Shown here: piece after piece, positions 1 through 64,000 of the stretch | Numbering within the stretch: the first letter of the stretch is position 1 | Layout of the letters: the number at the start of each line of letters is the position of its first letter | NCBI RefSeq assembly: GCF_003019035.1 | Contig: NZ_CP027448.1 | DNA length: 64,000 nucleotides | DNA from: Escherichia coli | GTDB lineage: Bacteria; Pseudomonadota; Gammaproteobacteria; Enterobacterales; Enterobacteriaceae | Reading direction: 5' to 3' (one strand) | Made by a program: the position numbers and the translations under genes | The notes under the pieces: model-generated | What the model saw: the letters and a program-made list of their open reading frames with translations, nothing else | Databases searched by the model: none | What the model was told of the DNA's origin: nothing

Positions 1-10504: not shown

Positions 10505-11887
10505 ATGTATTTTAGATACAGGATTAAGCATGGACGTAAGTATGTTATGAAAAAGGAATATCTCTACAGTATTTCTGCTGTTATTTTCTGTATCTTACTC
10601 GGATTTGGTCTTATTATTATCAATAATGGAACTCCTTCTCCCCTTTCACCCGGACAGTACCACATTATAACACAATCAACTTATTTAATGATGATGGTGG
10701 CTTTATTTTTTATAGATATCATTGCTTTCCTCTTTATGCAACTTTATTTTATTTATGACCGAAATAACTTTTCGCATTGTATTCTTGGGCTGGCTTTCTT
10801 CAGTTGTATTATATATCTTGTTCTGACAATAATAATTGTTCAACAATACGAAAGTGATACTGTATCTGTAGTAAGCATACATAATTCAATCATGGTCCAT
10901 TATTTCTTCAGACAACTGAGCTTTTGCCTGATTATATATCTGGCATTGTGTGCCAGAAACCGAAGAAAAAACACCGCAATGATTGCCGGTAATAAAACGA
11001 TTTTTTTGATTTGTTTTGCCTGTATGATAATACTACCTGTAATATCATATCTGATTAGCCATCAATACTTCTTCCCGGGTATAACTGAAACTGCTTTATA
11101 CAAATTTGATTTTGTCCATATTGAAACATACATTAAATTTATTGTTTTTTTATGGCTGGGACTGGTTTTTTCGCTTTTTTATACCAGAGCGGTAAACAAT
11201 GATATATGGAAGGGGATATTACTGATTGCCATCTCGGCTGTTTTTTATAATGTTTTCGTTTTGTTTATTGTTGACGGGTATATGCATCTCTGGTATCTCA
11301 GCCGAATGGTAGAAATGTTCAGTAAATTAATTGTTGTTTCTGCTTTTATATATCACATATTTAAAGTTCTGCAATCAACAAAACAATTAAGCAACCTCGA
11401 CCCAATGACAAAAACATATAACAGAAATTTTTTCTTTGAAAAAATAAACGAACTTCTCTCAACAGGAGAAACATATTCGTCCGGTGTCTTTATTATTGAT
11501 ATCGATCACTTTAAATCAGTTAATGATACATGGGGACATCCTGCTGGTGACAGAGTCATTCTGGCTGTTGTCGATATATTAAAACAAGGCATCCGCGCAA
11601 CAGATATTCTGTCACGTCTCGGAGGAGAAGAGTTTGGCATTATTATTAATAATATGAATCCATCAAGAATAAAAATATTAGCGGAAAGACTTCGCAGACA
11701 TGTCGAAACCCAGACAAATAATACAACACTCTACAATATTCCTGGTGGGGTCACCATTAGTATTGGCGTTACTCTGATACGAGATAAATCACTTAACGCA
11801 TCTGATATCTATAATGCTACTGATAATGCCTTATATAAAGCGAAATCATCCGGGCGTAATAAAGTTGCCTTTTCAGAGATGGCATAA
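10505..11887 (+). CDS. Membrane-anchored GGDEF-domain diguanylate cyclase
   Basis: C-terminal GGDEF domain with intact RLGGEEFGI motif and IDIDHFKSVND block; N-terminal half is hydrophobic with about 8 predicted TM segments; AT-rich. Start may be the ATG at 10547. Confidence 0.8.
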   Translation: MYFRYRIKHGRKYVMKKEYLYSISAVIFCILLGFGLIIINNGTPSPLSPGQYHIITQSTYLMMMVALFFIDIIAFLFMQLYFIYDRNNFSHCILGLAFFSCIIYLVLTIIIVQQYESDTVSVVSIHNSIMVHYFFRQLSFCLIIYLALCARNRRKNTAMIAGNKTIFLICFACMIILPVISYLISHQYFFPGITETALYKFDFVHIETYIKFIVFLWLGLVFSLFYTRAVNNDIWKGILLIAISAVFYNVFVLFIVDGYMHLWYLSRMVEMFSKLIVVSAFIYHIFKVLQSTKQLSNLDPMTKTYNRNFFFEKINELLSTGETYSSGVFIIDIDHFKSVNDTWGHPAGDRVILAVVDILKQGIRATDILSRLGGEEFGIIINNMNPSRIKILAERLRRHVETQTNNTTLYNIPGGVTISIGVTLIRDKSLNASDIYNATDNALYKAKSSGRNKVAFSEMA

Positions 11888-12187
11888 GTCATACATTACA
11901 GGTATTCAACAGAATGTCAGTAACAGAACATATAATTTCTCATTCTTTATTTTCAGATTTACTTTCTGAGTTTCTGGCTGTCATCTGGTCACTGACCTCT
12001 CAGGAAAAGAGAGGTCTTACAAAAGACGGACAGACCTCATTTCTGCAACTATGAAAAAAGCTGCACATTACGCTGACAATCTACCAGACGGAGCGGTTCA
12101 ACAGGGAAGAATCTATGGTCACCCCCGTTTTTGCGTAACCGTCTCATTTAAACCGTCTTTCACCTCCCTTTCCTGTTTCCGATACTA

Positions 12188-12865
12188 ATGTCCCGCAGTA
12201 AAAGGACATTTAAGATGAATGCACGAAAGGCGGTACTGGCAGATAATCCGGAATTGATCCTGCGTGTGCTACAACTGAGATTTGACGAGTCACTGTCGTA
12301 CCCGCGCATTTCTGCGCAGACCGGTGTCAGCAAAACCGCCATTTTTTCTCTGGTGAGGCGATTTCACCAGATATTCGCTGACTGGCCCCTTTCCGGTGAA
12401 TCTTCCTGCATGCAACTGGCCCGGGCTCTTTTCCCGGGGCGATACCCTTCAGCCCCGACAGTAACTCAGACTGTGAAAACAGAGAAAAACCGCCGGAACC
12501 GATTTTCACAGGAGTTTAAATGGAGACTTGTTCAGCAGACTCTTTTACCCGGTGCCTGTGTCGCACAAATAGCTCGCGAGAACGGAATCAACGATAACCT
12601 GCTCTTTAACTGGCGGCATCTCTGGCGTAACGGCGGCCTGCAGCCGCCCGGCGAACATGAAACATCGCTACTTCCCGTGACGTTAACGCCGGAGCCGGAT
12701 AATAAAATCCCGGCACCAGTGCAGATACCTGAACAGATAAATACACTGCCAGACAGTCTGTGCTACGAGCTGGTTCTGCCGGCCGGAACTCTCAGGCTGA
12801 AAGGTGAACTGACACCGGCGTTATTACAGACACTTATCCGCGAAATGAAAGGGAGCAGCCACTGA
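12188..12865 (+). CDS. IS66-family accessory protein (orfA)
   Basis: 225-aa ORF upstream of and overlapping the TnpB-like ORF. Confidence 0.75.
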   Translation: MSRSKRTFKMNARKAVLADNPELILRVLQLRFDESLSYPRISAQTGVSKTAIFSLVRRFHQIFADWPLSGESSCMQLARALFPGRYPSAPTVTQTVKTEKNRRNRFSQEFKWRLVQQTLLPGACVAQIARENGINDNLLFNWRHLWRNGGLQPPGEHETSLLPVTLTPEPDNKIPAPVQIPEQINTLPDSLCYELVLPAGTLRLKGELTPALLQTLIREMKGSSH

Positions 12866-13212
12866 TGATATCTCTCCCTGCCGGTTCGCGTATCTGGCTG
12901 GTTGCCGGTATCACCGATATGCGAAATGGCTTTAACGGCCTGGCCTCAAAAGTTCAGAACGTCCTGAAGGATGACCCGTTCTCCGGGCATCTGTTCATCT
13001 TCCGCGGACGCCGGGGTGACCAGATAAAAGTGCTGTGGGCTGACAGTGACGGACTGTGCCTCTTCACCAAACGCCTGGAGCGGGGCCGCTTCGTCTGGCC
13101 GGTCACCCGCGATGGAAAGGTTCACCTTACTCCGGCTCAGTTATCTATGCTTCCTGAAGGTATCAACTGGAAGCACCCGAAACGAACAGAACGCGCTGGA
13201 ATCCGTATATAA
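12865..13212 (+). CDS. IS66-family TnpB (orfB)
   Basis: 115-aa ORF closely similar to the orfB at 1070-1417. Confidence 0.85.
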   Translation: MISLPAGSRIWLVAGITDMRNGFNGLASKVQNVLKDDPFSGHLFIFRGRRGDQIKVLWADSDGLCLFTKRLERGRFVWPVTRDGKVHLTPAQLSMLPEGINWKHPKRTERAGIRI

Positions 13213-13231
13213 CCCGTTGTAAAGTGAGGAT

Positions 13232-14802
13232 ATGGACACCTCACTTGCTCATGAGAATGCCCGCCTGCGGGCACTGTTGCAGACGCAACAGGACACCATC
13301 CGCCAGATGGCCGAATATAACCGCCTGCTCTCACTGCGGGTGGCGGCTTATGCTTCCGAAATCAACCGGCTGAAGGCGCTGGTTGCAAAACTGCAGCGCA
13401 TGCAGTTCGGTAAAAGCTCAGAAAAACTTCGCGCAAAAACCGAACGACAGATACAGGAAGCACAGGAGCGAATCAGCGCACTTCAGGAAGAAATGGCGGA
13501 AACGCTGGGTGAGCAATATGACTCGGCACTGCCATCTGCACTGCGCCAGTCTTCAGCCCGTAAACCGTTACCGCCTCACTTCCCCGAGAAACCCGGGTTA
13601 TCCGGCCGGAAGAGGAATGCTGTCCTGCCTGTGGTGGCGAACTCAGTTCTCTGGGATGTGATGTGTCAGAGCAACTGGAGCTTATCAGCAGCGCCTTTAA
13701 GGTTATCGAAACACAACGTCCGAAACTGGCCTGTTGCCGTTGTGACCATATCGTGCAGGCGCCGGTGCCTTCAAAACCCATTGTACGCAGCTATGCCGGA
13801 GCGGGGCTTCTGGCCCATGTTGTCACCGGGAAATATGCAGACCATTTGCCGTTATACCGCCAGTCAGAAATATACCGTCGTCAGGGAGTGGAGCTGAGTC
13901 GTGCCACGCTGGGGCGCTGGACTGGTGCCGTTGCTGAACTACTGGAGCCACTGTATGACGTCCTGCGCCAGTATGTGCTGATGCCCGGTAAAGTCCATGC
14001 CGATGATATCCCCGTCCCGGTCCAGGAGCCGGGCAGCGGTAAAACCCGGACAGCCCGGCTGTGGGTCTACGTCCGTGATGACCGTAACGCCGGTTCACAG
14101 ATGCCTGCGGCGGTCTGGTTCGCGTACAGCCCGAACCGGAAAGGCATCCATCCACAAAATCACCTGGCCGGTTACAGCGGAGTGCTTCAGGCCGATGCTT
14201 ACGGTGGCTACCGGGCGTTATACGAATCCGGCAGAATAACGGAAGCCGCGTGTATGGCTCATGCCCGGAGAAAAATCCACGATGTGCATGCAAGAGCTCC
14301 AACCGATATCACCACGGAAGCCCTGCAGCGTATCGGTGAACTGTATGCCATCGAGGCAGAAGTCCGGGGATGTTCAGCAGAACAGCGTCTGGCGGCAAGA
14401 AAAGCCAGAGCTGCGCCACTGATGCAGTCACTGTATGACTGGATACAGACTCAGATGAAAACACTGTCGCGTCACTCGGATACGGCAAAAGCGTTCGCAT
14501 ACCTGCTGAAACAGTGGGATGGCCTGAACGTGTACTGCAGTAATGGCTGGGTGGAAATCGACAACAACATCGCAGAGAACGCCTTACGGGGAGTGGCCGT
14601 AGGCCGGAAAAACTGGCTCTTCGCGGGTTCCGACAGCGGTGGCGAACATGCGGCGGTGTTGTACTCGCTGATCGGCACATGCCGTCTGAACAATGTGGAG
14701 CCAGAAAAATGGCTGCGCTACGTCATTGAACATATCCAGGACTGGCCGGCAAACCGGGTACGCGATCTGTTGCCCTGGAAAGTTGATCTGAGCTCTCAGT
14801 AA
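13232..14802 (+). pseudogene. IS66-family transposase (orfC), frameshifted near 13600-13660
   Basis: N-terminal piece 13232-13897 and the main piece 13663-14802 are in different frames; together they are collinear with the orfC at 1437-2983. Confidence 0.8.
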
Positions 14803-14892
14803 ATATCAATACGGTTCTGGTGAGCCGCTTACCCACAGATAGATTTAAATATCACGCCTTTTCATGGAGGAGGACTGAAAGGACAAAATGTT

Positions 14893-15282
14893 GTGAATAT
14901 GTGTTTTTATGATGGTTACAGTACTAACAGTAGTCATCTGCAACTTCGGTTTTATGATGATGATGGTTCTGGTTCCAGGACTGATTTATTCAAACTTACA
15001 AGCGCTGATGGCATTGGGAAGTTGCCTTATAAGGTCAGTCTGGCTTTCGGAGAAGGGGCTGCGAAAACGATTATAAATAATCGTACTCTTGTAATCGAAG
15101 GAGGCAATATTCCTGTTAACTGGGCGCGAATCCTACCGGTTTCTTTGCCTGATATTCCGATTCCTGTATTATGTTGGCCTGCAACACTGATACTAAATGC
15201 AAACTTGCCTGTCAGCCAACCCGCTAATGATTATACCGGACGACTTATAGTGGCATTTACACCAGACTCGGCTTCTTTATAG
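14893..15282 (+). CDS. Hypothetical protein (orphan ORF wedged between IS66 and IS110)
   Basis: 129-aa ORF, no family recognised. Confidence 0.3.
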   Translation: MNMCFYDGYSTNSSHLQLRFYDDDGSGSRTDLFKLTSADGIGKLPYKVSLAFGEGAAKTIINNRTLVIEGGNIPVNWARILPVSLPDIPIPVLCWPATLILNANLPVSQPANDYTGRLIVAFTPDSASL

Positions 15283-15310
15283 TTTCATATGTCTTATACA
15301 GGAATCCCTG

Positions 15311-15455
15311 TTGGGGGTTCCTGTATTTGTAAGCATTTTGTTGTTACTTGTGCTAGGCAAACTGCGGATGGATGTGTTGTTCTGTATTCAGTGCGAAATA
15401 ATGAAGGTAAACGAATAATATCGCCATTGATATCGGCAACACCTCTAACATTTGT
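15311..15455 (+). repeat. About 145-bp sequence immediately left of the IS110-family element; second copy at 28665-28802
   Basis: Direct read: ctgtatttgtaagcattttgttg...actgcggatgg...gttctgtattca...aataatgaagg(t/c)aaacgaataatatc(g/a)ccattgatatcggcaa(c/t)acctct(a/g)acatttt shared by both loci. Confidence 0.7.
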
Positions 15456-15461
15456 AAGTGA

Positions 15462-16600
15462 TGAGATGGTCTTCCCCCTCCTTCACGGCAGCCTTCAATT
15501 GCGCCATGAAGGATAAACTTTAACCACAAAAATAAGAGGGATACCATGTCTGAACAGAAAATCACCGGCATCGAGCTGGCTAAAACGAACTTTTATCTTT
15601 TCAGTATCAATGCTCATGGCAACCCCGCAGGAAAGGCCAAACTTTCTCGCAATCAACTGCTTAACTGGCTGGTGCAACAGCCTAAAATGACTGTTGCTAT
15701 GGAGGCTTGCGGGGCATCCCATTACTGGGTCCGGGAAATCAGGAAACTCGACCATGACGTAATATTGCTTCCGGCACAACATGTTAAAGCTTATCAGCGG
15801 CGTCAGAAAAATGATTATAACGACGCACAGGCAATAGCTGAGGCCTGCCAACATGGAACTATACGACCCGTACCAATAAAAAATCTGGAGCAACAGGACG
15901 TCCAGACTTTTTTGAAAATGCGCCGGTTGGTTTCGATGGAAAGGACACAACTGATAAATCACGTTCGTGGACTTCTTGCTGAATACGGCATTGTGTTCAG
16001 TAAAGGTGCAACAGAACTACGCCAAAAATTACCGGCACTACTTGAGGATGCGGAAAACGAACTCACTGATACCATGAGGACGTTATTGCATCGGCAGTAT
16101 ATACGGCTGATTACACTGGATAATGAATTGGAGTGGTATGATTCTGAACAGAAAAAATGTCCGGCAGGATCCTGTGTGCAAACGGTTGTTAGCTATTCCA
16201 GGATTCGGCCCCCTGGTTAGTCAGGCAATAAAAAGCTGGATGGGGGATGGAAAACAGTTTAGACGAGGAAGGGATGCATCTGCAGCTCTGGGGCTGGTTC
16301 CCCGACAGTTCAGCACGGGGGAAAGCAGGTTCTTCTGGGCATAACAAAATGTGGAGATCAATATATCAGATCTATGCTGATACACGGTGCCAGAGCGGTA
16401 TTGTTCAGAGCCTCAGAGAAAACTGATTCACTTAGTATGTGGGTTAATCGTATTCGGGAAAAGCGTGGCTTCAACCGGGCAGTTGTTGCTCTTGCAAATA
16501 AACTCCTTCGGATCGCCTGGATAATTATCGCCCGCAATGAGATGTATTTGCCTGCAATTTAAGCCAGATGTAATCTGACAGATACCTGTATAAATAACCG
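15462..16600 (+). mobile_element. IS110-family element with decayed transposase (boundaries approximate)
   Basis: DEDD-type IS110 transposase reading frame; left boundary inferred from where homology to the inverted partial copy at 27925-28300 stops. Confidence 0.6.
15546..16562 (+). pseudogene. IS110-family transposase, two frameshifts
   Basis: Three consecutive ORF pieces (15546-16220, 16123-16344, 16374-16562) carry the N-terminal catalytic region and the C-terminal IS110 signatures (...LLAIPGFGPLVSQAI..., ...LGLVPRQFSTGES..., ...ALANKLLRIAWIIIARNE...). Confidence 0.75.
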
Positions 16601-17566
16601 GTAACTGTCAGATCAGGTCTGAGCTAATACAGGTATGGCAGAACGTGACGTATTTGTACGGTGAATCCGGGGACATTTTGTGGAAGGTTTCCCGGAAATA
16701 GACCATGCAGGAGGAATGACCGGCGATAAAGTCTGCAAATACGGACTGATAAGGGTGATTATTGGCTCTGGCGACGGCTTTTAGAACTTCTTTCACCATT
16801 CTGGTGTGGACTTTCTGGTGCTCCAGGTTGTGTGACATGGGAACTCATTCTGGATGGTTACTCTGAAAGCTCATATTCTGCTACACCCCGATTTGCATCT
16901 GCCAAACTGTCGTGGTTTTGACGAGCCGCTTACGTAAATAATTGCTGTTAACAAACAGATTTAATGTTTCATCATTTTTATTATGTCGCCACTCTGTCCG
17001 CTCTGATACCCCTACTCACTATCATTGCTGGTGAGTCTTGGACTAACTCAAATAACTATTACGGGATATGGGGAGTGACAGCAAATGCTGTATTTTCTCT
17101 TGGTTCCTCACTTTATATTAAGTTTGTCAGCAATTTTCGCTCTTCATAAAAACGTACTGTCTGGTATTGGATGAATGTGAAGCATACCAGAGAGGAACTA
17201 TAAAAATATACATCAGTCATTCCATCCTGTTCTGTCTGTAAAGTCCTAATTATTTCTGAACTGTACTGGTGATAAAGCTTGGTGTTTGTTGTTTTTATAA
17301 CTAATTGAAATTACTTGGATAATGTTAAATAATCTTAAATAATTTTTCATCTGACTCTTTGTGCTTTAGGTTGGTTTTATCCAACGTCTTGGGTGTGCGA
17401 TATGCCGACATGTTATGTATTGCGATCTCCCTTTAATATTTATTGGATAGATGTTTATTGTGTCTTTGCATTATTGCCTGTGCATGTACAGGCAATGGCC
17501 GCGGTTGCAGATGAATTTCATGTGTTATTTTAGTTTGTCGCGTCGCACAAAGAGGGGTGGGGTGAA

Positions 17567-18109
17567 ATGCGTCTTGGAATAATAATGCAGCTGTTGATTG
17601 TGCTCTTTTTTATGCGGGATGGATGGGGGGCGGAGCGAATAATATTTTCTGTAGATGTTGTGTCTTCAGCTTGTCATGTGGTGGTGGATGCGGACAGCAC
17701 CGGCAACAGTGGCCGGCTGACATTCGGGACTTACCGCAAGTCCACGGGGGCGTCTGTGCCTCCGCGTGACTTCACTGTGCGTCTGTATGAGTCCGGTGCC
17801 ACGGTTCAGGGCTGCTCAGCCTTTAAGGTCGGGCAGGTCGCCACTCTGGATTTTGGCAATCCGGGACAGCTGGACGCAGGGGGCGTGGTCACCCGCGGTG
17901 CCGGTGATGGTATTCGCGTGGATGTGCGCGCGGTGGATGCGCAGGCAGATTATCGCGGACGTCTGACTCAGGACAGTCATTCGGTGAATTACCCGGTGGA
18001 GTTTGCTGCTAAGGGACAGTTCCGTTTTCGTGCGCAGCCGGTGTTTCCGGCAAACGTGAAGGCGGGAGAATACACGGGTGCACTGACCTTTGTGGTCACG
18101 TATCAGTAA
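17567..18109 (+). CDS. Fimbrial minor subunit (FaeC-like) of a K88/F4-like chaperone-usher operon
   Basis: 180-aa secreted protein ending ...TFVVTYQ (pilin C-terminal strand); first gene of the operon, as faeC in K88. Confidence 0.7.
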
Positions 18110-18123
18110 CGGAGAAAAGGATT

Positions 18124-20568
18124 GTGTGTGCAGGAAAGAAGACAGTCGCTGAGCCGGTTTCGTCCGTGTTTTTCCGTCGGGCCGCACTTGCGCTTGCCGT
18201 ATCAGCTGCTTTTGCCAGTGCCACAGGTGTTGCAGGTGAAAAACTGGATATGTCCTTTATCCAGGGTGGTGCCGGGGTTAATCCGGAAGTCTGGGCAGCC
18301 CTGAACGGCAGCTATGCGCCGGGGCGTTATCTGGTTGACCTGTCCCTGAACGGGAAGGAGGCCGGGAAACAGATACTGGATGTGACACCACAGGACAGTA
18401 ATGAACTGTGTCTGACAGAGGCATGGCTGACGAAGGCCGGGATTTACGTCAGTGCAGATTACTTTCGTGAGGGATATGACGCCACACGACAGTGCTATGT
18501 GCTGACAAAAGCCCCGTCAGTGAAGGTGGATTTTGATGTTTCCACCCAGAGTCTGGCGCTGTCCATTCCCCAGAAGGGGCTGGTGAAGATGCCGGAGAAT
18601 GTGGACTGGGATTACGGGACCAGTGCATTTCGCGTGAACTATAACGCGAACGCCAACACCGGCCGTAATAACACCTCGGCCTTTGGCTCAGCGGACCTGA
18701 AAGCCAATATCGGGCACTGGGTGGTGAGTTCTTCTGTCACGGCCAGCGGCGATGACAGCGGGGATAACTCCACCACGATAAACATGTTTACGGCCACCCG
18801 GGCCATCCGCGCACTGAGTGCGGACCTGGCGGTCGGGAAAACATCCACCGGGGACAGTCTGCTGGGCAGTACGGGAACGTACGGCGTGTCGCTGAGCCGG
18901 AACAACAGCATGAAGCCGGGCAATCTGGGGTATACCCCGGTGTTCAGCGGCATTGCGAACGGGCCGTCGAGGGTGACGCTGACACAGAACGGGCGGTTGC
19001 TGTATTCGGAGATGGTGCCGGCGGGGCCGTTCTCCATCACGGATGTGCCGCTGTACACCAGTGGTGATGTGACCATGAAAATCACCGGTGAAGACGGGCG
19101 CGAGCAGGTACAGTACTTCCCGTTGTCGGTGATGGCCGGGCAGTTAAGTCCGGGGCAGCACGAGTTCAGTGTGGCAGCCGGTTTGCCTGACGATGACAGT
19201 GACCTGAAAGGCGGTGTGTTTGCGGCGTCATACGGTTACGGTCTGGACGGGCTGACGCTGCGCAGCGGGGGAGTGTTTAACCAGGACTGGCAGGGTGTCA
19301 GCGCCGGGGCTGTTCTGGGGCTGAGTTATCTGGGGGCGGTATCTGCTGACGGCGCTTATGCCACGGCAAAATACCGTGACGGCAGCCGCAGCGGAAATAA
19401 GGTGCAGTTATCCTGGAGTAAACAACTTGAGATGACGAACACCGGACTGCGGGTGAGCTGGTCACGGCAGAGTGAGGAATATGAGGATATGTCCTCCTTT
19501 GACCCGACAGAGTTGTGGTCGCAGTCAAATCACGGTCGCCGGACGAAGGATGAATGGAATGCCGGTGTCAGTCAGCCGGTGGGTGGTCTGTTCAGTCTGT
19601 CGGTGTCCGGCTGGCAGCGGAGTTATTACCCCGCATCCATGACCGGGAGTTACCGGTACAGCGATGACAACGGTAAGGACACGGGGATTACCGGCACCCT
19701 GAGCACACAGATTAAGGGCGTCAGTCTGAACCTGGGCTGGTCCGGTTCACGGAACACCTGGGGGGAAAACAACTGGTCTGCATCGGCGTCAGTGTCGGTA
19801 CCGTTCACACTGTTTGACCGTCGTTACAGCAGCAGTACGTCGGTGAGCACCAGCAAAGGCGGTGGCACAGGCTTCAGCACCGGCATGTCCGGCTCGCTGA
19901 ATGACCGTTTCAGCTATGGCCTGGGCGGTGGTCGTGACAGCAGTGGCGGTGTGAGCAGTTATCTGAATGCGTCGTACAGTGGTGACCGGGCTTACCTGAG
20001 TGGTGCCCTGAACCACTCGCAGTCCGGCGGAACCAGTGGTTCTGTCTCGGTCAGCGGTTCGGTACTGGCCGTTCCGGCGGCGAAAGACATCATGTTCAGC
20101 CGCACGACCGGGGATACCGTGGCCGTGGTGAACGTGAAGGATACCCCGGGAGTGAAGGTGACGTCCGGTGACGGACAGACTGACAGCGATGGCAACCTGG
20201 TGGTACCGCTGAACAGCTATGACTGGAACACGGTGACGATTGATGCGGGCACGCTGCCGCTGAGCACAGAACTGACGAACACCAGTCAGAAGGTGGTGCC
20301 AACGGACAAGGCGGTGGTGTGGATGCCGTTTGATGCCCTGAAAGTTAAGCGTTACCTGCTGCAGGTGAAGCAGCGTGACGGTGAGTTTGTGCCGGGGGGA
20401 ACCTGGGCACGTGACAGTAAGAACACACCGCTGGGCTTTGTGGCCAACAATGGTGTGCTGATGATTAACACGGTGGATGCGCCGGGTGATATCACCCTGG
20501 GCCGGTGCCGGATACCTGCGGCGAAACTGCAGGATACTGAGAAACTACAGGAGATTACGTGTGAGTAA
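18124..20568 (+). CDS. Fimbrial outer-membrane usher (FaeD-like)
   Basis: 814-aa ORF of typical usher size and composition; GTG start after a GGAG RBS; lies between subunit and chaperone genes. Confidence 0.9.
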   Translation: MCAGKKTVAEPVSSVFFRRAALALAVSAAFASATGVAGEKLDMSFIQGGAGVNPEVWAALNGSYAPGRYLVDLSLNGKEAGKQILDVTPQDSNELCLTEAWLTKAGIYVSADYFREGYDATRQCYVLTKAPSVKVDFDVSTQSLALSIPQKGLVKMPENVDWDYGTSAFRVNYNANANTGRNNTSAFGSADLKANIGHWVVSSSVTASGDDSGDNSTTINMFTATRAIRALSADLAVGKTSTGDSLLGSTGTYGVSLSRNNSMKPGNLGYTPVFSGIANGPSRVTLTQNGRLLYSEMVPAGPFSITDVPLYTSGDVTMKITGEDGREQVQYFPLSVMAGQLSPGQHEFSVAAGLPDDDSDLKGGVFAASYGYGLDGLTLRSGGVFNQDWQGVSAGAVLGLSYLGAVSADGAYATAKYRDGSRSGNKVQLSWSKQLEMTNTGLRVSWSRQSEEYEDMSSFDPTELWSQSNHGRRTKDEWNAGVSQPVGGLFSLSVSGWQRSYYPASMTGSYRYSDDNGKDTGITGTLSTQIKGVSLNLGWSGSRNTWGENNWSASASVSVPFTLFDRRYSSSTSVSTSKGGGTGFSTGMSGSLNDRFSYGLGGGRDSSGGVSSYLNASYSGDRAYLSGALNHSQSGGTSGSVSVSGSVLAVPAAKDIMFSRTTGDTVAVVNVKDTPGVKVTSGDGQTDSDGNLVVPLNSYDWNTVTIDAGTLPLSTELTNTSQKVVPTDKAVVWMPFDALKVKRYLLQVKQRDGEFVPGGTWARDSKNTPLGFVANNGVLMINTVDAPGDITLGRCRIPAAKLQDTEKLQEITCE

Positions 20569-21352
20569 GCGTAACGCAGTAACGACGTTTTTCACTAACC
20601 GGGTGACAAAAGCACTGGGAATGACGCTGGCGCTGATGATGACCTGTCAGAGTGCGATTGCTTCCCTGGCGGCAGACCAGACCCGCTATATCTTTCGCGG
20701 GGACAAGGATGCGCTGACCATCACGGTCACCAACAATGACAAGGAGCGTACCTTTGGTGGTCAGGCCTGGGTGGACAATATCGTGGAGAAGGACACCCGT
20801 CCGACCTTTGTTGTGACACCGTCCTTCTTCAGGGTGAAGCCGAATGGTCAGCAGACGCTGCGTATCATCATGGCCTCGGACCATCTGCCGAAGGACAAAG
20901 AGTCAGTGTACTGGCTGAACCTGCAGGATATTCCGCCGGCTCTGGAGGGCAGCGGTATTGCAGTGGCGCTGCGCACGAAGCTGAAGCTGTTCTATCGTCC
21001 GAAGGCACTGCTTGAAGGCCGCAAGGGGGCAGAAGAAAGCATCAGCCTGCAGAGCCGCCCGGATGGCAGAACTATGCTGGTGAACACCACGCCGTACATT
21101 TATGCGATTGGCAGCCTGCTGGACGGAAACGGGAAGAGAATTACCACGGATAACGAGACGGCACAGAAACTGCTGATGTTCATGCCGGGGGATGAAGTAC
21201 AGGTAAAAGGGAATGTGGTTAAGGTTGCTTCACTGAACGATTACGGTGAACTGCAGACCTGGACAATTAACCAGAAAAAAACGTCAGCGTCTTCCGGGGA
21301 GAAGGTATCTGATTCGTCGGTTAATTTGCCTGATAAAGCAGAGAAGAAATAA
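20561..21352 (+). CDS. Fimbrial periplasmic chaperone (FaeE-like)
   Basis: About 260-aa protein following the usher; GTG at 20561 (AGGAG RBS, overlaps the usher stop) or ATG at 20621. Confidence 0.8.
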   Translation: MSKRNAVTTFFTNRVTKALGMTLALMMTCQSAIASLAADQTRYIFRGDKDALTITVTNNDKERTFGGQAWVDNIVEKDTRPTFVVTPSFFRVKPNGQQTLRIIMASDHLPKDKESVYWLNLQDIPPALEGSGIAVALRTKLKLFYRPKALLEGRKGAEESISLQSRPDGRTMLVNTTPYIYAIGSLLDGNGKRITTDNETAQKLLMFMPGDEVQVKGNVVKVASLNDYGELQTWTINQKKTSASSGEKVSDSSVNLPDKAEKK

Positions 21353-30395: not shown

Positions 30396-31399
30396 AACAG
30401 AAGAAAGACACGGGGAGGGAAACAATCCTTTCACAGTGTTCATTCGCTTTTATATCCATCCAGTTTACTTGTTTTCTCGTGTATGCCACAGGCGCAATAC
30501 ATAGACAGTCTGGCCAGTAAGTTCATAACGGATTTCGTATTCACCTGCCAAAATCCGTCTGACCTTCCCGGGTTCAAAACTGAAATAACTGTTCCTCCAT
30601 GCGTGGATGAGTTAACAAAATGGCCGGAACCTGTATCAGGTGTCAACGCCACGATGTTTGACCGTTACCGTCTTATATCACTGGCGCTGACACAGGAACT
30701 GCACCGTTCTGGTGGTGGCAGGTAATGGTACATGCGCAGTAAGCACTTTTGTTGCTTGTGCTGTATTTTTTTTCATTTTTACATCCGATTAGTTGTTAAT
30801 CATAGTGATTATATTCAGACGAAACAGGGCAAATAATGCGCGTCAGCGCATGTAAGGCGGCATACGGTGGTTACATGTAGCACAGGTGTAAAACCGCCGA
30901 AGCCCGGCGTAAGCCGGTACTGATTGATAGATTTCACCTTACCCATCCCCAGCCCTGCCAGACTATACTCGCTTTCAGCCATGACAGAGCTTCTGTGCGC
31001 GGTCGGAGTGGTCCCGACAAGGGTTTACCCGCAGTCGGGGCGTATCTCCGCGTTAGCGGGCCGTTAGGGCCGCTTACGAGCGTGTACTTCAAATCTTCCA
31101 GCCAGAAGACTGGCAGCGATGATAATGTAGTTACAACATTCATAATTAAAAGCGACTCTGTTCCGGCCCTTTGGGCCGGGGCGGGGCCGCTTTTCAGTTA
31201 TGAGGGGGGGCTTTGTGGTTTCAGTTCTGCGCGGGACCGGGTTTTTTTGGTGGTTGTATCTGAGTGTTGTAACTAAAGTAGCTCCGGTCGGGGCCCGCCG
31301 CTTGCGGTGGGAGGTGCATATCTGTCTGTCCAAAGGACAGGCAATGAATAGGTTTTCTTTTTAAATGAATGTAGTTAAGTAGTTTAAAGGAGATATAAA

Positions 31400-31620
31400 T
31401 AGGTGTTTAAAAGATACATTGCACCCTGTAAGGCTGGCGGATGGCGCTTTATGACATGAACGGTTGTAACCTTATGAGGAAGTCCCTTGCAGTTAAATGT
31501 GGATAAGCAAAATTCCTCGTCTGTGAGGCGTGTTTTGTATCAAAAACAGGAGGGACCGGATGCACCTGAAGGTGGATGATGAGGTTGTTTTTTGTATGCG
31601 GTGCTGTTTTTTTGTTCGCC
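31400..31620 (-). other. RepFIIA origin region (oriR), approximate, with DnaA box
   Basis: DnaA box TGTGGATAA at 31498-31506, about 180 bp downstream of repA1, as expected for R100/R1-type origins. Confidence 0.5.
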
Positions 31621-31681
31621 GACAGGCTTCAGGCGTGCAGATGCCTCCGGTGCGGGCCAGATTATTCTGAGGAGGTCACTT

Positions 31682-32539
31682 TCAGGGAGAAGCTGTGGCC
31701 AGCCGGCTGTAATTACGGTTACGTGACAGAATCATGCGCTCTTTCACACGACGCTCCACTTCGCGTTTTACCGCCTCACGATTGGCAGTGAAGCGCCCTT
31801 CCGAGATTTCACGCGTCAGCTGCCGTTTCACCAGGGTGACGATATCCTGACGTTCCCTGTTCGCATCACGACGCGCACGGGCACGCTTTATTCCACGGGA
31901 CTTAAGCTCTGTCTGGTAACTGCGGAAATGCTCACGCACAAAACGCCAGGCTTTCGCTATCAGTTCATCCATACCCAGGGTATCCAGTCCCTGCTTTTTG
32001 CGCTGTCTGTTTTCCCATTCAACACGACTGCGGCGCGCAGCAACCACTGCATCCTCAGACACATCAAGGGCGGCAAATAGCGCCGGTGTGAACGTGATAT
32101 TGGTCGGAATGTAGCACCCGATAAGCGGATCATATTCCGTCTGGTAGGTAATCAGTCCCAGCTCTGCAAGGAACGTCAAGGCTCGGGTGGCCCGGGTGAT
32201 GGAGAGTTTTCCGGCAGCAGACTCCGTCGCCAGTCCGCACTCAATGGCCAGCGTAGTGATGGAGCACTGGACGCGGTTGGCCAGCGGGTCATAGTGAAAA
32301 CACAGCCCCTGCAGCAGCGCATCAATAGCCCGGCGACGCAGTACCGGTGGCATGCGCCGACGCAGTCCCTTCGAACGGGCATGTGCCACATGAATGGCGA
32401 AATCAAAACGGGAGGTGAAGTCCACCGCCTTTTCCATCAGTTTTTCGCAGAACTTCAGCGTTCCGGCACCTTCACGGGGTGTGAATACCGGATTCGGGTT
32501 CTTTACCTGGCGGTAATACGTTTGTTGAAGATCAGTCAC
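31682..32539 (-). CDS. repA1: RepA1 replication initiator (IncFII/RepFIIA)
   Basis: Protein matches R100/R1 RepA1 as recalled ([39 protein letters not shown]...[14 protein letters not shown]); GTG start at 32539 overlaps the tap stop. The ORF track extends to 32551. Confidence 0.9.
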
Positions 32540-32606
32540 ACCATCCTGCACTTACAATGCGCAGAAGGAGTGAGCACAGAAAGAAGTCTTGAACTTTTCC
32601 GGGCAT
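32532..32606 (-). CDS. tap: tap leader peptide (translational coupling to repA1)
   Basis: Manual translation gives the 24-aa peptide [24 protein letters not shown], with its stop overlapping the repA1 GTG. Confidence 0.8.
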
Positions 32607-32617
32607 ATAACTATACT
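32589..32617 (+). promoter_or_regulatory. Candidate copA promoter (TTGAAC-17 bp-TATACT)
   Basis: Near-consensus sigma70 -35/-10 on the plus strand, about 85 nt upstream of the terminator at 32657-32708. Confidence 0.5.
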
Positions 32618-32623
32618 CCCCGC

Positions 32624-32708
32624 ATAGCTGAATTGTTGGCTATACGGTTTTTAGATGGCCCCGGTAATCTTTCATGTCGCCAAACTTGAAGAAGATTATC
32701 GGGGTTTT
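32624..32708 (+). ncRNA. copA: CopA antisense RNA (copy-number control), approximate ends
   Basis: Antisense to the repA1 leader upstream of tap; ends in a 14-bp stem (CCCCGGUAAUCUUU...GAAGAUUAUCGGGG) plus UUUU. Confidence 0.55.
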
Positions 32709-32838
32709 CACTTTTCTGGCTCCTGTAAATCCACATCAGAACCGGTTCCCTGCCACCTTATGGCGTGGCCAGCCACAAAATTCCTTAAACGATCAGCAAT
32801 CTATCACTCACGCCTGAGATAAGCAATAATGTGAATAT

Positions 32839-33096
32839 TCACATTATTGCTCTGCGTTTCAGCTCTGATTCAATCAGTTTTTCAAGCATCTGCGCCTGGG
32901 TAATACCTTCCTCATCTGCCAGTTCACTCAGCCTGTCTTTTAAACGGGCCTGGATAACCGCATGAAAAGCCTTATGAGTGTTGCTTCTGCGAGCCAGAGA
33001 AGCCCTTTGCCTCTCTCTGGCCGGAACAGGGTTACCTTTCCGGTATGCACGCTTGTTACCTGATGAGGAAGTCACTGCATTTTCTGTCTGCGACAT
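32839..33096 (-). CDS. copB: CopB (RepA2) repressor of the repA1 promoter
   Basis: 85-aa protein MSQTENAV... matching R100 RepA2 in sequence and position. Confidence 0.85.
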
Positions 33097-33263
33097 CTCG
33101 CCTCCTCAATACTTAAACAGGGATCATTTCGCAGAGGATACTACAGTTTTTTGAAATCAGCGACTTGAGAATTGTGACAAAGATCTGTGTTGGCGCACAA
33201 ATCAACGGGGATTACTGTCGTTTAATGTGATTTAAACTGTGAAATAGTATGGTTTTCAGTTAT

Positions 33264-33339
33264 GGAAACGCCGGGAGCGGAGAAAACTTGCTTTTTCCCG
33301 TTTCCGGGGTTGGACAACTGAGCAACGCGAAGGCGTCAG
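33264..33339. repeat. Conserved ~75-bp hairpin-containing element, copy 1
   Basis: GGAAACGCCGGG...hairpin...TTTCCGGGGTTGGACAACTGAGCAACGCGAAGGCGTCAG; second copy at 46086-46158. Confidence 0.7.
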
Positions 33340-33926
33340 CTACGATGTTCAGGTGGCTGCTGATCAGCCCCTGTTGTATTCAGCCATTCGCCGGTCATCT
33401 GCAGCAGTTTTCTGGCATCGTGGCTTCTGAGCAACGGTATACCAGCCTGCCTCATAACCTCTTCCAGAAGAATATCCCGGCGTCTGCGTTCCGGTCGTAA
33501 ATGGCTGGCATCATCCAGCTCTACTGCTGCAACAATACTGAACGAACGCCGCTCAACGATAACCACATCAACATGCCACTGGGACACCATCCTGAATAAC
33601 TGCCACCACTGACGTGATCGTGGCCGGATATTCCCGTTCAGCTGGACGATATCAGCGCCCCGTACCTGCGGGCACAGATACCACCGCTTCATATCCACAA
33701 TCCTGAACAACCCTTTCATGAAACTGACCTCTCTTTCTGTCAGCAACGTTTTCTGACGCTGCCAGTATTCACCGCTGACCAGTATTCGCTCAGCTTCACT
33801 GGGGCGTATGCCTGCTGCATGTAACCGTATCAGTGCGGGAGGACAGTTTTTACTCCTCCGGAATATTATCCGGACAGACAAAACAGCTATAATAATAACG
33901 ACTACAATGAAAATAATTAAATTCAT
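33336..33926 (-). CDS. DUF2726-like membrane-anchored protein (putative nuclease fold)
   Basis: N-terminal TM (MNLIIFIVVVIIIAVLSV) then a domain with blocks ...FRIVDMKRWYLCPQV... and ...HVDVVIVERRSFSIVAAVELDD... that I recall as DUF2726-like. Confidence 0.55.
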   Translation of the reverse strand: MNLIIFIVVVIIIAVLSVRIIFRRSKNCPPALIRLHAAGIRPSEAERILVSGEYWQRQKTLLTEREVSFMKGLFRIVDMKRWYLCPQVRGADIVQLNGNIRPRSRQWWQLFRMVSQWHVDVVIVERRSFSIVAAVELDDASHLRPERRRRDILLEEVMRQAGIPLLRSHDARKLLQMTGEWLNTTGADQQPPEHRS

Positions 33927-34077
33927 TATTATGTCCTTAATTACATATGAGTCCAGATGAACGAATGTAGTTTTCACCCGAAGTAAGACTCGCAATATTT
34001 ATCCCATGAATTACCTGAACGTTATCAGAAATACGACAAACCAGATCCGCAACAGATAATTCTGTTGTGATAAGGGG

Positions 34078-34704
34078 TCACCGCCTCGTTAACCAGACAA
34101 TTTTATCAGCCTGGATTTTAATTACCCCACGACGAACCAACTCACTACGTATACTAACAGCCCGTTCTTTATGCCATTCTCCTCGCATATGCGATTTTAA
34201 ATAATTATTAAACCCCTCCACTGACACCGGTAAATTCCGCACATCACTTCCGGATGCCTGCTGCATTCTGTTAGCCCACCGGATAATAACATCCCCCTCA
34301 GGGACAATCAGGTGAGATACCGGCAAATGACTCTCAGCGTGCTCTGGCGCAATACGTTCGCAACGAAAACCCCGTTTTTGCAGAGTATGAATTATTCCAT
34401 CATAGCCTTTATCGTTTGAAATAATATGCCAGGTGTTGTTTCCGGCACTGCAGCACGTCATCCTGCCGAGCTCCATAACAAGGTGAAAGTCAACATTATT
34501 CTTCGAAATGTTATCTATCTGTCTGATACTCACTCTGATATTATCTGGCCAGGTATCAGCAGGTAAGACCACTGTTTGCTGAAGAGGACCAGCAAATAAA
34601 ATCAAATCGGTATAATCAGCAAGCGATATATTTCTCAGATTGCAACAGTTTTCATAATCAATGAGCGCAATGCGTAATGCTTCATTTCTCATCATGTTTT
34701 CCAT
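34078..34704 (-). CDS. NYN/PIN-like domain protein (putative RNase fold)
   Basis: N-terminal ...RIALIDYENC... and later ...WHIISNDKGYDGIIH... match the acidic-residue arrangement of NYN-type domains; the ORF may start further upstream (track: 34740). Confidence 0.45.
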   Translation of the reverse strand: MENMMRNEALRIALIDYENCCNLRNISLADYTDLILFAGPLQQTVVLPADTWPDNIRVSIRQIDNISKNNVDFHLVMELGRMTCCSAGNNTWHIISNDKGYDGIIHTLQKRGFRCERIAPEHAESHLPVSHLIVPEGDVIIRWANRMQQASGSDVRNLPVSVEGFNNYLKSHMRGEWHKERAVSIRSELVRRGVIKIQADKIVWLTRR

Positions 34705-34997
34705 TATATATTCACCATAATAAAACAGAATAAACTGCAAACCCGACGCAGTGTATCTACCGGTCTGGTTAAGTTTTCATTATCGGAATATAAAATATTG
34801 TCTGCCGCCAGTCAGGCAGCCCGGAGTTCCGTGAGTGATATAACAAATCAATAAACCACCACTTAATTCATAAACATCCTTGTGTCACTATAAGCCGGTC
34901 GGTTATCCGGTGCGCCATGAGTAATCCGTTCTGAAGAACGGAAATACAGAGTGCCAGGTTGTCTCTCATAATACAAAAGCAAATTTCATGCATCATT

Positions 34998-35035
34998 CAG
35001 CCTCCTTACCCTGGAGAAACGGAGGCTGTTTTTTT
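34998..35035 (+). terminator. Rho-independent terminator (plus strand)
   Basis: CAGCCUCC-loop-GGAGGCUG followed by UUUUUUU. Confidence 0.55.
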
Positions 35036-35428
35036 ATATTCCTGAAACACCATCCGCAATGATTCATCGCTGGTGAGTTTTATGAATTTAATCTCAAATA
35101 TGCCAGCCTCTTTATTTATTCCTTCCGTCCATATTTCCGGCATCGTTCTGCGCGTAGCCGGGCAAATCGTCGCCAGTCCGCCCGGGGAGCAATTCCGGCG
35201 GCCTGACACCACGCCTCAGCAGCCTCCATCCAGAATCCACGGATTTCCAGATTAACAGCCCTGTGTCCGGTACGCTGCCAGCGCCAGACCTGGCCGTTTC
35301 GTGAACTGTTTCTGAATCCATTCATTTTCCTGTCCCCCTTTAGTTGTCAGTATTATTGTGATAAATAATTCAGTGGACTAGTTTTCTTTCGGGTACGGAA
35401 GTTATTTCCTTTTAAGCCTTATTTCCCT

Positions 35429-35456
35429 GCCTCCTCTCTCTGAGGGAGGCTTTTTT
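35429..35456 (+). terminator. Rho-independent terminator (plus strand), abutting the finO stop
   Basis: GCCUCC-ucucucugag-GGAGGC followed by UUUUUU; the U-tract exists only on the plus strand. Confidence 0.5.
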
Positions 35457-36016
35457 CATTTCTCATCAAGCACGGCCTGAAGTTCTGCCTTTATCCGGTT
35501 CTGGCGGCGGATTTTATCCAGACGCGTTGCCGCATACGCTTCCTCCTCCTGAGAAATATGCTCCGTCACATACCCTTCCGTGTCATACCGGCAGGCACCG
35601 GCTTTCATGGCACACAGATAGCTTTCTGAACGGGTGATGGCCTTCAGCGCCCTGCGCAGTTTTTTATGCGAGAGTGGGATATTCCGCTGCGCCACGTCTT
35701 CCATTAACACGTCCCGGATACCACAGGCCAGAAGCCGGGGTGTGTCACCGTCAAACAATCCCGGCCACCAGGGCTTCAGGGTGTTCACGGCCTCATCCAG
35801 CGTGGGCAGGTTCAGATAAATGGACAGCGCCTGTCTGGCCTGCGCTTTTTTTGCCGCCAGCTCCGCTTCCCGGGCTGCTTTCTCGGCCAGCTTCTGCTTT
35901 TTCACCTTCCATTTTGGTGGCGTGGTGACATTGATGATGGTTTTCCGGCTGCGGACAGGCGTCTCTCCTTCCGTTTTCCGCTTCAGTGTCAGTACAGGTC
36001 GTTTTTGCTCTGCCAT
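35456..36016 (-). CDS. finO: FinO fertility-inhibition RNA chaperone
   Basis: [52 protein letters not shown]... matches F/R100 FinO; located after traX as in F. Confidence 0.9.
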
Positions 36017-36118
36017 GCTTACTCTGACCTTCGTGAAAATATGCCCTGCAGGCCGTTGAAACAACTCATCGTAACAGGAAGTTAATTTCAACGACCTTTA
36101 ACGTATAAATACTGACAA

Positions 36119-36978
36119 TTAAAGATATTGTTTAAACCATTGTGTCTGCACAGCTACTACACGTTCAAAAAACGCGCCCTCATAAATATCATAATGGCAT
36201 GCATCAGCTTCCTCGTATAATTCCTTAGTACCAGAAGCAACAGCATCATATAATGCTCTTCCCTGTTCCGGTGGATTAACGCTATCCTGGCCGGCAATAA
36301 CAACCAAAACTGGGCACTGGACGCTGGCTGCACTCTCTGCCGGTTTATATTGCAACGTTTCCATGACCGTAAGGAAAGGTATTTTTATATCCATTTCGGG
36401 ATGCCGGGCTTTGATTTTCTCGAAGAATACCTTCGATTCATTATCACTTAGTACCCGTGTAACCCCCACAAACATCTCTTTCCCGGTGTTTTTCTTCTTC
36501 TCTGCCATTTTATTCAGCGTGGATAGAAAAGACGCTCTCTCCGATTCATTCATCTCTCCGGTAACCAGAACATCACCGTCAGCAAAAGCCAGCTGGCTGA
36601 CAATACATTTTACGCGTTGGTCCTGCGCAGCTGCACTGAAGACATGCCCCCTCCCAGCGATGTTCCCCATAACCCAATACGCTGATTATCAATACATTCC
36701 TGCTTTTCTGCCCAATTGATAACTGAAATAATATCTTCGGTCTGCATTGCAGGAACCAGACGCCCTCGTTCTCCATCACTCTCACCGAATCCTCGATAAT
36801 CAAAAGTAATCGTTGCGAATCCTGCTTCTGTGAAGGCATTCGCAAAGCAAGGGAGCAGAACATTCCTGATACCGCAAAACCCATGGCATAAGATAATCAA
36901 CGGATGTTTTATATTTCCTTCAGGAACACGAAATGTCAGGGCAATACCTTCAGAGAGTTTGTGATCCGTAATTTTCAT
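36119..36978 (-). pseudogene. Alpha/beta-hydrolase-fold protein, frameshifted
   Basis: Two overlapping ORFs (36610-36978 and 36119-36670) together form one hydrolase; nucleophile-elbow-like GLWGTSLGG. Confidence 0.6.
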
Positions 36979-37036
36979 AAATATCCTGTGTTATGTTGTT
37001 TATTAATAATCAGAATCAGCGTCAGTATCATACCAG

Positions 37037-37783
37037 TCACAACGCCAGAATGCCCAGCACAGCCAGATGACAGGCATAGAACGTCGGGAAAAAATCCCCG
37101 GGCCAGAAACGGGGTAATGATTTCCCTGCACACGACACCAGACCAACGGTCAGCACCGTCATCACAAGACCAGCTACAGCCGCCACATCACTGATAGTAA
37201 GGTTAAGAGCAGGAATAACAGCCAGCAGGCATGTAACCAGAACCAGACTCTCCGCTCTGTATTCCGCCCGGTATACCCGGTAGCTGGCCGCTAACATCAA
37301 CACCCCGACAATACCGTAACTGGTACCGGACAAAGGCAGCCATACTGCCAGAAGCGACATAGTCCCTGCGGAACGCCACAGGCTGCGCGTTTCACACCAT
37401 GTCAGCACCTGTGCCGCAACGGCAAAGGCAAACAGGATATTCCCCTCATACCAGGGAAAGCCGGCCAGATAATATGCGAACTGGGCAATCACTGCCCATC
37501 CCCACAACCGGTTAATGGCCTCCTGCCGGATATGCGTATGACGGGACAGATTCAGCCCCCACACCAGGGCAAAAAGCGGAAAGGCTCCTCGACCGGCCAG
37601 AAACATCCACGTCTTGTCCAGATGCAGAATGCGGTTTGCATGGTCCAGTACCATCAGCACCAGTGCCACCGTTTTGATGATATCCCGCTGTCCGGGTGAC
37701 CAGACCAGCAACGACTGCAACCAGGTATCGGTCCGGGCAGCCAGTGAATCGTTACGTGTCGTGTTCGTGTTATCCGTTGTCAT
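37037..37783 (-). CDS. traX: TraX (F-pilin acetylase)
   Basis: Polytopic membrane protein directly downstream of traI, as in F; start taken at MTTDNTNTT. Confidence 0.85.
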   Translation of the reverse strand: MTTDNTNTTRNDSLAARTDTWLQSLLVWSPGQRDIIKTVALVLMVLDHANRILHLDKTWMFLAGRGAFPLFALVWGLNLSRHTHIRQEAINRLWGWAVIAQFAYYLAGFPWYEGNILFAFAVAAQVLTWCETRSLWRSAGTMSLLAVWLPLSGTSYGIVGVLMLAASYRVYRAEYRAESLVLVTCLLAVIPALNLTISDVAAVAGLVMTVLTVGLVSCAGKSLPRFWPGDFFPTFYACHLAVLGILAL

Positions 37784-37802
37784 CAGTGTTTGTCTTCCTG
37801 TA

Positions 37803-40800
37803 TCAGTCTCCGCCCAGGGTTTTCTCTTTCTGCAGGTCACGAACCATATCCCGCTCCATCTGCTGCAGACGCTCCTGCAGCAGATTTTCCCGGGCAACCT
37901 CCCGGACCGCTTCCCGCTCCCGTTGTGATTCACGCAGCACACTATCCGGCAGCGCGGCTTCCCGTTCAGTTATGGCAGCCCGGTCACGCTCCTGCCCGGC
38001 AATTTCCCTGACAGCCAGCTCTGTTTTGCCATCCGGCAGGTCAGGTTTGTTCTCTGCCATTTTACGGACAATTTCATCTGCGCGGCGTTCCGTTTCACGG
38101 CGGATGGCCTCTTCAGCCTGCCTCTGTGCCAGCACCTCTGCCGTGACCGGTTCGCCATTTCCGGCTCCCGGCTGGACGCTGTTGTCCGGGATATCCCCCC
38201 ACACGCGGCCACCGGTTATGGCACCGGGATTCCACGGACGGCCTTCACCGGCGATTCTTACCACCACACCACTGTCAGGATTATCACGGGCAATCCGGAC
38301 ACCATCCTGCATATTATCAGCCAGCAGGCTTTCTCCGTTACGGCTGCCCTGCAGGGCCACAAACTGTGCATCTTCACTGCCCTTCACCCGGCCTTCACCA
38401 CTGAATCCCCGCAGCCCGTTTCCGTCATCCGTGGTCAGCGGGTTCAGCCAGATACCGGCAGACTTGCCGTTACGGTCAAAAGCCGGCAGTGCCACATACG
38501 GCTGTGGGTATTTGCGCCCCGGAGCAATAAACCGTGCAGGACTGTCTCCCCCGGCCAGCCCCGCCTGACGAAGAACGGCTCGGCCTGCCGCCACGTCCCG
38601 CAGCTCCCGCGCCGTACTGAACAGCCGCTCTGCATTCATGACCTCCCGGTCCGATTTCGGCTCAAACACATCGTGGGCAGTTCCTTTCTGTTCGGCATTG
38701 TTAATGGCATCCGTCCAGCCCTGACGGTTATCGGTGTACACCTGCACATGCTGCTTCATACGCGACAGGGCCACGTAGGCTGACTCAAAGCCGGCCATCT
38801 GTTTCCGGCTGCCTTCCGTGCCTTCAAGCGCAATGGCAAAGGTTTCACTTGCCCCCTGCGCACCGTGGGCGGTGATGGCATAGGCCAGGTCAATATGTTG
38901 CTCTGCCCGCTCCTGACCGGGGCGAATCACCCGGGTCTGCTGTCCGCCCGACAGCGTGACACTGTCACCGGAAACCGCTGTCACCGTCCAGACGCTGTTG
39001 GCCACATAGCCGCGCTCCCGGTCACTCTTCGTGAAGCGCATCCGGTCACCGGTCCCCACCCGGATGGTGTCCGGGGTGTACAGTGTGACACCTTCAGCCA
39101 CCGCCTCCCGGGGCGAAATCAGCCGCGTGTTACCTTCCGCATCCTGCAGGGTTATCAGCCCGTCACCCTTACTGATACCGGCAATCCGGTGATACACATT
39201 ATCCACCAGGACAAGTGCGTCCCGATGTGTCTCCCAGGTGGAGAGACGACGCAACTCCCCGTCGCGTATATTCGCTGTGTTCAGGACAGGCACCATGACC
39301 TGCTCTTTCCCCAGCTCACCGGCCTTTTCCCGTGCATCATGAATCATGCTGTTCAGTACGCGCCGGTCCTCATTCAGGTGCGTGACAATAAGCGTCTGCT
39401 CCCGTGCTTCCGGCGTCCTGCCGGTATAGTCGCGGACAATGGCTTCATACAGTGTCATGGGGACATCCGGAAAAGCCTCGCCGTTCTGCATCGCCTTCTG
39501 CTGCGCTTCTGCCAGTTTCGCTTCCTGGCTGTGACTGAACTCCGTCACAGAGTGCTCCGGTACCCATGCGCCCTCCTGACGTGGCACCTGAGACGGTTTC
39601 ACACTCTCAAGCCCGGACAATGCCCTTTCCACATCCCGGTTAATCAGGCTGTATACCGCCTCCCGCAGTTCCGGCGTCTGACGCACAATCTCCTTCATGA
39701 TGGCCACATCGGCAGCGCTGCGCGTCTGCTGGAGACGGAAAGGCTGACCGGGCGCGATGGCCTGCAGCTGGTCCGTGTCACCGCTGGCCACTGCACGACC
39801 ACCACCGGCCGCAATCAGGGCATATGCCCGTGCCATGTCGGTATTGCCCACCATTGAGCTCTCATCGAGCAGGAACAGCGTGTTGCTGAAATCCGGCGTT
39901 TCTCCGCTGCGCAGCTGCAGCTGCGTGCCATGCAGAAAGGACGCCAGTGTCTGTGCATCCACGCCGGCGCTGCGCATCTCCCCGACCGCACGGTGCGTGG
40001 GCCCCAGCCCCACGACACGGGGACGCTCACTCTCCGGCAGCATGTTCACGGCTGACATCACCGCCCGGAACTGTGTGGTCTTACCCACACCGGCATAGCC
40101 CTGCACCACCGTGAAACGGTCGGACGTTTCCAGTATCATGCGGGTGGCGGCACGCTGTCCTGATGTCAGACTCTCCATGACTCCGCCAGGGACTCTCTCC
40201 ATCAGCGGCGTGACCGCCTCCTTACCTTCGAGAATATGGCGAAGAATGCTCTTTTCTGCCTCATACGACGCACGGGAAACCAGCAGGCCTGTGCCATAGC
40301 CTTTTGCCACATCCACATACAGTAAATCACCGCGTTTTATCTGCGCATTGATTTCCCCTCCCAGTTCAGTAAAACTGGTTCCTTCTGCAGCAAACGACTT
40401 CGCCTCTGTCAGCAGGTCCACCATGCTGAAGGCCAGGTTTTTACTTTCCAGCACAGGAAGGGCCAGATGAATGGCCTGCTGTGCCGGCGTGTGAAGCCCG
40501 GCTTTCTGCAGACTGATAGCGGTTTCCAGCAATGTCTCACCGGCACGCGCCTTTATCTGCTCAGAAACCACCGTAAAGGAGGGATGGCGGGCAAGGTTTT
40601 CCGCCGTACGGGTTTCATCCAGCGAGGAATACAGCCGGACATCACGACCGCTGCGGGCCAGACCGTTCAGGGTGGCGTTGTCCATTGCCATCTGTGTGAC
40701 GGAGGCAAAAACCTTCGCACTGTCGCTGACGGAATGCCCGGGCGTTTCCACCCAGCCGTTCTCCAGCTTCAGTGCCGTGAACGGTGAATCGCTCACAGGC

Positions 40801-43073
40801 AGGGAGGCCGGTTCAGCCCGCCCCGGCACAACAACCGTCATCGAATCTTCACTGACGGATGCCACCTGCAGGCGGTCACCGCCGGAGACGCGGAGTCCGG
40901 GAATTTTCCCTGTCACCCTCAGACGCTCGCCGTCTGCCACCGGCATTTTTTCCGGCCGGAACAGCGACCAGCTGCTGTCCAGGGAGGAAATACGCACCAC
41001 CTGCGTTTCGCCCTGCGCATCCCGCAGGGTCAGGCTGTGACTCTGCGCCGTCACCCGATCGATAACATAGAGGTCATGACTGCGTGTCTCCGGGTTCCAC
41101 TGCTCCATCACCATCCCCGGACGGTACATATCCCGCAGATAACGGCTCCGGCTGTCCAGCCAGACCGGTGACAGAGCGGTCATGGTCACCTCCGGGTGTC
41201 CGAGCACGCCCTGTGTTTTCAGCTCACTGCGAACGGCCTGTGTCAGTATGGCCTGTTCCCGTACCCCGCTGACCTGTGCCACGCTCTCTTCTCCGGCTTT
41301 CACGCTGGCCGCAAAATCTCCGGCCAGCCGGGCATAGCGGACATTACGGTCCGGTTCACTGATGATGGTGGCCGGTCGCTGTTCTCCCCCCTGCCAGCGA
41401 TATGTGTTCACCCCGGCATCTTTCATGGCCATCAGTGCACTGCCTGTACCGGTTCGCTGCCCGCTGTCGGTTATCAGGACCTGTACGTTATGACGTGCGG
41501 CACCGTCCAGCAGGGTTAACGTCTCTTTCAGGGAGAGTTTTTCGCCCTGGTCAACGATAACAGTACTGCCCAGCGTGAAGGCCATGCCTTCCAGCAGCTG
41601 ACGACGTCCGGTTATCAGCTCACCGGACAGCCGTTCATCCTGCTTCAGGTTCATCTGCGAGCGACGGTCAGCAGCGATAATCTGCACTTCCCGCCCCTGC
41701 TCCCGGGCCATCATGACCAGTTCAGCCACCCGCTCACGCTGCCCGGCTGCACCGCCCTGCCCGGACACAATGGCCAGCGACGGACGGTCCTGTGCCAGAA
41801 CACTGACGGCATCGCTGTAGCCGGCCGTCCGGGGGACACTTTTCTCCGGATGTACGGTCACCCGGTTCTGTTTCATGATATCGCGACTGAGTGCCCGGAC
41901 TGACAGTTCATCGAGCACATGAATCCCGGACGTGAACAGCCCCTTCTCACGGTCAAGGGGGATGAGTTGCTCACGGCTGATGGCCTCATCGATACCGGCG
42001 CGTGCCCGTTCAATCACACCATTTTCCGGCGGCAGTATACCGACCGTTCTGGCCAGCACGTCCGTGTACGTAAACTGCACTTTTCGTTCACTTAATCCGG
42101 CAATCGCCTGTGTCACCGCCTGCTGCACATCCGGCCCCTCCTGTGAAACAGCCCCGGGCGCCTGCGTGCGGGTCTCCGCACGCTGATCCGCCGCGTCACG
42201 ATATGCCCGGATGTCGAACCCGGTTTCCTTCAGCGTCTGCATCCATTCAGCCATTCTGACTTCAGGATCGACGTGCTGTTTGGATTTTCGCGTATCCAGT
42301 GCCGCCACATCCCGGGATTTCAGCGAGGCGTCCTCCCCGACGGCCTCCCGGATAGTCTGCGAGCGTCCAGAAAAGGCCTCCACCGGTATGCCCAGCATTT
42401 CCCACATACCGTGCTGACCCACCACTTCGGTTTCATAGCCCAGCGCCTCAACCTGCTCTTTCAGTTTTTCCCGGTAGAGCCTGCCAAAGGCAATCTGATT
42501 AGCGTACACATTCTCAATGAACCCCGTTTTCCCCACTTTGTCACTGCTCAGTGTCTTCCATTCGCCGTTATGCTGCGTGACATTAGCCACCACCGCATGC
42601 GTGTGTAACTGTGGTTCCTGATCGCGACTGGTGTCGTGGTTAAACAGTGCCATCACCAGATTACCGGTCAGCACCGTTTCTGACTGTCCGTCCGTCATCA
42701 CCCGTGTGGAGGCCAGCGCCTCCACCTGACGGACAGCAAAATCCACGGCCTGGTTATGTGCTTCAATAAGACGTTTGTCCCCCCCGAGCATGGCCATCAT
42801 GGAGACACTTTTGGGAGCGGAAAAGGTCAGGTCGTAGCCGGGACGATGCCTGTTACGGCCATCCTGCATGCGGCTTAAATCCGCCCCGTCTGGCAACCTG
42901 CCCTCCAGAAGGCGGGTAAAGACATCCTTATCGACACTGCCCTGCAGCCCCAGTTGTTCAGCCCCCTGGCCGGCCCAGCGTTCTCCCATGCTGCCCAGCA
43001 CATAGTAATTATCCTTGTCGGTATAATAGTTCCCGGCACTTCCGGCCGATCTGACCTGCGCAATACTCATCAT
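37803..43073 (-). CDS. traI: TraI relaxase/helicase
   Basis: About 1756-aa protein; N-terminal relaxase (MMSIAQVRSAGSAGNYYTDKDNYY...) plus helicase domains; the track start at 43094 adds 7 residues. Confidence 0.95.
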   Translation of the reverse strand: MMSIAQVRSAGSAGNYYTDKDNYYVLGSMGERWAGQGAEQLGLQGSVDKDVFTRLLEGRLPDGADLSRMQDGRNRHRPGYDLTFSAPKSVSMMAMLGGDKRLIEAHNQAVDFAVRQVEALASTRVMTDGQSETVLTGNLVMALFNHDTSRDQEPQLHTHAVVANVTQHNGEWKTLSSDKVGKTGFIENVYANQIAFGRLYREKLKEQVEALGYETEVVGQHGMWEMLGIPVEAFSGRSQTIREAVGEDASLKSRDVAALDTRKSKQHVDPEVRMAEWMQTLKETGFDIRAYRDAADQRAETRTQAPGAVSQEGPDVQQAVTQAIAGLSERKVQFTYTDVLARTVGILPPENGVIERARAGIDEAISREQLIPLDREKGLFTSGIHVLDELSVRALSRDIMKQNRVTVHPEKSVPRTAGYSDAVSVLAQDRPSLAIVSGQGGAAGQRERVAELVMMAREQGREVQIIAADRRSQMNLKQDERLSGELITGRRQLLEGMAFTLGSTVIVDQGEKLSLKETLTLLDGAARHNVQVLITDSGQRTGTGSALMAMKDAGVNTYRWQGGEQRPATIISEPDRNVRYARLAGDFAASVKAGEESVAQVSGVREQAILTQAVRSELKTQGVLGHPEVTMTALSPVWLDSRSRYLRDMYRPGMVMEQWNPETRSHDLYVIDRVTAQSHSLTLRDAQGETQVVRISSLDSSWSLFRPEKMPVADGERLRVTGKIPGLRVSGGDRLQVASVSEDSMTVVVPGRAEPASLPVSDSPFTALKLENGWVETPGHSVSDSAKVFASVTQMAMDNATLNGLARSGRDVRLYSSLDETRTAENLARHPSFTVVSEQIKARAGETLLETAISLQKAGLHTPAQQAIHLALPVLESKNLAFSMVDLLTEAKSFAAEGTSFTELGGEINAQIKRGDLLYVDVAKGYGTGLLVSRASYEAEKSILRHILEGKEAVTPLMERVPGGVMESLTSGQRAATRMILETSDRFTVVQGYAGVGKTTQFRAVMSAVNMLPESERPRVVGLGPTHRAVGEMRSAGVDAQTLASFLHGTQLQLRSGETPDFSNTLFLLDESSMVGNTDMARAYALIAAGGGRAVASGDTDQLQAIAPGQPFRLQQTRSAADVAIMKEIVRQTPELREAVYSLINRDVERALSGLESVKPSQVPRQEGAWVPEHSVTEFSHSQEAKLAEAQQKAMQNGEAFPDVPMTLYEAIVRDYTGRTPEAREQTLIVTHLNEDRRVLNSMIHDAREKAGELGKEQVMVPVLNTANIRDGELRRLSTWETHRDALVLVDNVYHRIAGISKGDGLITLQDAEGNTRLISPREAVAEGVTLYTPDTIRVGTGDRMRFTKSDRERGYVANSVWTVTAVSGDSVTLSGGQQTRVIRPGQERAEQHIDLAYAITAHGAQGASETFAIALEGTEGSRKQMAGFESAYVALSRMKQHVQVYTDNRQGWTDAINNAEQKGTAHDVFEPKSDREVMNAERLFSTARELRDVAAGRAVLRQAGLAGGDSPARFIAPGRKYPQPYVALPAFDRNGKSAGIWLNPLTTDDGNGLRGFSGEGRVKGSEDAQFVALQGSRNGESLLADNMQDGVRIARDNPDSGVVVRIAGEGRPWNPGAITGGRVWGDIPDNSVQPGAGNGEPVTAEVLAQRQAEEAIRRETERRADEIVRKMAENKPDLPDGKTELAVREIAGQERDRAAITEREAALPDSVLRESQREREAVREVARENLLQERLQQMERDMVRDLQKEKTLGGD

Positions 43074-43154
43074 AAACGTATATCCCTTTGACATATCCCG
43101 GCATCAATCCCACAATGGATATACACAAGACATATCCACATAAGGAGGCAAATA

Positions 43155-43382
43155 ATGGAAACCACCGTATTTCTCAGCAACCGCAGCCAGGCGGTCAGAC
43201 TGCCAAAAGCGGTTGCATTGCCGGAAAACGTAAAACGCGTTGAAGTGATTGCTGTCGGACGAACCCGAATCATTACGCCTGCCGGAGAGACATGGGACGA
43301 ATGGTTCGACGGAAACAGTGTCAGCGCTGATTTTATGGATAACAGGGAACAGCCTGGTATGCAGGAAAGGGAGTCATTCTGA
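43155..43382 (+). CDS. vapB: VapB antitoxin (AbrB/SpoVT-type)
   Basis: 75-aa protein (METTVFLSNRSQAVRLPKAVALPENVKRVEVIAVGRTRIITP...); AAGGAGG RBS; overlaps vapC by ATGA. Confidence 0.8.
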   Translation: METTVFLSNRSQAVRLPKAVALPENVKRVEVIAVGRTRIITPAGETWDEWFDGNSVSADFMDNREQPGMQERESF

Positions 43383-43780
43383 TGCTGAAGTTTATGCTCA
43401 ATACCAACATCTGCATTTTTACGATAAAGAACAAACCCGCCAGTGTCAGGGAACGTTTTAACCTGAACCAGGGGAGAATGTGCATCAGTTCGGTCACTCT
43501 GATGGAGCTGATATATGGTGCAGAAAAAAGCCAGATGCCTGAACGTAATCTCGCTGTGATCGAGGGATTTGTTTCCCGCATTGACGTTCTGGATTACGAC
43601 GCTGCTGCTGCCACACACACCGGCCAGATAAGAGCAGAACTTGCCCGTCAGGGACGCCCTGTCGGGCCATTTGATCAAATGATCGCAGGTCATGCCCGCA
43701 GTCGGGGACTGATTATTGTGACTAATAACACCCGGGAATTTGAACGTGTGGGCGGCCTGAGAATTGAAGACTGGAGTTGA
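43382..43780 (+). CDS. vapC: VapC PIN-domain toxin
   Basis: 132-aa PIN-domain protein (MLKFMLNTNICIF...LMELIYGAEKS...IIVTNNTREF) immediately after vapB. Confidence 0.85.
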   Translation: MLKFMLNTNICIFTIKNKPASVRERFNLNQGRMCISSVTLMELIYGAEKSQMPERNLAVIEGFVSRIDVLDYDAAAATHTGQIRAELARQGRPVGPFDQMIAGHARSRGLIIVTNNTREFERVGGLRIEDWS

Positions 43781-43788
43781 CCTGTTCA

Positions 43789-45942
43789 TCAGAAATCATC
43801 TCCCGGCTCAACATCCTCCCCGCGCTCCCGGTGCACATTAATGTTCACCTCTTCACGACGCTGCATCTGCTGCTGGATGTCCGGATGATTTTCCTGTTGC
43901 CATGCCTCATAAGCGGCCATATCCACCACTTCACCGGATTCACTGATCCCGGGTGGCAGTTGCTGTTCCATCTCTTCTTCCGGTTTCATTTTCAGCTCCT
44001 GCTCGATCCCCCCTACCGGAACATTCACACCTGAATCTGACTTCTTATCGTTGATGGCAGGAGACACCGGCTGTTGCGGCTGTTCAGCCTGAGTCACGTC
44101 TTCTCCGGAAACAACCTCCGGGACATCCGGTTCGAAGAGGCTGGCCATCTGACGACCTTCTGCTTCCCTTGCGGCAAGTACGGCACTCAGACGGTTCTCC
44201 ATTTCCGGGTTGATGTCACGCGGAATAAACTCCGGAGCGACCTTCGGTCGTGTCTGATATTTCAGAGAGAGTTTTACTGCCGGATACGGTCCGGGCAGGG
44301 TGACATAACAGGTCAGATCCGGCAGAGACTGAATGTCGGAATAACTGACCAGCGTCTGGCGCTCCATATCCTTACCGGTCGATACCCCGTCACGTACCGG
44401 ATCAGCACCGTAGGAATACTGCTCGCTGGCTTTCAGGTGCTCTTTCTCACCAATTTCACCGGCAGCGAACTCTGCAATCTTATGGCTGGGAGAACGGAAA
44501 AAGGCACGGGTGTTCATGACGTCAAACAGCGAGGCAGCCGCTTTCTCACCGTAGATATCTTCCAGCTGGGCATAGGACTGGATACCAAACACATAACAGC
44601 CACCGAACTTACGGGCTTCCGGCAGGATCTCCACCAGGTCCGGCAGTTTGTGTAACGTGGGTAACTCATCACAGAAAAACCACACACGACGGTTACGGTT
44701 TTCTCCCATTGCCAGCAGACCACGAATGGCAATGGACAGCCACATGGAGATCACCGGCTTCAGGGAGGCATGGGTGTCGGCATTCGACGAAATAAACAGC
44801 CAGCCGTTTTTCTGATCTTCCCGGACACCACGCATCCAGTCACGGATGGTAAAAGACTCACCGTTATGCTCAATCCCCTGCAGGTAACGGATGGCTTTCA
44901 CGTAGTTGGTCAGCACAGCACGGATGGAAATCGCCGTTTTCTCAATTTTCTCTTCCACCAGGTTGGCCGCCGGTGAATTACGCAGGAAGGTACGCAGTTT
45001 TTCGATTTTGATGGAAAGCAGTGTGTCCACCAGTTTGCTGTAGCTGCGGTTGGGGTCATTACGCATCAGGTACGCCGCTTCCGCAAAAATGGTACGTCCT
45101 GACCCCTGCCAGAACGGGTCCTCTTTTGTGCCCATCGGGATCAGCGTGTTCGCGGTATTATCAAAATCCGGCTGTGTCAGGCACTCCTTCCACAAATCCC
45201 AGGCGGCACAGCGGGCATCCAGCGGATTCAGGATTTTATCGATGGAGGGATCATAGTAACTTTTAACAAATTCCCCTGAACGGTCATAAATCACCACCAT
45301 ATCTCCACGCTGACGGGCGTAGTTGGCCAGACGACGGATAACTTCCGACTTACCGGCCCCGACCGTGCCGTGCAGACAGAAGTTCTGGATTTCGGAATCC
45401 CGGATAATCGGCAGGTCGCCAATCCGTATATCGGAGTCCTTGCCGTCTTTTTTCAGCATCCGGGCAACGTCTTTCGGATTGTCTGTCAGCTGACGACCAC
45501 CTGTGACTTCATTTTCGCTCTGTTGTTTACCCTGACGCCCCAGAATCCAGGAGACAACAAAGAAGGTAATCAGGCAAATAACCAGTGCCACAACTGTGGC
45601 CAGAACGAATGCGGACCATAGCTGCTCTCCGCACCAGATCATATATTTATCATGCAGTACCTGAGCAGCATTCATCCGGAAGGTTTTGCCGTAATACTGG
45701 ATCTCATATACCGGCTGGGACTTGATTAAATCCCGCATGCCTTCCAGCGTGGTACACCACCAGTAAATACAGCCGTTCACAAACGTCTGCCAGCTTATTT
45801 TTACCCATAAAACCAGACCAACGAGTATCCAGAAAAAAATAAACAGGCAGTAAAGCATGATATTGGCGATCTGGCTGAACATGCGGATACGCATGGACGC
45901 AATCTGACCGCCCTGGGTCATATCCTTTGCGTTAAAACTCAT
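43789..45942 (-). CDS. traD: TraD type IV coupling protein
   Basis: 717-aa ATPase with N-terminal TM segments and Walker A (GTVGAGKS); Q/P/E-rich C-terminal tail typical of F TraD. Confidence 0.95.
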
Positions 45943-46085
45943 GATGATATTCCGAAGAAAAAAGTCAGTCGGACTGATTATTAATGATGAAAAGATTAAT
46001 AACCGTTAAATTCCGGCTTCGCCGGCAACACTTCACGGTCGCACAAAGAATTTGCACAACCGCTCAGTGTTTTCATATTTATTTC

Positions 46086-46158
46086 GGAAACGCCGGGGAG
46101 AAATAAAATTTATTTTATTTCTTTCCGGGGTTGGACAACGAGCAAAGCGAGGCGTCAG
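46086..46158. repeat. Conserved ~75-bp hairpin-containing element, copy 2
   Basis: GGAAACGCCGGGG-AGAAATAAAATttATTTTATTTCT-TTCCGGGGTTGGACAACGAGCAAAGCGAGGCGTCAG, 36 nt downstream of the traT stop. Confidence 0.7.
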
Positions 46159-46193
46159 TCAGGAGGCCGGTCAGACCAGCCTCCGGAAGATAA

Positions 46194-46925
46194 TCAGAGA
46201 ATATTTGCGATTGATTTGGCCAGCTGGTCTTCGAGAACAGGCTTCGCCTCTTCAAATTTCAGGTTAACCTTGTTCGCACTGGAGACCACACGGGTCTGAT
46301 ATTTATGCTGGTTACCTGTTTCAGTACTGGTCTGAATTTTCGCACCTGAAGTGCCCTGACGCAGGGCGGCAACATTATCTGTTGTCACCGTTGTCTTAGT
46401 ACGCTCTGCAATCTGCACATCCGTGATCATGGTATAGTTCACATCTTCCACCATCGCATCTGCAGCCATACCCACCAGACCAGCAGCAAGGCCCACACCG
46501 AGTGTGGCACCGGCAGAATTGGAATTATATCCGGTAATACCGGCACCTAACGCTGCACCAACAGCTGCGCCTTCATAACCACGGTTCAGCCATCCCTGAG
46601 ACTCCCGCAGATCCATCTTATCGGCCTTCAGCACATTCGCCTGAATCCAGTAGTAGGCTTTATCCGGAGAAGTCACCACCTGATACCCTTTTGCTTTCAC
46701 AGCATCAGCAATTTTGCCCTGCAGCCCACTCATGTCTTTATCAGACGTGTTTTTGATCTGCAGAAATACCGTGCGTTCGCTGGCGGGTTCAAGCCAGATG
46801 GTCTCACTCATCTGGGTCTTCACCTCAAGGTTACGCTTCTTGATTGCTGTGCTCATCGCACCACACCCTGAAAGGGCCAGAGTGGAACTGACCAGTGCAA
46901 CCATCATCAATTTTTTTGTTTTCAT
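46194..46925 (-). CDS. traT: TraT surface-exclusion / serum-resistance lipoprotein
   Basis: 243-aa lipoprotein (lipobox LSGC) matching F TraT. Confidence 0.9.
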
Positions 46926-46938
46926 CCAAAATATCCTT

Positions 46939-47448
46939 TTAACTAACAGACTCTTTTTTGAACAGCCCTATTACTGAGGCTATAGCTGAGAGATTATAAC
47001 GATTTATGTCTATAGCATAAATAAAGAAAAAGATTATAAACAAAGCAATTAATAAAAACTCATATAAGAGTGTATGGGCAAATGAAACCATTGAAAAAGC
47101 AATCAAAAATGACAAGATATAAGTTTTGTTCTTATCATACATAAAAGATATAACTTTCGACTCATCTCTGAATTTTTCAGGGATAGCAAGATACAACATC
47201 ATTCCATTAGTAATGGCAACAAAAAGGATAAAACCCATTACGCCACTAAAACATATATCAAATCCGGCATCTCGGATATCAATTTTATCTGCCAGCAAAC
47301 GAAGAAATGTTGGCCATAATAAAACCCATAAAAACACATACCCCCCTGGCTTTATGACCTGTAATAATGGCGGGATATTAACCCCGTCTACAGAGAGTAC
47401 ATCCTTTAGTTTCTGTGTCTCCATTTTTATATCATAGTGAGTGATCAT
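46939..47448 (-). CDS. traS: TraS entry-exclusion inner-membrane protein
   Basis: AT-rich hydrophobic ORF between traG and traT; assigned by synteny and composition. Confidence 0.6.
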
Positions 47449-50270
47449 AATGGCCCCTTCAGTCGTTCCTTTTTACCATCAATCATTTTTTTCACAGCCT
47501 CTCCTGATGGCTCAGGTATTATCTTTTGACTTTCTCGCTCTTCATTATATTTATTATTCTGAGATAATGCTTCTGTTTTATGGTGATTCTGCAGTTCAGA
47601 ATACTGTCCTCTTACAATATTTTCCTCGCCATGTATGCTGTTCTGAGTATCACCTATATTCCCTTTATATTCTGTGACCATATTATCAACCTGATGTTTT
47701 ACATCATTACGGATATTACTGTCCTGTGTTCTTTGATCAATAATGGCCTGATGCCCCTGATGGTCAGCAATAATATTCTGGCTGCCACCACCCGAAGGTA
47801 CGCTCTCCATTCCTTTACCAATATCGCCACGGGATTCACGCCAGGCATTATCAACACCAGGTTGTACCTGTTCTTGCACAAAAGACCATGCCATCGCCCG
47901 ACGGCGTTCTGCAATCTCCGGTGAACTGGTGTTTGTCAGAATAGCTTCTGCATACTGCGGCGCGTGTTTCATCACATACTGTGCAAACTGTTGCGACAGG
48001 TCTTCACTCATCTGCCCACTCATGCTTTCAGTACGGGATGCCATTTCAGCATATTCATGGCTGCGGGTCATATTCGTCGTGTACTGGTCGTAACTCTGTT
48101 TCGCTGAGTTCAGGGCTGCAGACAACTGGTCCACGCGGGAATCGGCATTATTGTCAGTATGGCTTCCGGATTCACTGACTTTGCGACTGGTAAAGTAATC
48201 GCTGGCCTCTTTAAAGTCCTTACTGGCTCTAGCGTCAATATCATGGCGAGCATCATGGGAAGCCCTGCTGCCACTACTGGCTTCATGTGAGTCCAGATCA
48301 CTACCGTCAATACTGGCTCGCCCACCAACCTTAGCGCCAACATCAACACGCACACCAAAAAGGCTGGGCTTTGCATCTAATCCGGCATGAGCATCACCAT
48401 ACAATCCAGCTGATGCAGTCGTACTTCTCGATGCCAGTTCTCTTGTCGCCTGCTCATTACTGATATTATGCGCCTTCGCATAGCTTTCCACTGCACTGCG
48501 CATACGGCTGGCCATCATGGAGTCCTGAGCACTCATCGTGCTGTCAGCACCACCGGTGACAGAATCACTGCTCCCCCGGTTAGAACCAAACTGACTGAGC
48601 GTGTTCCAGGCACTGGCAATACTGCTGCTGAACCCATGCAGGGCACTTTCTGCTCTGTTCGATGCTTCCCGGGCCATTTCCTGTTGTGCCGCCGCAATCT
48701 GACGCGTTGCATTGATGCCGACCGGTAACCGGGACATCGCTCCGCTTGCATCCATCACCATATTACCATCACGGGTCTGTGTGGCGGTTGCGCCACTGCC
48801 GGTCTGGTACATCATCTGACCAAACGACGTGGTGCTGTTGGTGCTCCAGCTGAAGCCGTTCACGTTCTCCGTCTGCATGTTGCCGTAGGAGTAATTACCG
48901 TCAACCACACTGCCTGCTGCACTGGCGGTCGGGCTGATAGCAGAGGAAGCGAAATGGCTGTACACACTGGAAAATCCTGCCCCGAGCCCCCTGACCATCA
49001 TCCAGGATAATGGCGGGATCATCATGGAAAGATACCCGGCAGTGGAAGCCAGATCGGAGTATTTCAGCTGTATCTGTGAAATTTCCGAGAGCACCACCGG
49101 TGCACCATTCTGCTTCGCATAAAATGTCATGGCGCTGTTCAGAATGGCGTACAACATTGGCCATGACTGCAACCACATCAGGGCAAACACATAGCCTTTC
49201 AGGACGGACAGCGTCAGTTTGTTGAAGACAGCCGCCAGTACCAGGAGCGGGAAAATACCGATGGCGATCCCCGTCAGGATGGTCTGCGTCATGGGCAGTG
49301 TCCGCATCGCCACATGACCGATGGAGACATGTGCCAGACGTTGCTTCTCCATCGATGATGTGGTGGCCAGATTCACCAGGCTGGCCGAATCACCATTACG
49401 TGCGGCATAACTGGTGATCCCCTCCTTCAGCGCATTGATGGTGACATTCTGGCGGATGATCTGGCTGGCTGATTTACTTGAGCCATAGAAGTAACTGTAA
49501 CTGTCGCCAATCAGCGTACTGAACAACAGGTTCGGATCAGGGCGTCCACCAAATAGCTGCTGGGCATAATAATGCCATGTTTTTCCGCCACTCTGTGTGT
49601 CCAGATTCAGCTTGTCTTTCAGCGAAACCGACGCGTCCTTACAGGTCACGAAATTATTATTGCTGTCATAAACGCCCCGCAGCGGACTGGGGCGGGAAAA
49701 AATCAGCGTGTAAGGATCAGCGGAGGCCATCAGTTCCTCCAGCGTGTATTTGTGGTTCAGGTAAATATCCCCCATCACGCAGTTCTGCACATAATCCTGG
49801 AAAAGATTGGCGATTTCCGGATTACGGGACAAAAAGTCGGTGCTTTTTGATACCAGTTCTGCGCCAAACAGCATCCCCGTTTTGCTGTAGGTGACACTGT
49901 CCGGTTGCGTGAAGATCATCTCGTAACTGGCCACCATTGCATGCCCGATACGGGTCGTCAGTGAAAGTGGCATCGCCAGTCCGACCGGCACATTATCCAC
50001 CCGGTGAATTTTGACCAGGTCACTGTTATCAATAATCTGCACCGATGTGCGGACATTAACCAGCAGGCTGATAAGCACAAACACGGCCACCCAGCCCAGC
50101 AAATCCATCACGTTGTGCCGCTGTACCCACATTACGGCCACCGCTAGAACAGACAATGTGAGCGCAATTTTTTCAATGGAATCCCACGTCCGGGTCCCCA
50201 TAAAGGCGGCAATGGCATTCAGGTTATTCCGCAACCACTCACCACCGGCAATCACATAAACTTCATTCAC
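47445..50270 (-). CDS. traG: TraG (pilus assembly / mating-pair stabilisation)
   Basis: 941-aa polytopic protein of F TraG size, between traH and traS. Confidence 0.9.
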   Translation of the reverse strand: MNEVYVIAGGEWLRNNLNAIAAFMGTRTWDSIEKIALTLSVLAVAVMWVQRHNVMDLLGWVAVFVLISLLVNVRTSVQIIDNSDLVKIHRVDNVPVGLAMPLSLTTRIGHAMVASYEMIFTQPDSVTYSKTGMLFGAELVSKSTDFLSRNPEIANLFQDYVQNCVMGDIYLNHKYTLEELMASADPYTLIFSRPSPLRGVYDSNNNFVTCKDASVSLKDKLNLDTQSGGKTWHYYAQQLFGGRPDPNLLFSTLIGDSYSYFYGSSKSASQIIRQNVTINALKEGITSYAARNGDSASLVNLATTSSMEKQRLAHVSIGHVAMRTLPMTQTILTGIAIGIFPLLVLAAVFNKLTLSVLKGYVFALMWLQSWPMLYAILNSAMTFYAKQNGAPVVLSEISQIQLKYSDLASTAGYLSMMIPPLSWMMVRGLGAGFSSVYSHFASSAISPTASAAGSVVDGNYSYGNMQTENVNGFSWSTNSTTSFGQMMYQTGSGATATQTRDGNMVMDASGAMSRLPVGINATRQIAAAQQEMAREASNRAESALHGFSSSIASAWNTLSQFGSNRGSSDSVTGGADSTMSAQDSMMASRMRSAVESYAKAHNISNEQATRELASRSTTASAGLYGDAHAGLDAKPSLFGVRVDVGAKVGGRASIDGSDLDSHEASSGSRASHDARHDIDARASKDFKEASDYFTSRKVSESGSHTDNNADSRVDQLSAALNSAKQSYDQYTTNMTRSHEYAEMASRTESMSGQMSEDLSQQFAQYVMKHAPQYAEAILTNTSSPEIAERRRAMAWSFVQEQVQPGVDNAWRESRGDIGKGMESVPSGGGSQNIIADHQGHQAIIDQRTQDSNIRNDVKHQVDNMVTEYKGNIGDTQNSIHGEENIVRGQYSELQNHHKTEALSQNNKYNEERESQKIIPEPSGEAVKKMIDGKKERLKGPL

Positions 50271-51643
50271 AGTGTGCTCCCTCCGAAGTGATAGTTGTTC
50301 TGGTAACGACTGAGCATGCGGGCGGAAAGCTGCTGACGCATGTAGCTCATCTGACGATCGACAACCAGCAGCGCATCCTGCTGTACCTGCACCTGTGACT
50401 GAAACGCCGCAATCTGCCGGGTGGCATCATTCATGTTGTCGTTAATATGCTCGATAACCGCTTCGTCATAATTTCCCGTGGCCACCATCGCCCGGGCCTG
50501 CTGTATCAGCTCCTGAATGTACTGCAGCAGGATGTCGTAACCGATATAGTCCGTCAGCTGGTAAATCATGCTGTTGGAAACGCCGAGCATCTGCGGGTCA
50601 ACCAGATATTTGAAGACGGGGATGGTGGTACTGGAAATAAAACCTTTTTCCTTGTCATCCAGAGGCGTGTCACTGACCGCTTTGTTCTGAATGCTGGCCA
50701 GAAGTTTAGTAATCTGAGACTTCAGTGCATTATCCCGGCTGATGGTCACCGGTGTGTCAGCCACCACTTTCAGGCATTTATCAGAATCGTTGCAGTGATA
50801 AATTTTTGCTGTGCCGCCTTCCATCATGGCCCGGATAATTGAGCGGTCAGAGGTTCTGGCTGACAGCGGTGTGATTTCGCCGTTGGGACCAAACACCAGT
50901 GAGCCGGTCAGCGTCATCACAAATTCTTTCAGCTCTTTGTTGCCGTCAAACATTCTGTTTTTGGAAAGCGCATTCCACATGATGTTGATGTTTTTGGTCA
51001 CCCGCTCCTTATCCTTGTCGCTGGCTTTATCCCTGACACTGTCAGATTTCCCGCCAACGGTACATCCCTGCCGGGAAGCCGCCCAGTCAGCAAAAATATT
51101 GCTCTCACCGGCAATGTCCTGACAGACTTTCTGCTGGGACACCTGCGTCCGGGGGAAAAGCCCGCCGATAATCCCCTGTGCAGCCTGGCAGGAACTGAGG
51201 TTCATACTGTTAATGTCGCTTGCCATTTTCTGCACGAAGTCTTTTGCGGTTTTTATTTCCGGCACCGTTGTCTGCAGGGCAAGGTCAAAAAAGTAACCGG
51301 CAGCATTGCTCATAATCTGCTTAACAAAACGCTGCAACTGCTCACCATTAATAAAACTGAACGAGCCGAGATAGGCGTCGATGCCGCCACATCCAGCATT
51401 GATATCCGGCAGCGTCATGGAAATTAGCTGAACATTTTTGACCTGAGTACGGGCATACAGGGAGCCACCGTAAGCATAGCCGGCGGCCTGCCCCTGCCAG
51501 ACGCCCGGCTGTGTGGTATTGGAAGCAAATCCCAGCTTATTAAAGAACTGATTCATGTCGCTGTTCACATCCGCTGACGCTGCAGGCGTCACCGTCAGTA
51601 AGGCGGCACAAAGAACCAGAAGAGGTTTAATGCGTGGCATCAT
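50267..51643 (-). CDS. traH: TraH (pilus assembly)
   Basis: 458-aa secreted protein (MMPRIKPLLVLCAALLTVTPAASA...) in F order. Confidence 0.9.
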   Translation of the reverse strand: MMPRIKPLLVLCAALLTVTPAASADVNSDMNQFFNKLGFASNTTQPGVWQGQAAGYAYGGSLYARTQVKNVQLISMTLPDINAGCGGIDAYLGSFSFINGEQLQRFVKQIMSNAAGYFFDLALQTTVPEIKTAKDFVQKMASDINSMNLSSCQAAQGIIGGLFPRTQVSQQKVCQDIAGESNIFADWAASRQGCTVGGKSDSVRDKASDKDKERVTKNINIMWNALSKNRMFDGNKELKEFVMTLTGSLVFGPNGEITPLSARTSDRSIIRAMMEGGTAKIYHCNDSDKCLKVVADTPVTISRDNALKSQITKLLASIQNKAVSDTPLDDKEKGFISSTTIPVFKYLVDPQMLGVSNSMIYQLTDYIGYDILLQYIQELIQQARAMVATGNYDEAVIEHINDNMNDATRQIAAFQSQVQVQQDALLVVDRQMSYMRQQLSARMLSRYQNNYHFGGSTL

Positions 51644-52053
51644 TCTTGCCCTCCCTTAATGTGTTCTCCCGGTGCATACGACATTTCAGCAGGAATATCT
51701 TGATATTTCCGTATATTAATTCGTACATTGGGGACAGAAAAAAATGTAACAAGAAACCCGGCTGCAAGCGCATATAACGTATACGGAATGGCATATATCA
51801 GGATATTCCACATATAACTCGAATTATTTAATTCCGGGTCCGCTTTCCACGAATCAATACAGGCATCAAAAATAATATCCATAACTGTCCATAAAACAAT
51901 TCTGGCAGTCAGGAATACCAGAGACAACCCAGCATACCTGCCAGTAATTCTGGAAATGTATTTATAATCTCGTTCTGTACTTCTGATTTTGAGTTCAGGA
52001 TTACTTTTATTTTCTCTCATTATAAGCCCCCTCTGATATTTCCGATAATTCAT
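51640..52053 (-). CDS. trbF: TrbF
   Basis: Small membrane ORF; assigned by F-operon synteny; start ambiguous. Confidence 0.5.
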   Translation of the reverse strand: MNYRKYQRGLIMRENKSNPELKIRSTERDYKYISRITGRYAGLSLVFLTARIVLWTVMDIIFDACIDSWKADPELNNSSYMWNILIYAIPYTLYALAAGFLVTFFSVPNVRINIRKYQDIPAEMSYAPGEHIKGGQE

Positions 52054-52288
52054 TCAGACCGGTCATGCGGCTGTAATATATTTCAGACACCGAAATCCAT
52101 CCCACAATTGCCCCCACAAAAAACACAACAGAAACAGAAAAGGTAAGACTCAGAGAAACGACAATTTCTACAGGGCTGGCGGGATAAAAAAGCCCCTGAC
52201 GGATAAAGGGGATATTCAGGCTGACGATTATTCCCGTCACGATGCCGGATATTCCGGCAATGAGTAACACCACCTGCTTATTTCGCAC
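52007..52288 (-). CDS. trbJ: TrbJ
   Basis: 93-aa membrane ORF; assigned by synteny. Confidence 0.5.
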   Translation of the reverse strand: MRNKQVVLLIAGISGIVTGIIVSLNIPFIRQGLFYPASPVEIVVSLSLTFSVSVVFFVGAIVGWISVSEIYYSRMTGLNELSEISEGAYNERK

Positions 52289-52823
52289 CTTTTTTTCCTC
52301 CGTACATCTGCAAAACGGTATTCACCCGCGCCATAAAACCGGCGGCATCCGTTGCCCCCTGTAAAAGCGGTAATGCCTCAAGCGTGTTGACGTTGACCAG
52401 GAAGGTGGTCGGTGTGGCCACCGGGATATTCGGGAAGAAGGTCTGCATCACCTCCGGTGGCACCGGTAATGCTTCAGGAAAGGCCGTATCCCCCTGACCA
52501 TCCAGGGTGTAGGAAAAAACGGAAAAGCCGTACTGCTGTGCCAGCTGTTTCAGTACCGGGTCAAACTGGTGACAGTAAGGGCAATGCCCCTGCATAAACA
52601 GCACCACCTTCCAGTCGGCCAGGTTAACCTGCCTGCCATTACTGAGGCGGAACCAGCGGGGAGTCGGCTTTGCTGTCCTGGCTGACGTGCCTGCTGCCGG
52701 TTGTGCAGGCTGCGTAGCCATACCCTGCGGATTCCAGAGTCGCTCTATTTCATCCCGGGTGGAGGCCTGCACAGCAGCGGCGCTCAGCAACAGGGTGAAC
52801 AGCAGTGATTTAGTGAGAGACAT
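52278..52823 (-). CDS. trbB: TrbB (thioredoxin-fold disulfide isomerase)
   Basis: Signal peptide and CPYC active-site motif (MQGHCPYCHQFDP). Confidence 0.75.
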   Translation of the reverse strand: MSLTKSLLFTLLLSAAAVQASTRDEIERLWNPQGMATQPAQPAAGTSARTAKPTPRWFRLSNGRQVNLADWKVVLFMQGHCPYCHQFDPVLKQLAQQYGFSVFSYTLDGQGDTAFPEALPVPPEVMQTFFPNIPVATPTTFLVNVNTLEALPLLQGATDAAGFMARVNTVLQMYGGKKGAK

Positions 52824-53094
52824 GTCCGCCCTCCTGCTGCCCTTCCATCATGGCCTGTTGCCTGGCTTCCAGTGCCTCACGCTCTTCCCGGCTGACACGG
52901 GCAATCCATGCATCCAGCACCTGGTATGCGCCGAACAGTACGAGAATGGCCGCAATCAGCTCCGCCAGAAAAAAAGCCATCCAGGGTTTGCTGTAAACAA
53001 GACGGGCGACGATATGAAACCAGACACCCAGGGAAAATACCCACATTCCCGTAATATCAAGCCGGGGTAAAGAGAATCTGCGTTTACTTATCAT
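52810..53094 (-). CDS. traQ: TraQ (pilin chaperone)
   Basis: 94-aa inner-membrane protein in F position. Confidence 0.7.
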   Translation of the reverse strand: MISKRRFSLPRLDITGMWVFSLGVWFHIVARLVYSKPWMAFFLAELIAAILVLFGAYQVLDAWIARVSREEREALEARQQAMMEGQQEGGHVSH

Positions 53095-53174
53095 GTTAAA
53101 CTCCGGTTATTATTTACATGAGAGTATTCATGTCTGTAATATTCGCGTTTGTGTGATATTAATCAGAGGTACAA

Positions 53175-53489
53175 ATGGAAAAGCGATCTTTTAAAGAAAA
53201 ACTGGAAATAATCAGAAACATAATAAGAGAGTCGTTACTGGGAAATGCGGCAATTATTGCGCTGATATATGCAGCATCACATTCATTACCGGTCAATGCC
53301 TTCCCTGACTATCTTGTAATAACTTTATTAAGTATCGCAGCAGGCATCGTTGTATTATGGTTATTTTCAATTATCTATATTTATTTTTGTGAGCTATTCA
53401 GAAGCCACTGGATTGCGGTATGGTTTATCATATGGTCTTCAGTAATCAACCTCATTATTTTGTATGGTTTTTATGACCGTTTTATATGA
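53175..53489 (+). CDS. artA: ArtA (anti-tra-strand ORF)
   Basis: 104-aa hydrophobic ORF on the opposite strand between traQ and trbA, as in F. Confidence 0.5.
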   Translation: MEKRSFKEKLEIIRNIIRESLLGNAAIIALIYAASHSLPVNAFPDYLVITLLSIAAGIVVLWLFSIIYIYFCELFRSHWIAVWFIIWSSVINLIILYGFYDRFI

Positions 53490-53490
53490 C

Positions 53491-53838
53491 TTAGCCTGTC
53501 ATAAGCCCCCTTATAAAAAACCACATCACTCCGGACCATACCGATGACAACACAATACAGATAAATATTCTTCTGAACCTGTCGAAGTTCGTAACGTCCG
53601 GTAATGCGGCCGCAACTATTGAAACAACCAGTGCTGCGCCCTGACTCATAATTGCACCACACAGAGACCAGAGACTGGCGGTAAGCACATATAAACACGC
53701 GATATTAATAACAAGGAAAACCAGTGAGCTCAAGAGAAACATTTTCCTGTCATTACGCTCAGAAAAGAAATAACCGGCAATAATGACAAATATTAACAGA
53801 ACAACACCTGTAAACATTTTCAAATAATCTTCACTCAT
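53491..53838 (-). CDS. trbA: TrbA
   Basis: 115-aa membrane ORF; synteny. Confidence 0.55.
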   Translation of the reverse strand: MSEDYLKMFTGVVLLIFVIIAGYFFSERNDRKMFLLSSLVFLVINIACLYVLTASLWSLCGAIMSQGAALVVSIVAAALPDVTNFDRFRRIFICIVLSSVWSGVMWFFIRGLMTG

Positions 53839-53853
53839 AAATCAAATCCGCGA

Positions 53854-54597
53854 TTAAAAATTGGGTTTAAAATCTTCAGAAACGTTCAGGAACTGTTTTG
53901 CCAGGTCGTCCTGCGAAATAAAGCCGTATGATAACGGGCGAACACTGCCCTGTTTCGGGTCAACCAGCATCATGGCCGGGAAATATTTCACGCCGAGGCG
54001 CTGCGCCTGCCCCTGGTCAGTCCGGGAATCCGGCAACAGCGGATTAATCACGCCATCCACGGAAACGGGAATAACACTCAGACCATACGTATCCCGGAAG
54101 CCATTAATGACCTGCGCCAGTTGCCCGTCGATGGGGTCCTGCCCCCGGTAAAAAAACATGATGCCGTAGTGTTCAGCCAGTTTCGCAATGGCCTGTCGCT
54201 GCTGCGCCTGGTCTGCTGCCAGCTGGTTCCGTACCGTGCCGTTGTAATGGCTGTACTGCAGGTTATAGTCCAGTTCAGGATGTGCCAGCATGGCCTTTCT
54301 GGCGCTCATGGTGAAAAGCCCGGCCTGCTGAGTCCAGTAATTTTGCAGCCGGAAATATTTCACAAAATTATCCACGCCGGGATACAGAATGGCTTCGTAC
54401 AGCGCCCGCTTTGTTGCCGTCTGCAGTGCGGCCAGTTTCTGCATAATATCCGGTTCCTGACGGGGGGCTGCAGGTACAGGTTTATTTTCTTTTTCCTTCG
54501 GATTTATTTTCTCGTTATACCACTGCCAGCCTGCATCTTTTCCTGACGCCGGAAAAATAAAGCAGCAGAGTAACAGTGGCAGTAATGCTTTATTCAT
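53854..54597 (-). CDS. traF: TraF (thioredoxin-like pilus assembly protein)
   Basis: Signal peptide MNKALLPLLLCCFIFPASG followed by the TraF domain; alternative upstream starts to 54627. Confidence 0.85.
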   Translation of the reverse strand: MNKALLPLLLCCFIFPASGKDAGWQWYNEKINPKEKENKPVPAAPRQEPDIMQKLAALQTATKRALYEAILYPGVDNFVKYFRLQNYWTQQAGLFTMSARKAMLAHPELDYNLQYSHYNGTVRNQLAADQAQQRQAIAKLAEHYGIMFFYRGQDPIDGQLAQVINGFRDTYGLSVIPVSVDGVINPLLPDSRTDQGQAQRLGVKYFPAMMLVDPKQGSVRPLSYGFISQDDLAKQFLNVSEDFKPNF

Positions 54598-54850
54598 CTT
54601 CATTCCTTTCATCACTTTTTCTTTCATCAGGTTTCTGCAGGTCAGTCAGGGCAGAAAAACAAAAATACAGAATAAACAGGAGCACACCGGAGTAAAGGAT
54701 AACGAAAGCAGCGGCAAGCATCCCGTCTGCCGTGGTTTCTTTTACCGTATCCCACGACCAGATAATTACCGGAGAAATGACAATCGCTGTAATCAAAAGC
54801 CGGATAAGAAAATCAATAAAACGGTTCGACGTGAATATGACTTTCATCAT
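54590..54850 (-). CDS. trbE: TrbE
   Basis: 86-aa membrane ORF; synteny. Confidence 0.55.
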   Translation of the reverse strand: MMKVIFTSNRFIDFLIRLLITAIVISPVIIWSWDTVKETTADGMLAAAFVILYSGVLLFILYFCFSALTDLQKPDERKSDERNEDE

Positions 54851-54873
54851 TTCCCCCGGTTATTTCCCATACC

Positions 54874-56682
54874 TTACTGTCCTGCCTGTTTCAGCTGGTC
54901 AGCAATCTGCTCTTTCACTTTCTGCGTCAGAACGCCACTGTCCGGGATTTTCTGGTTATTCATCAGGTCTTCGTAGAAGTTAGTGAAATCCAGTCTGTTG
55001 AACTGAATTTTCTGCAGCTCATCAACCGTAATCCCCCGACAGTCAGGATGCTTCGCTCTGCCAAAACTGATACGCAACTGACCGTTGCGCCCCTGCTGCT
55101 GGACTATCTGCGCCAGCTTCGAATCAAACTGACAGTAGCTGCGTTTTTTCTCCAGACAGACGCCCAGCACTTTCTTCGAACAGAACTCCCCGACGCTGAC
55201 GGTCAGTTTGTTTGATTTTGCTTTAGCCAGGGCTTTTTCATCACTGCTGCATTTGGCCAGCCCGATATCCTGTCCCCAGCCGCTGTCCTTACAGCAGTTG
55301 CTGTATCCGGCTGCAGCCTTCTTACAAAATTTCGCCTGACCGGTGAAAGCACGGACATCCACCCCGTTCAGCGCCGCAACATCCTTACCTGCAGCGGCCA
55401 GTGCTGCCAGCTGAGAAACAGCTTCAGCAAAATCATTACTCTTCCCGCCCTGAGCCTTATCGCATTCGCCATCGAGACAGAAGACGTCTCCCCCACAGAC
55501 CATCACTTTCCCTGATGTTTTTGACTCGCAGGAGTAGGTGGCATATTCATGCAGACAGGCACCTTCTTCGGAGTAAAAGGCGCACTGGTGTGACACCAGG
55601 GTACAGGCAGGATTGTCGGTGTAGGTCTGACAAGTTCCCTTGTCTGCTGACTGCGTGACATACGTGTCCCGGTATGCCCAGCAGCTCTGGTACATGCTGT
55701 ATGACTGACCATCTTTCACCAGCGTCCTGTTCCCGCCAGCCTCCGTACATTCTGTTTTTGTCAGTTTCCCCAGCTCCTTGCTGAACGGGCAGCTTTCAGA
55801 CCAGACAACATACGGGGTGTACGAGGCTTTTTTTACCCTGACAACCAGACGCAGCTTCATTGCCGTATGACGTTTGAATTTTGTATTCCCGACCCGGACG
55901 GGGTGAGATGACGTAAAAGCCACACCGGCAGTCAGTGTTTTCTGTACTGGTGTAAATGAGGCATCTGCTGAGTATTTGGCATTCCAGCTCAGTGGGGTTC
56001 CCAGTACTGTAATTGTCATAGGTACACTCTTCTGCAAGTAAGTACGACTCCAGCTGTAATGCGCATCGACAATTTCACCGGTAACGGGAGAGGTAATGGA
56101 GACAACATACTGACCATTCACTTCACGTGCAGGTAGCTGACTCATTTCATACTCCAGCGTCCGGGTTTCCCATGTGGTACTCCCCTGCAGCTTCATACGG
56201 GCAGTTCGTGTGCAGTACTGCTCCACCTGTAAATCCCGCTCACAGGTGTAATTCGTGTATTCACTCCTGCTAATCTCCTGCGCACTGCACTGCTGCCCGG
56301 TGTTTCCCACAATGCTGTCAGCCCGGTTCACCACATCCCTGCCGGTCTGGATAAACGGTGCATCCGGTGAAAGAATGTCTTTCGGCTTGTTCATGAATGA
56401 TTCTGTAATGGTTTTTCCGGTTTCACCGGTCGCCCATTCCGTGGTGCCGTCATTTTTCAGGCCGCCATCCCCGCCGGCAGTCACGCCACCGTAATATTTT
56501 GTCTCGTCCGGATTCGCGTTATAGCCGGGGATACTCTCCTGTGGCTTAAAGCCCTGAATACTGCTGCTTCCCTGCCCTTTGATCTGGTGAGCAAAATCAG
56601 AACCGGCCCGGTAATCACTGTTGCTGTCAGCCTGTGCCATGCCGGCAACCAGAGCCAGTATCAGAGGTAAAATACGTTTCAT
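54874..56682 (-). CDS. traN: TraN (cysteine-rich outer-membrane mating-pair stabilisation protein)
   Basis: 602-aa secreted Cys-rich protein; size and position as F TraN. Confidence 0.9.
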   Translation of the reverse strand: MKRILPLILALVAGMAQADSNSDYRAGSDFAHQIKGQGSSSIQGFKPQESIPGYNANPDETKYYGGVTAGGDGGLKNDGTTEWATGETGKTITESFMNKPKDILSPDAPFIQTGRDVVNRADSIVGNTGQQCSAQEISRSEYTNYTCERDLQVEQYCTRTARMKLQGSTTWETRTLEYEMSQLPAREVNGQYVVSITSPVTGEIVDAHYSWSRTYLQKSVPMTITVLGTPLSWNAKYSADASFTPVQKTLTAGVAFTSSHPVRVGNTKFKRHTAMKLRLVVRVKKASYTPYVVWSESCPFSKELGKLTKTECTEAGGNRTLVKDGQSYSMYQSCWAYRDTYVTQSADKGTCQTYTDNPACTLVSHQCAFYSEEGACLHEYATYSCESKTSGKVMVCGGDVFCLDGECDKAQGGKSNDFAEAVSQLAALAAAGKDVAALNGVDVRAFTGQAKFCKKAAAGYSNCCKDSGWGQDIGLAKCSSDEKALAKAKSNKLTVSVGEFCSKKVLGVCLEKKRSYCQFDSKLAQIVQQQGRNGQLRISFGRAKHPDCRGITVDELQKIQFNRLDFTNFYEDLMNNQKIPDSGVLTQKVKEQIADQLKQAGQ

Positions 56683-57320
56683 TTCCCGGCATCTCCTTTC
56701 CCTGCCAGTAAATCATGAGCCACCTGCCGGCAGTCACCCGTGGCGGCCACTTTCTCCAGCGCCTGGCCGACCCGCAGGTTTCCCCGGATGATGTCGTATC
56801 CCTGACTGCAGAACACCACCAGTGCCGGTACAGTGCGAATGCCGTACTGTGAAAACAGCGTCGGGTCGATCTGAACACCATCAGTCGCGCCGTCTTTCAC
56901 CAGGGACAACACAGCTTCAGCGGTGGTCTTCAGGTCATTGTTCACCATGCCCCGCAGTGTGGCCGGAATACCGTAGTGCCGGGTTTCGCCCAGCATTCGT
57001 TTCAGCCCCTCTTCGGGAATGGAAAACGACACAAAATACAGAGCACCCTGCCGGGGTTTCCCGTCCTGCGAAGCCTGCTGTTTACGAACCAGCTCATCCA
57101 GGAAATGGTTATCTGAACGCTGAAGGGGGTTTTCCAGCACCTGTTTCTCCGCCCAGGCTTTCAGCTGATGGTCAGGTTTTTCACGCAGTTGTCTGCTTAA
57201 ATTTTCCTGCTGCTTCAGGAACTGGCGGTTTTCAGGAGTGTTCACGTTTTCTGACGCCATAACCGCCCCGTTCAGCATCATCAGCAGTGCTGCCAGAGAT
57301 TTCATACTCAGCTTCATCAT
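56679..57320 (-). CDS. trbC: TrbC
   Basis: 213-aa periplasmic protein in F position. Confidence 0.8.
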   Translation of the reverse strand: MMKLSMKSLAALLMMLNGAVMASENVNTPENRQFLKQQENLSRQLREKPDHQLKAWAEKQVLENPLQRSDNHFLDELVRKQQASQDGKPRQGALYFVSFSIPEEGLKRMLGETRHYGIPATLRGMVNNDLKTTAEAVLSLVKDGATDGVQIDPTLFSQYGIRTVPALVVFCSQGYDIIRGNLRVGQALEKVAATGDCRQVAHDLLAGKGDAGK

Positions 57321-57325
57321 TCACC

Positions 57326-58318
57326 TCACAGGAAGACACAGTTACGTTTACGCCACATCAGGTAGCCGAAGTTTTTCTTTGTGTTGGGCGGATTTTTCCC
57401 GGTTTCCCAGCGGGTCACGCTGCGCCCGAACGGGTGGCACTGCCCGCTGTCCGGATACATATTCACCATCTGGTAACGCCAGCGTTCTTTGGGCAGGATT
57501 GGGGACGGATATTCATTACAGACGGCGTTATTTTTCCCGATGGTTTCCATAATCATGCCCTGACGGTGCAGCTTGAACGCCATGCGTTCACTGACCAGCA
57601 GGGAGGACTGCAACGGACTGGACTCATTACTCACCCAGCCATTGAACGGGTACATACTTCCCTGCGAACCGGCACACCAGAACAGAACATCGAGAGGCAT
57701 ATTAAAGGCGCTGGCAATCGCATCTGCTGCGCAGGCTCCCTGTGCTATCGGATTGGCAAAGATGACAGCTTCCGGATTGAGAATGGTGGTCAGGCTGCTG
57801 TCCGTCCAGGTGGGGTCAATTTCAGAAAGATAAGCGATATCCAGGTCACCACCTTCCAGACAGCCCAGCGATGTGATGATGTTCAGCCAGTACGTCAGCG
57901 GGTATTTGTACCAGTGAACGTGATAGAACGCCCCATTTACCTGCTTCTCATCCTTTTTCGCCGTTCCCTGTGCCGTTTTACCAAAAGCCGGCAGGCTGAA
58001 GCCCAGGTTCACCATGCATCCCGGTGACCGGGTGACGTCCGTCAACGCCATCGGCTCCCAGTAACCAATGGCCAGCCCGATACGCCTGAACAGCGGCGGC
58101 GGTGCCGGACAAATCTGAATGGGCATCGACGGGTTCGCCGTGTCGGGGACCTTACCCTGACTGACTTTGATACTGCCCAGCGAGAGCGGGAAAATACAGC
58201 TCCAGCAGATATCTGTGATCGGGTTTACAAAACGCCCCTCACAGGCAGAATCCGCAGACGCCGCAGGGACATGACCGGCGAAAAGGAATAACATCAGCAG
58301 CCACAGCCTTCGCTTCAT
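57326..58318 (-). CDS. traU: TraU
   Basis: 330-aa secreted protein in F position. Confidence 0.9.
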   Translation of the reverse strand: MKRRLWLLMLFLFAGHVPAASADSACEGRFVNPITDICWSCIFPLSLGSIKVSQGKVPDTANPSMPIQICPAPPPLFRRIGLAIGYWEPMALTDVTRSPGCMVNLGFSLPAFGKTAQGTAKKDEKQVNGAFYHVHWYKYPLTYWLNIITSLGCLEGGDLDIAYLSEIDPTWTDSSLTTILNPEAVIFANPIAQGACAADAIASAFNMPLDVLFWCAGSQGSMYPFNGWVSNESSPLQSSLLVSERMAFKLHRQGMIMETIGKNNAVCNEYPSPILPKERWRYQMVNMYPDSGQCHPFGRSVTRWETGKNPPNTKKNFGYLMWRKRNCVFL

Positions 58319-58947
58319 TTTCTGCCCTCCTCTGCCGGAATAAATTCCACCTTCAGGAAGCGATCGCCGGGAACGGCGTTCACCCGTGCCGGGACCTGAT
58401 CAATGCCGAGGCGCTGGCAGAGCACACCGTTCTGGTCAAAGTAAACACGGCTGTCCAGAGACTTCTGCATCTCCGGGATACTGCCCTGCACGAGGATAAT
58501 TTTGCTCTCCAGTGTGGGCGGCGTCTGGCGTTTCATCCAGGCCACCTGCGCCGGATCATCGCCATTGATGAAATACAGCGTCTGGTTAAAAGGAACATAC
58601 TGCAGCGGATTCATCACTTCACCCTGACGGGCAAACACCCGCCCTTCGTTATCCCGGATATCCGCAGCCAGTCTGACGGACGGGTCAAACAACCGGCTGC
58701 CGTATTTCTCCGTGCGTCCGATACCGGGCACGGCAGGGGGCCGCAGACTGTTGCGGATCACCCGCTCCTTAAAGGCATCCATTTTCCGGCCCATCTCACC
58801 GGACTGCTCCAGTGCCGTCAGGCGCTGCATGATCACCGTCAGCATGTCCGGCTCCTTTACCGGCCACAGATCGCCCCAGGTACCAAGATCGGCGGCGGCC
58901 ACACTCTGCCCCCATATCAGCAGGGCAATCAACCCCCGGCATCTCAT
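58315..58947 (-). CDS. traW: TraW
   Basis: About 210-aa secreted protein; start taken at MRCRGLIALLIWGQSVAA; the track start 59061 would overlap trbI. Confidence 0.8.
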   Translation of the reverse strand: MRCRGLIALLIWGQSVAAADLGTWGDLWPVKEPDMLTVIMQRLTALEQSGEMGRKMDAFKERVIRNSLRPPAVPGIGRTEKYGSRLFDPSVRLAADIRDNEGRVFARQGEVMNPLQYVPFNQTLYFINGDDPAQVAWMKRQTPPTLESKIILVQGSIPEMQKSLDSRVYFDQNGVLCQRLGIDQVPARVNAVPGDRFLKVEFIPAEEGRK

Positions 58948-59330
58948 GGTTCCGCCCTCATTCGCCGGGCAATATCCTGCTGGATTTCCCGGGTGATATC
59001 CGGTGCCCCCTGTACCACAGCAGGCGACACCAGAATGACCGCGTGGTGTTTCTGCTGCCACGCCTGCAGGCTGGCTTCCAGTGCCGTGTTAAAACGCGCT
59101 GAAAGAGCTTTTGACTGCGCTTCTGACAGTTGTTTCTGACTGGCGCTGTCAAAAAACGCATCCACGGTCTGTTTCATGTTGAAGGCGACAGTCACCGGTG
59201 CGTTCAGTCTGACAATGCCGTAACTGACGGCTGCGTTCAGTAACACCATTGCCAGGCATCCCGGCACCGTCCACCACCAGTGGCTGCGTCGTTCTGCCGT
59301 GACGTCGGCGGGTTTCTGCGTTGAACTCAT
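58944..59330 (-). CDS. trbI: TrbI
   Basis: 128-aa bitopic membrane protein in F position. Confidence 0.7.
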   Translation of the reverse strand: MSSTQKPADVTAERRSHWWWTVPGCLAMVLLNAAVSYGIVRLNAPVTVAFNMKQTVDAFFDSASQKQLSEAQSKALSARFNTALEASLQAWQQKHHAVILVSPAVVQGAPDITREIQQDIARRMRAEP

Positions 59331-61954
59331 GCCACACTCCTGTATTTCTCATGTTCTTCCAGCCAGGCTTCCAGCGAAGCCATTTCCGGCCCTGACTTCT
59401 TCCACGCCAGCTGCCACACTGCCTCATGAATACTCAGCCCCTCTTTACGCTTCTGCTGCACAAACTCAAAATCCGGGCCGTCAGAGCTGTACATGGCGCG
59501 GCTTAACGGGTCCACAAACAGACGGTGCCAGGAGGAATGGTTTTCCACCTGCAGCAGGAAGGAACTGAACCACTGGTCTTTGGCCGCACCAAACTTACCA
59601 ATCATGTCACGCTGCAGTGGCAGGAACTGGTCCGGATACAGTTGGTTGTATTTCGCGAACTCCTTCGCACTCTGTTTGAGGATAATTTTGTAGGAGGAGT
59701 TACCCCATGCCGCGCGGGCAGCACTGGAGGCCTTATCAGAGTCAAAGTCGACGATGTTCTGTGTGATGGTGATATAGGCACCGGTATGACGGCGGGCCGT
59801 ACGGTAGCCTTTCTCAATAAATTCACCGACCTTGTGATTTTTGAAGTCCAGCAGACGCCAGCCTTCATCAATAACGTTCAGTTTCTTGAGGTTACGCGGC
59901 GTGCGGTACATCCTGTTCTCGATGTAGATAATCAGGGAGAACATCACCGCAACCAGCAGTGACGGACGGTCTTCCAGTCCGCCCAGCTCCAGCACCACCA
60001 TTTTTGCGTCATCCCTCAGGGACGGCTCATCAGAGTTAAAATACTGGCCGTAAGTGCCGTTGGCAGTGTACTGGTCAAGCAGCACAATCATTTCGTCCAG
60101 ACGGCTGCGTATAGTTGGTGACTCGGCATACTGCTCGCTGTCACTGGCGTTTTTCAGGAAATCCACCACGTCATCAATACGTGCTCTGTTCTCTTTGGCC
60201 AGCCAGGAGGCTCTGACCGCCTGCAACAGCAGACCTTCATGCACTTCATCCAGGTTACCGTTGGGGCTGGCCATCACTGACAACTGGTCACGGACACGCT
60301 CCGCTGACTGGTCAATATCGGTGATGTTCGCAAACGGGTTAAAACGCAGGGTTTCACCGTCCAGATACACCCCGCCCATGTTCTCACACAGGGACTTGTA
60401 TCCATCCCCCATGTCGAACACCACGGCAAAGCCTCCGGAGTCCAGCACGCTGCGGATAAGTGGCTGTATCAGCCCGGTTTTACCGGCCCCGGAGGTGCCA
60501 CAGACCGCCATGTTGTAGTTGGTGTTATTCATCCCCCGGAAGAAAATATCGATAAACGCCAGCTGGTTACGGTAGGTGGGTGCCAGCAGACCTGCCGGTG
60601 TCAGGGGGTTATCCGCCACTAACGGCATCAGGTTGGCAACATTAAAGCTCTCTGCGCGCTGAACCACTCCGGCCTCTTTCAGCTGTTTAAACAGCCCTTT
60701 CCCGGCCATAAAGGGCAGGCAGGTCAGGAAATTGCGCATGTGGTTAAAGCGCGGTGAAATCAGCTCAAAACCGTTTTTACGAAAGCTGTTCAGGATGTCC
60801 TGCTCCACTTCCAGCGCCGTTTCATTATTGTCCTTGCAGAATGCTGTGATGTTGAGGAAGTAGGACACCACGGAGGACTGACCGGAGCCCAGCCGCTGAC
60901 GCAGTTCCCCCCACTCCTTCGCCTCTTTCTCCACGGACGGAAACCATTTGGCATAGGAGGTCTTCGACTTTTTCTCCAGGTCCATGTACTTCAGGTTGGC
61001 TTCGCTGTGGGTTTTCACCTGGTCTTCCACCACCAGAGTCAGCGTCAGGATGAACGGACAGGAGATGGACAGTTCCGGGTTCAGCAGGTTGCTGTAGTTG
61101 TCGGCCATGTTCCACAGGAAAGCGATTTCCGGGTTACGGGCCAGATGGAAATTCAGGATGCGGGCCGTGCTGTTCCTGCCGTTCTCACGCAGGCCCAGCG
61201 TCAGGTAATCAGCCCGGACTTTCAGATCAAAACTGTCCTCCACACACTGATAATTCAGATCAGAATACGGGTCCAGCTGACGTCTTTTCGGGTACAGGGA
61301 GTCCGGGTTATGGTTAATCATCTCCCCGACAATATCGATAAAGACCTGTGCATCCACCGTCTGTGTGGTGATACTGGCCCCCTGTAACGACGCCCGGATG
61401 ATTTTCACCAGGTTTTCCATTTCCAGAATGTCGGCCCGGCTTTTTTTCTTCGAAGGAGAACAGTACGAGATAAACACCCGGTAATGGCGCAGGGTCAGGG
61501 GCAGATTCATCCCCTCCGGCAGCGGAAACTGTGTCGCTGCCGCTTTCATATAATAGGCCCGGGTAATGGCGTTAAACCGTTCAGCCTGTTCACCTGACCA
61601 GGAGAACTCACGCAGCCCGTATTCAATCCTGTCACCAACCAGCTGACTGGACATCAGATGGATACACAACGGAATACCGCGCGGCAGTTTGGTGCGCAGC
61701 ATGTGATCGAGGGCCTCCACAATGGACTCATTCGCCCCATTGATGGGAATGGCTTCCAGCATAAAGCCCATCGTGGTGTCATTCATGAACAGACCGGATT
61801 CCTGGTTGTAATCACGGTACGGCAGCAGACGGCTGAACTGCGGGAAGCTCATTTCGCCCAGAACTTCATTGGCCTTTGCGGATTCGTCAGGCAGTTTCAG
61901 TGCTGTGACGAGGGAGTTAACCGCCTGAGTGACGGCCTCAAGTGGGTTATTCAC
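59327..61954 (-). CDS. traC: TraC (VirB4-like ATPase)
   Basis: 875-aa protein with Walker A (GTSGAGKT). Confidence 0.95.
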   Translation of the reverse strand: MNNPLEAVTQAVNSLVTALKLPDESAKANEVLGEMSFPQFSRLLPYRDYNQESGLFMNDTTMGFMLEAIPINGANESIVEALDHMLRTKLPRGIPLCIHLMSSQLVGDRIEYGLREFSWSGEQAERFNAITRAYYMKAAATQFPLPEGMNLPLTLRHYRVFISYCSPSKKKSRADILEMENLVKIIRASLQGASITTQTVDAQVFIDIVGEMINHNPDSLYPKRRQLDPYSDLNYQCVEDSFDLKVRADYLTLGLRENGRNSTARILNFHLARNPEIAFLWNMADNYSNLLNPELSISCPFILTLTLVVEDQVKTHSEANLKYMDLEKKSKTSYAKWFPSVEKEAKEWGELRQRLGSGQSSVVSYFLNITAFCKDNNETALEVEQDILNSFRKNGFELISPRFNHMRNFLTCLPFMAGKGLFKQLKEAGVVQRAESFNVANLMPLVADNPLTPAGLLAPTYRNQLAFIDIFFRGMNNTNYNMAVCGTSGAGKTGLIQPLIRSVLDSGGFAVVFDMGDGYKSLCENMGGVYLDGETLRFNPFANITDIDQSAERVRDQLSVMASPNGNLDEVHEGLLLQAVRASWLAKENRARIDDVVDFLKNASDSEQYAESPTIRSRLDEMIVLLDQYTANGTYGQYFNSDEPSLRDDAKMVVLELGGLEDRPSLLVAVMFSLIIYIENRMYRTPRNLKKLNVIDEGWRLLDFKNHKVGEFIEKGYRTARRHTGAYITITQNIVDFDSDKASSAARAAWGNSSYKIILKQSAKEFAKYNQLYPDQFLPLQRDMIGKFGAAKDQWFSSFLLQVENHSSWHRLFVDPLSRAMYSSDGPDFEFVQQKRKEGLSIHEAVWQLAWKKSGPEMASLEAWLEEHEKYRSVA

Positions 61955-62113
61955 ATGAATTCCTTAGTTGAAAAATAAAGCGAGAAATGCGGTAGCCATG
62001 AAGGGAATACCTGTAATTAACGCACCATTTCCCGGCGCATATACAAAGATTTCTGTTTTCTGAATATCCACTCATGTTCATCCGGAATTAAATCACTATG
62101 TTCTGCGACTGAC

Positions 62114-62335
62114 TTATGCATAATGTTTTCTCTGTCTTTCCTGATACGCCTGACATTCAACGCACAACGTCACACCGGGAAATATTTTCCGCCGGGCTTC
62201 CGGAATAGGATTTCCGCATGCTTCACAGAGATAAACAGGAATACCATGAGCATTTATTTTCTGGCGTATCCGGTTTATTCCTGTCATGCTCAGTTGTTCT
62301 GTCACTGAATATGCTTCATCGGCTTCATCACTCAC
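62114..62335 (-). CDS. traR: TraR (DksA/TraR-family zinc-finger protein)
   Basis: 73-aa protein with C4 zinc finger (CEACGNPIPEARRKIFPGVTLCVECQ). Confidence 0.8.
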   Translation of the reverse strand: MSDEADEAYSVTEQLSMTGINRIRQKINAHGIPVYLCEACGNPIPEARRKIFPGVTLCVECQAYQERQRKHYA

Positions 62336-62469
62336 GGAATATTCCTCCCGACATGTTCTGACACGCTACCGCCCATCCCTTTTCACGCACAGGGCACTCG
62401 TTTTACAGGCAGATTTTGAATACAGAAAGCCCGCCGGCATTGCCGGCTGATATACAACTTCAGGGCCAG

Positions 62470-64000: not shown

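Follow-up and report, generated by a model that had tools for sequence, protein, structure and literature searches.

Not all E. coli strains carry the same c-di-GMP enzymes, and the biofilm behaviour of the O104:H4 outbreak strain has been connected with an acquired one, DgcX. A second extra membrane diguanylate cyclase (DGC), DgcY, was reportedly named by Povolotsky and Hengge in 2016. DgcX is a horizontally acquired MASE4-GGDEF cyclase of EAEC/O104:H4 (PMC4287979, PMC10459773); its gene sits at the edge of lambdoid prophages (PMC4287979) and has been reported from more than 1,150 strains (PMC10459773). The protein is active: its expression raises cellulose and lowers swimming in an A-site-dependent manner (PMC10459773; activity also in PMC4287979), and dgcX, although AT-rich and horizontally acquired, is expressed more strongly than any other E. 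coli DGC gene (PMC4287979). In CdgI (YeaI), a MASE4 N-terminus is reported together with an I-site that is intact (PMC5635695, PMC4287979). That plasmids and other mobile elements carry cyclase genes is well established (PMC10333796, PMC10672970); by the account given in PMC10333796, which cites Madsen et al. 2018, 6–10% of plasmids, mostly transmissible ones, carry c-di-GMP turnover genes.

The window analysed here is a stretch of 64,000 nucleotides from E. coli (GCF_003019035.1, NZ_CP027448.1). It encodes an IncFII RepA and FinO, together with a complete F-type tra region to which thousands of IncF plasmids match, and represents an IncF conjugative plasmid; the initial annotation had likewise called the DGC gene plasmid-borne. 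The open reading frame that this annotation reported (10505..11887, + strand, 460 aa counted from the first ATG) exists, and its start most likely lies 14 codons further downstream than reported. In all 21 aligned homologues, the protein begins where M15 stands (MKKEY/MEKDY), every RefSeq and GenBank annotation of a near-identical gene gives a length of 1341 nt, and a promoter-like site overlaps the upstream ATG; the true start is therefore most likely the ATG at 10547, giving a coding sequence at 10547..11887 (+) for a MASE4-GGDEF protein of 446 aa, whose residue numbering is used throughout unless the longer frame is named. The in-frame extension at 10505..10546 (+) has no counterpart in any homologue, is overlapped by the −10 hexamer and is probably untranslated. 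Under generic names such as 'sensor domain-containing diguanylate cyclase', the exact 446-aa protein is already present in NCBI, encoded on 22 contigs.

The promoter-like site, TTGACA-16 nt-TATTTT at 10486..10513 (+), is a consensus match only (10 of 12 positions), and a promoter scan gave fewer sites in the real than in the shuffled sequence; dgcT and the gene of P0002, the relative with 56% identity described below, likewise have a TTGACA upstream, at a comparable distance. A terminator scan found no convincing candidate 3' of the DGC gene, its single match falling inside the coding sequence, and neither a riboswitch nor any other RNA family turned up when 9000-12400 was scanned against Rfam (E<=1). 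Control by CsrA was considered on account of three short GGA motifs near the start codon that resemble CsrA-type leaders, and was set aside as lacking evidence. The GC content of the gene is 33.9% (GC3 30.6%) against 50.5% for the whole window, and the low GC3 indicates that the AT bias exceeds what the amino-acid composition of a membrane protein would bring about; the foreign origin suggested earlier from this AT-richness is supported. An uninterrupted C11 tract lies at 10337-10347, about 200 bp upstream of the DGC start. At this position island copies carry CCGCCCCACCC and sheep plasmids CCGCCCCCC, so that point changes made the homopolymer in the lineage of this plasmid and in p35A2a; the tract could be slippage-prone, and both C11 copies (the window and p35A2a) are equal in length.

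The GGDEF catalytic domain lies at 11393..11863 (+; residues 283-439, Pfam PF00990, 1.5e-43), matching profile positions 2-161 of 161 with 148.8 bits against a cutoff of 23.8 (residues 297-453 of the longer frame), and the NCBIfam model TIGR00254 agrees (144.3 against a cutoff of 37.4). The A-site GGEEF is encoded at 11621..11635 (+; residues 359-363, confirmed by translation) within RLGGEEFGI, and its columns are invariant or nearly so in family alignments. A phmmer search of the PDB aligned residues 257-444 with WspR, PleD, DgcZ, DosC, SadC and SiaD (best E 2e-27). Compared with WspR and other solved active DGCs, the metal-, base- and phosphate-binding positions are all kept: D318-I-D320-H-F-K323-S-V-N326-D327 (DIDHFKSVND), G330-H-P-A-G334-D335 (GHPAGD), G359-G-E-E-F363 and K433-S-S-G-R437-N (KxxGRN) are each present, and among 29 family members the catalytic motifs show little or no variation. 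An I-site, RATD (RxxD), lies at 11594..11605 (+; residues 350-353), separated from GGEEF by the five residues ILSRL and aligned with RSSD of WspR; chromosomal copies have RTTD at this site. The initial annotation had read the protein as a membrane-sensor diguanylate cyclase with an intact active site and had proposed looking for an I-site upstream of GGEEF. Alignment with the solved enzymes revealed no degeneracy in the A-site, the I-site is there, and domain matches together with conserved motifs support the overall assignment, suggesting that the gene encodes an apparently intact membrane-anchored enzyme that makes c-di-GMP.

The N-terminal part, for which about eight transmembrane helices and a MASE-like architecture had been noted, can be specified as a MASE4 domain from profile search, with eight helices by both hydropathy and structure prediction. 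The MASE4 integral-membrane sensor domain (Pfam PF17158) is encoded at 10670..11368 (+; residues 42-274, the TM2-TM8 region) and matches profile positions 3-238 of 239 (residues 56-288 of the longer frame) at 5.3e-34 and 118.1 bits against a cutoff of 28.4. Kyte-Doolittle analysis gave eight hydrophobic segments, and the AlphaFold2 model has eight transmembrane helices between residues 2 and 282 (2-27, 43-70, 75-100, 108-140, 146-172, 181-212, 219-241 and 247-282) at a mean pLDDT of 81.5, mostly above 80, the last of which runs straight on into the GGDEF domain. Positive charges (the N-terminal MKK, DR and RNRRK) are found on alternate loops, all on one side of the predicted bundle, which puts the GGDEF domain on the same, presumably cytoplasmic, side; both termini of the modelled protein would thus presumably be in the cytoplasm together with the GGDEF domain. 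R122, E256, N113, W203 and W249 are the conserved polar residues of the membrane part, R122 and E256 being invariant, and phmmer against the PDB found no solved structure matching the MASE4 part by sequence.

The protein belongs to a cluster of 467 member sequences at 98% identity, all from E. coli where a source is named. Its closest distinct relative is a rare E. coli MASE4-GGDEF protein, P0002 (WP_218072620.1), with 56% identity, followed by an E. fergusonii DgcT-like protein (44-45%), DgcT/YcdT of E. coli (41%) and a DgcX-like protein, P0043 (33%). P0043 was taken as DgcX-like because its GGEEF starts at residue 357 and lambdoid tail genes adjoin it; the published A-site numbering of DgcX, E359/E360 (PMC10459773), fits this position. 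A neighbour-joining tree groups the query with P0002 as the sister clade of DgcT and places DgcX at a greater distance. Among the best 150 matches in 1.84 billion proteins, there were about 15 full-length MASE4-GGDEF representatives at 50% clustering, so MASE4-GGDEF looks like a small family, and its named sources are only Enterobacterales.

The DGC gene was found at a DNA identity of at least 97.6% in 9 of 5,426 complete E. coli genomes (VG35A2, C5, PapRG-04-4, JNU, 1303, RM8082, CFIAFB20180511, AL.H8 and A30), eight times on the chromosome and once on a plasmid; to our knowledge, none of the nine is among the classical reference strains used by Povolotsky and Hengge in 2016. It is also present in 31 of 72,556 PLSDB plasmids. 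IncF plasmids of E. coli and E. fergusonii, sampled on UK sheep and cattle farms, make up most of these carriers; the rest came from cow, horse, baboon, food and water. The copies of the gene in E. coli 1303 and C5 are located in an island adjoining tRNA-Sec (selC), in the order tyrosine integrase, AraC-family regulator, TPR protein, DGC, EcsC-family protein, hypothetical gene, MFS transporter and phosphoethanolamine transferase, and the same block occurs in the 62-kb record CP057032.1. A literature search on the selC island of E. coli 1303 returned nothing. A 3.1-kb segment at 9019..12111 (+) is common to the window and the selC islands of 1303 and C5 (blastn 96.7%, 3096 nt), and it is all that the window shares with the island.

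The island AraC-family regulator is closest to YdeO and GadX, its match to the YdeO model (2.3e-53) being below that model's cutoff. The selC island, some plasmids and the 56% variant all have a YdeO/GadX-like regulator gene 5' of the DGC gene (9525-10283 in locus L002, 6529-7287 in L005 and 532-1269 in L009); it is absent from the window, throughout which tblastn found no homologue. The regulators of the island and of the 56% variant are 90% identical and the DGCs only 56%, suggesting either allelic replacement or fast divergence of the cyclase in a conserved backbone. A conserved functional pair of TPR protein and DGC was considered and rejected, as the 56% relative has no TPR gene and keeps the AraC gene; the conserved linkage is therefore that of AraC and DGC.

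In the window, the TPR-protein gene (9123..10162, +) is frameshifted into two open reading frames, 9123-9641 and 9584-10162. Alignment with p35A2a and the E. coli 1303 island showed that a 1-nt deletion at about 9557 splits it, changing ACAATCCTGAAG into ACAACCTGAAG; as there is no long homopolymer at the site, this is probably a real pseudogene and no sequencing slip. The gene is intact (346 aa) in p35A2a, the C5 selC island and the sheep plasmids, with a 1041-nt annotation in p35A2a and three further loci, and is annotated shorter, at 990 nt, in E. coli 1303. The DGC gene itself was intact, at 1341 nt, in all seven copies compared, which include five plasmid lineages. The dN/dS values were about 0.4-0.7, reaching 0.65-0.72 between close copies; these rest on 5-31 substitutions, and with so few they show weak constraint at best.

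The left boundary of the shared segment is an IS3-family element at 7446..9018 (−), annotated as an IS3 transposase in p35A2a, which replaces the AraC-type regulator gene. The right boundary is an IS66-family element at 12112..14833 (+, end approximate) with tnpA, tnpB and a split tnpC, whose overlapping open reading frames at 13232-13897 and 13663-14802 (+) encode 221 and 379 aa; since the counterpart in pRHB32-C18_2 is intact (1572 nt) and this one is split, the right-hand copy is probably inactive. A second IS66-family element lies at 342..2840 (+), beyond an autotransporter gene. The secreted protease noted beside the cyclase is this S6-peptidase (SPATE-type) autotransporter at 3339..7238 (−; Peptidase_S6 6.6e-92, GDSGS at residue 257). 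By its sequence the autotransporter looks chimeric: its passenger is Hbp/Tsh-like over residues 53-817 (PDB 1wxr residues 1-765, 1581 bits), whereas the other 480 or so residues, among them the C-terminal barrel (...GIRYDF), gave no match to a SPATE structure and hit only the generic barrel model TIGR01414.

The initial annotation had placed the DGC and the autotransporter in one IS66-flanked module, and this part of it did not hold. With an identity of only 71-76%, the flanking IS66-family elements are two different ones, an IS3 element lies between protease and DGC, and the 9019-12111 segment derives separately from the selC island. The two genes also occur apart or rearranged: NZ_CP062205.1 has the protease segment without the DGC, CP099011.1 has the DGC without an adjacent protease, and in the sheep plasmids an autotransporter gene of the protease's size is found past an IS66 on the opposite side of the DGC. 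An IS66 composite transposon carrying both genes was rejected on the same grounds, the differing IS66 copies and the interrupting IS3. The neighbourhood is an IS-mediated mosaic rather than one mobile unit. Elsewhere in the window, an F4 (K88)-like fimbrial cluster lies at about 17.5-24.7 kb, and about 4 kb past it an AT-rich pair at 28696-29836 (−) encodes a ToxR/PsaE-like winged-helix regulator (Trans_reg_C, 3.8e-13) and a PsaF-family protein (3.2e-17), which may be fimbrial regulators. On CP099011.1, genes for an EAL-domain-only protein and for an HTH protein lie about 7 kb from the DGC (1253-2885 in locus L004), so that a c-di-GMP synthase and an EAL-type protein occur together on some plasmids.

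Taken together, we consider it probable that the gene encodes an inner-membrane MASE4-GGDEF diguanylate cyclase, an accessory paralogue of DgcT/YcdT carried on the plasmid in an IS-bounded island fragment. In the predicted protein, the eight-helix MASE4 domain would be joined to the cytoplasmic GGDEF domain by a long helix continuous with TM8, through which MASE4 may gate cyclase activity upon a membrane or envelope signal. By analogy with other GGDEF enzymes, the two GGDEF domains of a dimer would condense two GTP to c-di-GMP at the GGEEF A-site, and output would be capped by c-di-GMP bound to the RxxD I-site. The native setting is the selC-integrated island with the AraC-type (YdeO/GadX-like) regulator gene upstream, of which the IncF plasmid holds only the 3.1-kb IS-bounded fragment, with no regulator and a frameshifted TPR gene. 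With the regulator gone and the TPR gene broken, expression would depend on the promoter-like site of the DGC gene itself, and the DGC may be poorly expressed or mis-regulated on the plasmid. If it is expressed, a larger c-di-GMP pool, more matrix or adhesin and less motility would be expected in the host, and the example of DgcX (PMC10459773) makes such an effect on biofilm and motility plausible. Sequence, domain content, motifs, topology and provenance come from the analysis itself; we infer enzyme activity, dimerisation, signal, expression and phenotype alike from the GGDEF family and from DgcX.

The loss of the regulator gene and the frameshift in the TPR gene also fit the main alternative account, that the gene is intact but idle plasmid cargo, captured by IS elements, deprived of its activator and TPR partner and transcriptionally silent, for example by being bound by H-NS, and so adds nothing to the c-di-GMP of the host. 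Very AT-rich DNA in E. coli is often silenced by H-NS, and the GC3 of this gene is only 30.6%; the IS3/IS66 patchwork around it, one element of which has a split transposase, and the high dN/dS between close copies point the same way. Set against these, the reading frame is full-length in all seven copies, five plasmid lineages among them, and a conserved TTGACA-containing promoter-like site lies directly upstream. The paralogue DgcX, moreover, is AT-rich and acquired and yet the most strongly expressed of the E. coli DGC genes (PMC4287979), and on balance we regard idle cargo as rather unlikely. A bolder account takes the AraC-(TPR)-MASE4-DGC cassette as a transferable c-di-GMP input module of livestock-associated Escherichia, in which MASE4 could act as a GPCR-like helical-bundle ligand sensor for a specific signal. 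The loss of regulator and TPR protein could then deregulate the cyclase in the plasmid lineage and couple plasmid carriage to adhesion, F4-like fimbriae and an Hbp-like protease being encoded on the same plasmid, and perhaps to conjugation efficiency too. As a whole, this account is doubtful, and we hold it to be quite improbable.

Two further alternatives were considered. A MASE4 architecture with an intact I-site is shared with CdgI/YeaI, which binds c-di-GMP (PMC5635695), and the protein might accordingly be a non-catalytic receptor or scaffold acting through the I-site and protein contacts; yet the A-site of CdgI, compared here by description only, is degenerate, whereas that of the plasmid protein is canonical GGEEF with all Mg2+- and GTP-binding residues kept, which makes a receptor very improbable. 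That the gene is an allele of a named enzyme, DgcT or DgcX, moved to a plasmid could be argued from the same domain architecture, the nearly same length and a weak DNA similarity to dgcT across about 150 nt. The identities of only 41% to DgcT and 33% to P0043, the separate clade in the tree and the genomic setting contradict it: the gene lies in a selC island or on plasmids, with neither a pgaABCD neighbourhood as an orthologue of DgcT would have nor a lambdoid prophage edge as one of DgcX would, and dgcT is separately present in about 4,150 genomes against nine for the DGC gene. Identity with DgcT or DgcX is thus refuted by sequence identity and context, and we give this explanation practically no credence. 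The reading we prefer remains that of an accessory inner-membrane MASE4-GGDEF cyclase, which would be product-inhibited and set in its activity by the MASE4 domain.

The architecture of the protein is ordinary and RefSeq already annotates it generically; it is an unstudied relative of DgcT and DgcX, and no published study of it was found in the searchable literature. It alters no concept in the field. Its gene moves between the selC island and conjugative IncF plasmids in ruminant-associated E. coli and E. fergusonii, and fits the pattern reported for GGDEF/EAL genes on plasmids generally (PMC10333796, PMC10672970); if active, it would be one more plasmid route shifting the host towards sessility. 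Some copies have the regulator and TPR partner and others lack them, which makes the gene a natural comparison for the study of MASE4 signalling. P0002, the nearest relative, has identical catalytic motifs, an AraC-type regulator upstream and MFS and sulfatase-family genes downstream, so that its locus is a variant of the same island; it differs in having no TPR gene between regulator and DGC and in a strongly diverged central TM5-TM7 region.

DgcT (YcdT) of K-12, the nearest characterised relative, resembles the plasmid protein in its MASE4 and GGDEF domains, which align end to end, its GGEEF, its RxxD I-site and the TTGACA-type element upstream, and is 452 aa long compared with 446 aa. In contrast, dgcT is divergent from pgaABCD and lies beside pgaA, is less AT-rich (GC 38.6%, GC3 40.8%) and is near-universal, whereas the gene described here is rare and mobile. 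DgcX is likewise accessory and horizontally transferred, has an intact A-site and I-site and eight predicted transmembrane helices, and is confined to Escherichia and not bound to one pathotype (PMC4287979, PMC10459773). The two differ in location, DgcX being found at the edge of lambdoid prophages and the plasmid DGC gene either in the selC island or, on IncF plasmids, between IS elements, and the latter is much rarer. The DGC gene is a further mobile member of the MASE4-GGDEF group alongside DgcX.

Follow-up and report, generated by a model that had tools for sequence, protein, structure and literature searches.

The ORF that we analyzed lies on the + strand of a 64,000-nucleotide stretch of Escherichia coli DNA (contig NZ_CP027448.1; the whole stretch is referred to here as the window), begins with a GTG, and encodes 129 aa (14893–15282). 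The initial annotation had placed this ORF between an IS66 and an IS110 element, and the ORF listing of the window and the element boundaries bear out both the ORF and its setting, with IS66 ending at 14832 and IS110 starting at 15454. The distance between the two elements is 621 bp (14833–15453), however, rather than the 450 bp that had been given. The ORF itself is real, but its limits were drawn too short. The reading frame is open from 14824 (in a translation of 14803–15282), homology to the fimbrial adhesin CfaE and to an intact ortholog begins at 14833–14836, 60 nt 5' of the GTG, and the residues that precede the GTG (QIDLNITPFHGGGLKGQNVV) are conserved family sequence. Because the homology reaches the IS66 end, upstream of the called start, the true feature is 14833–15282, and the GTG, which corresponds to Val238 of the intact 366-aa protein, is an internal codon for valine at which the longest ORF happens to begin. 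The features of the locus are collected in Table 1.

Table 1. Features at and around the ORF, in window coordinates.
Feature	Position	Strand	Basis or remark
ISCro1-like IS66-family IS (tnpA, tnpB, frameshifted tnpC)	12135..14832	+	Inverted repeats and boundaries of E. coli copies; right end is the junction
5'-truncated CfaE/CblD-family (class 5) tip-adhesin remnant, codons 218–366 and native stop	14833..15282	+	tblastn, CfaE alignment, PDB matches
129-aa ORF of the initial annotation	14893..15282	+	ORF listing, Pfam PF07434; GTG internal to the old frame
Native 3' flank of the adhesin gene	15283..15453	+	Collinear with the intact-gene flank in L008–L011
Terminator-like hairpin	15296..15326	+	14 nt after the stop; RNA fold −22.8 kcal/mol, z = −5.1
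IS110-family element	15454..16557	+	First 397 bp (15454–15850) also downstream of the intact gene elsewhere
Inverted second copy of the IS110 5' 397-bp segment	27924..28320	−	99.2% identical to 15454–15850

The ORF had been described as belonging to no recognizable family, which is wrong. Pfam PF07434 (CblD-like pilus biogenesis initiator/CfaE) matches it with E = 2.5e-19 and 70 bits, above the gathering cut-off of 25 bits, over profile positions 166–295 of 296; the intact ortholog, P0092, scores 192 bits against the same profile. When the whole open frame was compared with the PDB by phmmer, the CfaE entries 6K73, 3VAC, 2HB0, and 3F83 were matched at E of about 4e-30, in an alignment that covers the query from residue 2, immediately after the IS66 end. 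By tblastn, residues 216–360 of 360 of CfaE from strain H10407 align with 14836–15279 at 43% identity (E = 2.4e-29). The family-invariant residues L222, C241, Y243, D244, G245, Y283, C331, and P333, which were taken from the invariant columns of a 30-sequence alignment, are all kept. An exhaustive search of representative proteins gave 82 relatives at E ≤ 1e-3, most of them full-length proteins of 350–400 aa that match via their C-terminal ∼150 residues; a word-indexed protein search returned the remnant's own cluster only, and the full-length relatives required the exhaustive search and the cluster listing. TcfD was the sole NCBIfam match and fell far below threshold (29 and 112 bits against an equivalog cut-off of 589), so the remnant is not an ortholog of TcfD. 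TcfD (a Salmonella Typhi colonization factor) and CblD (of the Burkholderia cable pilus) are nonetheless tip subunits of the same alternate chaperone–usher family as the remnant.

These matches bear on whether the ORF could be a chance reading frame in a noncoding spacer between two IS elements, a reading that its short length, its GTG start, the lack of a convincing ribosome-binding site, and the mobile elements on both sides would all suit. The Pfam match (E = 2.5e-19), the PDB matches (E = 4e-30), the 98.7% identity to the C terminus of the intact protein, and the 82 relatives refute it, and we give it essentially no credence. Judged from its sequence, this DNA is coding-derived, far beyond chance.

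CfaE is the tip adhesin of the CFA/I fimbriae of ETEC (PDB 2HB0, 3F83, and 6K73), and its class 5 relatives include CsaE (CS4) and CsdD (CS19). Its adhesin domain comprises residues 23–200 and its pilin domain residues 201–360; the Ig fold of the latter is incomplete and has to be supplemented by a strand donated by CfaA (the chaperone) or CfaB (the pilin) (PMC7531860). The remnant resembles CfaE in its PF07434 match and in its 43% identity to the C-terminal pilin domain (CfaE 216–360), and it shares with the CfaE group the motifs MCFYDGYSTNSS and PVLCWP and the C-terminal FTP(S/D)S tail, which docks in the chaperone cleft. Unlike CfaE, it consists of the last 149 codons only, with no signal peptide, no equivalent of CfaE 23–200, no first pilin strand, and no cfaA/B/C-type partners in the window. 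In an AlphaFold model of P0092 (pLDDT 88.7, pTM 0.83), the first pilin-domain strand is formed by residues 207–209, which precede codon 218, and the pilin domain of the fragment is therefore clipped at its N terminus. The remnant begins with MNMCFYDGYSTNSS, which has no hydrophobic core, whereas the intact protein begins with MKYLFFVMFYIVSFQAIATA. Compared with the intact locus, the window has lost the three upstream genes and 651 nt from the start of the adhesin gene. Searching the 64-kb window by tblastn, we found no homolog of CfaA, CfaB, CfaC, or the adhesin N terminus, and none of the chaperone, pilin, and usher encoded at an intact locus (L008) save a decayed usher scrap.

The fragment is thus a piece of a CfaE/CblD family member: it matches the family profile above the curated cut-off and is homologous to the solved CfaE pilin domain with its invariant residues in place, but it lacks the complete architecture of the family (a Sec signal peptide, an adhesin domain, and a full pilin domain in about 360 aa) and does not stand as the last gene of a chaperone–pilin–usher–adhesin operon, as the intact ortholog and the distant relatives do. 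Incorporation at a pilus tip and receptor binding are predicted to be impossible for such a fragment. The initial annotation had also raised the possibility of a small secreted or adhesin-like protein. The parent was indeed an adhesin, but its receptor-binding domain and signal peptide are gone and no partners are encoded in the window, so this suggestion is not supported for what is left.

A longer homolog whose C terminus matches the ORF, the check that had been proposed, was found both in P0092 (residues 218–366) and, at 43% identity, in CfaE (residues 216–360). P0092 (EFG0071743.1 and others; E. coli GCA_012538675.1, contig AASRQF010000018.1) is the 366-aa member of the remnant's own 90% cluster, which also includes many short forms, and by tblastn its residues 218–366 are 98.7% identical to window 14833–15279. 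In four E. coli assemblies, the P0092 gene is the final gene of a class 5 operon, which in L008 occupies 5967–11101. The products of this operon are, in order, a 242-aa chaperone, a Fimbrial_CS1 major pilin of 169 aa, an 886-aa usher of the TcfC/CooC type, and the 366-aa adhesin; distant full-length relatives (51–54% identity) likewise close chaperone–pilin–usher–adhesin operons. Positions 10652–11665 of the intact locus L008 align with window 14833–15850 at 96.6%. The P0092 locus and the window have in common the 3' flank, a downstream IS110 fragment, and ibrB-like, PAPS-reductase, virK-like, and K88-like neighbors. The P0092 locus differs in that the adhesin has its full 366 aa, the chaperone, CS1-type pilin, and usher genes lie upstream, and there is no IS66 at codon 218.

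The parent gene is about 40% identical to CfaE overall, and about 40–43% identical to the CS4 and CS19 adhesins over the retained part. With CfaE this distant, the parent appears to derive from a different, apparently uncharacterized class 5 fimbria, and the fimbria in question, which lies outside the window, may be one of livestock E. coli. Among 5,426 complete E. coli genomes, megablast and blastn found no intact copy and found the remnant in two plasmids only; the plasmid collection likewise held no intact copy, only remnants and ETEC adhesins of about 40% identity. Our literature search found no paper describing the parent fimbria. The stub therefore has some use as a pointer to an intact and apparently uncharacterized class 5 operon in livestock-associated E. 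coli, absent from the window, which could merit study as a colonization factor together with the divergent second adhesin paralog upstream of it. This paralog, a divergent CfaE-family gene just upstream of the chaperone gene (L008 4225–5325, − strand; also in L009–L011 and, as P0002, in L004), encodes 366–394 aa and, over the pilin domain, shares about 55% identity with the remnant. P0002 itself is a full-length relative, 70% identical, whose gene lies on a short contig, immediately upstream of ibrA/ibrB-like genes. Such a pair of tip-adhesin paralogs at one class 5 locus is unusual and, apparently, has not been described.

The usher scrap in the window is 313 bp long (16935–17247, − strand) and matches residues 36–144 of the L008 usher at 42–47% amino-acid and 72.7% nucleotide identity. 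It carries in-frame stops and a frameshift, and it adjoins an IS66-like end, GTAAGCGGCTCGTC (terminal repeat at 16918–16933). Because of its divergence, we assign the scrap to a different class 5 operon than the one from which the adhesin remnant came.

On its 5' side, the remnant abuts the right end of the ISCro1-like element. We assigned this element to the IS66 family by its tnpA-tnpB-tnpC organization and its terminal inverted repeats, for which the expected start is GTAAGCG. Its right inverted repeat, GTAAGCGGCTCACCAG, is exact at 14817–14832, and its left inverted repeat, GTAACCGTCTCA, runs from 12135 and begins GTAACCG. The ends agree with those of thousands of ISCro1 copies in E. coli, whose match to the window begins at 12128–12135 and ends at 14832–14834. 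The element contains ORFs at 12188–12865, 12865–13212, and 13232–14802, the last of which, tnpC, is frameshifted and split into overlapping ORFs (13232–13897 and 13663–14802, with the stop at 14802). Because of this frameshift, which RefSeq also marks in the plasmid-bearing strains VG35A2 and RM8082, the copy that forms the junction is probably immobile now.

The two 8-bp flanks of the element differ (GTTTTTGC at 12127–12134 and CCACAGAT at 14833–14840), and no 8-bp target-site duplication surrounds 12135–14832. Its left flank is a diguanylate-cyclase/TPR region that is unrelated to the fimbrial locus. We rejected a simple IS66 insertion, with the 5' half of the gene still on the other side of the element, on both of these grounds, and the lack of a target-site duplication indicates that the upstream part of the gene was deleted and not merely displaced. 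The upstream DNA would have been removed by an IS66-associated deletion or by inter-IS recombination, and we infer an IS66-mediated deletion rather than recombination between two IS66 copies. The identical junction is present in p3RM8082 (from a cattle STEC O121:H7), in p35A2a (from a Swiss farm), and in loci L013–L020, which points to a single ancestral event. The window also contains a second, divergent IS66-family element at 149–2964, 71–76% identical to the ISCro1-like copy, within which 169 bp (149–317) are 96% identical to 12231–12399 in inverted orientation; this element and the inverted piece are further evidence of IS66-driven mosaicism.

On the 3' side, the remnant keeps its native stop, and the 171 bp between the stop and IS110 differ from the corresponding flank of the intact gene in L008–L011 by 9 substitutions and a 4-bp indel. 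The initial annotation's first suggestion, that the ORF is the remnant of a larger gene truncated by insertion, is thus borne out on the IS66 side, where what remains corresponds to P0092 218–366, and fails on the IS110 side, where the stop, the hairpin, and the flank are all native. The intact locus has a hairpin as well, as does an 80% paralogous copy at 28646–28671. In a consensus scan for promoters and terminators, no signal rose above background and the hairpin was not called; we consider that it is probably the old terminator of the operon.

The paralogous copy belongs to a second copy of the whole 171-bp flank at 28635–28801 (+ strand; 80–84% similar). Its hairpin has a different stem (ACAGCCCCC...GGGGGCTGT) but shares the outer bases and the tail, ATTTGTAAGCATTTTGTTG, of the first. 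This second copy looks like an unoccupied paralog of the IS110 insertion site, because it ends at the point where IS110 starts in the first copy.

IS110 had to be considered as a possible cause of truncation at the 3' end. Its boundaries were set from E. coli copies (2,555 places in 1,680 genomes), and as expected for the family, it encodes a DEDD transposase (Pfam PF01548, DEDD_Tnp_IS110; E = 6e-15) and has many near-identical copies. Its first 397 bp also follow the intact gene in L008 (11269–11665), making IS110 an older neighbor and not the cause of the truncation; on this ground, and because the remnant retains its native stop and flank, we rejected a 3' truncation by IS110. The transposase frame (15546–16562, + strand) is broken into three ORFs (224, 73, and 62 aa), compared with the roughly 338 aa expected of an intact gene, and because of this split the copy appears to be inactivated. 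ORFs of 224 and 73 aa are likewise called in L021.

The remnant occurs well beyond the window, with members of its cluster on dozens of contigs. WP_322353660.1 (RM8082, p3RM8082) and WP_354669356.1 (VG35A2, p35A2a) represent the same remnant with the same IS66 junction, and their DNA is 99.6–99.7% identical to that of the window. In the window, the frame is open for 149 codons with neither a frameshift nor a premature stop, but this is not so in all relatives: a 13-bp frameshifting deletion (14878–14890) is found in L013–L018, and IS100 has inserted at 14905–14911 in VG35A2 and in L019–L021. In sheep plasmids, only the last 59 codons are left, behind IS1414 and with a 1-bp deletion. A 142-aa form, P0088, was considered as an independent truncation and rejected, since it is this IS66 remnant carrying the IS100 insertion.

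The five coding differences that separate the remnant lineage from the intact genes are all synonymous, which we read as the signature of past purifying selection. Two further substitutions, G266R (14977) and G291E (15053), are unique to the window among 15 compared loci, and both are nonsynonymous changes from glycine to a charged residue. Every one of these observations of decay would fit neutral drift, with substitution counts that are small and too few for a formal dN/dS.

We are highly confident that the ORF is a nonfunctional, 5'-truncated pseudogene fragment of a class 5 (alternate chaperone–usher, CfaE/CblD family) tip-adhesin gene. The ancestral plasmid locus would have been a four-gene operon encoding a chaperone, a CS1-type major pilin, an usher, and a 366-aa tip adhesin. 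An ISCro1-like IS66-mediated rearrangement would then have deleted everything upstream of codon 218, that is, the chaperone, pilin, and usher genes and, from the adhesin gene, the coding sequence for its signal peptide, receptor-binding domain, and first pilin-domain beta-strand. This would have left codons 218–366, the last 40% of the adhesin gene, followed by its native stop and by the 3' flank with the terminator-like hairpin, and with the older IS110 insertion on the right. Such a fragment could be neither exported nor assembled into a pilus, would probably not be expressed, and would drift neutrally.

Some observations sit less comfortably with a pseudogene. The 149-codon frame is open here without a frameshift, so translation of the fragment is conceivable; read-through transcription from the IS66 tnpC is possible; and the fairly wide spread of the remnant could mean that it is retained, although hitchhiking on a successful plasmid backbone explains the spread equally well. 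We therefore weighed a functional small protein made of the pilin domain only, translated from 14893 (the GTG) or from a start farther upstream, perhaps thanks to IS66 read-through, and serving a new role that could be capping of, or interference with, another fimbria, or that of a secreted factor. The open frame, the retention of all family-invariant residues of the retained part, and the RefSeq annotation as a CDS are in keeping with such a protein. However, it would have no signal peptide (MNMCFYDGYSTNSS having no hydrophobic core), the first strand of the pilin domain is absent by the P0092 AlphaFold model, and the fold would be incomplete without the donor strand of the cognate chaperone or pilin (PMC7531860), neither of which is encoded in the window. 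No ribosome-binding site was found at a useful distance from the GTG; the GGAGGAGGA run at 14866–14874 encodes a conserved Gly-Gly-Gly motif and, being 19 nt away from the GTG, is not positioned as a ribosome-binding site. Relatives moreover tolerate the 13-bp deletion, the IS100 insertion, and deeper truncation, and both derived changes here swap glycine for a charged residue. We consider a functional protein very unlikely.

The fragment might alternatively be kept as a silent cassette that supplies pilin-domain sequence, through homologous recombination, to intact class 5 adhesin genes in the same cell. Paralogous adhesin genes at 70–75% nucleotide identity do exist (the divergent copy in L008, and P0002), and the decayed usher scrap of a different class 5 operon lies nearby, but there is no intact class 5 adhesin in the window, no recombination signal or cassette-type repeat architecture, and disabling changes accumulate in the relatives. 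This idea is pure speculation, and we regard it as exceedingly improbable. Taken together, the prospect that the fragment is expressed (e.g., by IS66 read-through) as a leaderless pilin-domain polypeptide, or acts as a recombination cassette for pilin-domain exchange, is slight; if it were true, a dead-looking stub would act in fimbrial regulation or variation.

As a pseudogene, the remnant represents routine IS-driven gene decay on a mosaic E. coli virulence-type plasmid and carries little biological weight. In RefSeq, the identical stubs already go by the name "CfaE/CblD family pilus tip adhesin", and only a pseudogene flag is to be added: the RM8082 and VG35A2 records carry the stub as an ordinary CDS and not as a pseudogene. 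This flag is advisable because annotation of the stub as a CDS could lead virulence-gene screens to miscount it as a colonization-factor adhesin. The RM8082 genome paper does not discuss the fragment.

The wider surroundings of the remnant have been rearranged as well. L001, L002, and L008 are collinear with the window from 28320 down to 19223 or 25201, on the opposite strand, and the segment between the two 397-bp IS110 copies is inverted in the window relative to L008, RM8082, and VG35A2, while L021 is arranged like the window. In p3RM8082 and p35A2a, the K88-like segment accordingly has the opposite orientation, and p35A2a further differs in its IS100 insertion. The inverted segment contains a K88-like fae operon together with virK-like, PAPS-reductase/DUF3440, and ibrB-like genes (an ibrAB-like segment). 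We presume that the inversion arose by recombination between the two 397-bp IS110 copies.

The K88 (F4)-like fimbrial operon at 17567–24707 (+ strand) comprises faeC-, D-, E-, F-, H-, and I-like genes along with a candidate for a divergent major subunit, which is annotated as "hypothetical". It is only 88–92% identical to the version beside the intact class 5 locus in L008, and the RM8082 genome paper mentions fae homologs without characterizing them. Elsewhere in the window, a 1,299-aa serine-protease autotransporter with Pfam Peptidase_S6 and PIC/HAP1 beta-solenoid matches is encoded at 3339–7238 (− strand), and tra genes lie further on, including a 1,763-aa ORF at 37803–43094. The autotransporter and the tra genes mark the window as part of a large conjugative F-type plasmid of the virulence style.

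What the first reader, a model, noticed from the sequence alone, without database searches (positions are those of the whole stretch)
30740..31380. Hairpin-dense GC-rich non-coding stretch downstream of oriR (candidate primosome site)
In the ~600 bp between the hypothetical genes and the origin there are several GC-rich inverted repeats, for example CCGGCCC-ttt-GGGCCGG at 31164-31179 followed by GCGGGGCCGCTTTT, and another near 31286-31296, with few credible ORFs. F-like replicons carry single-strand initiation sites near oriR; these hairpins are candidates. An sRNA or terminator cluster is the alternative.
Basis: partly seen in the sequence, partly recalled or inferred. Interest (0 to 1): 0.3.

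Follow-up and report, generated by a model that had tools for sequence, protein, structure and literature searches.

The report
Plasmid replication stop and start signals
This non-coding stretch is the already described control region just past the replication origin of an R100/R1-type (IncFII) plasmid, holding two fork-stopping Tus-binding sites and the hairpin-rich DNA where the first new strand is primed, so it is real and functional but ordinary.

Summary
Window 30836-31345 is non-coding, somewhat GC-rich, and folds far better than shuffled sequence (z -4.8 on +, -4.0 on -).

It is the "repA4 region" of an IncFII replicon. repA lies at 31682-32551 (-), CopA RNA at 32624-32713 and the DnaA box at 31498-31506. 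The stretch is about 92-94% identical to R100, and at least 5000 plasmid records match it.

- Ter A: 31257-31279 (+).
- Ter B: 31124-31146 (-).
Both have the GTTGTAACTA core and G6. They correspond to terRL and terRR of R1, which published reviews place between oriR and the leading-strand start.

It is conserved with compensatory changes and is structured specifically on the + strand, the leading-strand template.

Beyond Ter B is a near-invariant hairpin block (30836-31123). R64 (IncI1) shares it at 90% identity. It is the expected location of the primase-only "G site", a single-strand initiation signal, not a PriA primosome site. The exact primer start is unresolved; the best candidate is the invariant CTG at 30955-30957.

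The feature is already known, and interest is low.

The parts
31498..31506 (-). DnaA box TTATCCACA, the upstream edge of minimal oriR. oriR is about 31320-31508, assuming the 188-bp R1 definition, which I recall from memory.
   Evidence: Sequence read directly. Exact 9-mer found at 'down' position 185. Aligned with R100.
31323..31343 (+). Hairpin TGTCTGTCC-AAA-GGACAGGCA at the downstream edge of oriR. It has one T.G pair on the + strand, which is an A.C mismatch on the - strand.
   Evidence: the repeat finder I23; fold; conserved as CCTG.CCTGTGGACAGGC in related loci.
31294..31311 (+). Hairpin CCCGCCGC-TT-GCGGTGGG, the 'another near 31286-31296' of the finding. It varies between relatives while keeping its pairing.
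   Evidence: Fold. The family alignment shows CCCACCGC..GCGGCGGG against CCCATCGC..GCGACGGG.
31257..31279 (+). Ter A (oriR-proximal; terRL of R1): TATCTGAGTGTTGTAACTAAAGT. Its polarity blocks forks moving toward oriR and repA.
   Evidence: It matches E. coli TerB at 18 of 23 positions, including G6 and positions 9-23. It is one of only two GNNNGTTGTAACTA matches in the 64-kb window. It is one arm of inverted repeat I1. It is conserved in nearly all IncFII-family loci. Polarity was calibrated on MG1655 TerB and tus.
31139..31204 (+). Long imperfect hairpin between the Ter sites, with its core at 31148-31194. It is structured specifically on the + strand, the leading-strand template. Its lower stem pairs the complement of Ter B positions 1-8, including C6 at 31141, with 31196-31204.
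   Evidence: RNAalifold predicts 25 pairs on the + strand, 10 of them with compensatory changes. 95.2% of cells are paired against 87.5% in shuffles (0 of 500 reach it) and at most 60% when the partners are slid. There are 110 G.T cells against 7 A.C cells. R64 has it too.
31124..31146 (-). Ter B (oriR-distal; terRR of R1): ATTATGAATGTTGTAACTACATT, read on the - strand. Its polarity blocks forks moving away from repA, that is, the fork that has travelled round the plasmid.
   Evidence: 18 of 23 positions match E. coli TerB, with G6 at 31141. Conserved in the IncFII family and in R64.
31095..31123 (.). Spacer after Ter B with two conserved copies of TCGCTG on the repA-sense strand (CAGCGA on +). 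In this window a + strand CTG lies at 31109-31111.
   Evidence: Family alignments.
30997..31083 (+). Near-invariant double hairpin ('block 1': stems at 31004-31050 and 31051-31079, closed by 30997-31000 with 31080-31083). It is the most conserved part of the module and a candidate core of the G-site ssi.
   Evidence: It is almost invariant in 22 sequences whose RepA is only 73-80% identical to the window's. Its ssDNA folding energy is 5.6 kcal/mol better on the + strand in 21 of 21 loci. It has two conserved G.T pairs on the + strand.
30953..30959 (+). CCCTGCC, with CTG at 30955-30957. In the aligned stretch beyond Ter B (A5), this is the only 5'-CTG-3' invariant in all 22 sequences on the leading-strand template. 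It is the best candidate for the primase start signal. It lies about 365 nt past the assumed end of minimal oriR.
   Evidence: Alignment A5, columns 155-157, invariant. Distance computed from the coordinates. The '~380 bp downstream of oriR' figure for R1 is from memory (Masai & Arai 1989; Bernander et al. 1992).
30836..30917 (+). Three further conserved stems: ATGCGC-GTCA-GCGCAT (30836-30851); GGCGG/CCGCC (30856-30860 with 30894-30898); CCGGC-GTAA-GCCGG (30904-30917). This is the outer end of the conserved module.
   Evidence: Compensatory changes in each stem. Homology with R100 and with R64 ends at about 30839-30845.
30736..30835 (+). Not part of the replicon module. It holds a weak stem plus T-run (30736-30775) after the upstream + strand ORF, then a plasmid-specific junction.
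   Evidence: No homology to R100 here. The fold is weak, z -1.7.

Best explanation
The interval is the cis-acting module that completes the IncFII (R100/R1-type) replicon downstream of oriR. In the literature it is called the repA4 region. It does three things.

1. Two inverted Ter sites bind the host Tus protein and form a miniature fork trap.
- Ter B (31124-31146, -) faces forks moving away from repA. It stops the single productive fork after it has gone round the plasmid, just before it would run into the 5' end of the strand it started from.
- Ter A (31257-31279, +) stops any fork moving back toward oriR. This keeps replication unidirectional.

2. Beyond Ter B, the + strand is the template of the leading strand. 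It carries a series of conserved hairpins (30836-31083) around an invariant CTG (30955-30957). After RepA, DnaA and DnaB open oriR and unwind downstream, this strand is exposed. DnaG primase alone lays down the leading-strand primer there. This is the 'G site', a G4-type single-strand initiation signal.

3. A long + strand-specific hairpin (31139-31204) abuts the non-permissive face of Ter B. It belongs to the same conserved unit, and its own role is not established.

Shown here: sequence identity, conservation, covariation, strand specificity and Ter polarity. Inferred from homology and published work on R1/R100: Tus binding, primase priming and the order of events.
For: Replicon context:
- RepA ORF at 31682-32551 (-).
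- CopA RNA, 97.8 bits.
- DnaA box.
- About 92-94% identity to R100 from the end of repA down to about 30845.
- At least 5000 plasmid records match.

Ter sites:
- They are the only two GNNNGTTGTAACTA matches in the window.
- Each matches E. coli TerB at 18 of 23 positions, including G6.
- They form an inverted pair 118 nt apart.
- They are conserved at the same positions in about 25 diverged replicons.
- Polarity was calibrated on MG1655 TerB, which sits upstream of tus.

Literature:
[quoted passage not shown] Loss of Tus gives rolling-circle replication and instability (PMC10331603; PMC4999828).
- The repA4 region holds the ter sites and is needed for stability. It was essential in a transposon screen of pEC958 (PMC4398462).

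Hairpin module:
- Near-invariant across relatives.
- Covariation is well above the controls.
- G.T pairs outnumber A.C mismatches 110 to 7 and 42 to 5 on the + strand.
- The + strand is more stable in 21 of 21 loci.
- A 370-bp block is 90% identical in IncI1 plasmid R64 although its Rep protein and ori differ.

Non-coding status.
Against: - I could not read the primary papers that define the G site. Its exact position, strand and primer start in this window are therefore inferred.
- Similarity to the phage G4 complementary-strand origin is at chance level.
- The G4-like arrangement seen in R100 and R64, a hairpin followed by TGTA-CTG, is lost in this window (GTACTTC). It is also absent from most diverged relatives.
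- Ter B lies between oriR and the presumed priming site, in the orientation that should block a helicase coming from oriR. The simple model does not explain this.
- The many conserved G.U-type pairs stabilise the inter-Ter hairpin much more as RNA (-42.9 against -30.4 kcal/mol) than as DNA (-19.4 against -17.1). That leaves room for an RNA-level role.
Confidence: 0.85

Rival explanations
1. The inter-Ter hairpin (31139-31204) works at the RNA level. It would be an intrinsic terminator for transcripts on the + strand heading into oriR: an A-tract, a long G.U-containing stem, then UUUU. This would insulate the origin, and Ter A, from incoming transcription. It could be in addition to, or instead of, any single-stranded-DNA role.
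For: - On the + strand it folds into an almost perfect 29-pair RNA hairpin of -42.9 kcal/mol (z -7.6), followed by UUUUCAGUU.
- Five pairs are G.U in most sequences. This stabilises RNA far more than DNA.
- In this window the neighbouring ORFs (30078-30725) are on the + strand and point toward oriR.
Against: - The consensus terminator scan did not call it.
- The U-tract has only 4 U.
- The conserved, covarying lower stem extends past the T-run into Ter B. That is not a terminator feature.
- The hairpin is conserved in R100 and R64. In R100 the next downstream genes run the same way as repA, away from oriR. In R64 the first annotated downstream gene is also on the repA strand.
Confidence: 0.2
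2. One reading: the hairpins are a PriA (phiX174-type) primosome assembly site.
For: The hairpins are stable and conserved. AAGCGG, a hexamer I recall from n' sites, occurs at the 5' side of two hairpins on the repA-sense strand.
Against: - The conserved structure is on the opposite (+) strand.
- The hexamer is not conserved in relatives, which have AAGCGA or AAGCGC.
- From memory, R1 replication does not need the DnaT/PriA primosome, and its leading strand is primed by primase alone (Masai & Arai 1989).
Confidence: 0.04
3. The region encodes a protein (RepA4) or a small regulatory RNA gene.
For: R100 and other plasmids carry a 'repA4' ORF annotation here (PMC2762410). ORFs of 69-93 aa exist in the window.
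Against: - No frame stays open across the region in relatives. The R100 frame is cut short in this window and closes within 9 nt of the Ter B core start in 16 of the 20 diverged relatives.
- One-base indels separate the window from R100.
- There are no Pfam hits and no Rfam hit.
- Conservation stops at 30836-30845, and no conserved promoter was seen at either end.
- The promoter scan is at chance level.
Confidence: 0.04

Closest known systems
terRL / terRR of plasmid R1, and the ter sites in the repA4 region of R100/NR1
   Same: Two inverted Tus-type Ter sites lie just downstream of oriR, between oriR and the leading-strand start. In the R100 alignment the Ter cores are identical base for base. 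The orientation agrees with the published roles.
   Different: Nothing of substance. The flanking bases differ by a few substitutions.
G site of R1/R100 (a primase-dependent, G4-type single-strand initiation signal) and the ssi near the ColIb-P9/R64 origin
   Same: The same homologous DNA, about 94% identical to R100 and 90% to R64 over 370 bp. The hairpins are on the leading-strand template.
   Different: This window lacks the CTG that directly follows hairpin 31051-31079 in R100 and R64. The exact published coordinates could not be checked.
Complementary-strand origin (oric) of phage G4
   Same: The same kind of device is expected: several stable hairpins on single-stranded DNA near a 5'-CTG-3' where DnaG starts a primer.
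   Different: There is no significant sequence similarity. The invariant CTG here sits in a roughly 80-nt unpaired spacer between hairpins, not 3-6 nt after a hairpin.
Inverted Ter pair of plasmid R6K and the Ter/Tus fork trap of the E. coli chromosome
   Same: The same Ter consensus and the same logic: non-permissive faces point inward, so a fork passes the first site and stops at the second.
   Different: Here the trap is about 120 bp wide and sits next to the origin of a unidirectionally replicating plasmid. A conserved hairpin fills the trap.

Membership tests
Tus-binding Ter site | 23-bp consensus with the core GTTGTAACTA at positions 10-19 | tested here: met
   Both sites carry the exact core. 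Each matches E. coli TerB at 18 of 23 positions.
Tus-binding Ter site | G.C pair at position 6, the base that flips into Tus to lock the complex | tested here: met
   G6 is at 31262 (Ter A) and at 31141 on the - strand (Ter B). G6 is kept in all family members.
Tus-binding Ter site | Polar arrangement consistent with a fork trap | tested here: met
   The two sites are inverted, with non-permissive faces pointing inward. Polarity was calibrated on MG1655 TerB and tus. It agrees with the R1 description.
Tus-binding Ter site | Binds Tus and arrests forks | not testable with these tools
   Reported for R1 in the literature. Not measured for this sequence.
G4-type primase-dependent ssi (G site) | Homologous in sequence and position to the R1/R100 region downstream of oriR, beyond the ter sites | tested here: met
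   About 94% identity to R100 over the region. It lies beyond Ter B, as the review describes.
G4-type primase-dependent ssi (G site) | Stable hairpins on the strand that templates the leading strand | tested here: met
   The + strand is favoured in 21 of 21 loci. G.T cells outnumber A.C cells 42 to 5. Covariation is present.
G4-type primase-dependent ssi (G site) | 5'-CTG-3' start signal just 3' of a hairpin | tested here: inconclusive
   An invariant CTG lies at 30955-30957, but 37 nt after the nearest 5' hairpin. The hairpin-adjacent CTG of R100 and R64 is absent here.
G4-type primase-dependent ssi (G site) | Sequence similarity to phage G4 oric | tested here: not met
   The local alignment score is below the shuffle mean. 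Shared 7-mers are at the chance number.
G4-type primase-dependent ssi (G site) | Priming by SSB plus DnaG alone | not testable with these tools
   Known for R1 from memory (Masai & Arai 1989). The paper is not held.
PriA (phiX174-type) primosome assembly site | Hairpin on single-stranded DNA that activates PriA; replication depends on priA and dnaT | not testable with these tools
   Indirect evidence is against it. The structure is on the other strand from the AAGCGG motifs, and those motifs are not conserved.
Intrinsic transcription terminator | GC-rich stem directly followed by a U-run | tested here: inconclusive
   The + strand has a long stem followed by UUUUCAGUU. The consensus scan does not call it.
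Protein-coding gene repA4 | Reading frame conserved among relatives | tested here: not met
   No frame stays open in all loci. There are frameshifting indels against R100 and no Pfam hit.
Any Rfam RNA family | Covariance-model match | tested here: not met
   Within 29000-34000, only CopA and a weak PK-repZ hit near repA, plus a weak chance snoRNA-like hit at 29373-29426. Nothing falls in 30740-31380 at E up to 1.

The most novel reading that the evidence does not exclude
The conserved, + strand-specific hairpin between the Ter sites may be a switch for Ter B. Its lower stem pairs the complement of Ter B positions 1-8, including the locking cytosine C6 (31141), with 31196-31204.

During initiation the leading-strand template is still uncopied when DnaB unwinds from oriR. 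The hairpin could then form, hide C6, prevent the Tus-Ter lock, and let the helicase pass Ter B to expose the priming site.

When the complete replisome returns after a full round, the partner segment has already been copied. C6 is free to lock, and the fork is trapped.

This would explain how a non-permissive Ter site can sit between an origin and its own leading-strand start.
Probability: 0.08. Interest if true: 0.6.

Novelty: already known. Interest (0 to 1): 0.15.

Why it matters
[quoted passage not shown] This module is part of what lets them replicate in one direction and stay stable.

Loss of Tus-Ter function in R1 causes rolling-circle replication and plasmid loss, according to the reviews read.

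For genome annotation the lesson is practical. The roughly 0.9-1.3 kb 'empty' gap after IncFII repA is not spacer. It holds oriR, two Ter sites and a priming signal, and automatic pipelines leave all of it unannotated.

Nothing here changes what is known about the system. The strand-specific hairpin that overlaps Ter B is a small open detail.

Tried and rejected
- Phage G4 origin comparison. Local alignment of the G4 origin (fetched as L002) with both strands scored below the shuffle mean. Shared 7-mers (2 on +, 6 on -) match the roughly 5 expected by chance. I therefore drew no strand inference from G4 'homology blocks'.
- Rfam scan of 29000-34000 at E up to 1: nothing in the interval. Rfam on L003 and L030, run for the inserted element, found only CopA.
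- Consensus promoter and terminator scan: counts at chance, and nothing called in the Ter-hairpin region except a TerB-overlapping -10-like CATAAT that relatives do not conserve.
- Pfam on five ORFs in and beside the interval: no hits.
- Strand inference from wobble counts. Counting G.U against C.A cells in the repA-sense RNAalifold models at first pointed to the repA-sense strand (16 against 5). Refolding on the + strand exposed many more conserved G.T pairs (110 against 7 and 42 against 5), and the energy comparison agreed. I rejected the first impression.
- Primary papers on the G site and repA4 (Jiang 1993; Bernander 1992) are not held. Six literature searches gave no G-site coordinates.
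- CTG at 31109-31111 and the R100-type CTG after hairpin 31051-31079. I considered both as primer starts. Neither is conserved on the + strand across the family, so I kept them only as second choices.
- Viral-contig scan with the invariant 19-mer: six contigs, all plasmid-like or remnants, adding nothing to the mechanism.

Full report
**What the window holds around the finding.** repA is the 289-aa ORF at 31682-32551 on the - strand. Its relatives are annotated "incFII family plasmid replication initiator RepA". The antisense CopA RNA is at 32624-32713 (Rfam, 97.8 bits). The DnaA box TTATCCACA is at 31498-31506 on the - strand.

The interval aligns with R100 (NC_002134) at about 92-94% identity, from the end of repA down to about window 30845. 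Left of that point the two plasmids are unrelated. At least 5000 plasmid records match the region, mostly at 90-95% identity. Most of the listed records have no annotated gene under the match. In R100, and in the closest plasmid p3RM8082, a gap of 0.9-1.3 kb after repA carries no annotation.

**Observation check.**
- The hairpin piece 31140-31205 gives z -7.6 on + and -5.0 on -, with 0 of 200 shuffles as good.
- The 510 nt 30836-31345 give z -4.8 on + and -4.0 on - as single-stranded DNA.
- GC content is 0.51-0.58 against 0.44-0.47 in the flank to the left.
- The ORFs inside have no Pfam match.
- No reading frame across the region stays open in relatives. The R100 "repA4" frame is shortened in this window, and it closes within 9 nt of the Ter B core start in 16 of the 20 diverged relatives.

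The longest inverted repeat in the region, I1, is a pair of Tus-binding Ter sites.
- Ter A is TATCTGAGTGTTGTAACTAAAGT at 31257-31279 (+).
- Ter B is ATTATGAATGTTGTAACTACATT at 31124-31146 (-).

Each matches E. coli TerB (AATAAGTATGTTGTAACTAAAGT, read from MG1655) at 18 of 23 positions, including the G at position 6. They are the only two matches to GNNNGTTGTAACTA in the 64-kb window.

I calibrated polarity on MG1655. TerB reads GTTGTAAC on the + strand directly upstream of tus, and by textbook knowledge it blocks clockwise forks. Forks moving 5'->3' along the strand that reads GTTGTAAC are therefore the ones stopped. It follows that Ter A stops forks moving toward oriR and repA. Ter B stops forks moving away from repA.

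[quoted passage not shown] The clockwise fork replicates the plasmid and stops at terRR. Without Tus, R1 shows rolling-circle replication, multimers and instability (PMC10331603; PMC4999828). In R100-type plasmids the stretch is called the repA4 region. It is said to contain the ter sites, it is needed for stable inheritance, and it scored as essential in a transposon screen of pEC958 (PMC4398462).

**Conservation beyond close relatives.** A search of one genome per species with the RepA protein gave 32 loci. They come from Pantoea, Erwinia, Yersinia, Hafnia, Citrobacter, Klebsiella and others, with RepA mostly 73-80% identical to the window's.
- Both Ter sites are present at the same relative positions in nearly all of them, always with G6.
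- The DNA beyond Ter B is more conserved than the protein. On the repA-sense strand, CACGCyCGTAAGCGGCCCTnACGGCCCGCTAACGCGGAGATACGCCCCGACTGCGG is nearly invariant.
- Further conserved stems follow, out to window 30836.
- IncI1 plasmid R64 has a different initiator and origin, yet it shares a 370-bp block at 90% identity. The block runs from the inter-Ter hairpin through Ter B to the last stem (window 30839-31207). R64 lacks Ter A.

The unit hairpin + Ter B + hairpin block thus behaves as a portable module that works with host proteins.

**Structure and strand.** On the window + strand the inter-Ter hairpin extends to 25 pairs (31139-31204).
- Ten pairs show compensatory changes.
- 95.2% of cells are paired, against 87.5% in column shuffles (0 of 500 shuffles reach it) and at most 60% when partners are slid.
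- There are 110 G.T cells against 7 A.C cells. Five pairs are G.T in most sequences.

For the block beyond Ter B the count is 42 G.T against 5 A.C. The ssDNA energy of the double hairpin 30997-31083 is 5.6 kcal/mol better on the + strand in 21 of 21 loci. An earlier count on repA-sense models had pointed the other way, and the fuller + strand models overturned it.

The + strand is the template of a leading strand that grows away from repA. This is the strand on which the established R1 model needs its priming signal. RepA, DnaA and DnaB open oriR, DnaB unwinds downstream, and primase alone primes at the "G site" about 380-400 bp downstream. This model is from my memory of Masai & Arai 1989 and Bernander et al. 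1992. Neither paper is held.

**Where exactly priming starts is not settled.** The only 5'-CTG-3' invariant on the + strand in the 22-sequence alignment beyond Ter B is CCCTGCC, with CTG at 30955-30957. It lies about 365 nt past the end of a 188-bp oriR counted from the DnaA box, which fits the remembered distance. It sits in a conserved unpaired spacer between stems 30904-30917 and 30997-31083.

The alternative is a start just 3' of hairpin 31051-31079. There R100 and R64 have TGTA-CTG in a G4-like layout, but this window reads GTACTTC and most relatives also lack a CTG. The next + strand CTG in the window is at 31109-31111. Similarity to the phage G4 origin itself is at chance level.

It is real and conserved, but it lies inside the Ter pair. 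By the published map it is therefore not the leading-strand start. Its function is not established.

It could act as an intrinsic terminator for + strand transcripts entering the origin. As RNA it is -42.9 kcal/mol and is followed by UUUU. Against this, the scan does not call it, and its covarying lower stem runs past the T-run into Ter B.

That lower stem pairs the complement of Ter B positions 1-8, including C6. This suggests an untested idea: the hairpin on the uncopied template could let the initiating helicase pass Ter B while the returning replisome is trapped. The idea would also resolve an oddity of the simple model, namely that a non-permissive Ter site lies between oriR and its own priming site.

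**Verdict.** The finding is a correct sighting of a known, functional, non-coding replication module.
- The ssi idea is right in kind, but it names the wrong element and the wrong type: the known signal is primase-only, not a primosome site.
- The Ter sites were missed.
- Novelty: already known.
- Interest: low.

Noticed in passing
window 31454-31476 (+), core GTTGTAAC at 31463-31470: A third Ter-core-like sequence (ACATGAACGGTTGTAACCTTATG) lies inside minimal oriR. It is conserved as CGGTTGTAACCTTATG in almost all IncFII-family loci. It lacks G6, T9 and the T18/A19 of true Ter sites, so it is probably an origin or RepA element rather than a Tus site.
   Followed up: partly
L037 (R64) 1480-2800: IncI1 plasmid R64 shares the hairpin + Ter B + post-Ter B hairpin block at 90% identity over 370 bp. 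It has no counterpart of the oriR-proximal Ter A.
   Followed up: partly
L003 about 3930-4120 and the matching place in L030: Two relatives (Escherichia sp. and Salmonella arizonae) carry a roughly 190-nt insertion directly after Ter B. It has an internal inverted repeat (CAGTTGTCAACCACTGAATCGG ... CGATTCAGAAGTTGACAA). There is no Rfam match, and its nature is unknown.
   Followed up: partly
L009, L015, L031 and other diverged loci, between the oriR-edge hairpin and Ter A: The diverged IncFII-family replicons have an extra conserved hairpin block of about 50 nt (GCCCGCCCTTGCAGCGGACTCACGTCCGCGCCGGTTCGG). The window and R100 lack it.
   Followed up: no
L042 (11540-12170); L043, L039, L044: IMG/VR 'viral' contigs hold the module without an adjacent repA. 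L042 has an IS66 transposase upstream. L043 has cytochrome bd oxidase genes upstream. L043, L039 and L044 all carry a mutated Ter B core (GTTGTAAG). They look like replicon remnants.
   Followed up: partly
window 31095-31123: Two copies of TCGCTG on the repA-sense strand (CAGCGA on +), about 20 nt apart, are conserved right after Ter B in most relatives. They place CTG triplets on the lagging-strand template. Their role is unknown.
   Followed up: no
window 31100-31700: There is a strong positive GC skew on the + strand (0.23-0.40) across oriR and the Ter region. It changes sign inside repA.
   Followed up: no
window 29180-29836 (-) and 30078-30725 (+): Left of the replicon lies a Trans_reg_C-domain protein; the corresponding gene in the closest plasmid, p3RM8082, is annotated as a PsaF/MyfF family fimbrial regulator. 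Next to it are two small + strand ORFs (105 and 80 aa) without Pfam matches that point toward oriR. A weak stem plus T-run follows them at 30736-30775.
   Followed up: partly

Follow-up and report, generated by a model that had tools for sequence, protein, structure and literature searches.

The two co-oriented genes that lie between finO and copB in the 64,000-nucleotide stretch of Escherichia coli DNA analyzed here (hereafter the window) are probably two separate accessory nuclease genes, which assort independently within a variable cargo interval extending from finO to repA2 and whose products each act alone. The first encodes a PIN-like protein of the PIN7 family with a C-terminal winged helix (PIN7-WH), and the second a DUF2726 protein with a predicted membrane anchor, the YihA of R100-type annotations. 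We regard them as separate genes rather than as a pair because they come and go independently of each other across thousands of plasmids. Both proteins are uncharacterized members of known nuclease superfamilies and do not constitute a new system.

The window plasmid is F-like (IncFII/FIC-type), with a replicon of the IncFII type. Along the minus strand the genes are ordered traI, traX, an alpha/beta hydrolase gene, finO, the gene for an ANR-like small regulator, the PIN7 gene, the DUF2726 gene, copB/repA2, tap and repA1 (Table 1), in agreement with an earlier note on this DNA which had placed two co-oriented genes between finO and copB. The maximal open reading frames with TTG starts on this strand occupy 33336..33995 and 34078..34740; the probable starts are the ATG codons at 33926 (giving 196 aa) and 34704 (giving 208 aa), each of which has a Shine-Dalgarno-like AAGGA or GGTGA 8-9 nt on its 5' side and is also the start called by RefSeq in the 99.8%-identical E. 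coli plasmid NZ_CP062205. The ANR-like protein matched the NCBIfam model ANR_neg_reg at E=2e-5 with 24.3 bits, under the cut-off of 32, and the homolog of its gene in R100 and in plasmid NZ_CP098221 (L003) has been annotated as encoding a regulator of the ANR family.

Table 1. Features of the finO-to-repA2 interval and its flanks, with positions counted in the window
Feature	Coordinates	Strand	Basis or remark
traI	43094..37803	-	gene order
finO	35456..36016	-	flank nearer the PIN7 gene
ANR-like small regulator gene, 69 aa	35116..35325	-	context only, outside any system
PIN7/NYN-like nuclease gene, 208 aa	34078..34704	-	RefSeq 'NYN domain-containing protein', WP_032215029
PIN/NYN-like catalytic domain, aa 11-118	34351..34674	-	contains D16, E18, N19, D72, D98
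C-terminal winged-helix domain (predicted), aa 136-204	34093..34299	-	AF2 model
Inter-gene spacer, 151 bp	33927..34077	.	sequence
DUF2726 gene (yihA of R100-type annotations), 196 aa, product with predicted membrane anchor	33336..33926	-	Pfam
N-terminal transmembrane helix (predicted), aa 2-26	33849..33923	-	AF2 helix, block pLDDT 92/88
Vsr-like PD-(D/E)XK core, aa 59-170	33417..33752	-	E66, D120, E136-L-D138-D-A-S-H142
copB/repA2 replication regulator	32839..33096	-	RefSeq annotation of near-identical plasmid; context
CopA RNA	32624..32713	+	downstream flank
tap and repA1	32539..31682	-	gene order

Both genes share the orientation of the transfer (tra) operon and stand at its distal end, and on account of this they may be co-expressed with it. 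A promoter scan gave a count no higher than in shuffles; in the spacer between the genes neither promoter nor terminator signals were significant and nothing marked a convincing operon boundary, and a terminator scan found no terminator-like site on the minus strand of the gap between yihA and copB. The sole transcript value that we found for either gene is a low one, for yihA in pBIC1a. Several of these features would suit an alternative explanation, namely that both genes take part in DNA or RNA transactions of the plasmid itself. On this view YihA would process the plasmid's DNA at the membrane while it is being transferred by conjugation or becoming established, or else transcription of yihA would contribute to copB/repA control; PIN7-WH would act next to FinO, an RNA chaperone, in the turnover of tra RNAs or RNAs of the FinP/CopA type. 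The tra orientation at the operon's distal end, the position immediately upstream of copB, the lack of a terminator-like site from yihA to copB and the low-level transcription of yihA are consistent with such a role, as is the retention of DUF2726 beside repA2 or within a few genes of it in plasmids that are only ~50% identical. We nevertheless consider it unlikely, since many transfer-proficient F-like plasmids lack one of the genes or carry truncated copies, PIN7 homologs are encoded in chromosomes without FinO or tra genes, and DUF2726 genes are also carried by IncX4 and IncI2 plasmids.

Profile searches with the 208-aa protein recovered the Pfam PIN7 model (PF18475) at E=5.7e-17 with 62.7 bits (cut-off 34), covering model positions 1-103 of 103, whereas the score for Pfam NYN (PF01936; 18.5 bits, E=0.003) fell under its cut-off of 24.2. 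Given this latter score the protein is placed in the separate PIN7 family: it is NYN-like in fold and stands outside Pfam NYN despite its RefSeq name 'NYN domain-containing'. An exhaustive HMMER search with it as the query yielded 371 clusters at E<=0.001, and many of the matches are listed at ~200 aa and align over nearly the whole query. In an alignment of 58 homologs, reaching down to ~20% identity, D16, E18, N19, D72 and D98 are invariant, and N69, H74 and S96 are near-invariant. The AlphaFold (AF2) model (pLDDT 90) comprises two domains. The first combines the PIN/NYN fold with the conserved acidic active-site residues and thereby belongs to the PIN-like superfamily; structure matches of the second are to the winged helices of cullin WHB, GntR-type proteins and MCM8 WH, with which a weak histone H1/H5 profile match agrees. 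The PIN7 protein has no membrane segment. It differs from the NYN RNases, such as MARF1 and the LabA-like VPA0982, in its family assignment and in its C-terminal domain, a generic winged helix that is not assigned to LOTUS.

YihA matched Pfam DUF2726 (PF10881) at E=2.8e-20 with 72.8 bits (cut-off 24.7) over residues 59-170, with a secondary Pfam match to REase MTES_1575, while a PHROGs search returned only a weak match, to a family of unknown function. Its core is an alpha/beta domain of the restriction-endonuclease-like fold that resembles Vsr and DUF559. E66, D120, E136, D138 and H142 are invariant in 25 DUF2726 homologs (51-86% identity) and correspond to the D...ExD...H signature of the Vsr/DUF559 group. 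A minimal PD-(D/E)XK fold together with the ExD...H motif is common to YihA and the 'EDxHD'-type endonucleases Vsr, DUF559 and I-Bth0305I; Steczkiewicz et al. 2012 list DUF2726 once beside VSR and DUF559 and once as an entry of its own. In contrast to Vsr and DUF559, of which it is not a member at the sequence level, YihA has a predicted anchor at its N-terminus, followed by two additional helices (aa 30-51), and its gene stands in no mismatch-repair or homing context. The anchor is real as a prediction: in the AF2 model the helix spans the hydrophobic N-terminal stretch and terminates in a basic RRSK motif. Across the 25 homologs this hydrophobic helix is preceded by 0-1 positive charge and followed by 2-4; from these flanking charges the positive-inside rule predicts an N-out, C-in topology, with a cytoplasmic catalytic domain tethered to the inner membrane. 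A PDB sequence search found solved relatives for neither the PIN7 nor the DUF2726 family.

Among its IncF relatives, the YihA/DUF2726 protein of R100 (WP_000766807, also encoded by NZ_CP098221) is the product of the same gene, which lies directly upstream of copB/repA2 and codes for 196 aa in both cases; the annotation of LC521836 names this DUF2726 gene yihA. Over aa 30-196 the window protein is 93% identical to WP_000766807. Its N-terminal 30 residues, which contain the membrane helix, represent a diverged allele, and at two near-invariant positions, occupied by G and V in at least 90% of the homologs, it has S43 and G90. These results bear out the structural part of the earlier note, which had described a membrane-anchored DUF2726 protein with a restriction-endonuclease-like core and a NYN/PIN-like protein whose acidic residues are conserved, the anchor standing as a prediction; of the profile searches that it had proposed, those with DUF2726 and with the PIN7 family scored above their cut-offs and the one with NYN did not. 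Its view that neither gene is characterized agrees with the literature on DUF2726, yihA/yigB, PIN7/PF18475, plasmid NYN proteins and IncF finO/repA2 nucleases, where we came upon annotations and transcript tables and found no functional study. RefSeq already gave both genes domain-based names ('DUF2726 domain-containing protein' and 'NYN/PIN domain-containing protein').

When the two-gene segment was used as a DNA query against 72,556 plasmids, 4,523 plasmid records matched, of which only 157 cover at least 80% of it; in most of the others the match is confined to the 3' two-thirds of DUF2726 plus the spacer on the copB side. With tblastn, PIN7 was detected in 3,158 plasmids (2,333 from Klebsiella and 658 from Escherichia) and DUF2726 in at least 5,000 (2,706 from Escherichia among the matches listed), the co-occurrence of the two being expressed here as record totals and examples. 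Several distinct arrangements can be recognized. R100 reads finO-ANR-SNase-hha-DUF2726-repA2, so that SNase and hha are present and the PIN7 gene is absent. NZ_CP098221 carries both genes in the order finO-ANR-PIN-ANR'-SNase-hha-DUF2726, and so do pKpQIL-type plasmids, in the form finO-PIN-hyp214-DUF2726-hyp102-PLD-repA2. The IncFII/IncFIA plasmid pKP19-3138-4, with finO-hyp-PIN-hyp-hok-repA2, has no DUF2726. Conversely, F-like plasmids of Salmonella and Enterobacter lack PIN7 and carry DUF2726 together with genes for ScsC/DsbA, Hha and PLD proteins; in IncHI1B/FIB(K) plasmids, which have no DUF2726, PIN7 adjoins large Ig-like genes. In other F-like plasmids one to three genes (SNase, hha or hypotheticals) separate PIN7 from DUF2726. 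A Klebsiella michiganensis plasmid (L022) appeared to show direct adjacency of the two, but its shared DUF2726 coordinates suggest the pKpQIL arrangement with the 214-aa gene in between. Thus, across the relatives PIN7 and DUF2726 lack the conserved co-occurrence and adjacency of an obligate module, and the gene neighbors of PIN7 differ in every plasmid arrangement seen. Wherever both occur in the interval their order is constant, with PIN7 nearer finO and DUF2726 nearer repA2; given this order and their frequent presence in the same interval, the two may have a loose functional link.

The junction in the window has features that bear on its origin. DNA homology to the common R100-like arrangement stops at 33930, at the DUF2726 start codon, and relative to the NZ_CP098221 alleles DUF2726 is 93% and PIN7 57% identical. 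This break, together with the unequal identities, shows that the genes were joined by recombination or deletion, at a junction that lacks the ANR'-SNase-hha block. The direct adjacency would accordingly be a property of a lineage without the block that separates the two genes in NZ_CP098221-type relatives. In other plasmids the two-gene region has suffered an IS1 insertion or survives as truncated remnants. We also came upon one protein with both PIN7 and DUF2726 matches (P0036/P0037), which we rejected as a domain fusion: it is a naturally occurring in-frame PIN::DUF2726 deletion chimera, in which the N-terminal 99 residues of DUF2726 and the C-terminal half of PIN7 have been taken out. The chimera, the IS1 insertion and the many truncated copies show that both genes are dispensable. 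These same lesions, the S43 and G90 of the window DUF2726 and the low expression in one transcriptome could be read as signs of remnants, in decay or without function, that travel with the backbone. This is very improbable: both frames are intact with Shine-Dalgarno-like sites, all catalytic residues are invariant and the AF2 models are confident. Further, both genes are under purifying selection, as seen from a dN/dS of 0.10-0.21 for DUF2726 and of 0.12 for PIN7 against the NZ_CP098221 allele.

Beyond plasmids, 34 PIN7 loci were retrieved from GTDB genomes using a 20-sequence alignment. Their neighbors are heterogeneous, with MoaA, PAS sensors and hydrolases among them, and DUF2726 and DUF559 are absent from the recurrent neighbor families of these loci. 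A different picture is seen in Pasteurellaceae chromosomes, where a 31%-identical PIN7 gene occurs beside genes for DUF559 and/or YhcG PD-(D/E)XK proteins: it adjoins DUF559 in Glaesserella, between glyQ and glyS, both DUF559 and YhcG-type PD-(D/E)XK genes in Canicola, and YhcG-type PD-(D/E)XK genes in Actinobacillus. Its neighbor is a NUDIX gene, and no nuclease gene, in Pasteurella canis and Bisgaard taxon 45. DUF559 and DUF2726 belong to the same clan. Pasteurellaceae thus present a second, independent co-localization of PIN7 with Vsr-like or PD-(D/E)XK nucleases, which we read as small nuclease genes clustered in variable islands rather than as an obligate partnership.

It is mainly on account of this clustering that we give any weight to the two-gene nuclease system proposed in the earlier note for defense, exclusion or addiction. 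In such a system the two proteins would cooperate, for example as sensor and effector or as toxin and immunity protein. It would be in keeping with the co-orientation, direct adjacency and short spacer found in the window and in 157 plasmids, with the recurrence of both genes in the same interval and order in R100-like (NZ_CP098221-type) and pKpQIL-like plasmids, and with the location of PIN7 beside DUF559 in Glaesserella and Canicola. However, either gene is common without the other, the two are usually parted by one to three unrelated genes, and the 34 diverse PIN7 loci share no conserved partner. A search of PADLOC-DB v2 returned no defense family at E<=1 for either protein, and an NCBIfam scan of the PIN7 and DUF2726 proteins gave no match. 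Neither protein is small or antitoxin-like, and they do not form an overlapping gene pair; the evidence for recombinational or deletion joining also speaks against a pair. We therefore hold the two-gene system to be quite doubtful: its sole foundation is adjacency in this lineage, and the independently assorting genes match no known defense or toxin-antitoxin model. The PIN7 protein does have a PIN-like fold, acidic active-site residues and a plasmid location in common with VapC-type toxins. Unlike these, its gene is without an adjacent small antitoxin gene or a conserved partner in any context, and the protein adds a winged-helix domain. A small antitoxin-like gene next to or overlapping PIN7 and kept across homologs was found neither in the plasmid arrangements nor in the 34 GTDB loci.

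The possibility that yihA is the tir gene of R100 (transfer inhibition of RP4) was also considered and rejected: pCTX-M3, an IncL/M plasmid whose tir we took to be intact, has no DUF2726-like open reading frame in the 77 of 89 kb scanned. In pOXA-48-type relatives tir is disrupted. The CPBP/CAAX-pemI-pemK block is shared by pCTX-M3 and R100, and tir would by this token be the CPBP gene.

Returning to the two genes as separate accessory functions, we propose that PIN7-WH is a soluble Mg2+/Mn2+-dependent nuclease of the NYN type, with the winged helix most likely supplying nucleic-acid binding or positioning. By analogy with NYN enzymes its substrate would most likely be single-stranded RNA, while FEN-like matches make flap or single-stranded DNA possible substrates. 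YihA is predicted to be a Vsr/DUF559-like DNA endonuclease held at the inner membrane by its single N-terminal helix, with its catalytic domain predicted on the cytoplasmic side, so that DNA near the membrane would be its target. In F-like plasmids the interval that houses them also contains genes for the SNase-like YigB/thermonuclease and a PLD-family Nuc-like protein, which are equally uncharacterized; the folds of YihA and PIN7 are unrelated to theirs, and a further difference lies in the predicted cytoplasmic catalytic domain of YihA and the absence of a membrane segment in PIN7. From these four unrelated nuclease folds and the accompanying Hha/ANR regulators and Dsb/Scs oxidoreductases we infer that the two proteins have a part in conflict with phages or other mobile DNA, and not in core replication or transfer. 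A stronger version of this argument would see the entire finO-to-repA2 interval as a conflict island that swaps single-gene nuclease effectors (SNase, PLD, DUF2726 and PIN7-WH), with PIN7-WH and YihA as new effectors that each act alone against phages or against plasmids (by exclusion or fertility inhibition). We rate this stronger version as distinctly unlikely; if true, the recurrence of PIN7 beside Vsr-like and PD-(D/E)XK genes in Pasteurellaceae would reflect the same defense-island logic or a loose synergy.

Among Enterobacteriaceae, resistance and virulence genes travel mainly on IncF plasmids. DUF2726 genes of the yihA type occur in at least 5,000 sequenced plasmids and PIN7 in ~3,100, and neither has a functional study that we could find. 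The main value of the present analysis lies in correcting an over-reading, in that adjacency in one lineage does not amount to a system, and the active-site residues and predicted topology given above are suited to simple experiments. Should the two nucleases act against phages on entry or against competing plasmids, they would have an influence on the coexistence and spread of plasmids.

The match to the CopA antisense RNA (see table) confirms that the replicon beside the two nuclease genes, PIN7 and DUF2726, is of the IncFII type. Comparison with the plasmid NZ_CP062205 showed that the PIN7 genes are identical, while the DUF2726 genes differ at three nucleotides, all three of them nonsynonymous. 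The DUF2726 protein of the window has S43 (codon at 33800) and G90 (codon at 33658), positions at which G and V, respectively, are found in at least 90% of 25 homologues; its nearest relative likewise has G at 43 and V at 90. In the gap between traX and finO an alpha/beta hydrolase gene, intact in NZ_CP062205 (286 aa), is broken into two ORFs because one base pair present in that plasmid is missing here at 36647. The broken gene is a pseudogene, or else the break reflects a sequencing error.

Beyond these plasmids, PIN7 homologues (~31% identity) on Pasteurellaceae chromosomes adjoin genes for PD-(D/E)XK nucleases of the DUF559 and/or YhcG (DUF1016) families, and in Glaesserella a small PIN7-nuclease island is placed between glyQ and glyS. 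PIN7 genes of the enterobacterial F-plasmid type (50-53% identity) were also recovered from short contigs assigned to Streptomyces morookaense (L017, which additionally carries finO) and a Collinsella MAG (L018), most likely reflecting contamination or mis-binning in these assemblies. R100 and the IncL/M plasmid pCTX-M3 share a block in which pemI-pemK comes after a CPBP/CAAX-protease-like gene.

The ANR-like (AraC negative regulator) gene of the window encodes 69 aa, and in NZ_CP098221 two diverged copies of such a gene flank PIN7, a pairing through which PIN7 could be lost or gained by recombination. A 198-aa protein matching both nucleases (P0036/P0037, from 9 contigs) is a deletion chimera in which PIN7 residues 1-101 are joined in-frame to DUF2726 residues 100-196; the deletion took out ANR' (the second ANR-like gene of NZ_CP098221, between PIN7 and SNase), SNase and hha, and with them one half of PIN7 and one half of DUF2726. 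Across F-like plasmids (L003, L011-L016, L051-L054) the interval between finO and repA2 encodes varying mixtures of four unrelated nuclease folds, namely SNase/thermonuclease, PLD family, DUF2726 and PIN7, together with Hha, ANR/PerC, hok and ScsC/DsbA-like genes. Therefore, the finO-to-repA2 interval of F-like plasmids is a variable cargo hotspot rich in nucleases.

Coordinates of features in the window and comparison loci
Feature	Location	Strand	Remarks
CopA antisense RNA	window 32624-32713	+	Rfam RF00042, 97.8 bits; copB on one side, tap/repA1 on the other
ANR-like gene	window 35116-35325		between finO and PIN7; NCBIfam score under cut-off
Alpha/beta hydrolase gene	window 36119-36978		ORFs 36978..36610 and 36670..36119
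ANR-like copies	NZ_CP098221 (L003) 5725-5916; 7545-7757
PIN7 with DUF559 and/or YhcG	L004-L006 6001-7164; L024 4001-6038; L025 2943-5933		Pasteurellaceae
CPBP/CAAX-protease-like gene, pemI-pemK	R100 (L054) 40609-41946; pCTX-M3 (L055) 11-1348

Follow-up and report, generated by a model that had tools for sequence, protein, structure and literature searches.

The window analysed here, a stretch of 64,000 nucleotides from Escherichia coli, contains an interval bounded by finO and by an NYN/PIN7-domain gene, both on the minus strand. The call of finO was matched by the PGAP annotation of the 99.8%-identical plasmid NZ_CP062205.1. The NYN gene is cargo, and the same slot is occupied in other plasmids by thermonuclease-hha or by srnB. 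The features located in the interval and at its borders, in gene direction, were as follows.

35456..36016, minus strand: finO (fertility inhibition protein), 186 aa (Pfam FinO_N 1.8e-38, ProQ 6.8e-27)
35456-35458, minus strand: finO stop codon TGA
35429-35456, plus strand: hairpin 2, GCCTCCTCTCTCTGAGGGAGGC followed by TTTTTT, found by the terminator scan
35116..35325, minus strand: ANR-family (AraC negative regulator-like) gene, 69 aa, with the Shine-Dalgarno sequence GGGGGA at 35332-35337
35036..35115: lineage-specific insert between the ANR stop codon and hairpin 1, absent from R100-type plasmids
35006-35143, minus strand: 45-aa ORF WP_001114218.1, annotated in some RefSeq records
34998-35035, plus strand: hairpin 1, CAGCCTCC-15 nt-GGAGGCTG followed by T7
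34975..35035, plus strand: hairpin-1 block, with the conserved 5' flank AAAAGCAAAT(T/C)TCATGCATCATT
34959..35216, plus strand: sub-threshold match to Rfam RF02876 AS-pc02 ('antisense to pHK01_099'), 27.2 bits against a gathering score of 40
34868..34996, minus strand: 42-aa ORF from ATGATG behind hairpin 1, not a conserved gene
34925..34942: perfect 7-bp palindrome TCCGTTC-TGAA-GAACGGA (-10.3 kcal/mol, z = -3.2)
34830..34866, minus strand: probable promoter/regulatory region of the downstream gene, ATTAAGT and then a CRP-like TGTTA-TATCAC-TCACG (34845-34830)
34078..34704, minus strand: NYN/PIN7-domain gene (Pfam PIN7 5.1e-17; start codon per PGAP)

An earlier sequence-only reading of the interval had described it as ORF-poor, with about 700 bp lacking a convincing protein gene; the conserved and annotated 69-aa ANR-family gene on the minus strand was missed in that description. 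Since 35116-35325 is a gene, the non-coding DNA is reduced to 34705-35115 (411 bp) and 35326-35455 (130 bp). Analysis of the 69-aa product revealed a real, diverged member of the ANR family, encoded directly downstream of finO. The protein is labelled 'hypothetical protein' by PGAP (WP_001297500.1), and it matched the NCBIfam model NF033650 (ANR_neg_reg) at E 2e-5 with 24.3 bits, below the curated cutoff of 32. The same model was matched by all 29 aligned relatives at E <= 0.01 (best 2.4e-10). The protein was 56% identical (E 3e-23) to the R100 protein named 'ANR family transcriptional regulator' by PGAP. Its relatives are encoded in at least 5000 plasmid records, where the gene always follows finO, and its dN/dS was 0.16-0.43 against seven alleles. 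A 60-aa ORF on the plus strand (35073-35255) and an alternative minus-strand frame (35112-35321) were rejected, as neither had a family match; the family signal and the dN/dS below 1 belong to the frame at 35116-35325.

ANR proteins are small, three-helix proteins, and the characterised members bind AraC/XylS activators and H-NS. The AlphaFold2 model of the 69-aa protein (pLDDT 85.2) consisted of three helices at model residues 4-28, 31-44 and 48-67, where Met1 is absent and one must be added for protein numbering. PDB sequence searches and Foldseek searches with this model returned only generic helical folds and TPR/MIT-like ones, none of them at E < 0.3 by fold. The family has been delimited by small size (<10 kDa) and three alpha-helices and carries the signature residues A10, E14, A22, W26, A29, W43 and R47 (PMC4983702); the 69-aa protein has this size and this number of helices. 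By-eye comparison with the published signature (PMC4983702) revealed the exact spacing A-x3-E-x7-A-x3-W-x2-A at A23, E27, A35, W39 and A42, and W51 and R56 were also present, with the arginine at +5 instead of +4 from the tryptophan and a loop about 5 residues shorter. The likeness to the ANR family (Aar of enteroaggregative E. coli, Rnr, NF033650) therefore comprises size, three predicted helices and the first five signature residues, whereas the score below the curated cutoff, the shorter loop before the third-helix tryptophan and the other W..R..C spacing set the window allele apart from the curated and published members. Unlike the ANR genes of virulence regulons, this one belongs to the conjugative-plasmid backbone beside finO, the R100 copy lying beside hha as well. 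No AraC-family (AraC/XylS) gene adjoins it in the annotated neighbourhoods of the window's relative and of R100.

The sequence-only reading had suggested that the interval could be a candidate small RNA locus or a remnant of a type I toxin-antitoxin system. A degraded or sRNA-only locus of the hok/sok (srnB-like) type would suit the neighbourhood, which is shared with srnB/srnC of F and hok/sok of R1: the expectation that srnB occurs here in some F-like plasmids was correct, as srnB/Hok genes lie downstream of the ANR gene in sister plasmids, between it and the RepFII region. There, srnB replaces the NYN cassette; it is not present in the window in degraded form. The 42-aa ORF, which follows a hairpin occluding its Shine-Dalgarno sequence and is faced by a plus-strand terminator, also superficially resembles a toxin mRNA with its antisense RNA. 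However, the 42-aa frame is a private allele of the window. Base 34966, T in the window, is A in 5/5 close relatives checked, giving MMHEICFCIM* (10 aa), and the frame has 7 codons in R100; because every close relative checked stops at codon 11, the ORF was rejected as a toxin or a gene. Its peptide is not a hydrophobic transmembrane one, and no Pfam or NCBIfam match was obtained for the gap ORFs, this one included. When Hok (R1), SrnB (F) and two plasmid Hok proteins were searched by tblastn (word size 2, composition correction off) in all frames of the whole window, the best E value was 0.2 in 64 kb and 2.4-4.7 in the interval, the latter being chance level, so that the earlier failure to find a Hok-like peptide could be confirmed. 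A covariance search using Rfam, as had been proposed for Sok-like RNAs, gave no Sok, hok or other toxin-antitoxin RNA family at E <= 10 in 33000-37500 or 34700-35500, and none at gathering score in the whole window, where CopA (32624-32713, 2.3 kb from the candidate plus-strand RNA) and AS-traG were the only results besides the sub-threshold AS-pc02. Finally, blastn (word size 7) with the srnB flanks of relatives L005 and L012 matched only the hairpin-1 block and DUF2726/rep-proximal DNA at 33171-33619. Thus, unlike hok/sok, the window holds no Hok-family ORF, mok frame, Sok-like RNA or DNA likeness to srnB loci, and an addiction remnant is extremely unlikely. The interval is a conserved segment 3' of finO in F-like plasmids, not a toxin-antitoxin remnant.

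The gap between the ANR gene and the NYN gene was analysed by comparison with related plasmids. Among the carriers of this variant are the plasmids NC_009786.1 of ETEC E24377A and NC_014232.1 of ETEC 1392/75, each with 98.5% identity to the window over 34600-35600. The insert at 35036..35115 gave matches to loci of the same lineage only, and the segment 34986-35194 was invariant among the four relatives compared. The 45-aa ORF occurs in 171 records, 160 of them at >=99% identity, and was set aside as an unsupported ab initio call without a diverged homologue, family match or Shine-Dalgarno sequence. The palindrome that had been noted near 34925 is indeed present. The DNA around it is lineage-specific; in gene direction it comes 45-60 nt after hairpin 1, and it carries zero substitutions among the four relatives compared. 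Other lineages carry a different hairpin at that site: TCCGGTCG..TGACCGGA in R100, and in L016 CTGGTCAG..CTGACCAG followed by CGTTTTT, a canonical terminator in gene direction (minus strand). Two further minus-strand hairpins, at 34819-34802 and 34752-34734, are probably due to chance, because their stems are broken in the close relative L009. The segment 34830..34866 was read as the probable promoter and CRP-like site of the downstream gene; the homologous segment of R100 has ATTAAGT and then a perfect TGTGA-TTAATT-TCACA, with a weak alignment to the window. Footprinting of the gap against those upstream of NYN homologues (L004, L051) revealed no similarity beyond hairpin 1. We infer that 34705-34967 is lineage-specific leader/promoter DNA of the NYN cassette, without a conserved element.

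These comparisons also bear on whether 34705-34967 could harbour a small RNA gene, new and restricted to this lineage, that has a plus-strand promoter of its own and is terminated at hairpin 1. Room for such a gene would be given by the roughly 260 bp without annotation that precede this plus-strand, terminator-like hairpin, and a weak promoter candidate, TTAAGT-16-TAAAAT, could be seen by eye near 34770-34797. Against it, the promoter scan gave no plus-strand site in the gap, the gap sequence occurs only within a single lineage of plasmids (some 155 among 5426 complete E. coli genomes), and the NYN homologues, 53-57% identical, each follow an unrelated upstream gap. Moreover, the gap gathers substitutions faster than its surroundings, holding 11 of the 25 differences from L010. 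We regard a gene of this kind as very unlikely.

The sequence-only reading had reported two clean plus-strand terminators, and both hairpins could be found. Terminator-like sites were abundant in 33500-37000 (13, compared with 3.1 +/- 1.7 in shuffles), and the stem core GCCTCC..GGAGGC occurred at only two places in 64 kb, namely hairpins 1 and 2, where 0.06 would be expected. Hairpin 2 consists of a GC-rich stem-loop (35429-35450) and a T6 run (35451-35456) that abuts the finO stop codon. Its fold was -14.3 kcal/mol (z = -2.5), and with 7 pairs, 5 of them G-C, before the T6 run, it has the form of an intrinsic terminator on the plus strand. An A-rich run followed by a hairpin, as seen on the coding strand, was present at 96 of 97 finO 3' ends (31 distinct sequences), the hairpin being gone from a single contig; the T-rich run after it is on the plus strand, and none of the 97 ends had a T-run on the finO coding strand. 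The stems are unrelated between two finO lineages (GCCTCC.. versus GCCCTCTGT..), whose FinO proteins are about 84-90% identical to that of the window. The U-G pair at 35435 becomes C-G in close relatives, and in some variants a U-G closing pair is valid on the minus strand instead.

Hairpin 1 has an 8-bp stem, CAGCCTCC/GGAGGCTG, formed by 34998-35005 with 35021-35028 and including 6 G-C pairs, a 15-nt loop that contains CCTGGAG, and a T7 run at 35029-35035. It was less clean than had been described, because its 15-nt loop lies outside the terminator criteria of the scan, which allowed loops of 3-8 nt. Its fold on the plus strand was -13.9 kcal/mol (z = -1.56; 12 of 200 shuffles were as stable). 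Across variants the loop is 15-17 nt long. The block occurs in three genomic contexts with different flanks in each, and the plus-strand T-run is kept in all variants and all three contexts; in R100-type plasmids, hairpin 1 abuts the ANR stop codon. All 111 copies examined lie 3' of an opposite-strand ANR gene. Among 22 distinct variants, 97.7% of cells were paired, and the hairpin was independently predicted as a consensus structure by RNAalifold. Covariation was confined to one pair, the 5' arm having been preset by the search pattern: pair 7 is U-A in 15 variants, C-G in 4 and U-G in 2. The U-G variant, found in at least 10 contigs, forms a proper pair on the plus strand only, and the common L008-type variant is a C-A mismatch on the minus strand. 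As an indicator of the functional strand, G-U pairs were not decisive, since they argue for the plus strand in hairpin 1 and for the minus strand in some variants of hairpin 2. A further gene-proximal hairpin of the same polarity was observed in L008/L013/L016-type plasmids, where the ANR stop codon is followed by CCCCCGG..CCGGGGG with an A-run upstream. Taken together, the two hairpins are conserved far beyond the plasmid lineage of the window, each 3' of a minus-strand gene and each with its T-run on the plus strand only.

Such conservation could reflect shared descent, because all copies come from related plasmids. The hairpins might then be fortuitous or merely inherited without function, and the AS-pc02 signal would be noise of pervasive transcription. 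The modest fold z-scores (-1.6 to -2.6) and the single covarying pair of hairpin 1 are in keeping with this explanation. Yet hairpin 2 is kept with completely different stems in two finO lineages, the hairpin-1 block survives in three contexts with everything around it replaced, and the gene ends examined all share one polarity, while neighbouring hairpins of the gap decay within 2-3% divergence. Absence of function therefore appears quite improbable to us.

It was then considered which strand the hairpins serve. Viewed on the minus strand, the 3' arm of hairpin 1 is a Shine-Dalgarno sequence, AAGGAGG, 7 nt before an ATG, and GGAGG or GAAGG is found in that arm 7 nt ahead of the conserved ATGCATGAG in all three contexts. 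A sense-strand role is pointed to because a conserved, optimally spaced SD-ATG is sequestered in the minus-strand fold, which is slightly more stable than the plus-strand one (-16.4 versus -13.9 kcal/mol). The hairpins may thus act on the minus-strand mRNAs as exonuclease barriers for the finO and ANR 3' ends, with hairpin 1 being in addition a translational switch: it would hide the Shine-Dalgarno sequence of a short leader ORF whose translation, as a process and not through its peptide, affects read-through or Rho termination before the cargo promoter. Both hairpins lie immediately 3' of minus-strand stop codons, and a second hairpin follows 45-60 nt on in every lineage, a canonical minus-strand terminator in L016, as this explanation would suggest. 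On the other hand, a minus-strand U-tract after either hairpin is absent in all lineages, whereas the plus-strand T-run is kept despite differing flanks, and the L008-type variant of hairpin 1 would give the C-A mismatch on the minus strand. The leader mini-ORF itself is conserved only in its start, SD-N7-ATGCATGAG: it reads MHEICFF* in R100, an 18-aa ORF in L003 and MHETLFLMCLVRLADQRF* in L016, and ranges from 7 to 42 codons without a conserved peptide, its ATG or frame being lost in L005 and L015. A role on the sense mRNAs is unlikely, though it retains appreciable weight.

We lean towards an arrangement in which antisense transcripts of the plus strand would run across the 3' end of the ANR gene without reaching finO, with the conserved hairpins as their intrinsic terminators; this is, by a modest measure, the probable explanation. 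Such transcripts would probably start in the AT-rich DNA that holds the promoter of the downstream cargo gene and end at hairpin 1, with any read-through ending at hairpin 2, so that the ANR mRNA would be covered in its 3' UTR and at its 3' end. This overlap may allow the ANR mRNA to be modulated by cis-antisense in its stability or its translation, as GadY/gadX and IesR-1/PSLT047 exemplify, and the terminators would keep the antisense transcripts out of finO and the tra operon. The loop of 15-17 nt in hairpin 1 is unusual for an efficient intrinsic terminator, and the fold of hairpin 1 is unexceptional, with a slightly stabler minus-strand fold; both observations speak against a terminator at that site. 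With an ANR-type gene and two conserved, apparently antisense-facing terminators as its content, the interval is largely ordinary, and the finO-ANR interval is not a new kind of system. In the 3'-overlapping cis-antisense pairs GadY/gadX of E. coli and IesR-1/PSLT047 of Salmonella pSLT (PMC3815029), as would be the case for the putative pair in the window, a convergent RNA overlaps the 3' UTR or 3' end of an mRNA, with terminator hairpins in the overlap. IesR-1, however, is located at another place on its plasmid and is unrelated in sequence.

The suggestion of a candidate small RNA received partial support from the plus-strand match to AS-pc02 and from the plus-strand T-runs kept across diverged lineages, although the match, at 27.2 bits, was below threshold. 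The antisense RNA AS-pc02 takes its name from the IncFII plasmid pHK01 and reportedly goes back to Jiang and colleagues in 2017. It was the only Rfam match in the interval (E <= 10; 33000-37500 and 34700-35500), with E values of 7e-4 and 1.3e-4 in the window; the alignment, which runs over the full length of the model with a 92-nt insertion, takes in hairpin 1 and, in antisense, the last 100 nt of the ANR gene. The syntenic sequence of R100 scored 229.5 bits and is a full member of the family. The window match has the same strand and synteny as AS-pc02, being antisense to the small ANR-family gene behind finO, a layout also seen in R100, and its homology covers model positions 1-73 (hairpin-1 block) and 90-185 (antisense of the ANR 3' end). 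It differs in the insertion, in a replaced ANR 3' end and in its score below 40, and the Rfam consensus helices are mostly unformed; the element actually conserved is the 8-bp hairpin 1, which is absent from the Rfam model. The hairpin-1 region is a diverged counterpart of the AS-pc02 locus.

With regard to expression, two STEC strains have been assayed by RT-qPCR, and an AS-pc02 amplicon of R100-type sequence was detected in vesicle RNA from one of them (PMC12370729). Literature citing the AS-pc02 work gave no detail on AS-pc02, the published FinO RIP-seq and pBIC1a transcriptome gave nothing on RNAs adjoining finO, and a literature search on finO transcripts ('orf286') found nothing. In the search for a conserved plus-strand sigma-70 promoter upstream of hairpin 1, only R100 was scan-positive; its site, TTGTGA-16-TAAAAT, precedes the end of the hairpin-1 T-run by about 125 nt. 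L016 and the window gap gave none, and the one candidate of the window, TGGAGA-17-TATATT (35012-35040), is situated on the downstream side of hairpin 1. The Rfam model of AS-pc02 continues about 105 nt past hairpin 1, and therefore hairpin 1 cannot be an efficient AS-pc02 terminator in pHK01, unless the RNA-seq boundaries are imprecise.

In a speculative extension of the antisense reading, one that we find rather unlikely, ANR and hairpin 1 would together form a complete unit of antisense control and would move with cargo cassettes in F-like plasmids. What Rfam lists as 'AS-pc02' would then have as its real core a plus-strand RNA of roughly 80-125 nt, transcribed in the divergent direction from the region that holds the cargo gene's promoter and CRP site. 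Through its terminator stem-loop, this RNA would form a kissing contact with the SD-sequestering hairpin in the ANR 3' UTR, much as FinP/traJ or CopA/tap do, which might set translation of the mini-ORF and hence finO-ANR read-through into the cargo genes. Genes from finO to the replicon would tend to carry an antisense-facing terminator, and these terminators could shield both the tra operon and the region that controls replication from transcription converging on them. A duplication of ANR and hairpin 1 around an NYN gene was observed in some contigs. As in FinP/traJ and CopA/CopT-tap, the terminator stem-loop of the candidate plus-strand RNA exactly complements the RBS stem-loop of the leader ORF; in contrast to both systems, there is no sequence or Rfam similarity, the resemblance being one of layout only, and the mini-ORF is uncoupled from the downstream gene, 190-290 nt away. 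In Salmonella, the two major ligands obtained in FinO pull-downs were FinP and RepX (PMC8136791).

The main result of this analysis is an annotation correction: a region that seemed empty and could be mistaken for an addiction remnant holds a widespread small regulator gene. Thousands of IncF resistance and virulence plasmids carry the ANR homologue in their backbone, where it lies beside finO and, in R100-type plasmids, beside hha too. Should this homologue, like Aar, bind H-NS or activators of the AraC type, it would represent a regulatory link from the plasmid to its host. The consistent antisense polarity of the hairpins, together with the link to the AS-pc02 locus, provides a concrete hypothesis, namely that antisense transcription may take place at the finO-distal end of the tra region.

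The sequence belongs to an F-like (IncF) conjugative plasmid, and all genes around the interval 34741-35456 lie on the minus strand in the following order:

traI and traX, minus strand, first in the gene order
36119-36978, minus strand, alpha/beta hydrolase gene
35456-36016, minus strand, finO
35116-35325, minus strand, 69-aa ORF
34078-34704, minus strand, NYN/PIN7 gene
DUF2726 gene, minus strand
32624-32713, plus strand, CopA RNA in the RepFII control region, which follows the DUF2726 gene (Rfam gathering-level match, 97.8 bits)

The annotation of NZ_CP062205.1, which is 99.8% identical over 34600-35600, matches this arrangement. The hydrolase is broken into the overlapping ORFs 36119-36670 and 36610-36978 because of a 1-bp deletion in a C-run near 36647 (C6 versus C7 in the otherwise identical NZ_CP062205.1), which may be a sequencing error in the homopolymer or may mark a frameshift pseudogene; one RefSeq record names the protein a UilS family quorum-quenching N-acyl-homoserine lactonase. 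A further gathering-level Rfam match was AS-traG (49466-49551, plus strand, 62.1 bits), which according to its family description is a traG antisense RNA; AS-traG and CopA, the RepFII copy-number RNA, share the strand of the hairpin T-runs.

The sequence-only reading described about 700 bp without a convincing protein gene, which overlooked the 69-aa ORF at 35116-35325 (minus strand), preceded by the Shine-Dalgarno sequence GGGGGA and labelled by PGAP as hypothetical protein WP_001297500.1. The NCBIfam model NF033650 (ANR family transcriptional regulator; ANR, AraC negative regulator) matched the protein with an E-value of 2e-5, and the "hypothetical" label is explained by its score of 24.3 bits, below the 32-bit cutoff. 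The closest named relative was the R100 protein, named ANR by PGAP (56% identity, E 3e-23). No fewer than 5000 plasmid records contain a relative, the allele classes ranging in identity from 50% to 100%, and 29 of 29 aligned relatives matched the ANR model. The dN/dS values over seven alleles were 0.16–0.43. The AlphaFold2 model revealed three helices (pLDDT 85), a hallmark of ANR proteins (PMC4983702). The signature spacing A-x3-E-x7-A-x3-W-x2-A was found, whereas the third-helix spacing differed from that of the family; PDB sequence and Foldseek searches found no related solved structure. Taken together, the family match, the R100 relative, the spread, the dN/dS and the predicted fold identify the ORF, on sequence and modelling grounds, as a real, diverged ANR-family gene.

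The ANR sequence is GC-rich, with long open frames on both strands (35073-35255, plus; 35112-35321, minus), and in at least one GenBank record (CP048869.1; 1534-1716 of locus L007) the antisense ORF is annotated in place of the ANR gene. Some RefSeq records carry a 45-aa "hypothetical protein", WP_001114218.1, at 35006-35143 (minus strand), whose frame extends over the 3' end of ANR and over half of the hairpin at 34998-35035. It was confined to the plasmid lineage of the window (171 records, 160 at ≥99% identity), lacked a Shine-Dalgarno sequence and is probably an ab initio artefact.

Two plus-strand hairpins, hairpin 1 (34998-35028 + T7) and hairpin 2 (35429-35450 + T6, abutting the finO stop), and the palindrome at 34925-34942 were present as the sequence-only reading had it. 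The terminator scan detected hairpin 2; over 33500-37000 it counted 13 terminator-like sites, where shuffled sequence gave 3.1 ± 1.7. Hairpin 1, with an 8-bp stem, was not listed because of its 15-nt loop, and it folded with ordinary stability (-13.9 kcal/mol, z = -1.56). Both hairpins have the stem core GCCTCC/GGAGGC, which has no other occurrence in the 64 kb (0.06 expected). In R100 the two cores differ (CAGCCTTC versus GCCTCCTT); the identical 6-bp core in the window's lineage is due to a compensatory T-to-C and A-to-G change in hairpin 1, and the identity may be a coincidence.

The two hairpins were the only non-coding elements conserved beyond the window's lineage. The comparison covered 97 finO 3' ends, taken from loci of plasmids and metagenomes; in 96 the finO stop was followed by an A-rich run and a GC-rich hairpin, the hairpin being lost in one contig. 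Hairpin 2 occurred in 31 distinct versions, including a wholly different stem in one finO lineage (GCCCTCTGT-ATG-ACAGAGGGC), and no copy had a coding-strand T-run after it. The hairpin-1 block, roughly 60 nt long (TCATGCATYATT, then CAGCCTYC, a loop with CCTGGAG, GRAGGCTG, T4-7), was found in three contexts, with an ANR gene on the opposite strand just beyond it in 111/111 copies. The ANR stop abuts the block in the R100 type and lies about 95 nt away in the window and about 490 nt away in the type of loci L008 and L016, which has a further hairpin of the same polarity at the ANR stop. The RNAalifold consensus structure was the 8-bp stem of hairpin 1. Pair counts gave 97.7% of cells as paired; covariation was limited to one pair (U-A in 15, U-G in 2, C-G in 4), the 5' arm having been fixed beforehand by the search pattern. 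The U-G form, common in metagenomes, is a valid pair on the plus strand only. Other hairpins of the gap were broken even among relatives 2–3% divergent. Of 5426 complete E. coli genomes, only about 155 had the gap sequence 34705-34967, which showed no similarity to the gaps upstream of NYN homologues of 53–57% identity.

The expectation of hok/srnB-type loci in this neighbourhood was correct, as a Hok-family (srnB) gene lies downstream of the ANR gene in some F-like plasmids; other cargo at this position is thermonuclease-hha (R100) or a PIN/NYN gene. The suggested type I toxin-antitoxin remnant left no trace in the window: Rfam revealed no Sok or hok RNA in the interval or the whole window, tblastn over the window no Hok-like peptide, and comparison with srnB flanks no DNA similarity except in the hairpin-1 block and in DNA lying outside the interval. 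The interval holds no toxin-antitoxin remnant. A tempting 42-aa ORF behind hairpin 1 (34868-34996) was private to the window: five close relatives have A at base 34966 and with it a stop at codon 11, and the R100 counterpart has seven codons.

A CRP-like site, TGTTA-TATCAC-TCACG (34830-34845, minus strand), lies upstream of the cargo gene that follows the ANR module, and a perfect one, TGTGA-TTAATT-TCACA, in R100 (approximately 3423-3438 of its locus), with a conserved ATTAAGT about 17–19 nt upstream in four contexts. From this sequence pattern, the nuclease-hha or NYN cassette may be under catabolite control. Some metagenome contigs (L051, 9733-11826; also L080 and L096) carry two ANR plus hairpin-1 modules 1.83 kb apart around an NYN/PIN gene, in the order finO, ANR, hairpin 1, NYN, ANR, hairpin 1, nuclease, hha, DUF2726, suggesting recombination at the module as the way in which cargo cassettes are exchanged. 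A further hairpin near the NYN 3' end of these contigs, CAGCCCCC..GGGGGCTG + T5, has its T-run antisense to the genes.

The sole Rfam signal in the interval was RF02876, AS-pc02 (34959-35216, plus strand), at 27.2 bits versus a gathering score of 40. Rfam describes this RNA as "antisense to pHK01_099"; its consensus matches 3276 plasmid records, and the syntenic R100 site, antisense to the R100 ANR gene, scored 229.5 bits. The window carries, by sequence homology, a diverged counterpart of the AS-pc02 locus, differing by a 92-nt insertion and a replaced ANR 3' end. Most Rfam consensus helices are unformed in the window, but hairpin 1 is conserved in both. Of two STEC strains, one has been reported to yield an AS-pc02 RT-qPCR amplicon from vesicle RNA (PMC12370729).

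We infer that the hairpins act as terminators for plus-strand antisense RNAs, with hairpin 1 as the first stop and hairpin 2 as a backstop at the finO border. Such transcripts would overlap the 3' UTR and 3' end of ANR, an arrangement likened to GadY/gadX and IesR-1/PSLT047 (PMC3815029 for the latter), and would be kept from entering finO and tra in antisense. The long loop and the Rfam AS-pc02 model, which runs through hairpin 1, count against termination there, and no conserved plus-strand promoter was found, the scan matching in R100 only (TTGTGA-16-TAAAAT). The main rival is that hairpin 1 acts on the sense (minus) strand, where it is slightly more stable and where its 3' arm reads as a Shine-Dalgarno sequence, followed at 7 nt by a conserved ATGCATGAG. 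In this rival's favour, every lineage also has a second hairpin 45–60 nt after hairpin 1, namely the palindrome in the window and, in L016, a terminator of canonical form in the gene direction. Against it, the mini-ORF after the Shine-Dalgarno sequence is conserved in neither length nor peptide, and some variants have lost it. Speculatively, antisense termination and sense-strand action could be compatible, as in FinP/traJ.

The interval is largely ordinary, comprising a diverged small regulator of a known family, a sub-threshold AS-pc02 homologue and conserved antisense-facing putative terminators; its testable part is how the ANR plus hairpin-1 module functions.

What the first reader, a model, noticed from the sequence alone, without database searches (positions are those of the whole stretch)
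36119..36978. Frameshifted alpha/beta-hydrolase gene between finO and traX
A single hydrolase-fold gene is split across two overlapping frames at 36610-36670. This is probably an accessory gene in decay, or a sequencing error in a run of bases.
Basis: seen in the sequence. Interest (0 to 1): 0.15.

Follow-up and report, generated by a model that had tools for sequence, protein, structure and literature searches.

The report
Frameshifted plasmid lactonase gene (uilS/orf286)
A well-known accessory gene of F-like plasmids, predicted to destroy bacterial quorum-sensing signals, has been knocked out here by the genuine loss of one G from a run of six; this is an ordinary, inherited pseudogene rather than a sequencing mistake or a new kind of feature.

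Summary
On the minus strand, ORFs 36610-36978 (122 aa) and 36119-36670 (183 aa) are the two halves of one 286-codon gene between traX and finO. They match complementary parts of the same profiles. The only difference from an intact copy (NZ_CP062205, WP_069917653.1) is one G missing from a G6 run (C5 at 36647-36651 on the + strand), four codons after the catalytic serine.

The gene is more specific than "an alpha/beta hydrolase". The repaired protein passes NCBIfam's equivalog model for UilS-family N-acyl-homoserine lactonases (510.6 bits, cutoff 400). R100 carries the same 861-bp gene at the same position.

The frameshift is very probably real. Two assemblies of other read sets are 100.000% identical to the window over 15.7 and 11.3 kb, including the G5 tract. 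This haplotype's C-terminal fragment is on 61 contigs. A second split gene in the window is also reproduced elsewhere, and all tra genes are intact.

The same truncated product occurs on at least five uilS haplotypes, once through a different 1-bp deletion. Some of those cases are clearly long-read homopolymer errors.

Verdict: a genuine, lineage-inherited pseudogene of a known gene. Interest is low.

The parts
36119..36978 (-). Whole uilS-family (orf286-type) gene, now a pseudogene: 860 nt instead of 861.
   Evidence: Identical to the 861-nt CDS of NZ_CP062205 (WP_069917653.1) except for one missing G. The repaired protein scores 510.6 bits against NF047920 lactonase_UilS, cutoff 400.
36647..36651 (.). 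The lesion: a C5 run on the + strand (G5 in the gene) where intact copies have six. It falls in Gly codons 110-111, four codons after the catalytic Ser107.
   Evidence: Alignment. In the intact gene this G6 run ties with a T6 run as the longest homopolymer. 1682 of 1696 plasmid records fall in the 95-99% identity band expected for the one-base-longer tract, and 12 match G5 exactly.
36610..36978 (-). 5' ORF: 111 native residues, then 11 aberrant residues (MSSVQLRRTNA), then a premature TAA at 36610-36612. It keeps the nucleophile elbow G-T-S-L-G (Ser107 codon at 36658-36660).
   Evidence: This exact 122-aa product is on 376 contigs in public assemblies.
36119..36670 (-). 3' ORF of 183 codons. 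Bases 36122-36646 carry native residues 112-286, including Asp232 (36284-36286) and His262 (36194-36196). Its ATG at 36668-36670 is an out-of-frame codon of the intact gene.
   Evidence: Codon positions were read from the sequence. S107, D232 and H262 are invariant in 16 homologues (where numbering is one lower).
35456..36016 (-). finO, intact at 186 aa, 102 nt downstream of the pseudogene.
   Evidence: No terminator-like site was found on the minus strand in the spacer.
37037..37783 (-). traX, intact at 248 aa, 58 nt upstream of the pseudogene.

Best explanation
This is a genuine loss-of-function allele of the F-like-plasmid gene between traX and finO. The gene is 286 codons long and belongs to the UilS family of alpha/beta-hydrolase-fold acyl-homoserine lactonases.

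One G was lost from the G6 tract (GGA GGG GGG, Gly109-111), most likely by replication slippage. Translation now runs 11 wrong codons and stops at 36610-36612.

The 122-aa product keeps the serine nucleophile. It lacks the central (presumed cap) segment and the Asp232 and His262 of the catalytic triad, so it cannot be an active hydrolase. The downstream 183-codon ORF lacks the first half of the fold, and I found no sign that it is expressed.

The allele is inherited in a circulating plasmid lineage. finO, traX and the tra operon are untouched.

What is shown: the lesion, the family assignment, the positions of the triad residues, and the reproduction of the allele in independent assemblies. 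What is inferred: slippage as the cause, loss of enzyme activity, and lactonase activity of the intact plasmid protein (which rests on homology only).
For: - **Single difference:** a 1-bp gap is the only difference from an intact 861-nt copy.
- **Complementary profile matches:** the two ORFs cover adjoining parts of the same models. The repaired protein passes the NF047920 equivalog cutoff (510.6 vs 400), while the fragments score 198.4 and 300.1.
- **Catalytic residues:** S107, D232 and H262 are invariant across 16 homologues of 61-88% identity. They align with the nucleophile, acid and histidine regions of solved alpha/beta hydrolases.
- **Independent assemblies:** Logan assemblies of SRR27538782 and SRR27539039 are 100.000% identical to the window over 15,700 and 11,276 bp with no gaps, G5 tract included.
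- **Frequency in this haplotype:** its C-terminal fragment is on 61 contigs, against 149 contigs for the intact form.
- **Clean surrounding sequence:** this is the only indel in coding DNA between 32806 and 43073 relative to NZ_CP062205. All tra genes from traI to traV have canonical lengths.
- **Second split gene is also real:** the other split gene in the window (9123-10162) is found in 55 independent blocks.
Against: - No reads from the source isolate were available.
- I could not check the sequencing platform or project of the Logan runs. Their accession numbers are close, so they may come from one study or outbreak clone.
- The same G5 allele in several public long-read assemblies sits among many other frameshifts and is probably artefactual there.
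- In RefSeq complete E. coli genomes it occurs in only 1 of 1366 records.
- AHL-lactonase activity has been shown for the chromosomal Serratia UilS (PMC11633161), not for the plasmid protein.
Confidence: 0.85

Rival explanations
1. Sequencing or assembly error: the isolate really has G6 and an intact gene, and one base was dropped in a homopolymer.
For: - The lesion is in the longest G/C homopolymer of the gene.
- 11 of the 12 PLSDB records with G5 are GenBank-only entries.
- The single RefSeq record with G5 also has frameshifts in finO, traX, traI and a nearby thermonuclease-family gene.
- Several G5 loci (L005, L008, L009, L012) have fragmented traI and traD.
Against: - Two other read sets, assembled independently, give 100% identical DNA with G5.
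- 61 contigs carry this haplotype's fragment.
- The window has no broken tra gene.
- Its other split gene is reproduced in 55 blocks.
- G5 loci with clean neighbours exist: L004, L007 and L010.
Confidence: 0.08
2. The G tract is a contingency (phase-variable) switch, or the frameshift is bypassed by programmed ribosomal or transcriptional slippage, so the enzyme is still made some of the time.
For: - The same truncated product is found on at least five uilS haplotypes.
- One lineage (L007, L010) has a 9-G tract at this site, a length at which slippage is frequent.
Against: - Five or six G's is short for phase variation.
- The +1 (G7) and -2 (G4) products are on only 2 and 3 contigs, against 376 for G5, so there is no sign of two-way switching.
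- About 99% of plasmid copies appear to carry the intact-length tract.
- Restoring the frame needs a -1 shift, and GGA GGG GGC is not an X XXY YYZ slippery heptamer (read from the sequence).
- Transcriptional slippage normally needs longer A or T runs (general knowledge).
Confidence: 0.04
3. The loss is selected. Inactivating the ORF upstream of finO lowers FinO by polarity or mRNA destabilisation and raises transfer, or it removes a costly quorum-quenching activity.
For: - The gene is hit repeatedly at one site, once by a different event: deletion of the A, giving G9.
- The pseudogene form makes up a high share of this haplotype, 61 contigs against 149 intact.
- No terminator-like site lies between the gene and finO.
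- From my own recollection: van Biesen and Frost 1992 reported that the ORF upstream of finO in R6-5 raises finO mRNA levels. That paper is cited in PMC7690428 but I could not read it.
Against: - The 596 nt left untranslated are G-rich (C 17%, G 26%) with no C-over-G stretch of the kind Rho uses.
- The contig counts may reflect sampling of one clone.
- Nothing here measures FinO level or transfer frequency.
Confidence: 0.03

Closest known systems
UilS family quorum-quenching N-acyl-homoserine lactonase (NCBIfam NF047920; founding member is Serratia marcescens RM66262 UilS, PMC11633161)
   Same: The repaired protein matches the model end to end (positions 1-285 of 285) at 510.6 bits, above the 400-bit cutoff. 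Current RefSeq labels the intact plasmid gene uilS. It has the alpha/beta-hydrolase fold and a Ser-Asp-His triad.
   Different: - The window copy is frameshifted, and neither fragment reaches the cutoff.
- It is plasmid-borne at the end of the tra operon, not a chromosomal gene next to luxR.
- No AHL assay of the plasmid protein was found. Its identity to the Serratia protein was not measured here, and no Serratia entry was among the 120 best hits.
The 286-codon ORF between traX and finO of R100/R6-5 (Swiss-Prot style name 'Uncharacterized 31.7 kDa protein in traX-finO intergenic region'; 'orf286' from memory)
   Same: R100 has an 861-bp gene in the same position, with the same 58-nt and 102-nt spacers. 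The R100-type intact protein differs from the repaired window protein at one residue (N180D), carries that name, and is on at least 1000 contigs.
   Different: The window allele has the 1-bp deletion. The reported effect of this ORF on finO mRNA is recalled from memory and was not checked in a readable paper.
Frameshifted uilS pseudogenes already annotated in public records (e.g. WNL14_RS26575 in NZ_JBUXMK010000002)
   Same: The same G5 tract, annotated by PGAP as 'frameshifted'.
   Different: In that record the neighbouring genes are frameshifted too, so it is probably an assembly artefact. In the window the neighbours are intact and the allele is reproduced elsewhere.
AidA-type alpha/beta-hydrolase AHL lactonases (Acinetobacter baumannii AidA)
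   Same: Same fold and same predicted chemistry. One automated annotation of a split copy calls the fragment AidA (OR902841).
   Different: Only distantly related: the UilS paper gives 28% identity between UilS and AidA. This is not the family the gene belongs to.

Membership tests
UilS family N-acyl-homoserine lactonase (NF047920, equivalog) | Whole-protein score above the curated cutoff (400 bits) with full-length coverage of the model | tested here: met
As encoded, the fragments score 198.4 and 300.1, both below the cutoff. The locus is therefore a pseudogene of a family member, not a functional member.
UilS family N-acyl-homoserine lactonase (NF047920, equivalog) | Alpha/beta-hydrolase catalytic triad on a single polypeptide: nucleophile Ser in G-x-S-x-G, plus Asp and His | tested here: not met
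   Ser107 is in the 5' ORF, while Asp232 and His262 are in the 3' ORF in another frame. All three residues are invariant in 16 homologues.
UilS family N-acyl-homoserine lactonase (NF047920, equivalog) | Hydrolysis of acyl-homoserine lactones | not testable with these tools
   Shown for Serratia UilS with biosensor assays (PMC11633161). No assay of the IncF plasmid protein was found.
traX-finO ORF of R100-type F-like plasmids | An 861-bp gene on the tra strand between traX and finO | tested here: met
   The window has traX 37037-37783, the gene at 36119-36978 (860 bp) and finO 35456-36016. R100 has the same order and spacing.
Phase-variable (contingency) locus | Long homopolymer with frequent switching in both directions among close relatives | tested here: not met
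   The tract is 5-6 G. By exact truncated product, G5 is on 376 contigs, G7 on 2 and G4 on 3. 12 of 1696 plasmid records match G5 exactly, and 1682 fall in the identity band expected for G6.
Programmed -1 ribosomal frameshift site | X XXY YYZ slippery heptamer in the zero frame, with conservation of the split arrangement | tested here: not met
   The zero frame reads GGA GGG GGC, which is not a heptamer of that form. The split arrangement is the rare state, not the conserved one.

The most novel reading that the evidence does not exclude
The G-rich codons just after the catalytic serine could be a recurrent inactivation hotspot that selection exploits. Independent F-like plasmid lineages would then switch off their quorum-quenching lactonase, and perhaps retune finO expression, at the same few bases. 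One lineage has gone on to a hypermutable 9-G tract.
Probability: 0.07. Interest if true: 0.4.

Novelty: already known. Interest (0 to 1): 0.1.

Why it matters
It matters little beyond correct annotation.

- The locus should be labelled as a frameshifted pseudogene of a UilS-family lactonase, not as two hypothetical proteins or "AidA".
- The plasmid should be assumed to lack that activity.
- The G6 tract breaks both in nature and in long-read assemblies, so a G5 call at this site needs read support before it is believed or "corrected".
- Whether the intact plasmid enzyme really degrades acyl-homoserine lactones, and why a quarter of complete E. coli genomes carry it (1316 of 5426), is an open question. 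This window does not help to answer it.

Tried and rejected
- **Source record:** I looked for the window's source in PLSDB and in RefSeq complete E. coli genomes. It is not there; the best matches are mosaics with 70-74% coverage.
- **Literature on the traX-finO ORF:** 'orf286' together with finO gave no paper. 'orf286' alone gave only unrelated organelle and phage papers. The 'Five Shades of F' review does not discuss the gene.
- **Polarity on finO:** considered, but the untranslated stretch is G-rich with no rut-like region. A weak hairpin with a T-run at 36601-36588, just after the premature stop, is only a 5-pair consensus match.
- **Recoding and phase variation:** rejected, as set out under the rival explanations.
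- **General error-proneness of the window:** rejected. The tra genes are intact. The indels relative to relatives lie in the replication-region intergenic DNA, an IS3 element and one other gene, and that other gene's split is reproduced elsewhere.
- **Not done:** no structure prediction or fold search was run, because the sequence evidence was sufficient.

Full report
**1. The observation**

On the minus strand there are two ORFs, 36610-36978 (122 aa) and 36119-36670 (183 aa). They overlap by 61 nt in different frames. The first matches Pfam Abhydrolase_1 at profile positions 1-84 of 245, and the second at positions 85-244. In NCBIfam NF047920 they cover positions 1-110 and 105-285 of 285. Two chance ORFs would not fit one profile end to end, so this is one gene broken once.

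Alignment with intact copies from NZ_CP062205 and NZ_CP025844 pinpoints the break. The window's 860 nt are identical to the 861-nt CDS of NZ_CP062205 (WP_069917653.1) except for one missing G. Intact copies read CTG GGA GGG GGG CAT, and the window reads CTG GGA GGG GGC ATG. On the + strand this is the C5 run at 36647-36651.

- finO at 35456-36016
- traX at 37037-37783
- traI at 37803-43073

**2. What the gene is**

The repaired protein scores 510.6 bits against NCBIfam NF047920, 'UilS family quorum-quenching N-acyl-homoserine lactonase'. This is an equivalog model with a 400-bit cutoff, and the match covers its full length. Current RefSeq annotation names the intact plasmid gene uilS.

The founding member is a chromosomal Serratia marcescens enzyme. 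It degrades C10-AHL in biosensor assays, and it does so also when expressed in E. coli (PMC11633161). That paper says nothing about plasmid copies.

R100 carries the same 861-bp gene between traX and finO with identical spacing. The R100-type protein bears the database name 'Uncharacterized 31.7 kDa protein in traX-finO intergenic region'. From memory, this is the 'orf286' of R6-5 described by van Biesen and Frost in 1992. The paper is cited in PMC7690428, but it is not in the searchable library.

The 81-bp segment around the lesion is present in 1316 of 5426 complete E. coli genomes, almost always on plasmids. Chromosomal homologues of 62-70% identity occur in Pantoea, Erwinia, Enterobacter and others.

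**3. Consequence of the lesion**

In an alignment of 16 homologues (61-88% identity), the nucleophile elbow G-T-S-x-G with Ser107, Asp232 and His262 are all invariant (numbering there is one lower because the query lacked Met1). They align with the corresponding regions of solved alpha/beta hydrolases 7qjm, 7d78 and 5xb6.

The frameshift falls in Gly codons 110-111. The 5' product therefore has 111 native residues, including Ser107 (codon 36658-36660). Eleven wrong residues follow, and then a TAA at 36610-36612. Asp232 (36284-36286) and His262 (36194-36196) lie in the other frame.

The triad cannot be assembled on one chain, so loss of activity is a safe inference. The ATG of the 3' ORF is simply an out-of-frame triplet of the intact gene. 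I found no evidence that it is used.

**4. Real mutation or sequencing error?**

Several lines point to a real mutation.

(a) *Independent assemblies.* The exact C-terminal fragment of this haplotype is recorded on 61 contigs, all 50 kb or shorter. Two of them are Logan assemblies of runs SRR27538782 and SRR27539039. They are 100.000% identical to window 30971-46670 and 31057-42332, with no gaps and with the G5 tract. The intact form of the same haplotype is on 149 contigs.

(b) *The window is otherwise clean.*
- From traI to traV every tra gene has its canonical length.
- Between 32806 and 43073 the uilS deletion is the only indel in coding DNA relative to NZ_CP062205.
- The window's other split gene, a TPR protein at 9123-9641 plus 9584-10162, is also found in 55 independent blocks, including three NCBI assemblies and an ENA metagenome.

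(c) *There is a genuine caveat.* The same G5 call is sometimes an artefact.
- The single RefSeq complete-genome record with G5 (1 of 1366) also has frameshifts in finO, traX, traI and a nearby thermonuclease-family gene.
- 11 of the 12 PLSDB records with G5 (12 of 1696) are GenBank-only.
- Several G5 loci have shattered traI and traD (L005, L008, L009, L012).
- Others are clean (L004, L007, L010).

I had no reads from the source isolate, and I could not check the platform or project of the Logan runs. I put the real-mutation reading at about 0.85 and the error reading at about 0.08.

**5. Recurrence**

The exact 122-aa truncated product is on 376 contigs. It sits on at least five uilS haplotypes that differ from the window at up to 34 other positions, in plasmids whose flanks are only 94-96% identical to the window.

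One lineage (L007, L010; 17 contigs) reads CTGGGGGGGGGCATG. The simplest reading is deletion of the A from GGGAGGGGGG. That is a different 1-bp event giving the same protein and leaving a 9-G tract. The intact form of that haplotype is not in the collection.

The +1 (G7) and -2 (G4) products are on only 2 and 3 contigs. In the intact gene the G6 run ties with a T6 run as the longest homopolymer.

The pattern fits a modest slippage hotspot, clonal spread of a few lineages, and some long-read artefacts. It does not fit two-way phase variation. Recombination of the conserved 5' half between haplotypes cannot be excluded as a contributor.

**6. Rivals considered**

- *Programmed recoding* is unsupported. 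Restoring the frame needs a -1 shift, but GGA GGG GGC is not a slippery heptamer, and the split state is the rare one.
- *An effect on finO* is conceivable. The gene lies 102 nt upstream of finO with no terminator-like site between them. However, the 596 nt left untranslated are G-rich (C 17%, G 26%) with no Rho-type C-rich stretch. Nothing here measures FinO.

**7. Verdict**

This is a known gene carrying a common kind of lesion. The identical allele is already annotated as 'frameshifted' in a public record.

- a precise name, a UilS-family lactonase (the R100 traX-finO ORF);
- the exact lesion, G6 to G5 at 36647-36651;
- evidence that the frameshift is inherited rather than an error.

Novelty: already known. 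Interest: about 0.1.

Noticed in passing
window 9123-10162 (+): A second split gene. ORFs of 172 aa (9123-9641) and 192 aa (9584-10162) correspond to one 346-aa tetratricopeptide-repeat protein in NZ_CP128589 (WP_112026323.1). The window lacks a T near 9557, outside any homopolymer. The split form is found in 55 blocks of public assemblies, so it is real.
   Followed up: partly
window 7691-9064 (-): An IS3-family element differs from the copy in NZ_CP128589 by three 1-bp indels (near 7735, 8215 and 8643). It shows several short ORFs instead of the usual two-ORF transposase, so it is probably a decayed IS.
   Followed up: no
L007 and L010, locus position about 8322-8336: In another plasmid lineage the same gene reads CTGGGGGGGGGCATG, a 9-G tract. 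This is most simply explained by deletion of the A from GGGAGGGGGG. It is seen on 17 contigs, and the intact form of that haplotype is absent from the collection.
   Followed up: partly
window 43070-43789: A vapB/vapC (PIN-domain) toxin-antitoxin pair sits on the + strand between traD and traI, as in NZ_CP097214. NZ_CP062205 has traD directly abutting traI.
   Followed up: no
window 3339-7238 (-) and about 17500-24700 (+): The plasmid carries a 1299-aa S6-family serine-protease autotransporter and an F4(K88)-like fimbrial operon (faeD, faeE, faeF, faeH, faeI homologues). The closest relatives come from cattle and farm E. coli.
   Followed up: no
window 36588-36601 (-): A weak terminator-like hairpin (5 pairs, then TTTTGCTG) begins 9 nt after the premature stop codon. 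It lies inside the coding region of the intact gene and is probably a chance consensus match.
   Followed up: no
window 30839-31607: Six 1-bp indels relative to NZ_CP062205 cluster downstream of repA, in G-rich and T-rich runs of what looks like the replication-origin region, with three further small indels against NZ_CP043827 over the same stretch. They may be true variation in non-coding DNA.
   Followed up: no

Follow-up and report, generated by a model that had tools for sequence, protein, structure and literature searches.

In the 64,000-nucleotide stretch of Escherichia coli DNA that was analysed (the window; contig NZ_CP027448.1 of assembly GCF_003019035.1), the junction between the transfer genes traD and traI holds the canonical F module, a 716-bp segment coding in both directions, with the toxin-antitoxin pair vapBC on one strand and, antisense to it, an open reading frame, trbH, that would act as a translational bridge. 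This is the reading that we favour, with moderate confidence. The more specific proposal, that trbH has been selected as a bridge protecting traI expression rather than as a protein gene, is suggested by comparison of lineages and stands, in our estimate, evenly balanced between true and false. Both the trbH frame and its overlap with vapBC are already known, and the traD-vapBC/trbH-traI arrangement is the canonical F layout, labelled as such by annotation pipelines. The copy in the window carries in addition a private substitution in the active site of VapC, and its toxin is probably inactive.

The cassette lies on the plus strand, where vapB (43155..43382) encodes a 75-aa antitoxin with an AbrB/MazE-type DNA-binding N-terminus and vapC (43382..43780) a 132-aa toxin of the PIN-domain tRNA(fMet) endonuclease family, both taken from the ORF list. 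With traD and traI on the minus strand, the pair is read against the tra operon, just as the earlier note had described. The family matches are far beyond chance: VapB fits the NCBIfam model TA_anti_VapB (E = 1.1e-32, 112 bits, cutoff 60) as well as Pfam MazE_antitoxin, while VapC fits NCBIfam NF010285, “tRNA(fMet)-specific endonuclease VapC” (E = 7e-87, 288 bits, cutoff 143), and Pfam PIN (PF01850; E = 3.3e-19). VapB carries Ala58, making it the S. sonnei/F-type allele, and matches PDB 9H6A_B with 100% identity; VapC shares 130 of its 132 residues with PDB 6SD6_C (2 differences). An antitoxin gene sits directly upstream of an overlapping toxin gene whose PIN product fits the subfamily model, and on these matches the cassette is, by descent, a VapBC type II toxin-antitoxin system of the enteric tRNA(fMet)-specific VapC/MvpT subfamily, known also as mvpAT, vagCD or stbORF1/2. 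The two genes share one A in TGATG (43380-43384), a 1-nt overlap and not the ATGA given in the earlier note; the strong ribosome-binding site mentioned there is present, as an AAGGAGG (43142..43148, +) that was read from the sequence 6 nt before the vapB ATG. In homologous systems VapC cleaves initiator tRNA and VapB neutralises it while repressing the promoter at two operators; VapB is degraded by Lon, and plasmid loss then kills the cell (PMC8923223). Homologues stabilise the Shigella plasmid pINV (PMC8923223) and aid the stability of Salmonella pSLT (PMC5065971). By extension from these homologues, VapB of the window would be a labile DNA-binding autorepressor and VapC an initiator-tRNA PIN nuclease.

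The region upstream of vapB is shared with the start of traI. A promoter-like site for vapBC (43088..43116, +; TTGACA, 17 nt, CACAAT), lying 15 nt from the traI start codon on the opposite strand, agrees with the consensus at 10 of 12 positions, which is a consensus match only, four such sites having been found in the region against 1.4 expected. Around it, a repeat search delimited putative vapO operator repeats (43075..43138), comprising a 24-nt direct repeat at 43075-98 and 43114-37 together with the inverted arms GTATATCC../..GGATATAC and TGGATAT/ATATCCA. The operator-like motifs are kept across six lineages, and VapBC is known to occupy two operator sites in its own promoter (PMC8923223); the repeats are likely to represent two candidate vapO sites. 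They also overlap the Shine-Dalgarno sequence of traI. Because the operators abut this sequence and the traI start codon, binding of the repressor could influence traI.

The relaxase/helicase gene traI (37803..43073, -; ORF list, and PGAP annotation in relatives) encodes a protein starting MMSIAQVRSAG, its true start being the ATGATG at 43073, since PGAP places the start of the relatives at the equivalent site. A start at 43094 was rejected on the same grounds, as an upstream extension made by the ORF finder. Nine nucleotides upstream of the ATG is a weak Shine-Dalgarno-like AAGGGA (43083..43088, -); in Enterobacter, Pantoea and Serratia a better GGGAG for traI is found within a leader 36 nt longer. 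On the other side of the cassette, traD (43789..45942, -), which is in the ORF list and is so annotated in more than 1,000 records, encodes the 717-aa coupling protein, and its stop lies 8 nt from the convergent stop of vapC. A scan of positions 42600-44300 revealed no terminator between these two stops. On the tra strand, the same scan gave only one weak promoter-like site (43449..43421, 9/12), not above chance, and this consensus search confirmed no promoter for traI inside the cassette.

The location of the cassette between traD and traI has already been published (PMC4285173), and its distribution indicates a long residence there. In the F plasmid (NC_002483.1) vapC (91966-92364) and vapB (92364-92591) lie in complement orientation between traD and traI, with 3 differences from the window in the 821 nt spanning both junctions and with an identical VapB. 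R100, by contrast, has no cassette, its traD stop and traI start overlapping by 1 nt as TGATG, and the same overlap is seen in other empty sites (..GGGAGATGATTTCTGATGATGAGT..). The same junction is occupied in F-like plasmids of the Salmonella pSLT type and of Enterobacter, Pantoea and Serratia. Identities to the window for Salmonella, Enterobacter and Pantoea, respectively, are 88, 75 and 73% for the TraI N-terminus, 86, 72 and 75% for TraD and 95, 83 and 82% for VapC, meaning that the cassette has diverged roughly in step with traD and traI; for the Serratia loci the comparison covers the cassette proteins. TraD of the window served as the query against these relatives; in the nearest plasmid, pSTEC316, TraD has the same protein accession as in F (WP_000009350.1). 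Since F has the cassette at this junction, R100 is without it and its divergence tracks that of the flanking genes, the available sequences identify vapBC as an old polymorphic module of the backbone and as the standard state in the F lineage.

The earlier note had instead taken the cassette to be inserted, and a recent insertion that adds an addiction function and perturbs traI through convergent or antisense transcription would account for its presence in some close relatives and absence from others. There are indeed clean empty sites (R100 and the loci L004 and L006), only about 29% of the 3,985 PLSDB plasmids with this traD 3' end carry the cassette, and it is bordered by short direct repeats (TGATGA in F, the 14 nt TGATGATGAGCATT in Serratia). 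In S. marcescens, 14 nt of the true start of traI recur at the left junction (TGATGATGAGCATT), which shows that the cassette came in precisely at the coupled traD-traI junction. These short direct repeats of the junction are, however, all that was found at the flanks: the cassette has no terminal inverted repeats, for which reason a transposon-like insertion was rejected. The identical junctions in F, the occupation of the same site in Salmonella, Enterobacter, Pantoea and Serratia with divergence like that of traD and traI in the first three, the conjugative typing of 1,088 of the 1,172 PLSDB plasmids that carry the cassette, and a toxin that bears an active-site substitution all speak against this view. 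The comparison with F and R100 that the earlier note had suggested as a check thus turned against a novel insertion, a reading that these junctions largely refute and that we hold to be highly improbable. Besides plasmids, 767 of 5,426 complete E. coli genomes carry the cassette, with PGAP labelling its genes vapB and vapC.

The substitution in question is found at codon 7 of vapC (43400..43402, +), which alignment with relatives showed to be AAT (Asn) instead of GAT (Asp). The G>A change at 43400 is private to this copy, with VapC beginning MLKFMLNTN and not MLKFMLDTN as in the relatives; the base is G in pSTEC316, and F VapC has Asp at residue 7. D7N was found neither in any PLSDB record (1,172 carriers; best protein identity 99.2%) nor in any complete E. 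coli genome (767 carriers; best 99.9%). The tetrad D7-E42-D98-E119 is kept in 87 of 90 homologues; in the window E42, D98 and E119 are present and residue 7 is Asn, leaving the four-acid active site incomplete. The same N7 sequence occurs in PDB 5ED0, which we take to be an engineered active-site mutant crystallised as free toxin without its antitoxin, something presumably possible only because the mutant is non-toxic. Biochemically, D7/E42/D98/E119 form the active site of VapC and D7A is nonfunctional, being used as the standard control (PMC8923223). As the catalytic Asp7 is replaced by Asn, VapC of this copy is, on sequence grounds, very probably inactive.

It could be argued that VapC-N7 is still toxic, or that the A at 43400 reflects a sequencing error, and that the cassette is a fully working addiction module. 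A single-base singleton, unseen among the 1,172 plasmids and 767 genomes, invites suspicion of this kind, and Asn is isosteric with Asp, so that D7N might keep residual activity. We nevertheless consider it improbable, given that Asp7 belongs to a set of four invariant catalytic residues whose D-E-D-E pattern is kept in nearly all homologues, that D7A abolishes function (PMC8923223) and that the D7N sequence was crystallised as free toxin. With an inactive toxin the cassette would act only as an antitoxin/repressor unit and not as an addiction module, and could, for example, give immunity to related vapBC systems; the addiction function has probably been lost in this copy, with VapB and the operator remaining. 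The pair called complete in the earlier note is so in having both reading frames intact, with the reservation of the catalytic residue, and the addiction function there attributed to it holds for the family, as in Shigella pINV and pSLT, but is doubtful here. When the stability functions of this plasmid are considered, or when it is used as a vapBC reference, a working toxin should not be presumed.

On the tra strand, the segment is covered by trbH (43070..43789, -), a 239-codon frame of the ORF list that overlaps the whole of vapBC in antisense. The A of its ATG (43789-43787) is also the last base of the TGA stop of traD (43791-43789), forming TGATG at 43791-43787, and its own TGA stop (43072-43070) lies inside the ATGATG of traI (43073-43068). 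A Shine-Dalgarno sequence, GGGAG, is located within the 3' end of traD (43800..43804, -), 10 nt before the trbH ATG; it is the one serving traI in cassette-free plasmids, as at the empty site L004 (GCCGGGAGATGATTTCTGATGATGAGT). The frame is thus joined to its upstream neighbour at its start and to its downstream neighbour at its stop, and it is preceded by a ribosome-binding site, as a relay between the two would be. F trbH, also of 239 codons, differs from the window version by 3 nt and is the same ORF in the same position. The pSTEC316 and Shigella versions, looked up by exact sequence, are on record as TrbH, under the names “TrbH”, “IncF plasmid conjugative transfer protein TrbH” and “TrbH homolog [Shigella flexneri]”. 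For S. Choleraesuis pSCV50, a plasmid with a decayed tra region, the recorded TrbH has 200 aa. The overlap was noted for pSLT, where vapBC2 is “encoded within the trbH gene” (PMC5065971), and a 2025 preprint describes trbH as an antisense transcript “whose function remains unknown”; beyond that phrase, our literature search found no account of traD-traI translational coupling or of a role for trbH.

From the stop codon upstream to the start of traI the frame is uninterrupted in every copy examined that is embedded between traD and traI, namely the F type, the pSLT type, Salmonella Minnesota, an E. coli 95% variant, and two copies each from Enterobacter, Pantoea and Serratia. Its length in these copies is 239, 250, 256 or 267 codons; its start either overlaps the upstream stop or lies 1 nt after it (TGATG, TAATG, TGAaATG), the latter being the case in S. 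proteamaculans, and its TGA overlaps the ATG of traI. Coupling at both ends is found in the F type, the pSLT type (87% nt identity), Enterobacter, Pantoea and S. marcescens (about 73% nt identity or less), having been kept despite differing junction sequences and a 36-nt indel in the leader that preserves the frame. When deep lineages are counted, the frame is open and coupled in five of five at the traD|traI junction, compared with one open and ten with stops among eleven enterobacterial copies outside operon interiors (Fisher's exact p = 0.0014, hand calculation; the lineages compared are not fully independent).

Controls were drawn from a scan of 100,044 species genomes and from extra plasmids. 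Of about 80 copies located elsewhere than at the traD/traI junction, just five lack stops in the frame antisense to vapBC. Two of the five are high-GC; the other three lie antisense beside F-type transfer genes, L031 and L062 being downstream of traF and L010 at the end of a tra operon after traX. In the context downstream of traF the frame is mostly open, one copy (L027) having a stop; extending the bridge to these loci was considered and dropped, as they show no clean coupling at the start. Copies at operon ends have 0, 1 and 3 stops, and a copy in the uncoupled gap between traT and traD is open for only 100 codons. The closest relatives outside tra regions, with a VapC 90% identical, are found on the E. 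coli chromosome between purC and ypfJ and contain 2 and 4 stops; these and the traT-traD gap copy are among the eleven counted above. In a neighbour-joining tree, traD/traI-embedded copies (0 stops) interleave with sisters located elsewhere (1-6 stops). From this confinement of the open frame to operon-internal contexts we infer, on comparative evidence, that traI may depend on translation of trbH.

The proposed bridge would operate as follows. Ribosomes leaving traD would re-initiate on trbH by means of the Shine-Dalgarno sequence that drives traI in cassette-free plasmids, cross vapBC in antisense and hand over to traI. In so doing they would keep covered 716 nt of relatively C-rich antisense RNA and avoid Rho-dependent polarity; the C/G ratio of the tra-strand RNA is 1.12 over the cassette, with local windows near 2, compared with 0.75-0.84 in traD and traI. 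The coupling of traD to traI, and with it the expression of the relaxase, would be preserved, and the TrbH polypeptide would probably be a by-product. Once vapBC had lodged between traD and traI, selection would have constrained the synonymous codons of vapC and vapB. The antisense interplay with traI that the earlier note had anticipated is plausible for a cassette lying antisense in the tra operon, but the conflict appears to have been accommodated long ago, because the tra strand is a conserved trbH coupled at both ends.

Codon usage is where this proposal meets its main alternative, namely that trbH is a passive “shadow ORF”, kept open by chance, by the codon bias of vapBC and by shared ancestry, with no role in transfer. 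Within vapC the trbH frame is codon-aligned antisense, such that only the Leu and Ser codons TTA, CTA and TCA can break it, and over vapB it hinges on a few codon-boundary dinucleotides, with about 1-3 sensitive positions. Under tra-like codon usage, the probability that the coding part is open is about 0.2, and with a CTG-biased null of this kind an open coding part would be retained with a probability of 0.4-0.8 per lineage, which is unsurprising. A bridge would also be less needed given that F trbH::kan mutants are reported to be normal in transfer (Maneewannakul and Ippen-Ihler 1993), that traI is served by a TraJ-independent promoter and that polarity in the tra operon is suppressed by RfaH. 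In its codon composition, embedded vapBC nevertheless fits that of non-tra homologues and not that of tra genes: its GC3 is 0.45-0.60, as in the non-tra homologues, against 0.61-0.77 in its own tra genes. For this reason non-tra codon usage is the fair null, and tra-gene usage was rejected as too generous, the GC3 of vapBC being well below that of traD and traI. Under the non-tra null the probability of an open frame falls to about 0.015-0.03 per lineage, and the overall single-sequence chance is about 0.005-0.03. When distinct Leu/Ser codon states in vapC were counted, those creating an antisense stop (TTA, CTA, TCA) amounted to 0 of 52 in embedded copies vs 13 of 71 in non-tra Enterobacterales (Fisher p = 6e-4), an avoidance that tra-like codon bias fails to explain, given the GC3 values. 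The non-coding leader, of 27-39 codons, also stays open through the 36-nt indel, although in shuffled sequences the 81-nt leader is open in only 0.15 of cases. Taken with the stops in sister copies outside operon interiors and with the coupling held at both ends in five lineages with different junction sequences, these figures make a passive origin unlikely, if far from negligible.

The possibility that TrbH is a functional F transfer protein, its frame being conserved for the sake of the product, draws on the annotation “conjugative transfer protein TrbH” in many records and on the good Shine-Dalgarno sequence and start of the gene. Yet the protein has no Pfam or NCBIfam match, and its divergence has outpaced that of VapC about five- to sixfold: between the F and pSLT types 28% of residues differ vs 4.5% in VapC (72% identity where VapC has 95.5%), and identity drops to about 50% where that of VapC is 81-83%. 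It ranges in length from 239 to 267 codons, and its ends are unrelated; its richness in Cys and His is what antisense translation would give; R100 and about 70% of F-like plasmids lack it; and the 2025 preprint still calls its function unknown. We regard a conserved transfer protein as very unlikely; as judged from these alignments, what is conserved is the open frame and its coupling, the protein sequence drifting freely.

If trbH is the selected bridge that we propose, an operon would be shaping the codon usage of genes on the opposite strand purely to hold a frame open. Lineage comparison turns an ORF listed as “function unknown” for 30 years, ever since the F tra region was sequenced, into a testable hypothesis. 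The module also illustrates how a mobile toxin-antitoxin cassette can sit in an essential operon without breaking it, and bears on how IncF resistance and virulence plasmids retain both stability and transfer.

Among known systems, the traD-trbH-traI region of F resembles the window in genes, order, junction sequences and its 239-codon trbH, the difference being in VapC, where F has Asp7, Val43 and Leu89 and the window Asn7, Leu43 and Arg89. The mvpAT module of Shigella pINV and pMYSH6000 (structures 3TND, 6SD6 and 9H6A) has about 97% nucleotide identity to the window and the same operator/promoter repeats, and both VapB Ala58 and VapC Arg32 of the window match the S. sonnei allele. As in the window, it lies between traD and traI, there reduced to remnants, with trbH intact; the Shigella tra operon, however, is decayed and its traD cut by an IS, whereas that of the window appears intact, and the Shigella module is the main stability determinant (PMC8923223), whereas the window toxin carries D7N. 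Salmonella pSLT vapBC2 (vagCD) occupies the same traD/traI position with the same trbH coupling and has a VapC 95% identical to that of the window, with 87% nucleotide identity, but its TrbH is only 72% identical. Plasmids of the R100/R1 type have homologous traD and traI, and a copy of their GGGAG...TGATGATG junction is found at each end of the cassette; unlike the window these plasmids have neither vapBC nor trbH, and the traD stop and traI start overlap directly.

More generally, trbH recalls coupled overlapping genes, in which termination and reinitiation take place at TGATG or ATGA, and, in its proposed role of relaying ribosomes to keep the RNA translated, the Rho-dependent polarity of long operons; it shows both kinds of overlap, one per end. 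What would separate it from the usual coupled genes is that the relay proposed here from sequence spans 239-267 codons, is antisense to two real genes and has a dispensable product; to our knowledge, no case of a relay ORF antisense to two real genes has been described. Elements transcribed against the tra operon, as vapBC is, include Rfam AS-traG and artA of F. A match to AS-traG is also present in the window, at 49466-49551. AS-traG and artA are, however, small RNAs or a small ORF, whereas vapBC is a toxin-antitoxin pair with a matched ORF on the sense strand.

Related vapBC cassettes were found antisense within another F-type transfer cluster in Pantoea stewartii, Erwinia typographi and Enterobacter sp. 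10-1 (at about 2170-2960 within the fetched loci), being placed 3' of traN-traF and 5' of trbB and the gene for a small membrane protein. At these loci, the tra-strand-type reading frame opposite vapBC (the antisense frame) is mostly open, with no stop codon in P. stewartii and E. typographi and one in Enterobacter sp. 10-1. At its end, the E. typographi frame overlaps the following gene through ATGA, and clean start coupling of the antisense frame was observed at none of the three loci. The traT-traD gap also harbours vapBC, as seen in E. coli C5 plasmid B and in Citrobacter sp. TSA-1, with the Citrobacter cassette being unannotated, carrying an internal stop in vapC and adjoining a yefM-yoeB pair.

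Two Serratia plasmid-type loci carry the cassette between traD and traI. In S. marcescens pE53 (locus positions 1380-2160), the cassette has 14 nt of the traI start, TGATGATGAGCATT, as a direct repeat at its flanks. In S. proteamaculans (1380-2865), traD and the cassette are separated by a 226-aa MobF/TraI N-terminal fragment, the stop of which is followed at 1 nt by the start of the antisense ORF. The vapC of Pantoea agglomerans (2805-3257) no longer has its stop codon; it is annotated with 150 aa and reaches into the convergent traD by 46 nt. The frame resembling trbH, the tra-strand ORF over vapBC, is open here all the same. An exact-sequence look-up also retrieved a truncated TrbH of 200 aa, recorded for the virulence plasmid of S. 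Choleraesuis. This plasmid is small and non-conjugative, and its short TrbH would fit decay of the trbH frame after loss of transfer.

The closest non-plasmid relative is chromosomal. In two E. coli loci (L014, from a contig, and L015, from a chromosome; both 2274-2899), purC and ypfJ-like genes border vapBC and share its strand; its VapC is 90% identical, and the antisense frame shows 2-4 stops.

Elsewhere in the window, Rfam matches identified the CopA antisense RNA (RF00042; 32624-32713, + strand; 97.8 bits), which is adjoined by an ORF at the position of an IncFII repA (31682-32551, - strand); the window therefore covers the replicon plus the distal tra operon. A second element read against the tra operon, AS-traG (RF02874; 49466-49551, + strand), is antisense to traG and scored 62.1 bits versus a gathering score of 58.

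Regarding the toxin itself, two substitutions absent from the window, from its nearest plasmid, pSTEC316, and from Shigella, namely L43V and R89L, are carried by the VapC of the F plasmid (NC_002483.1; locus positions 5967-6365).
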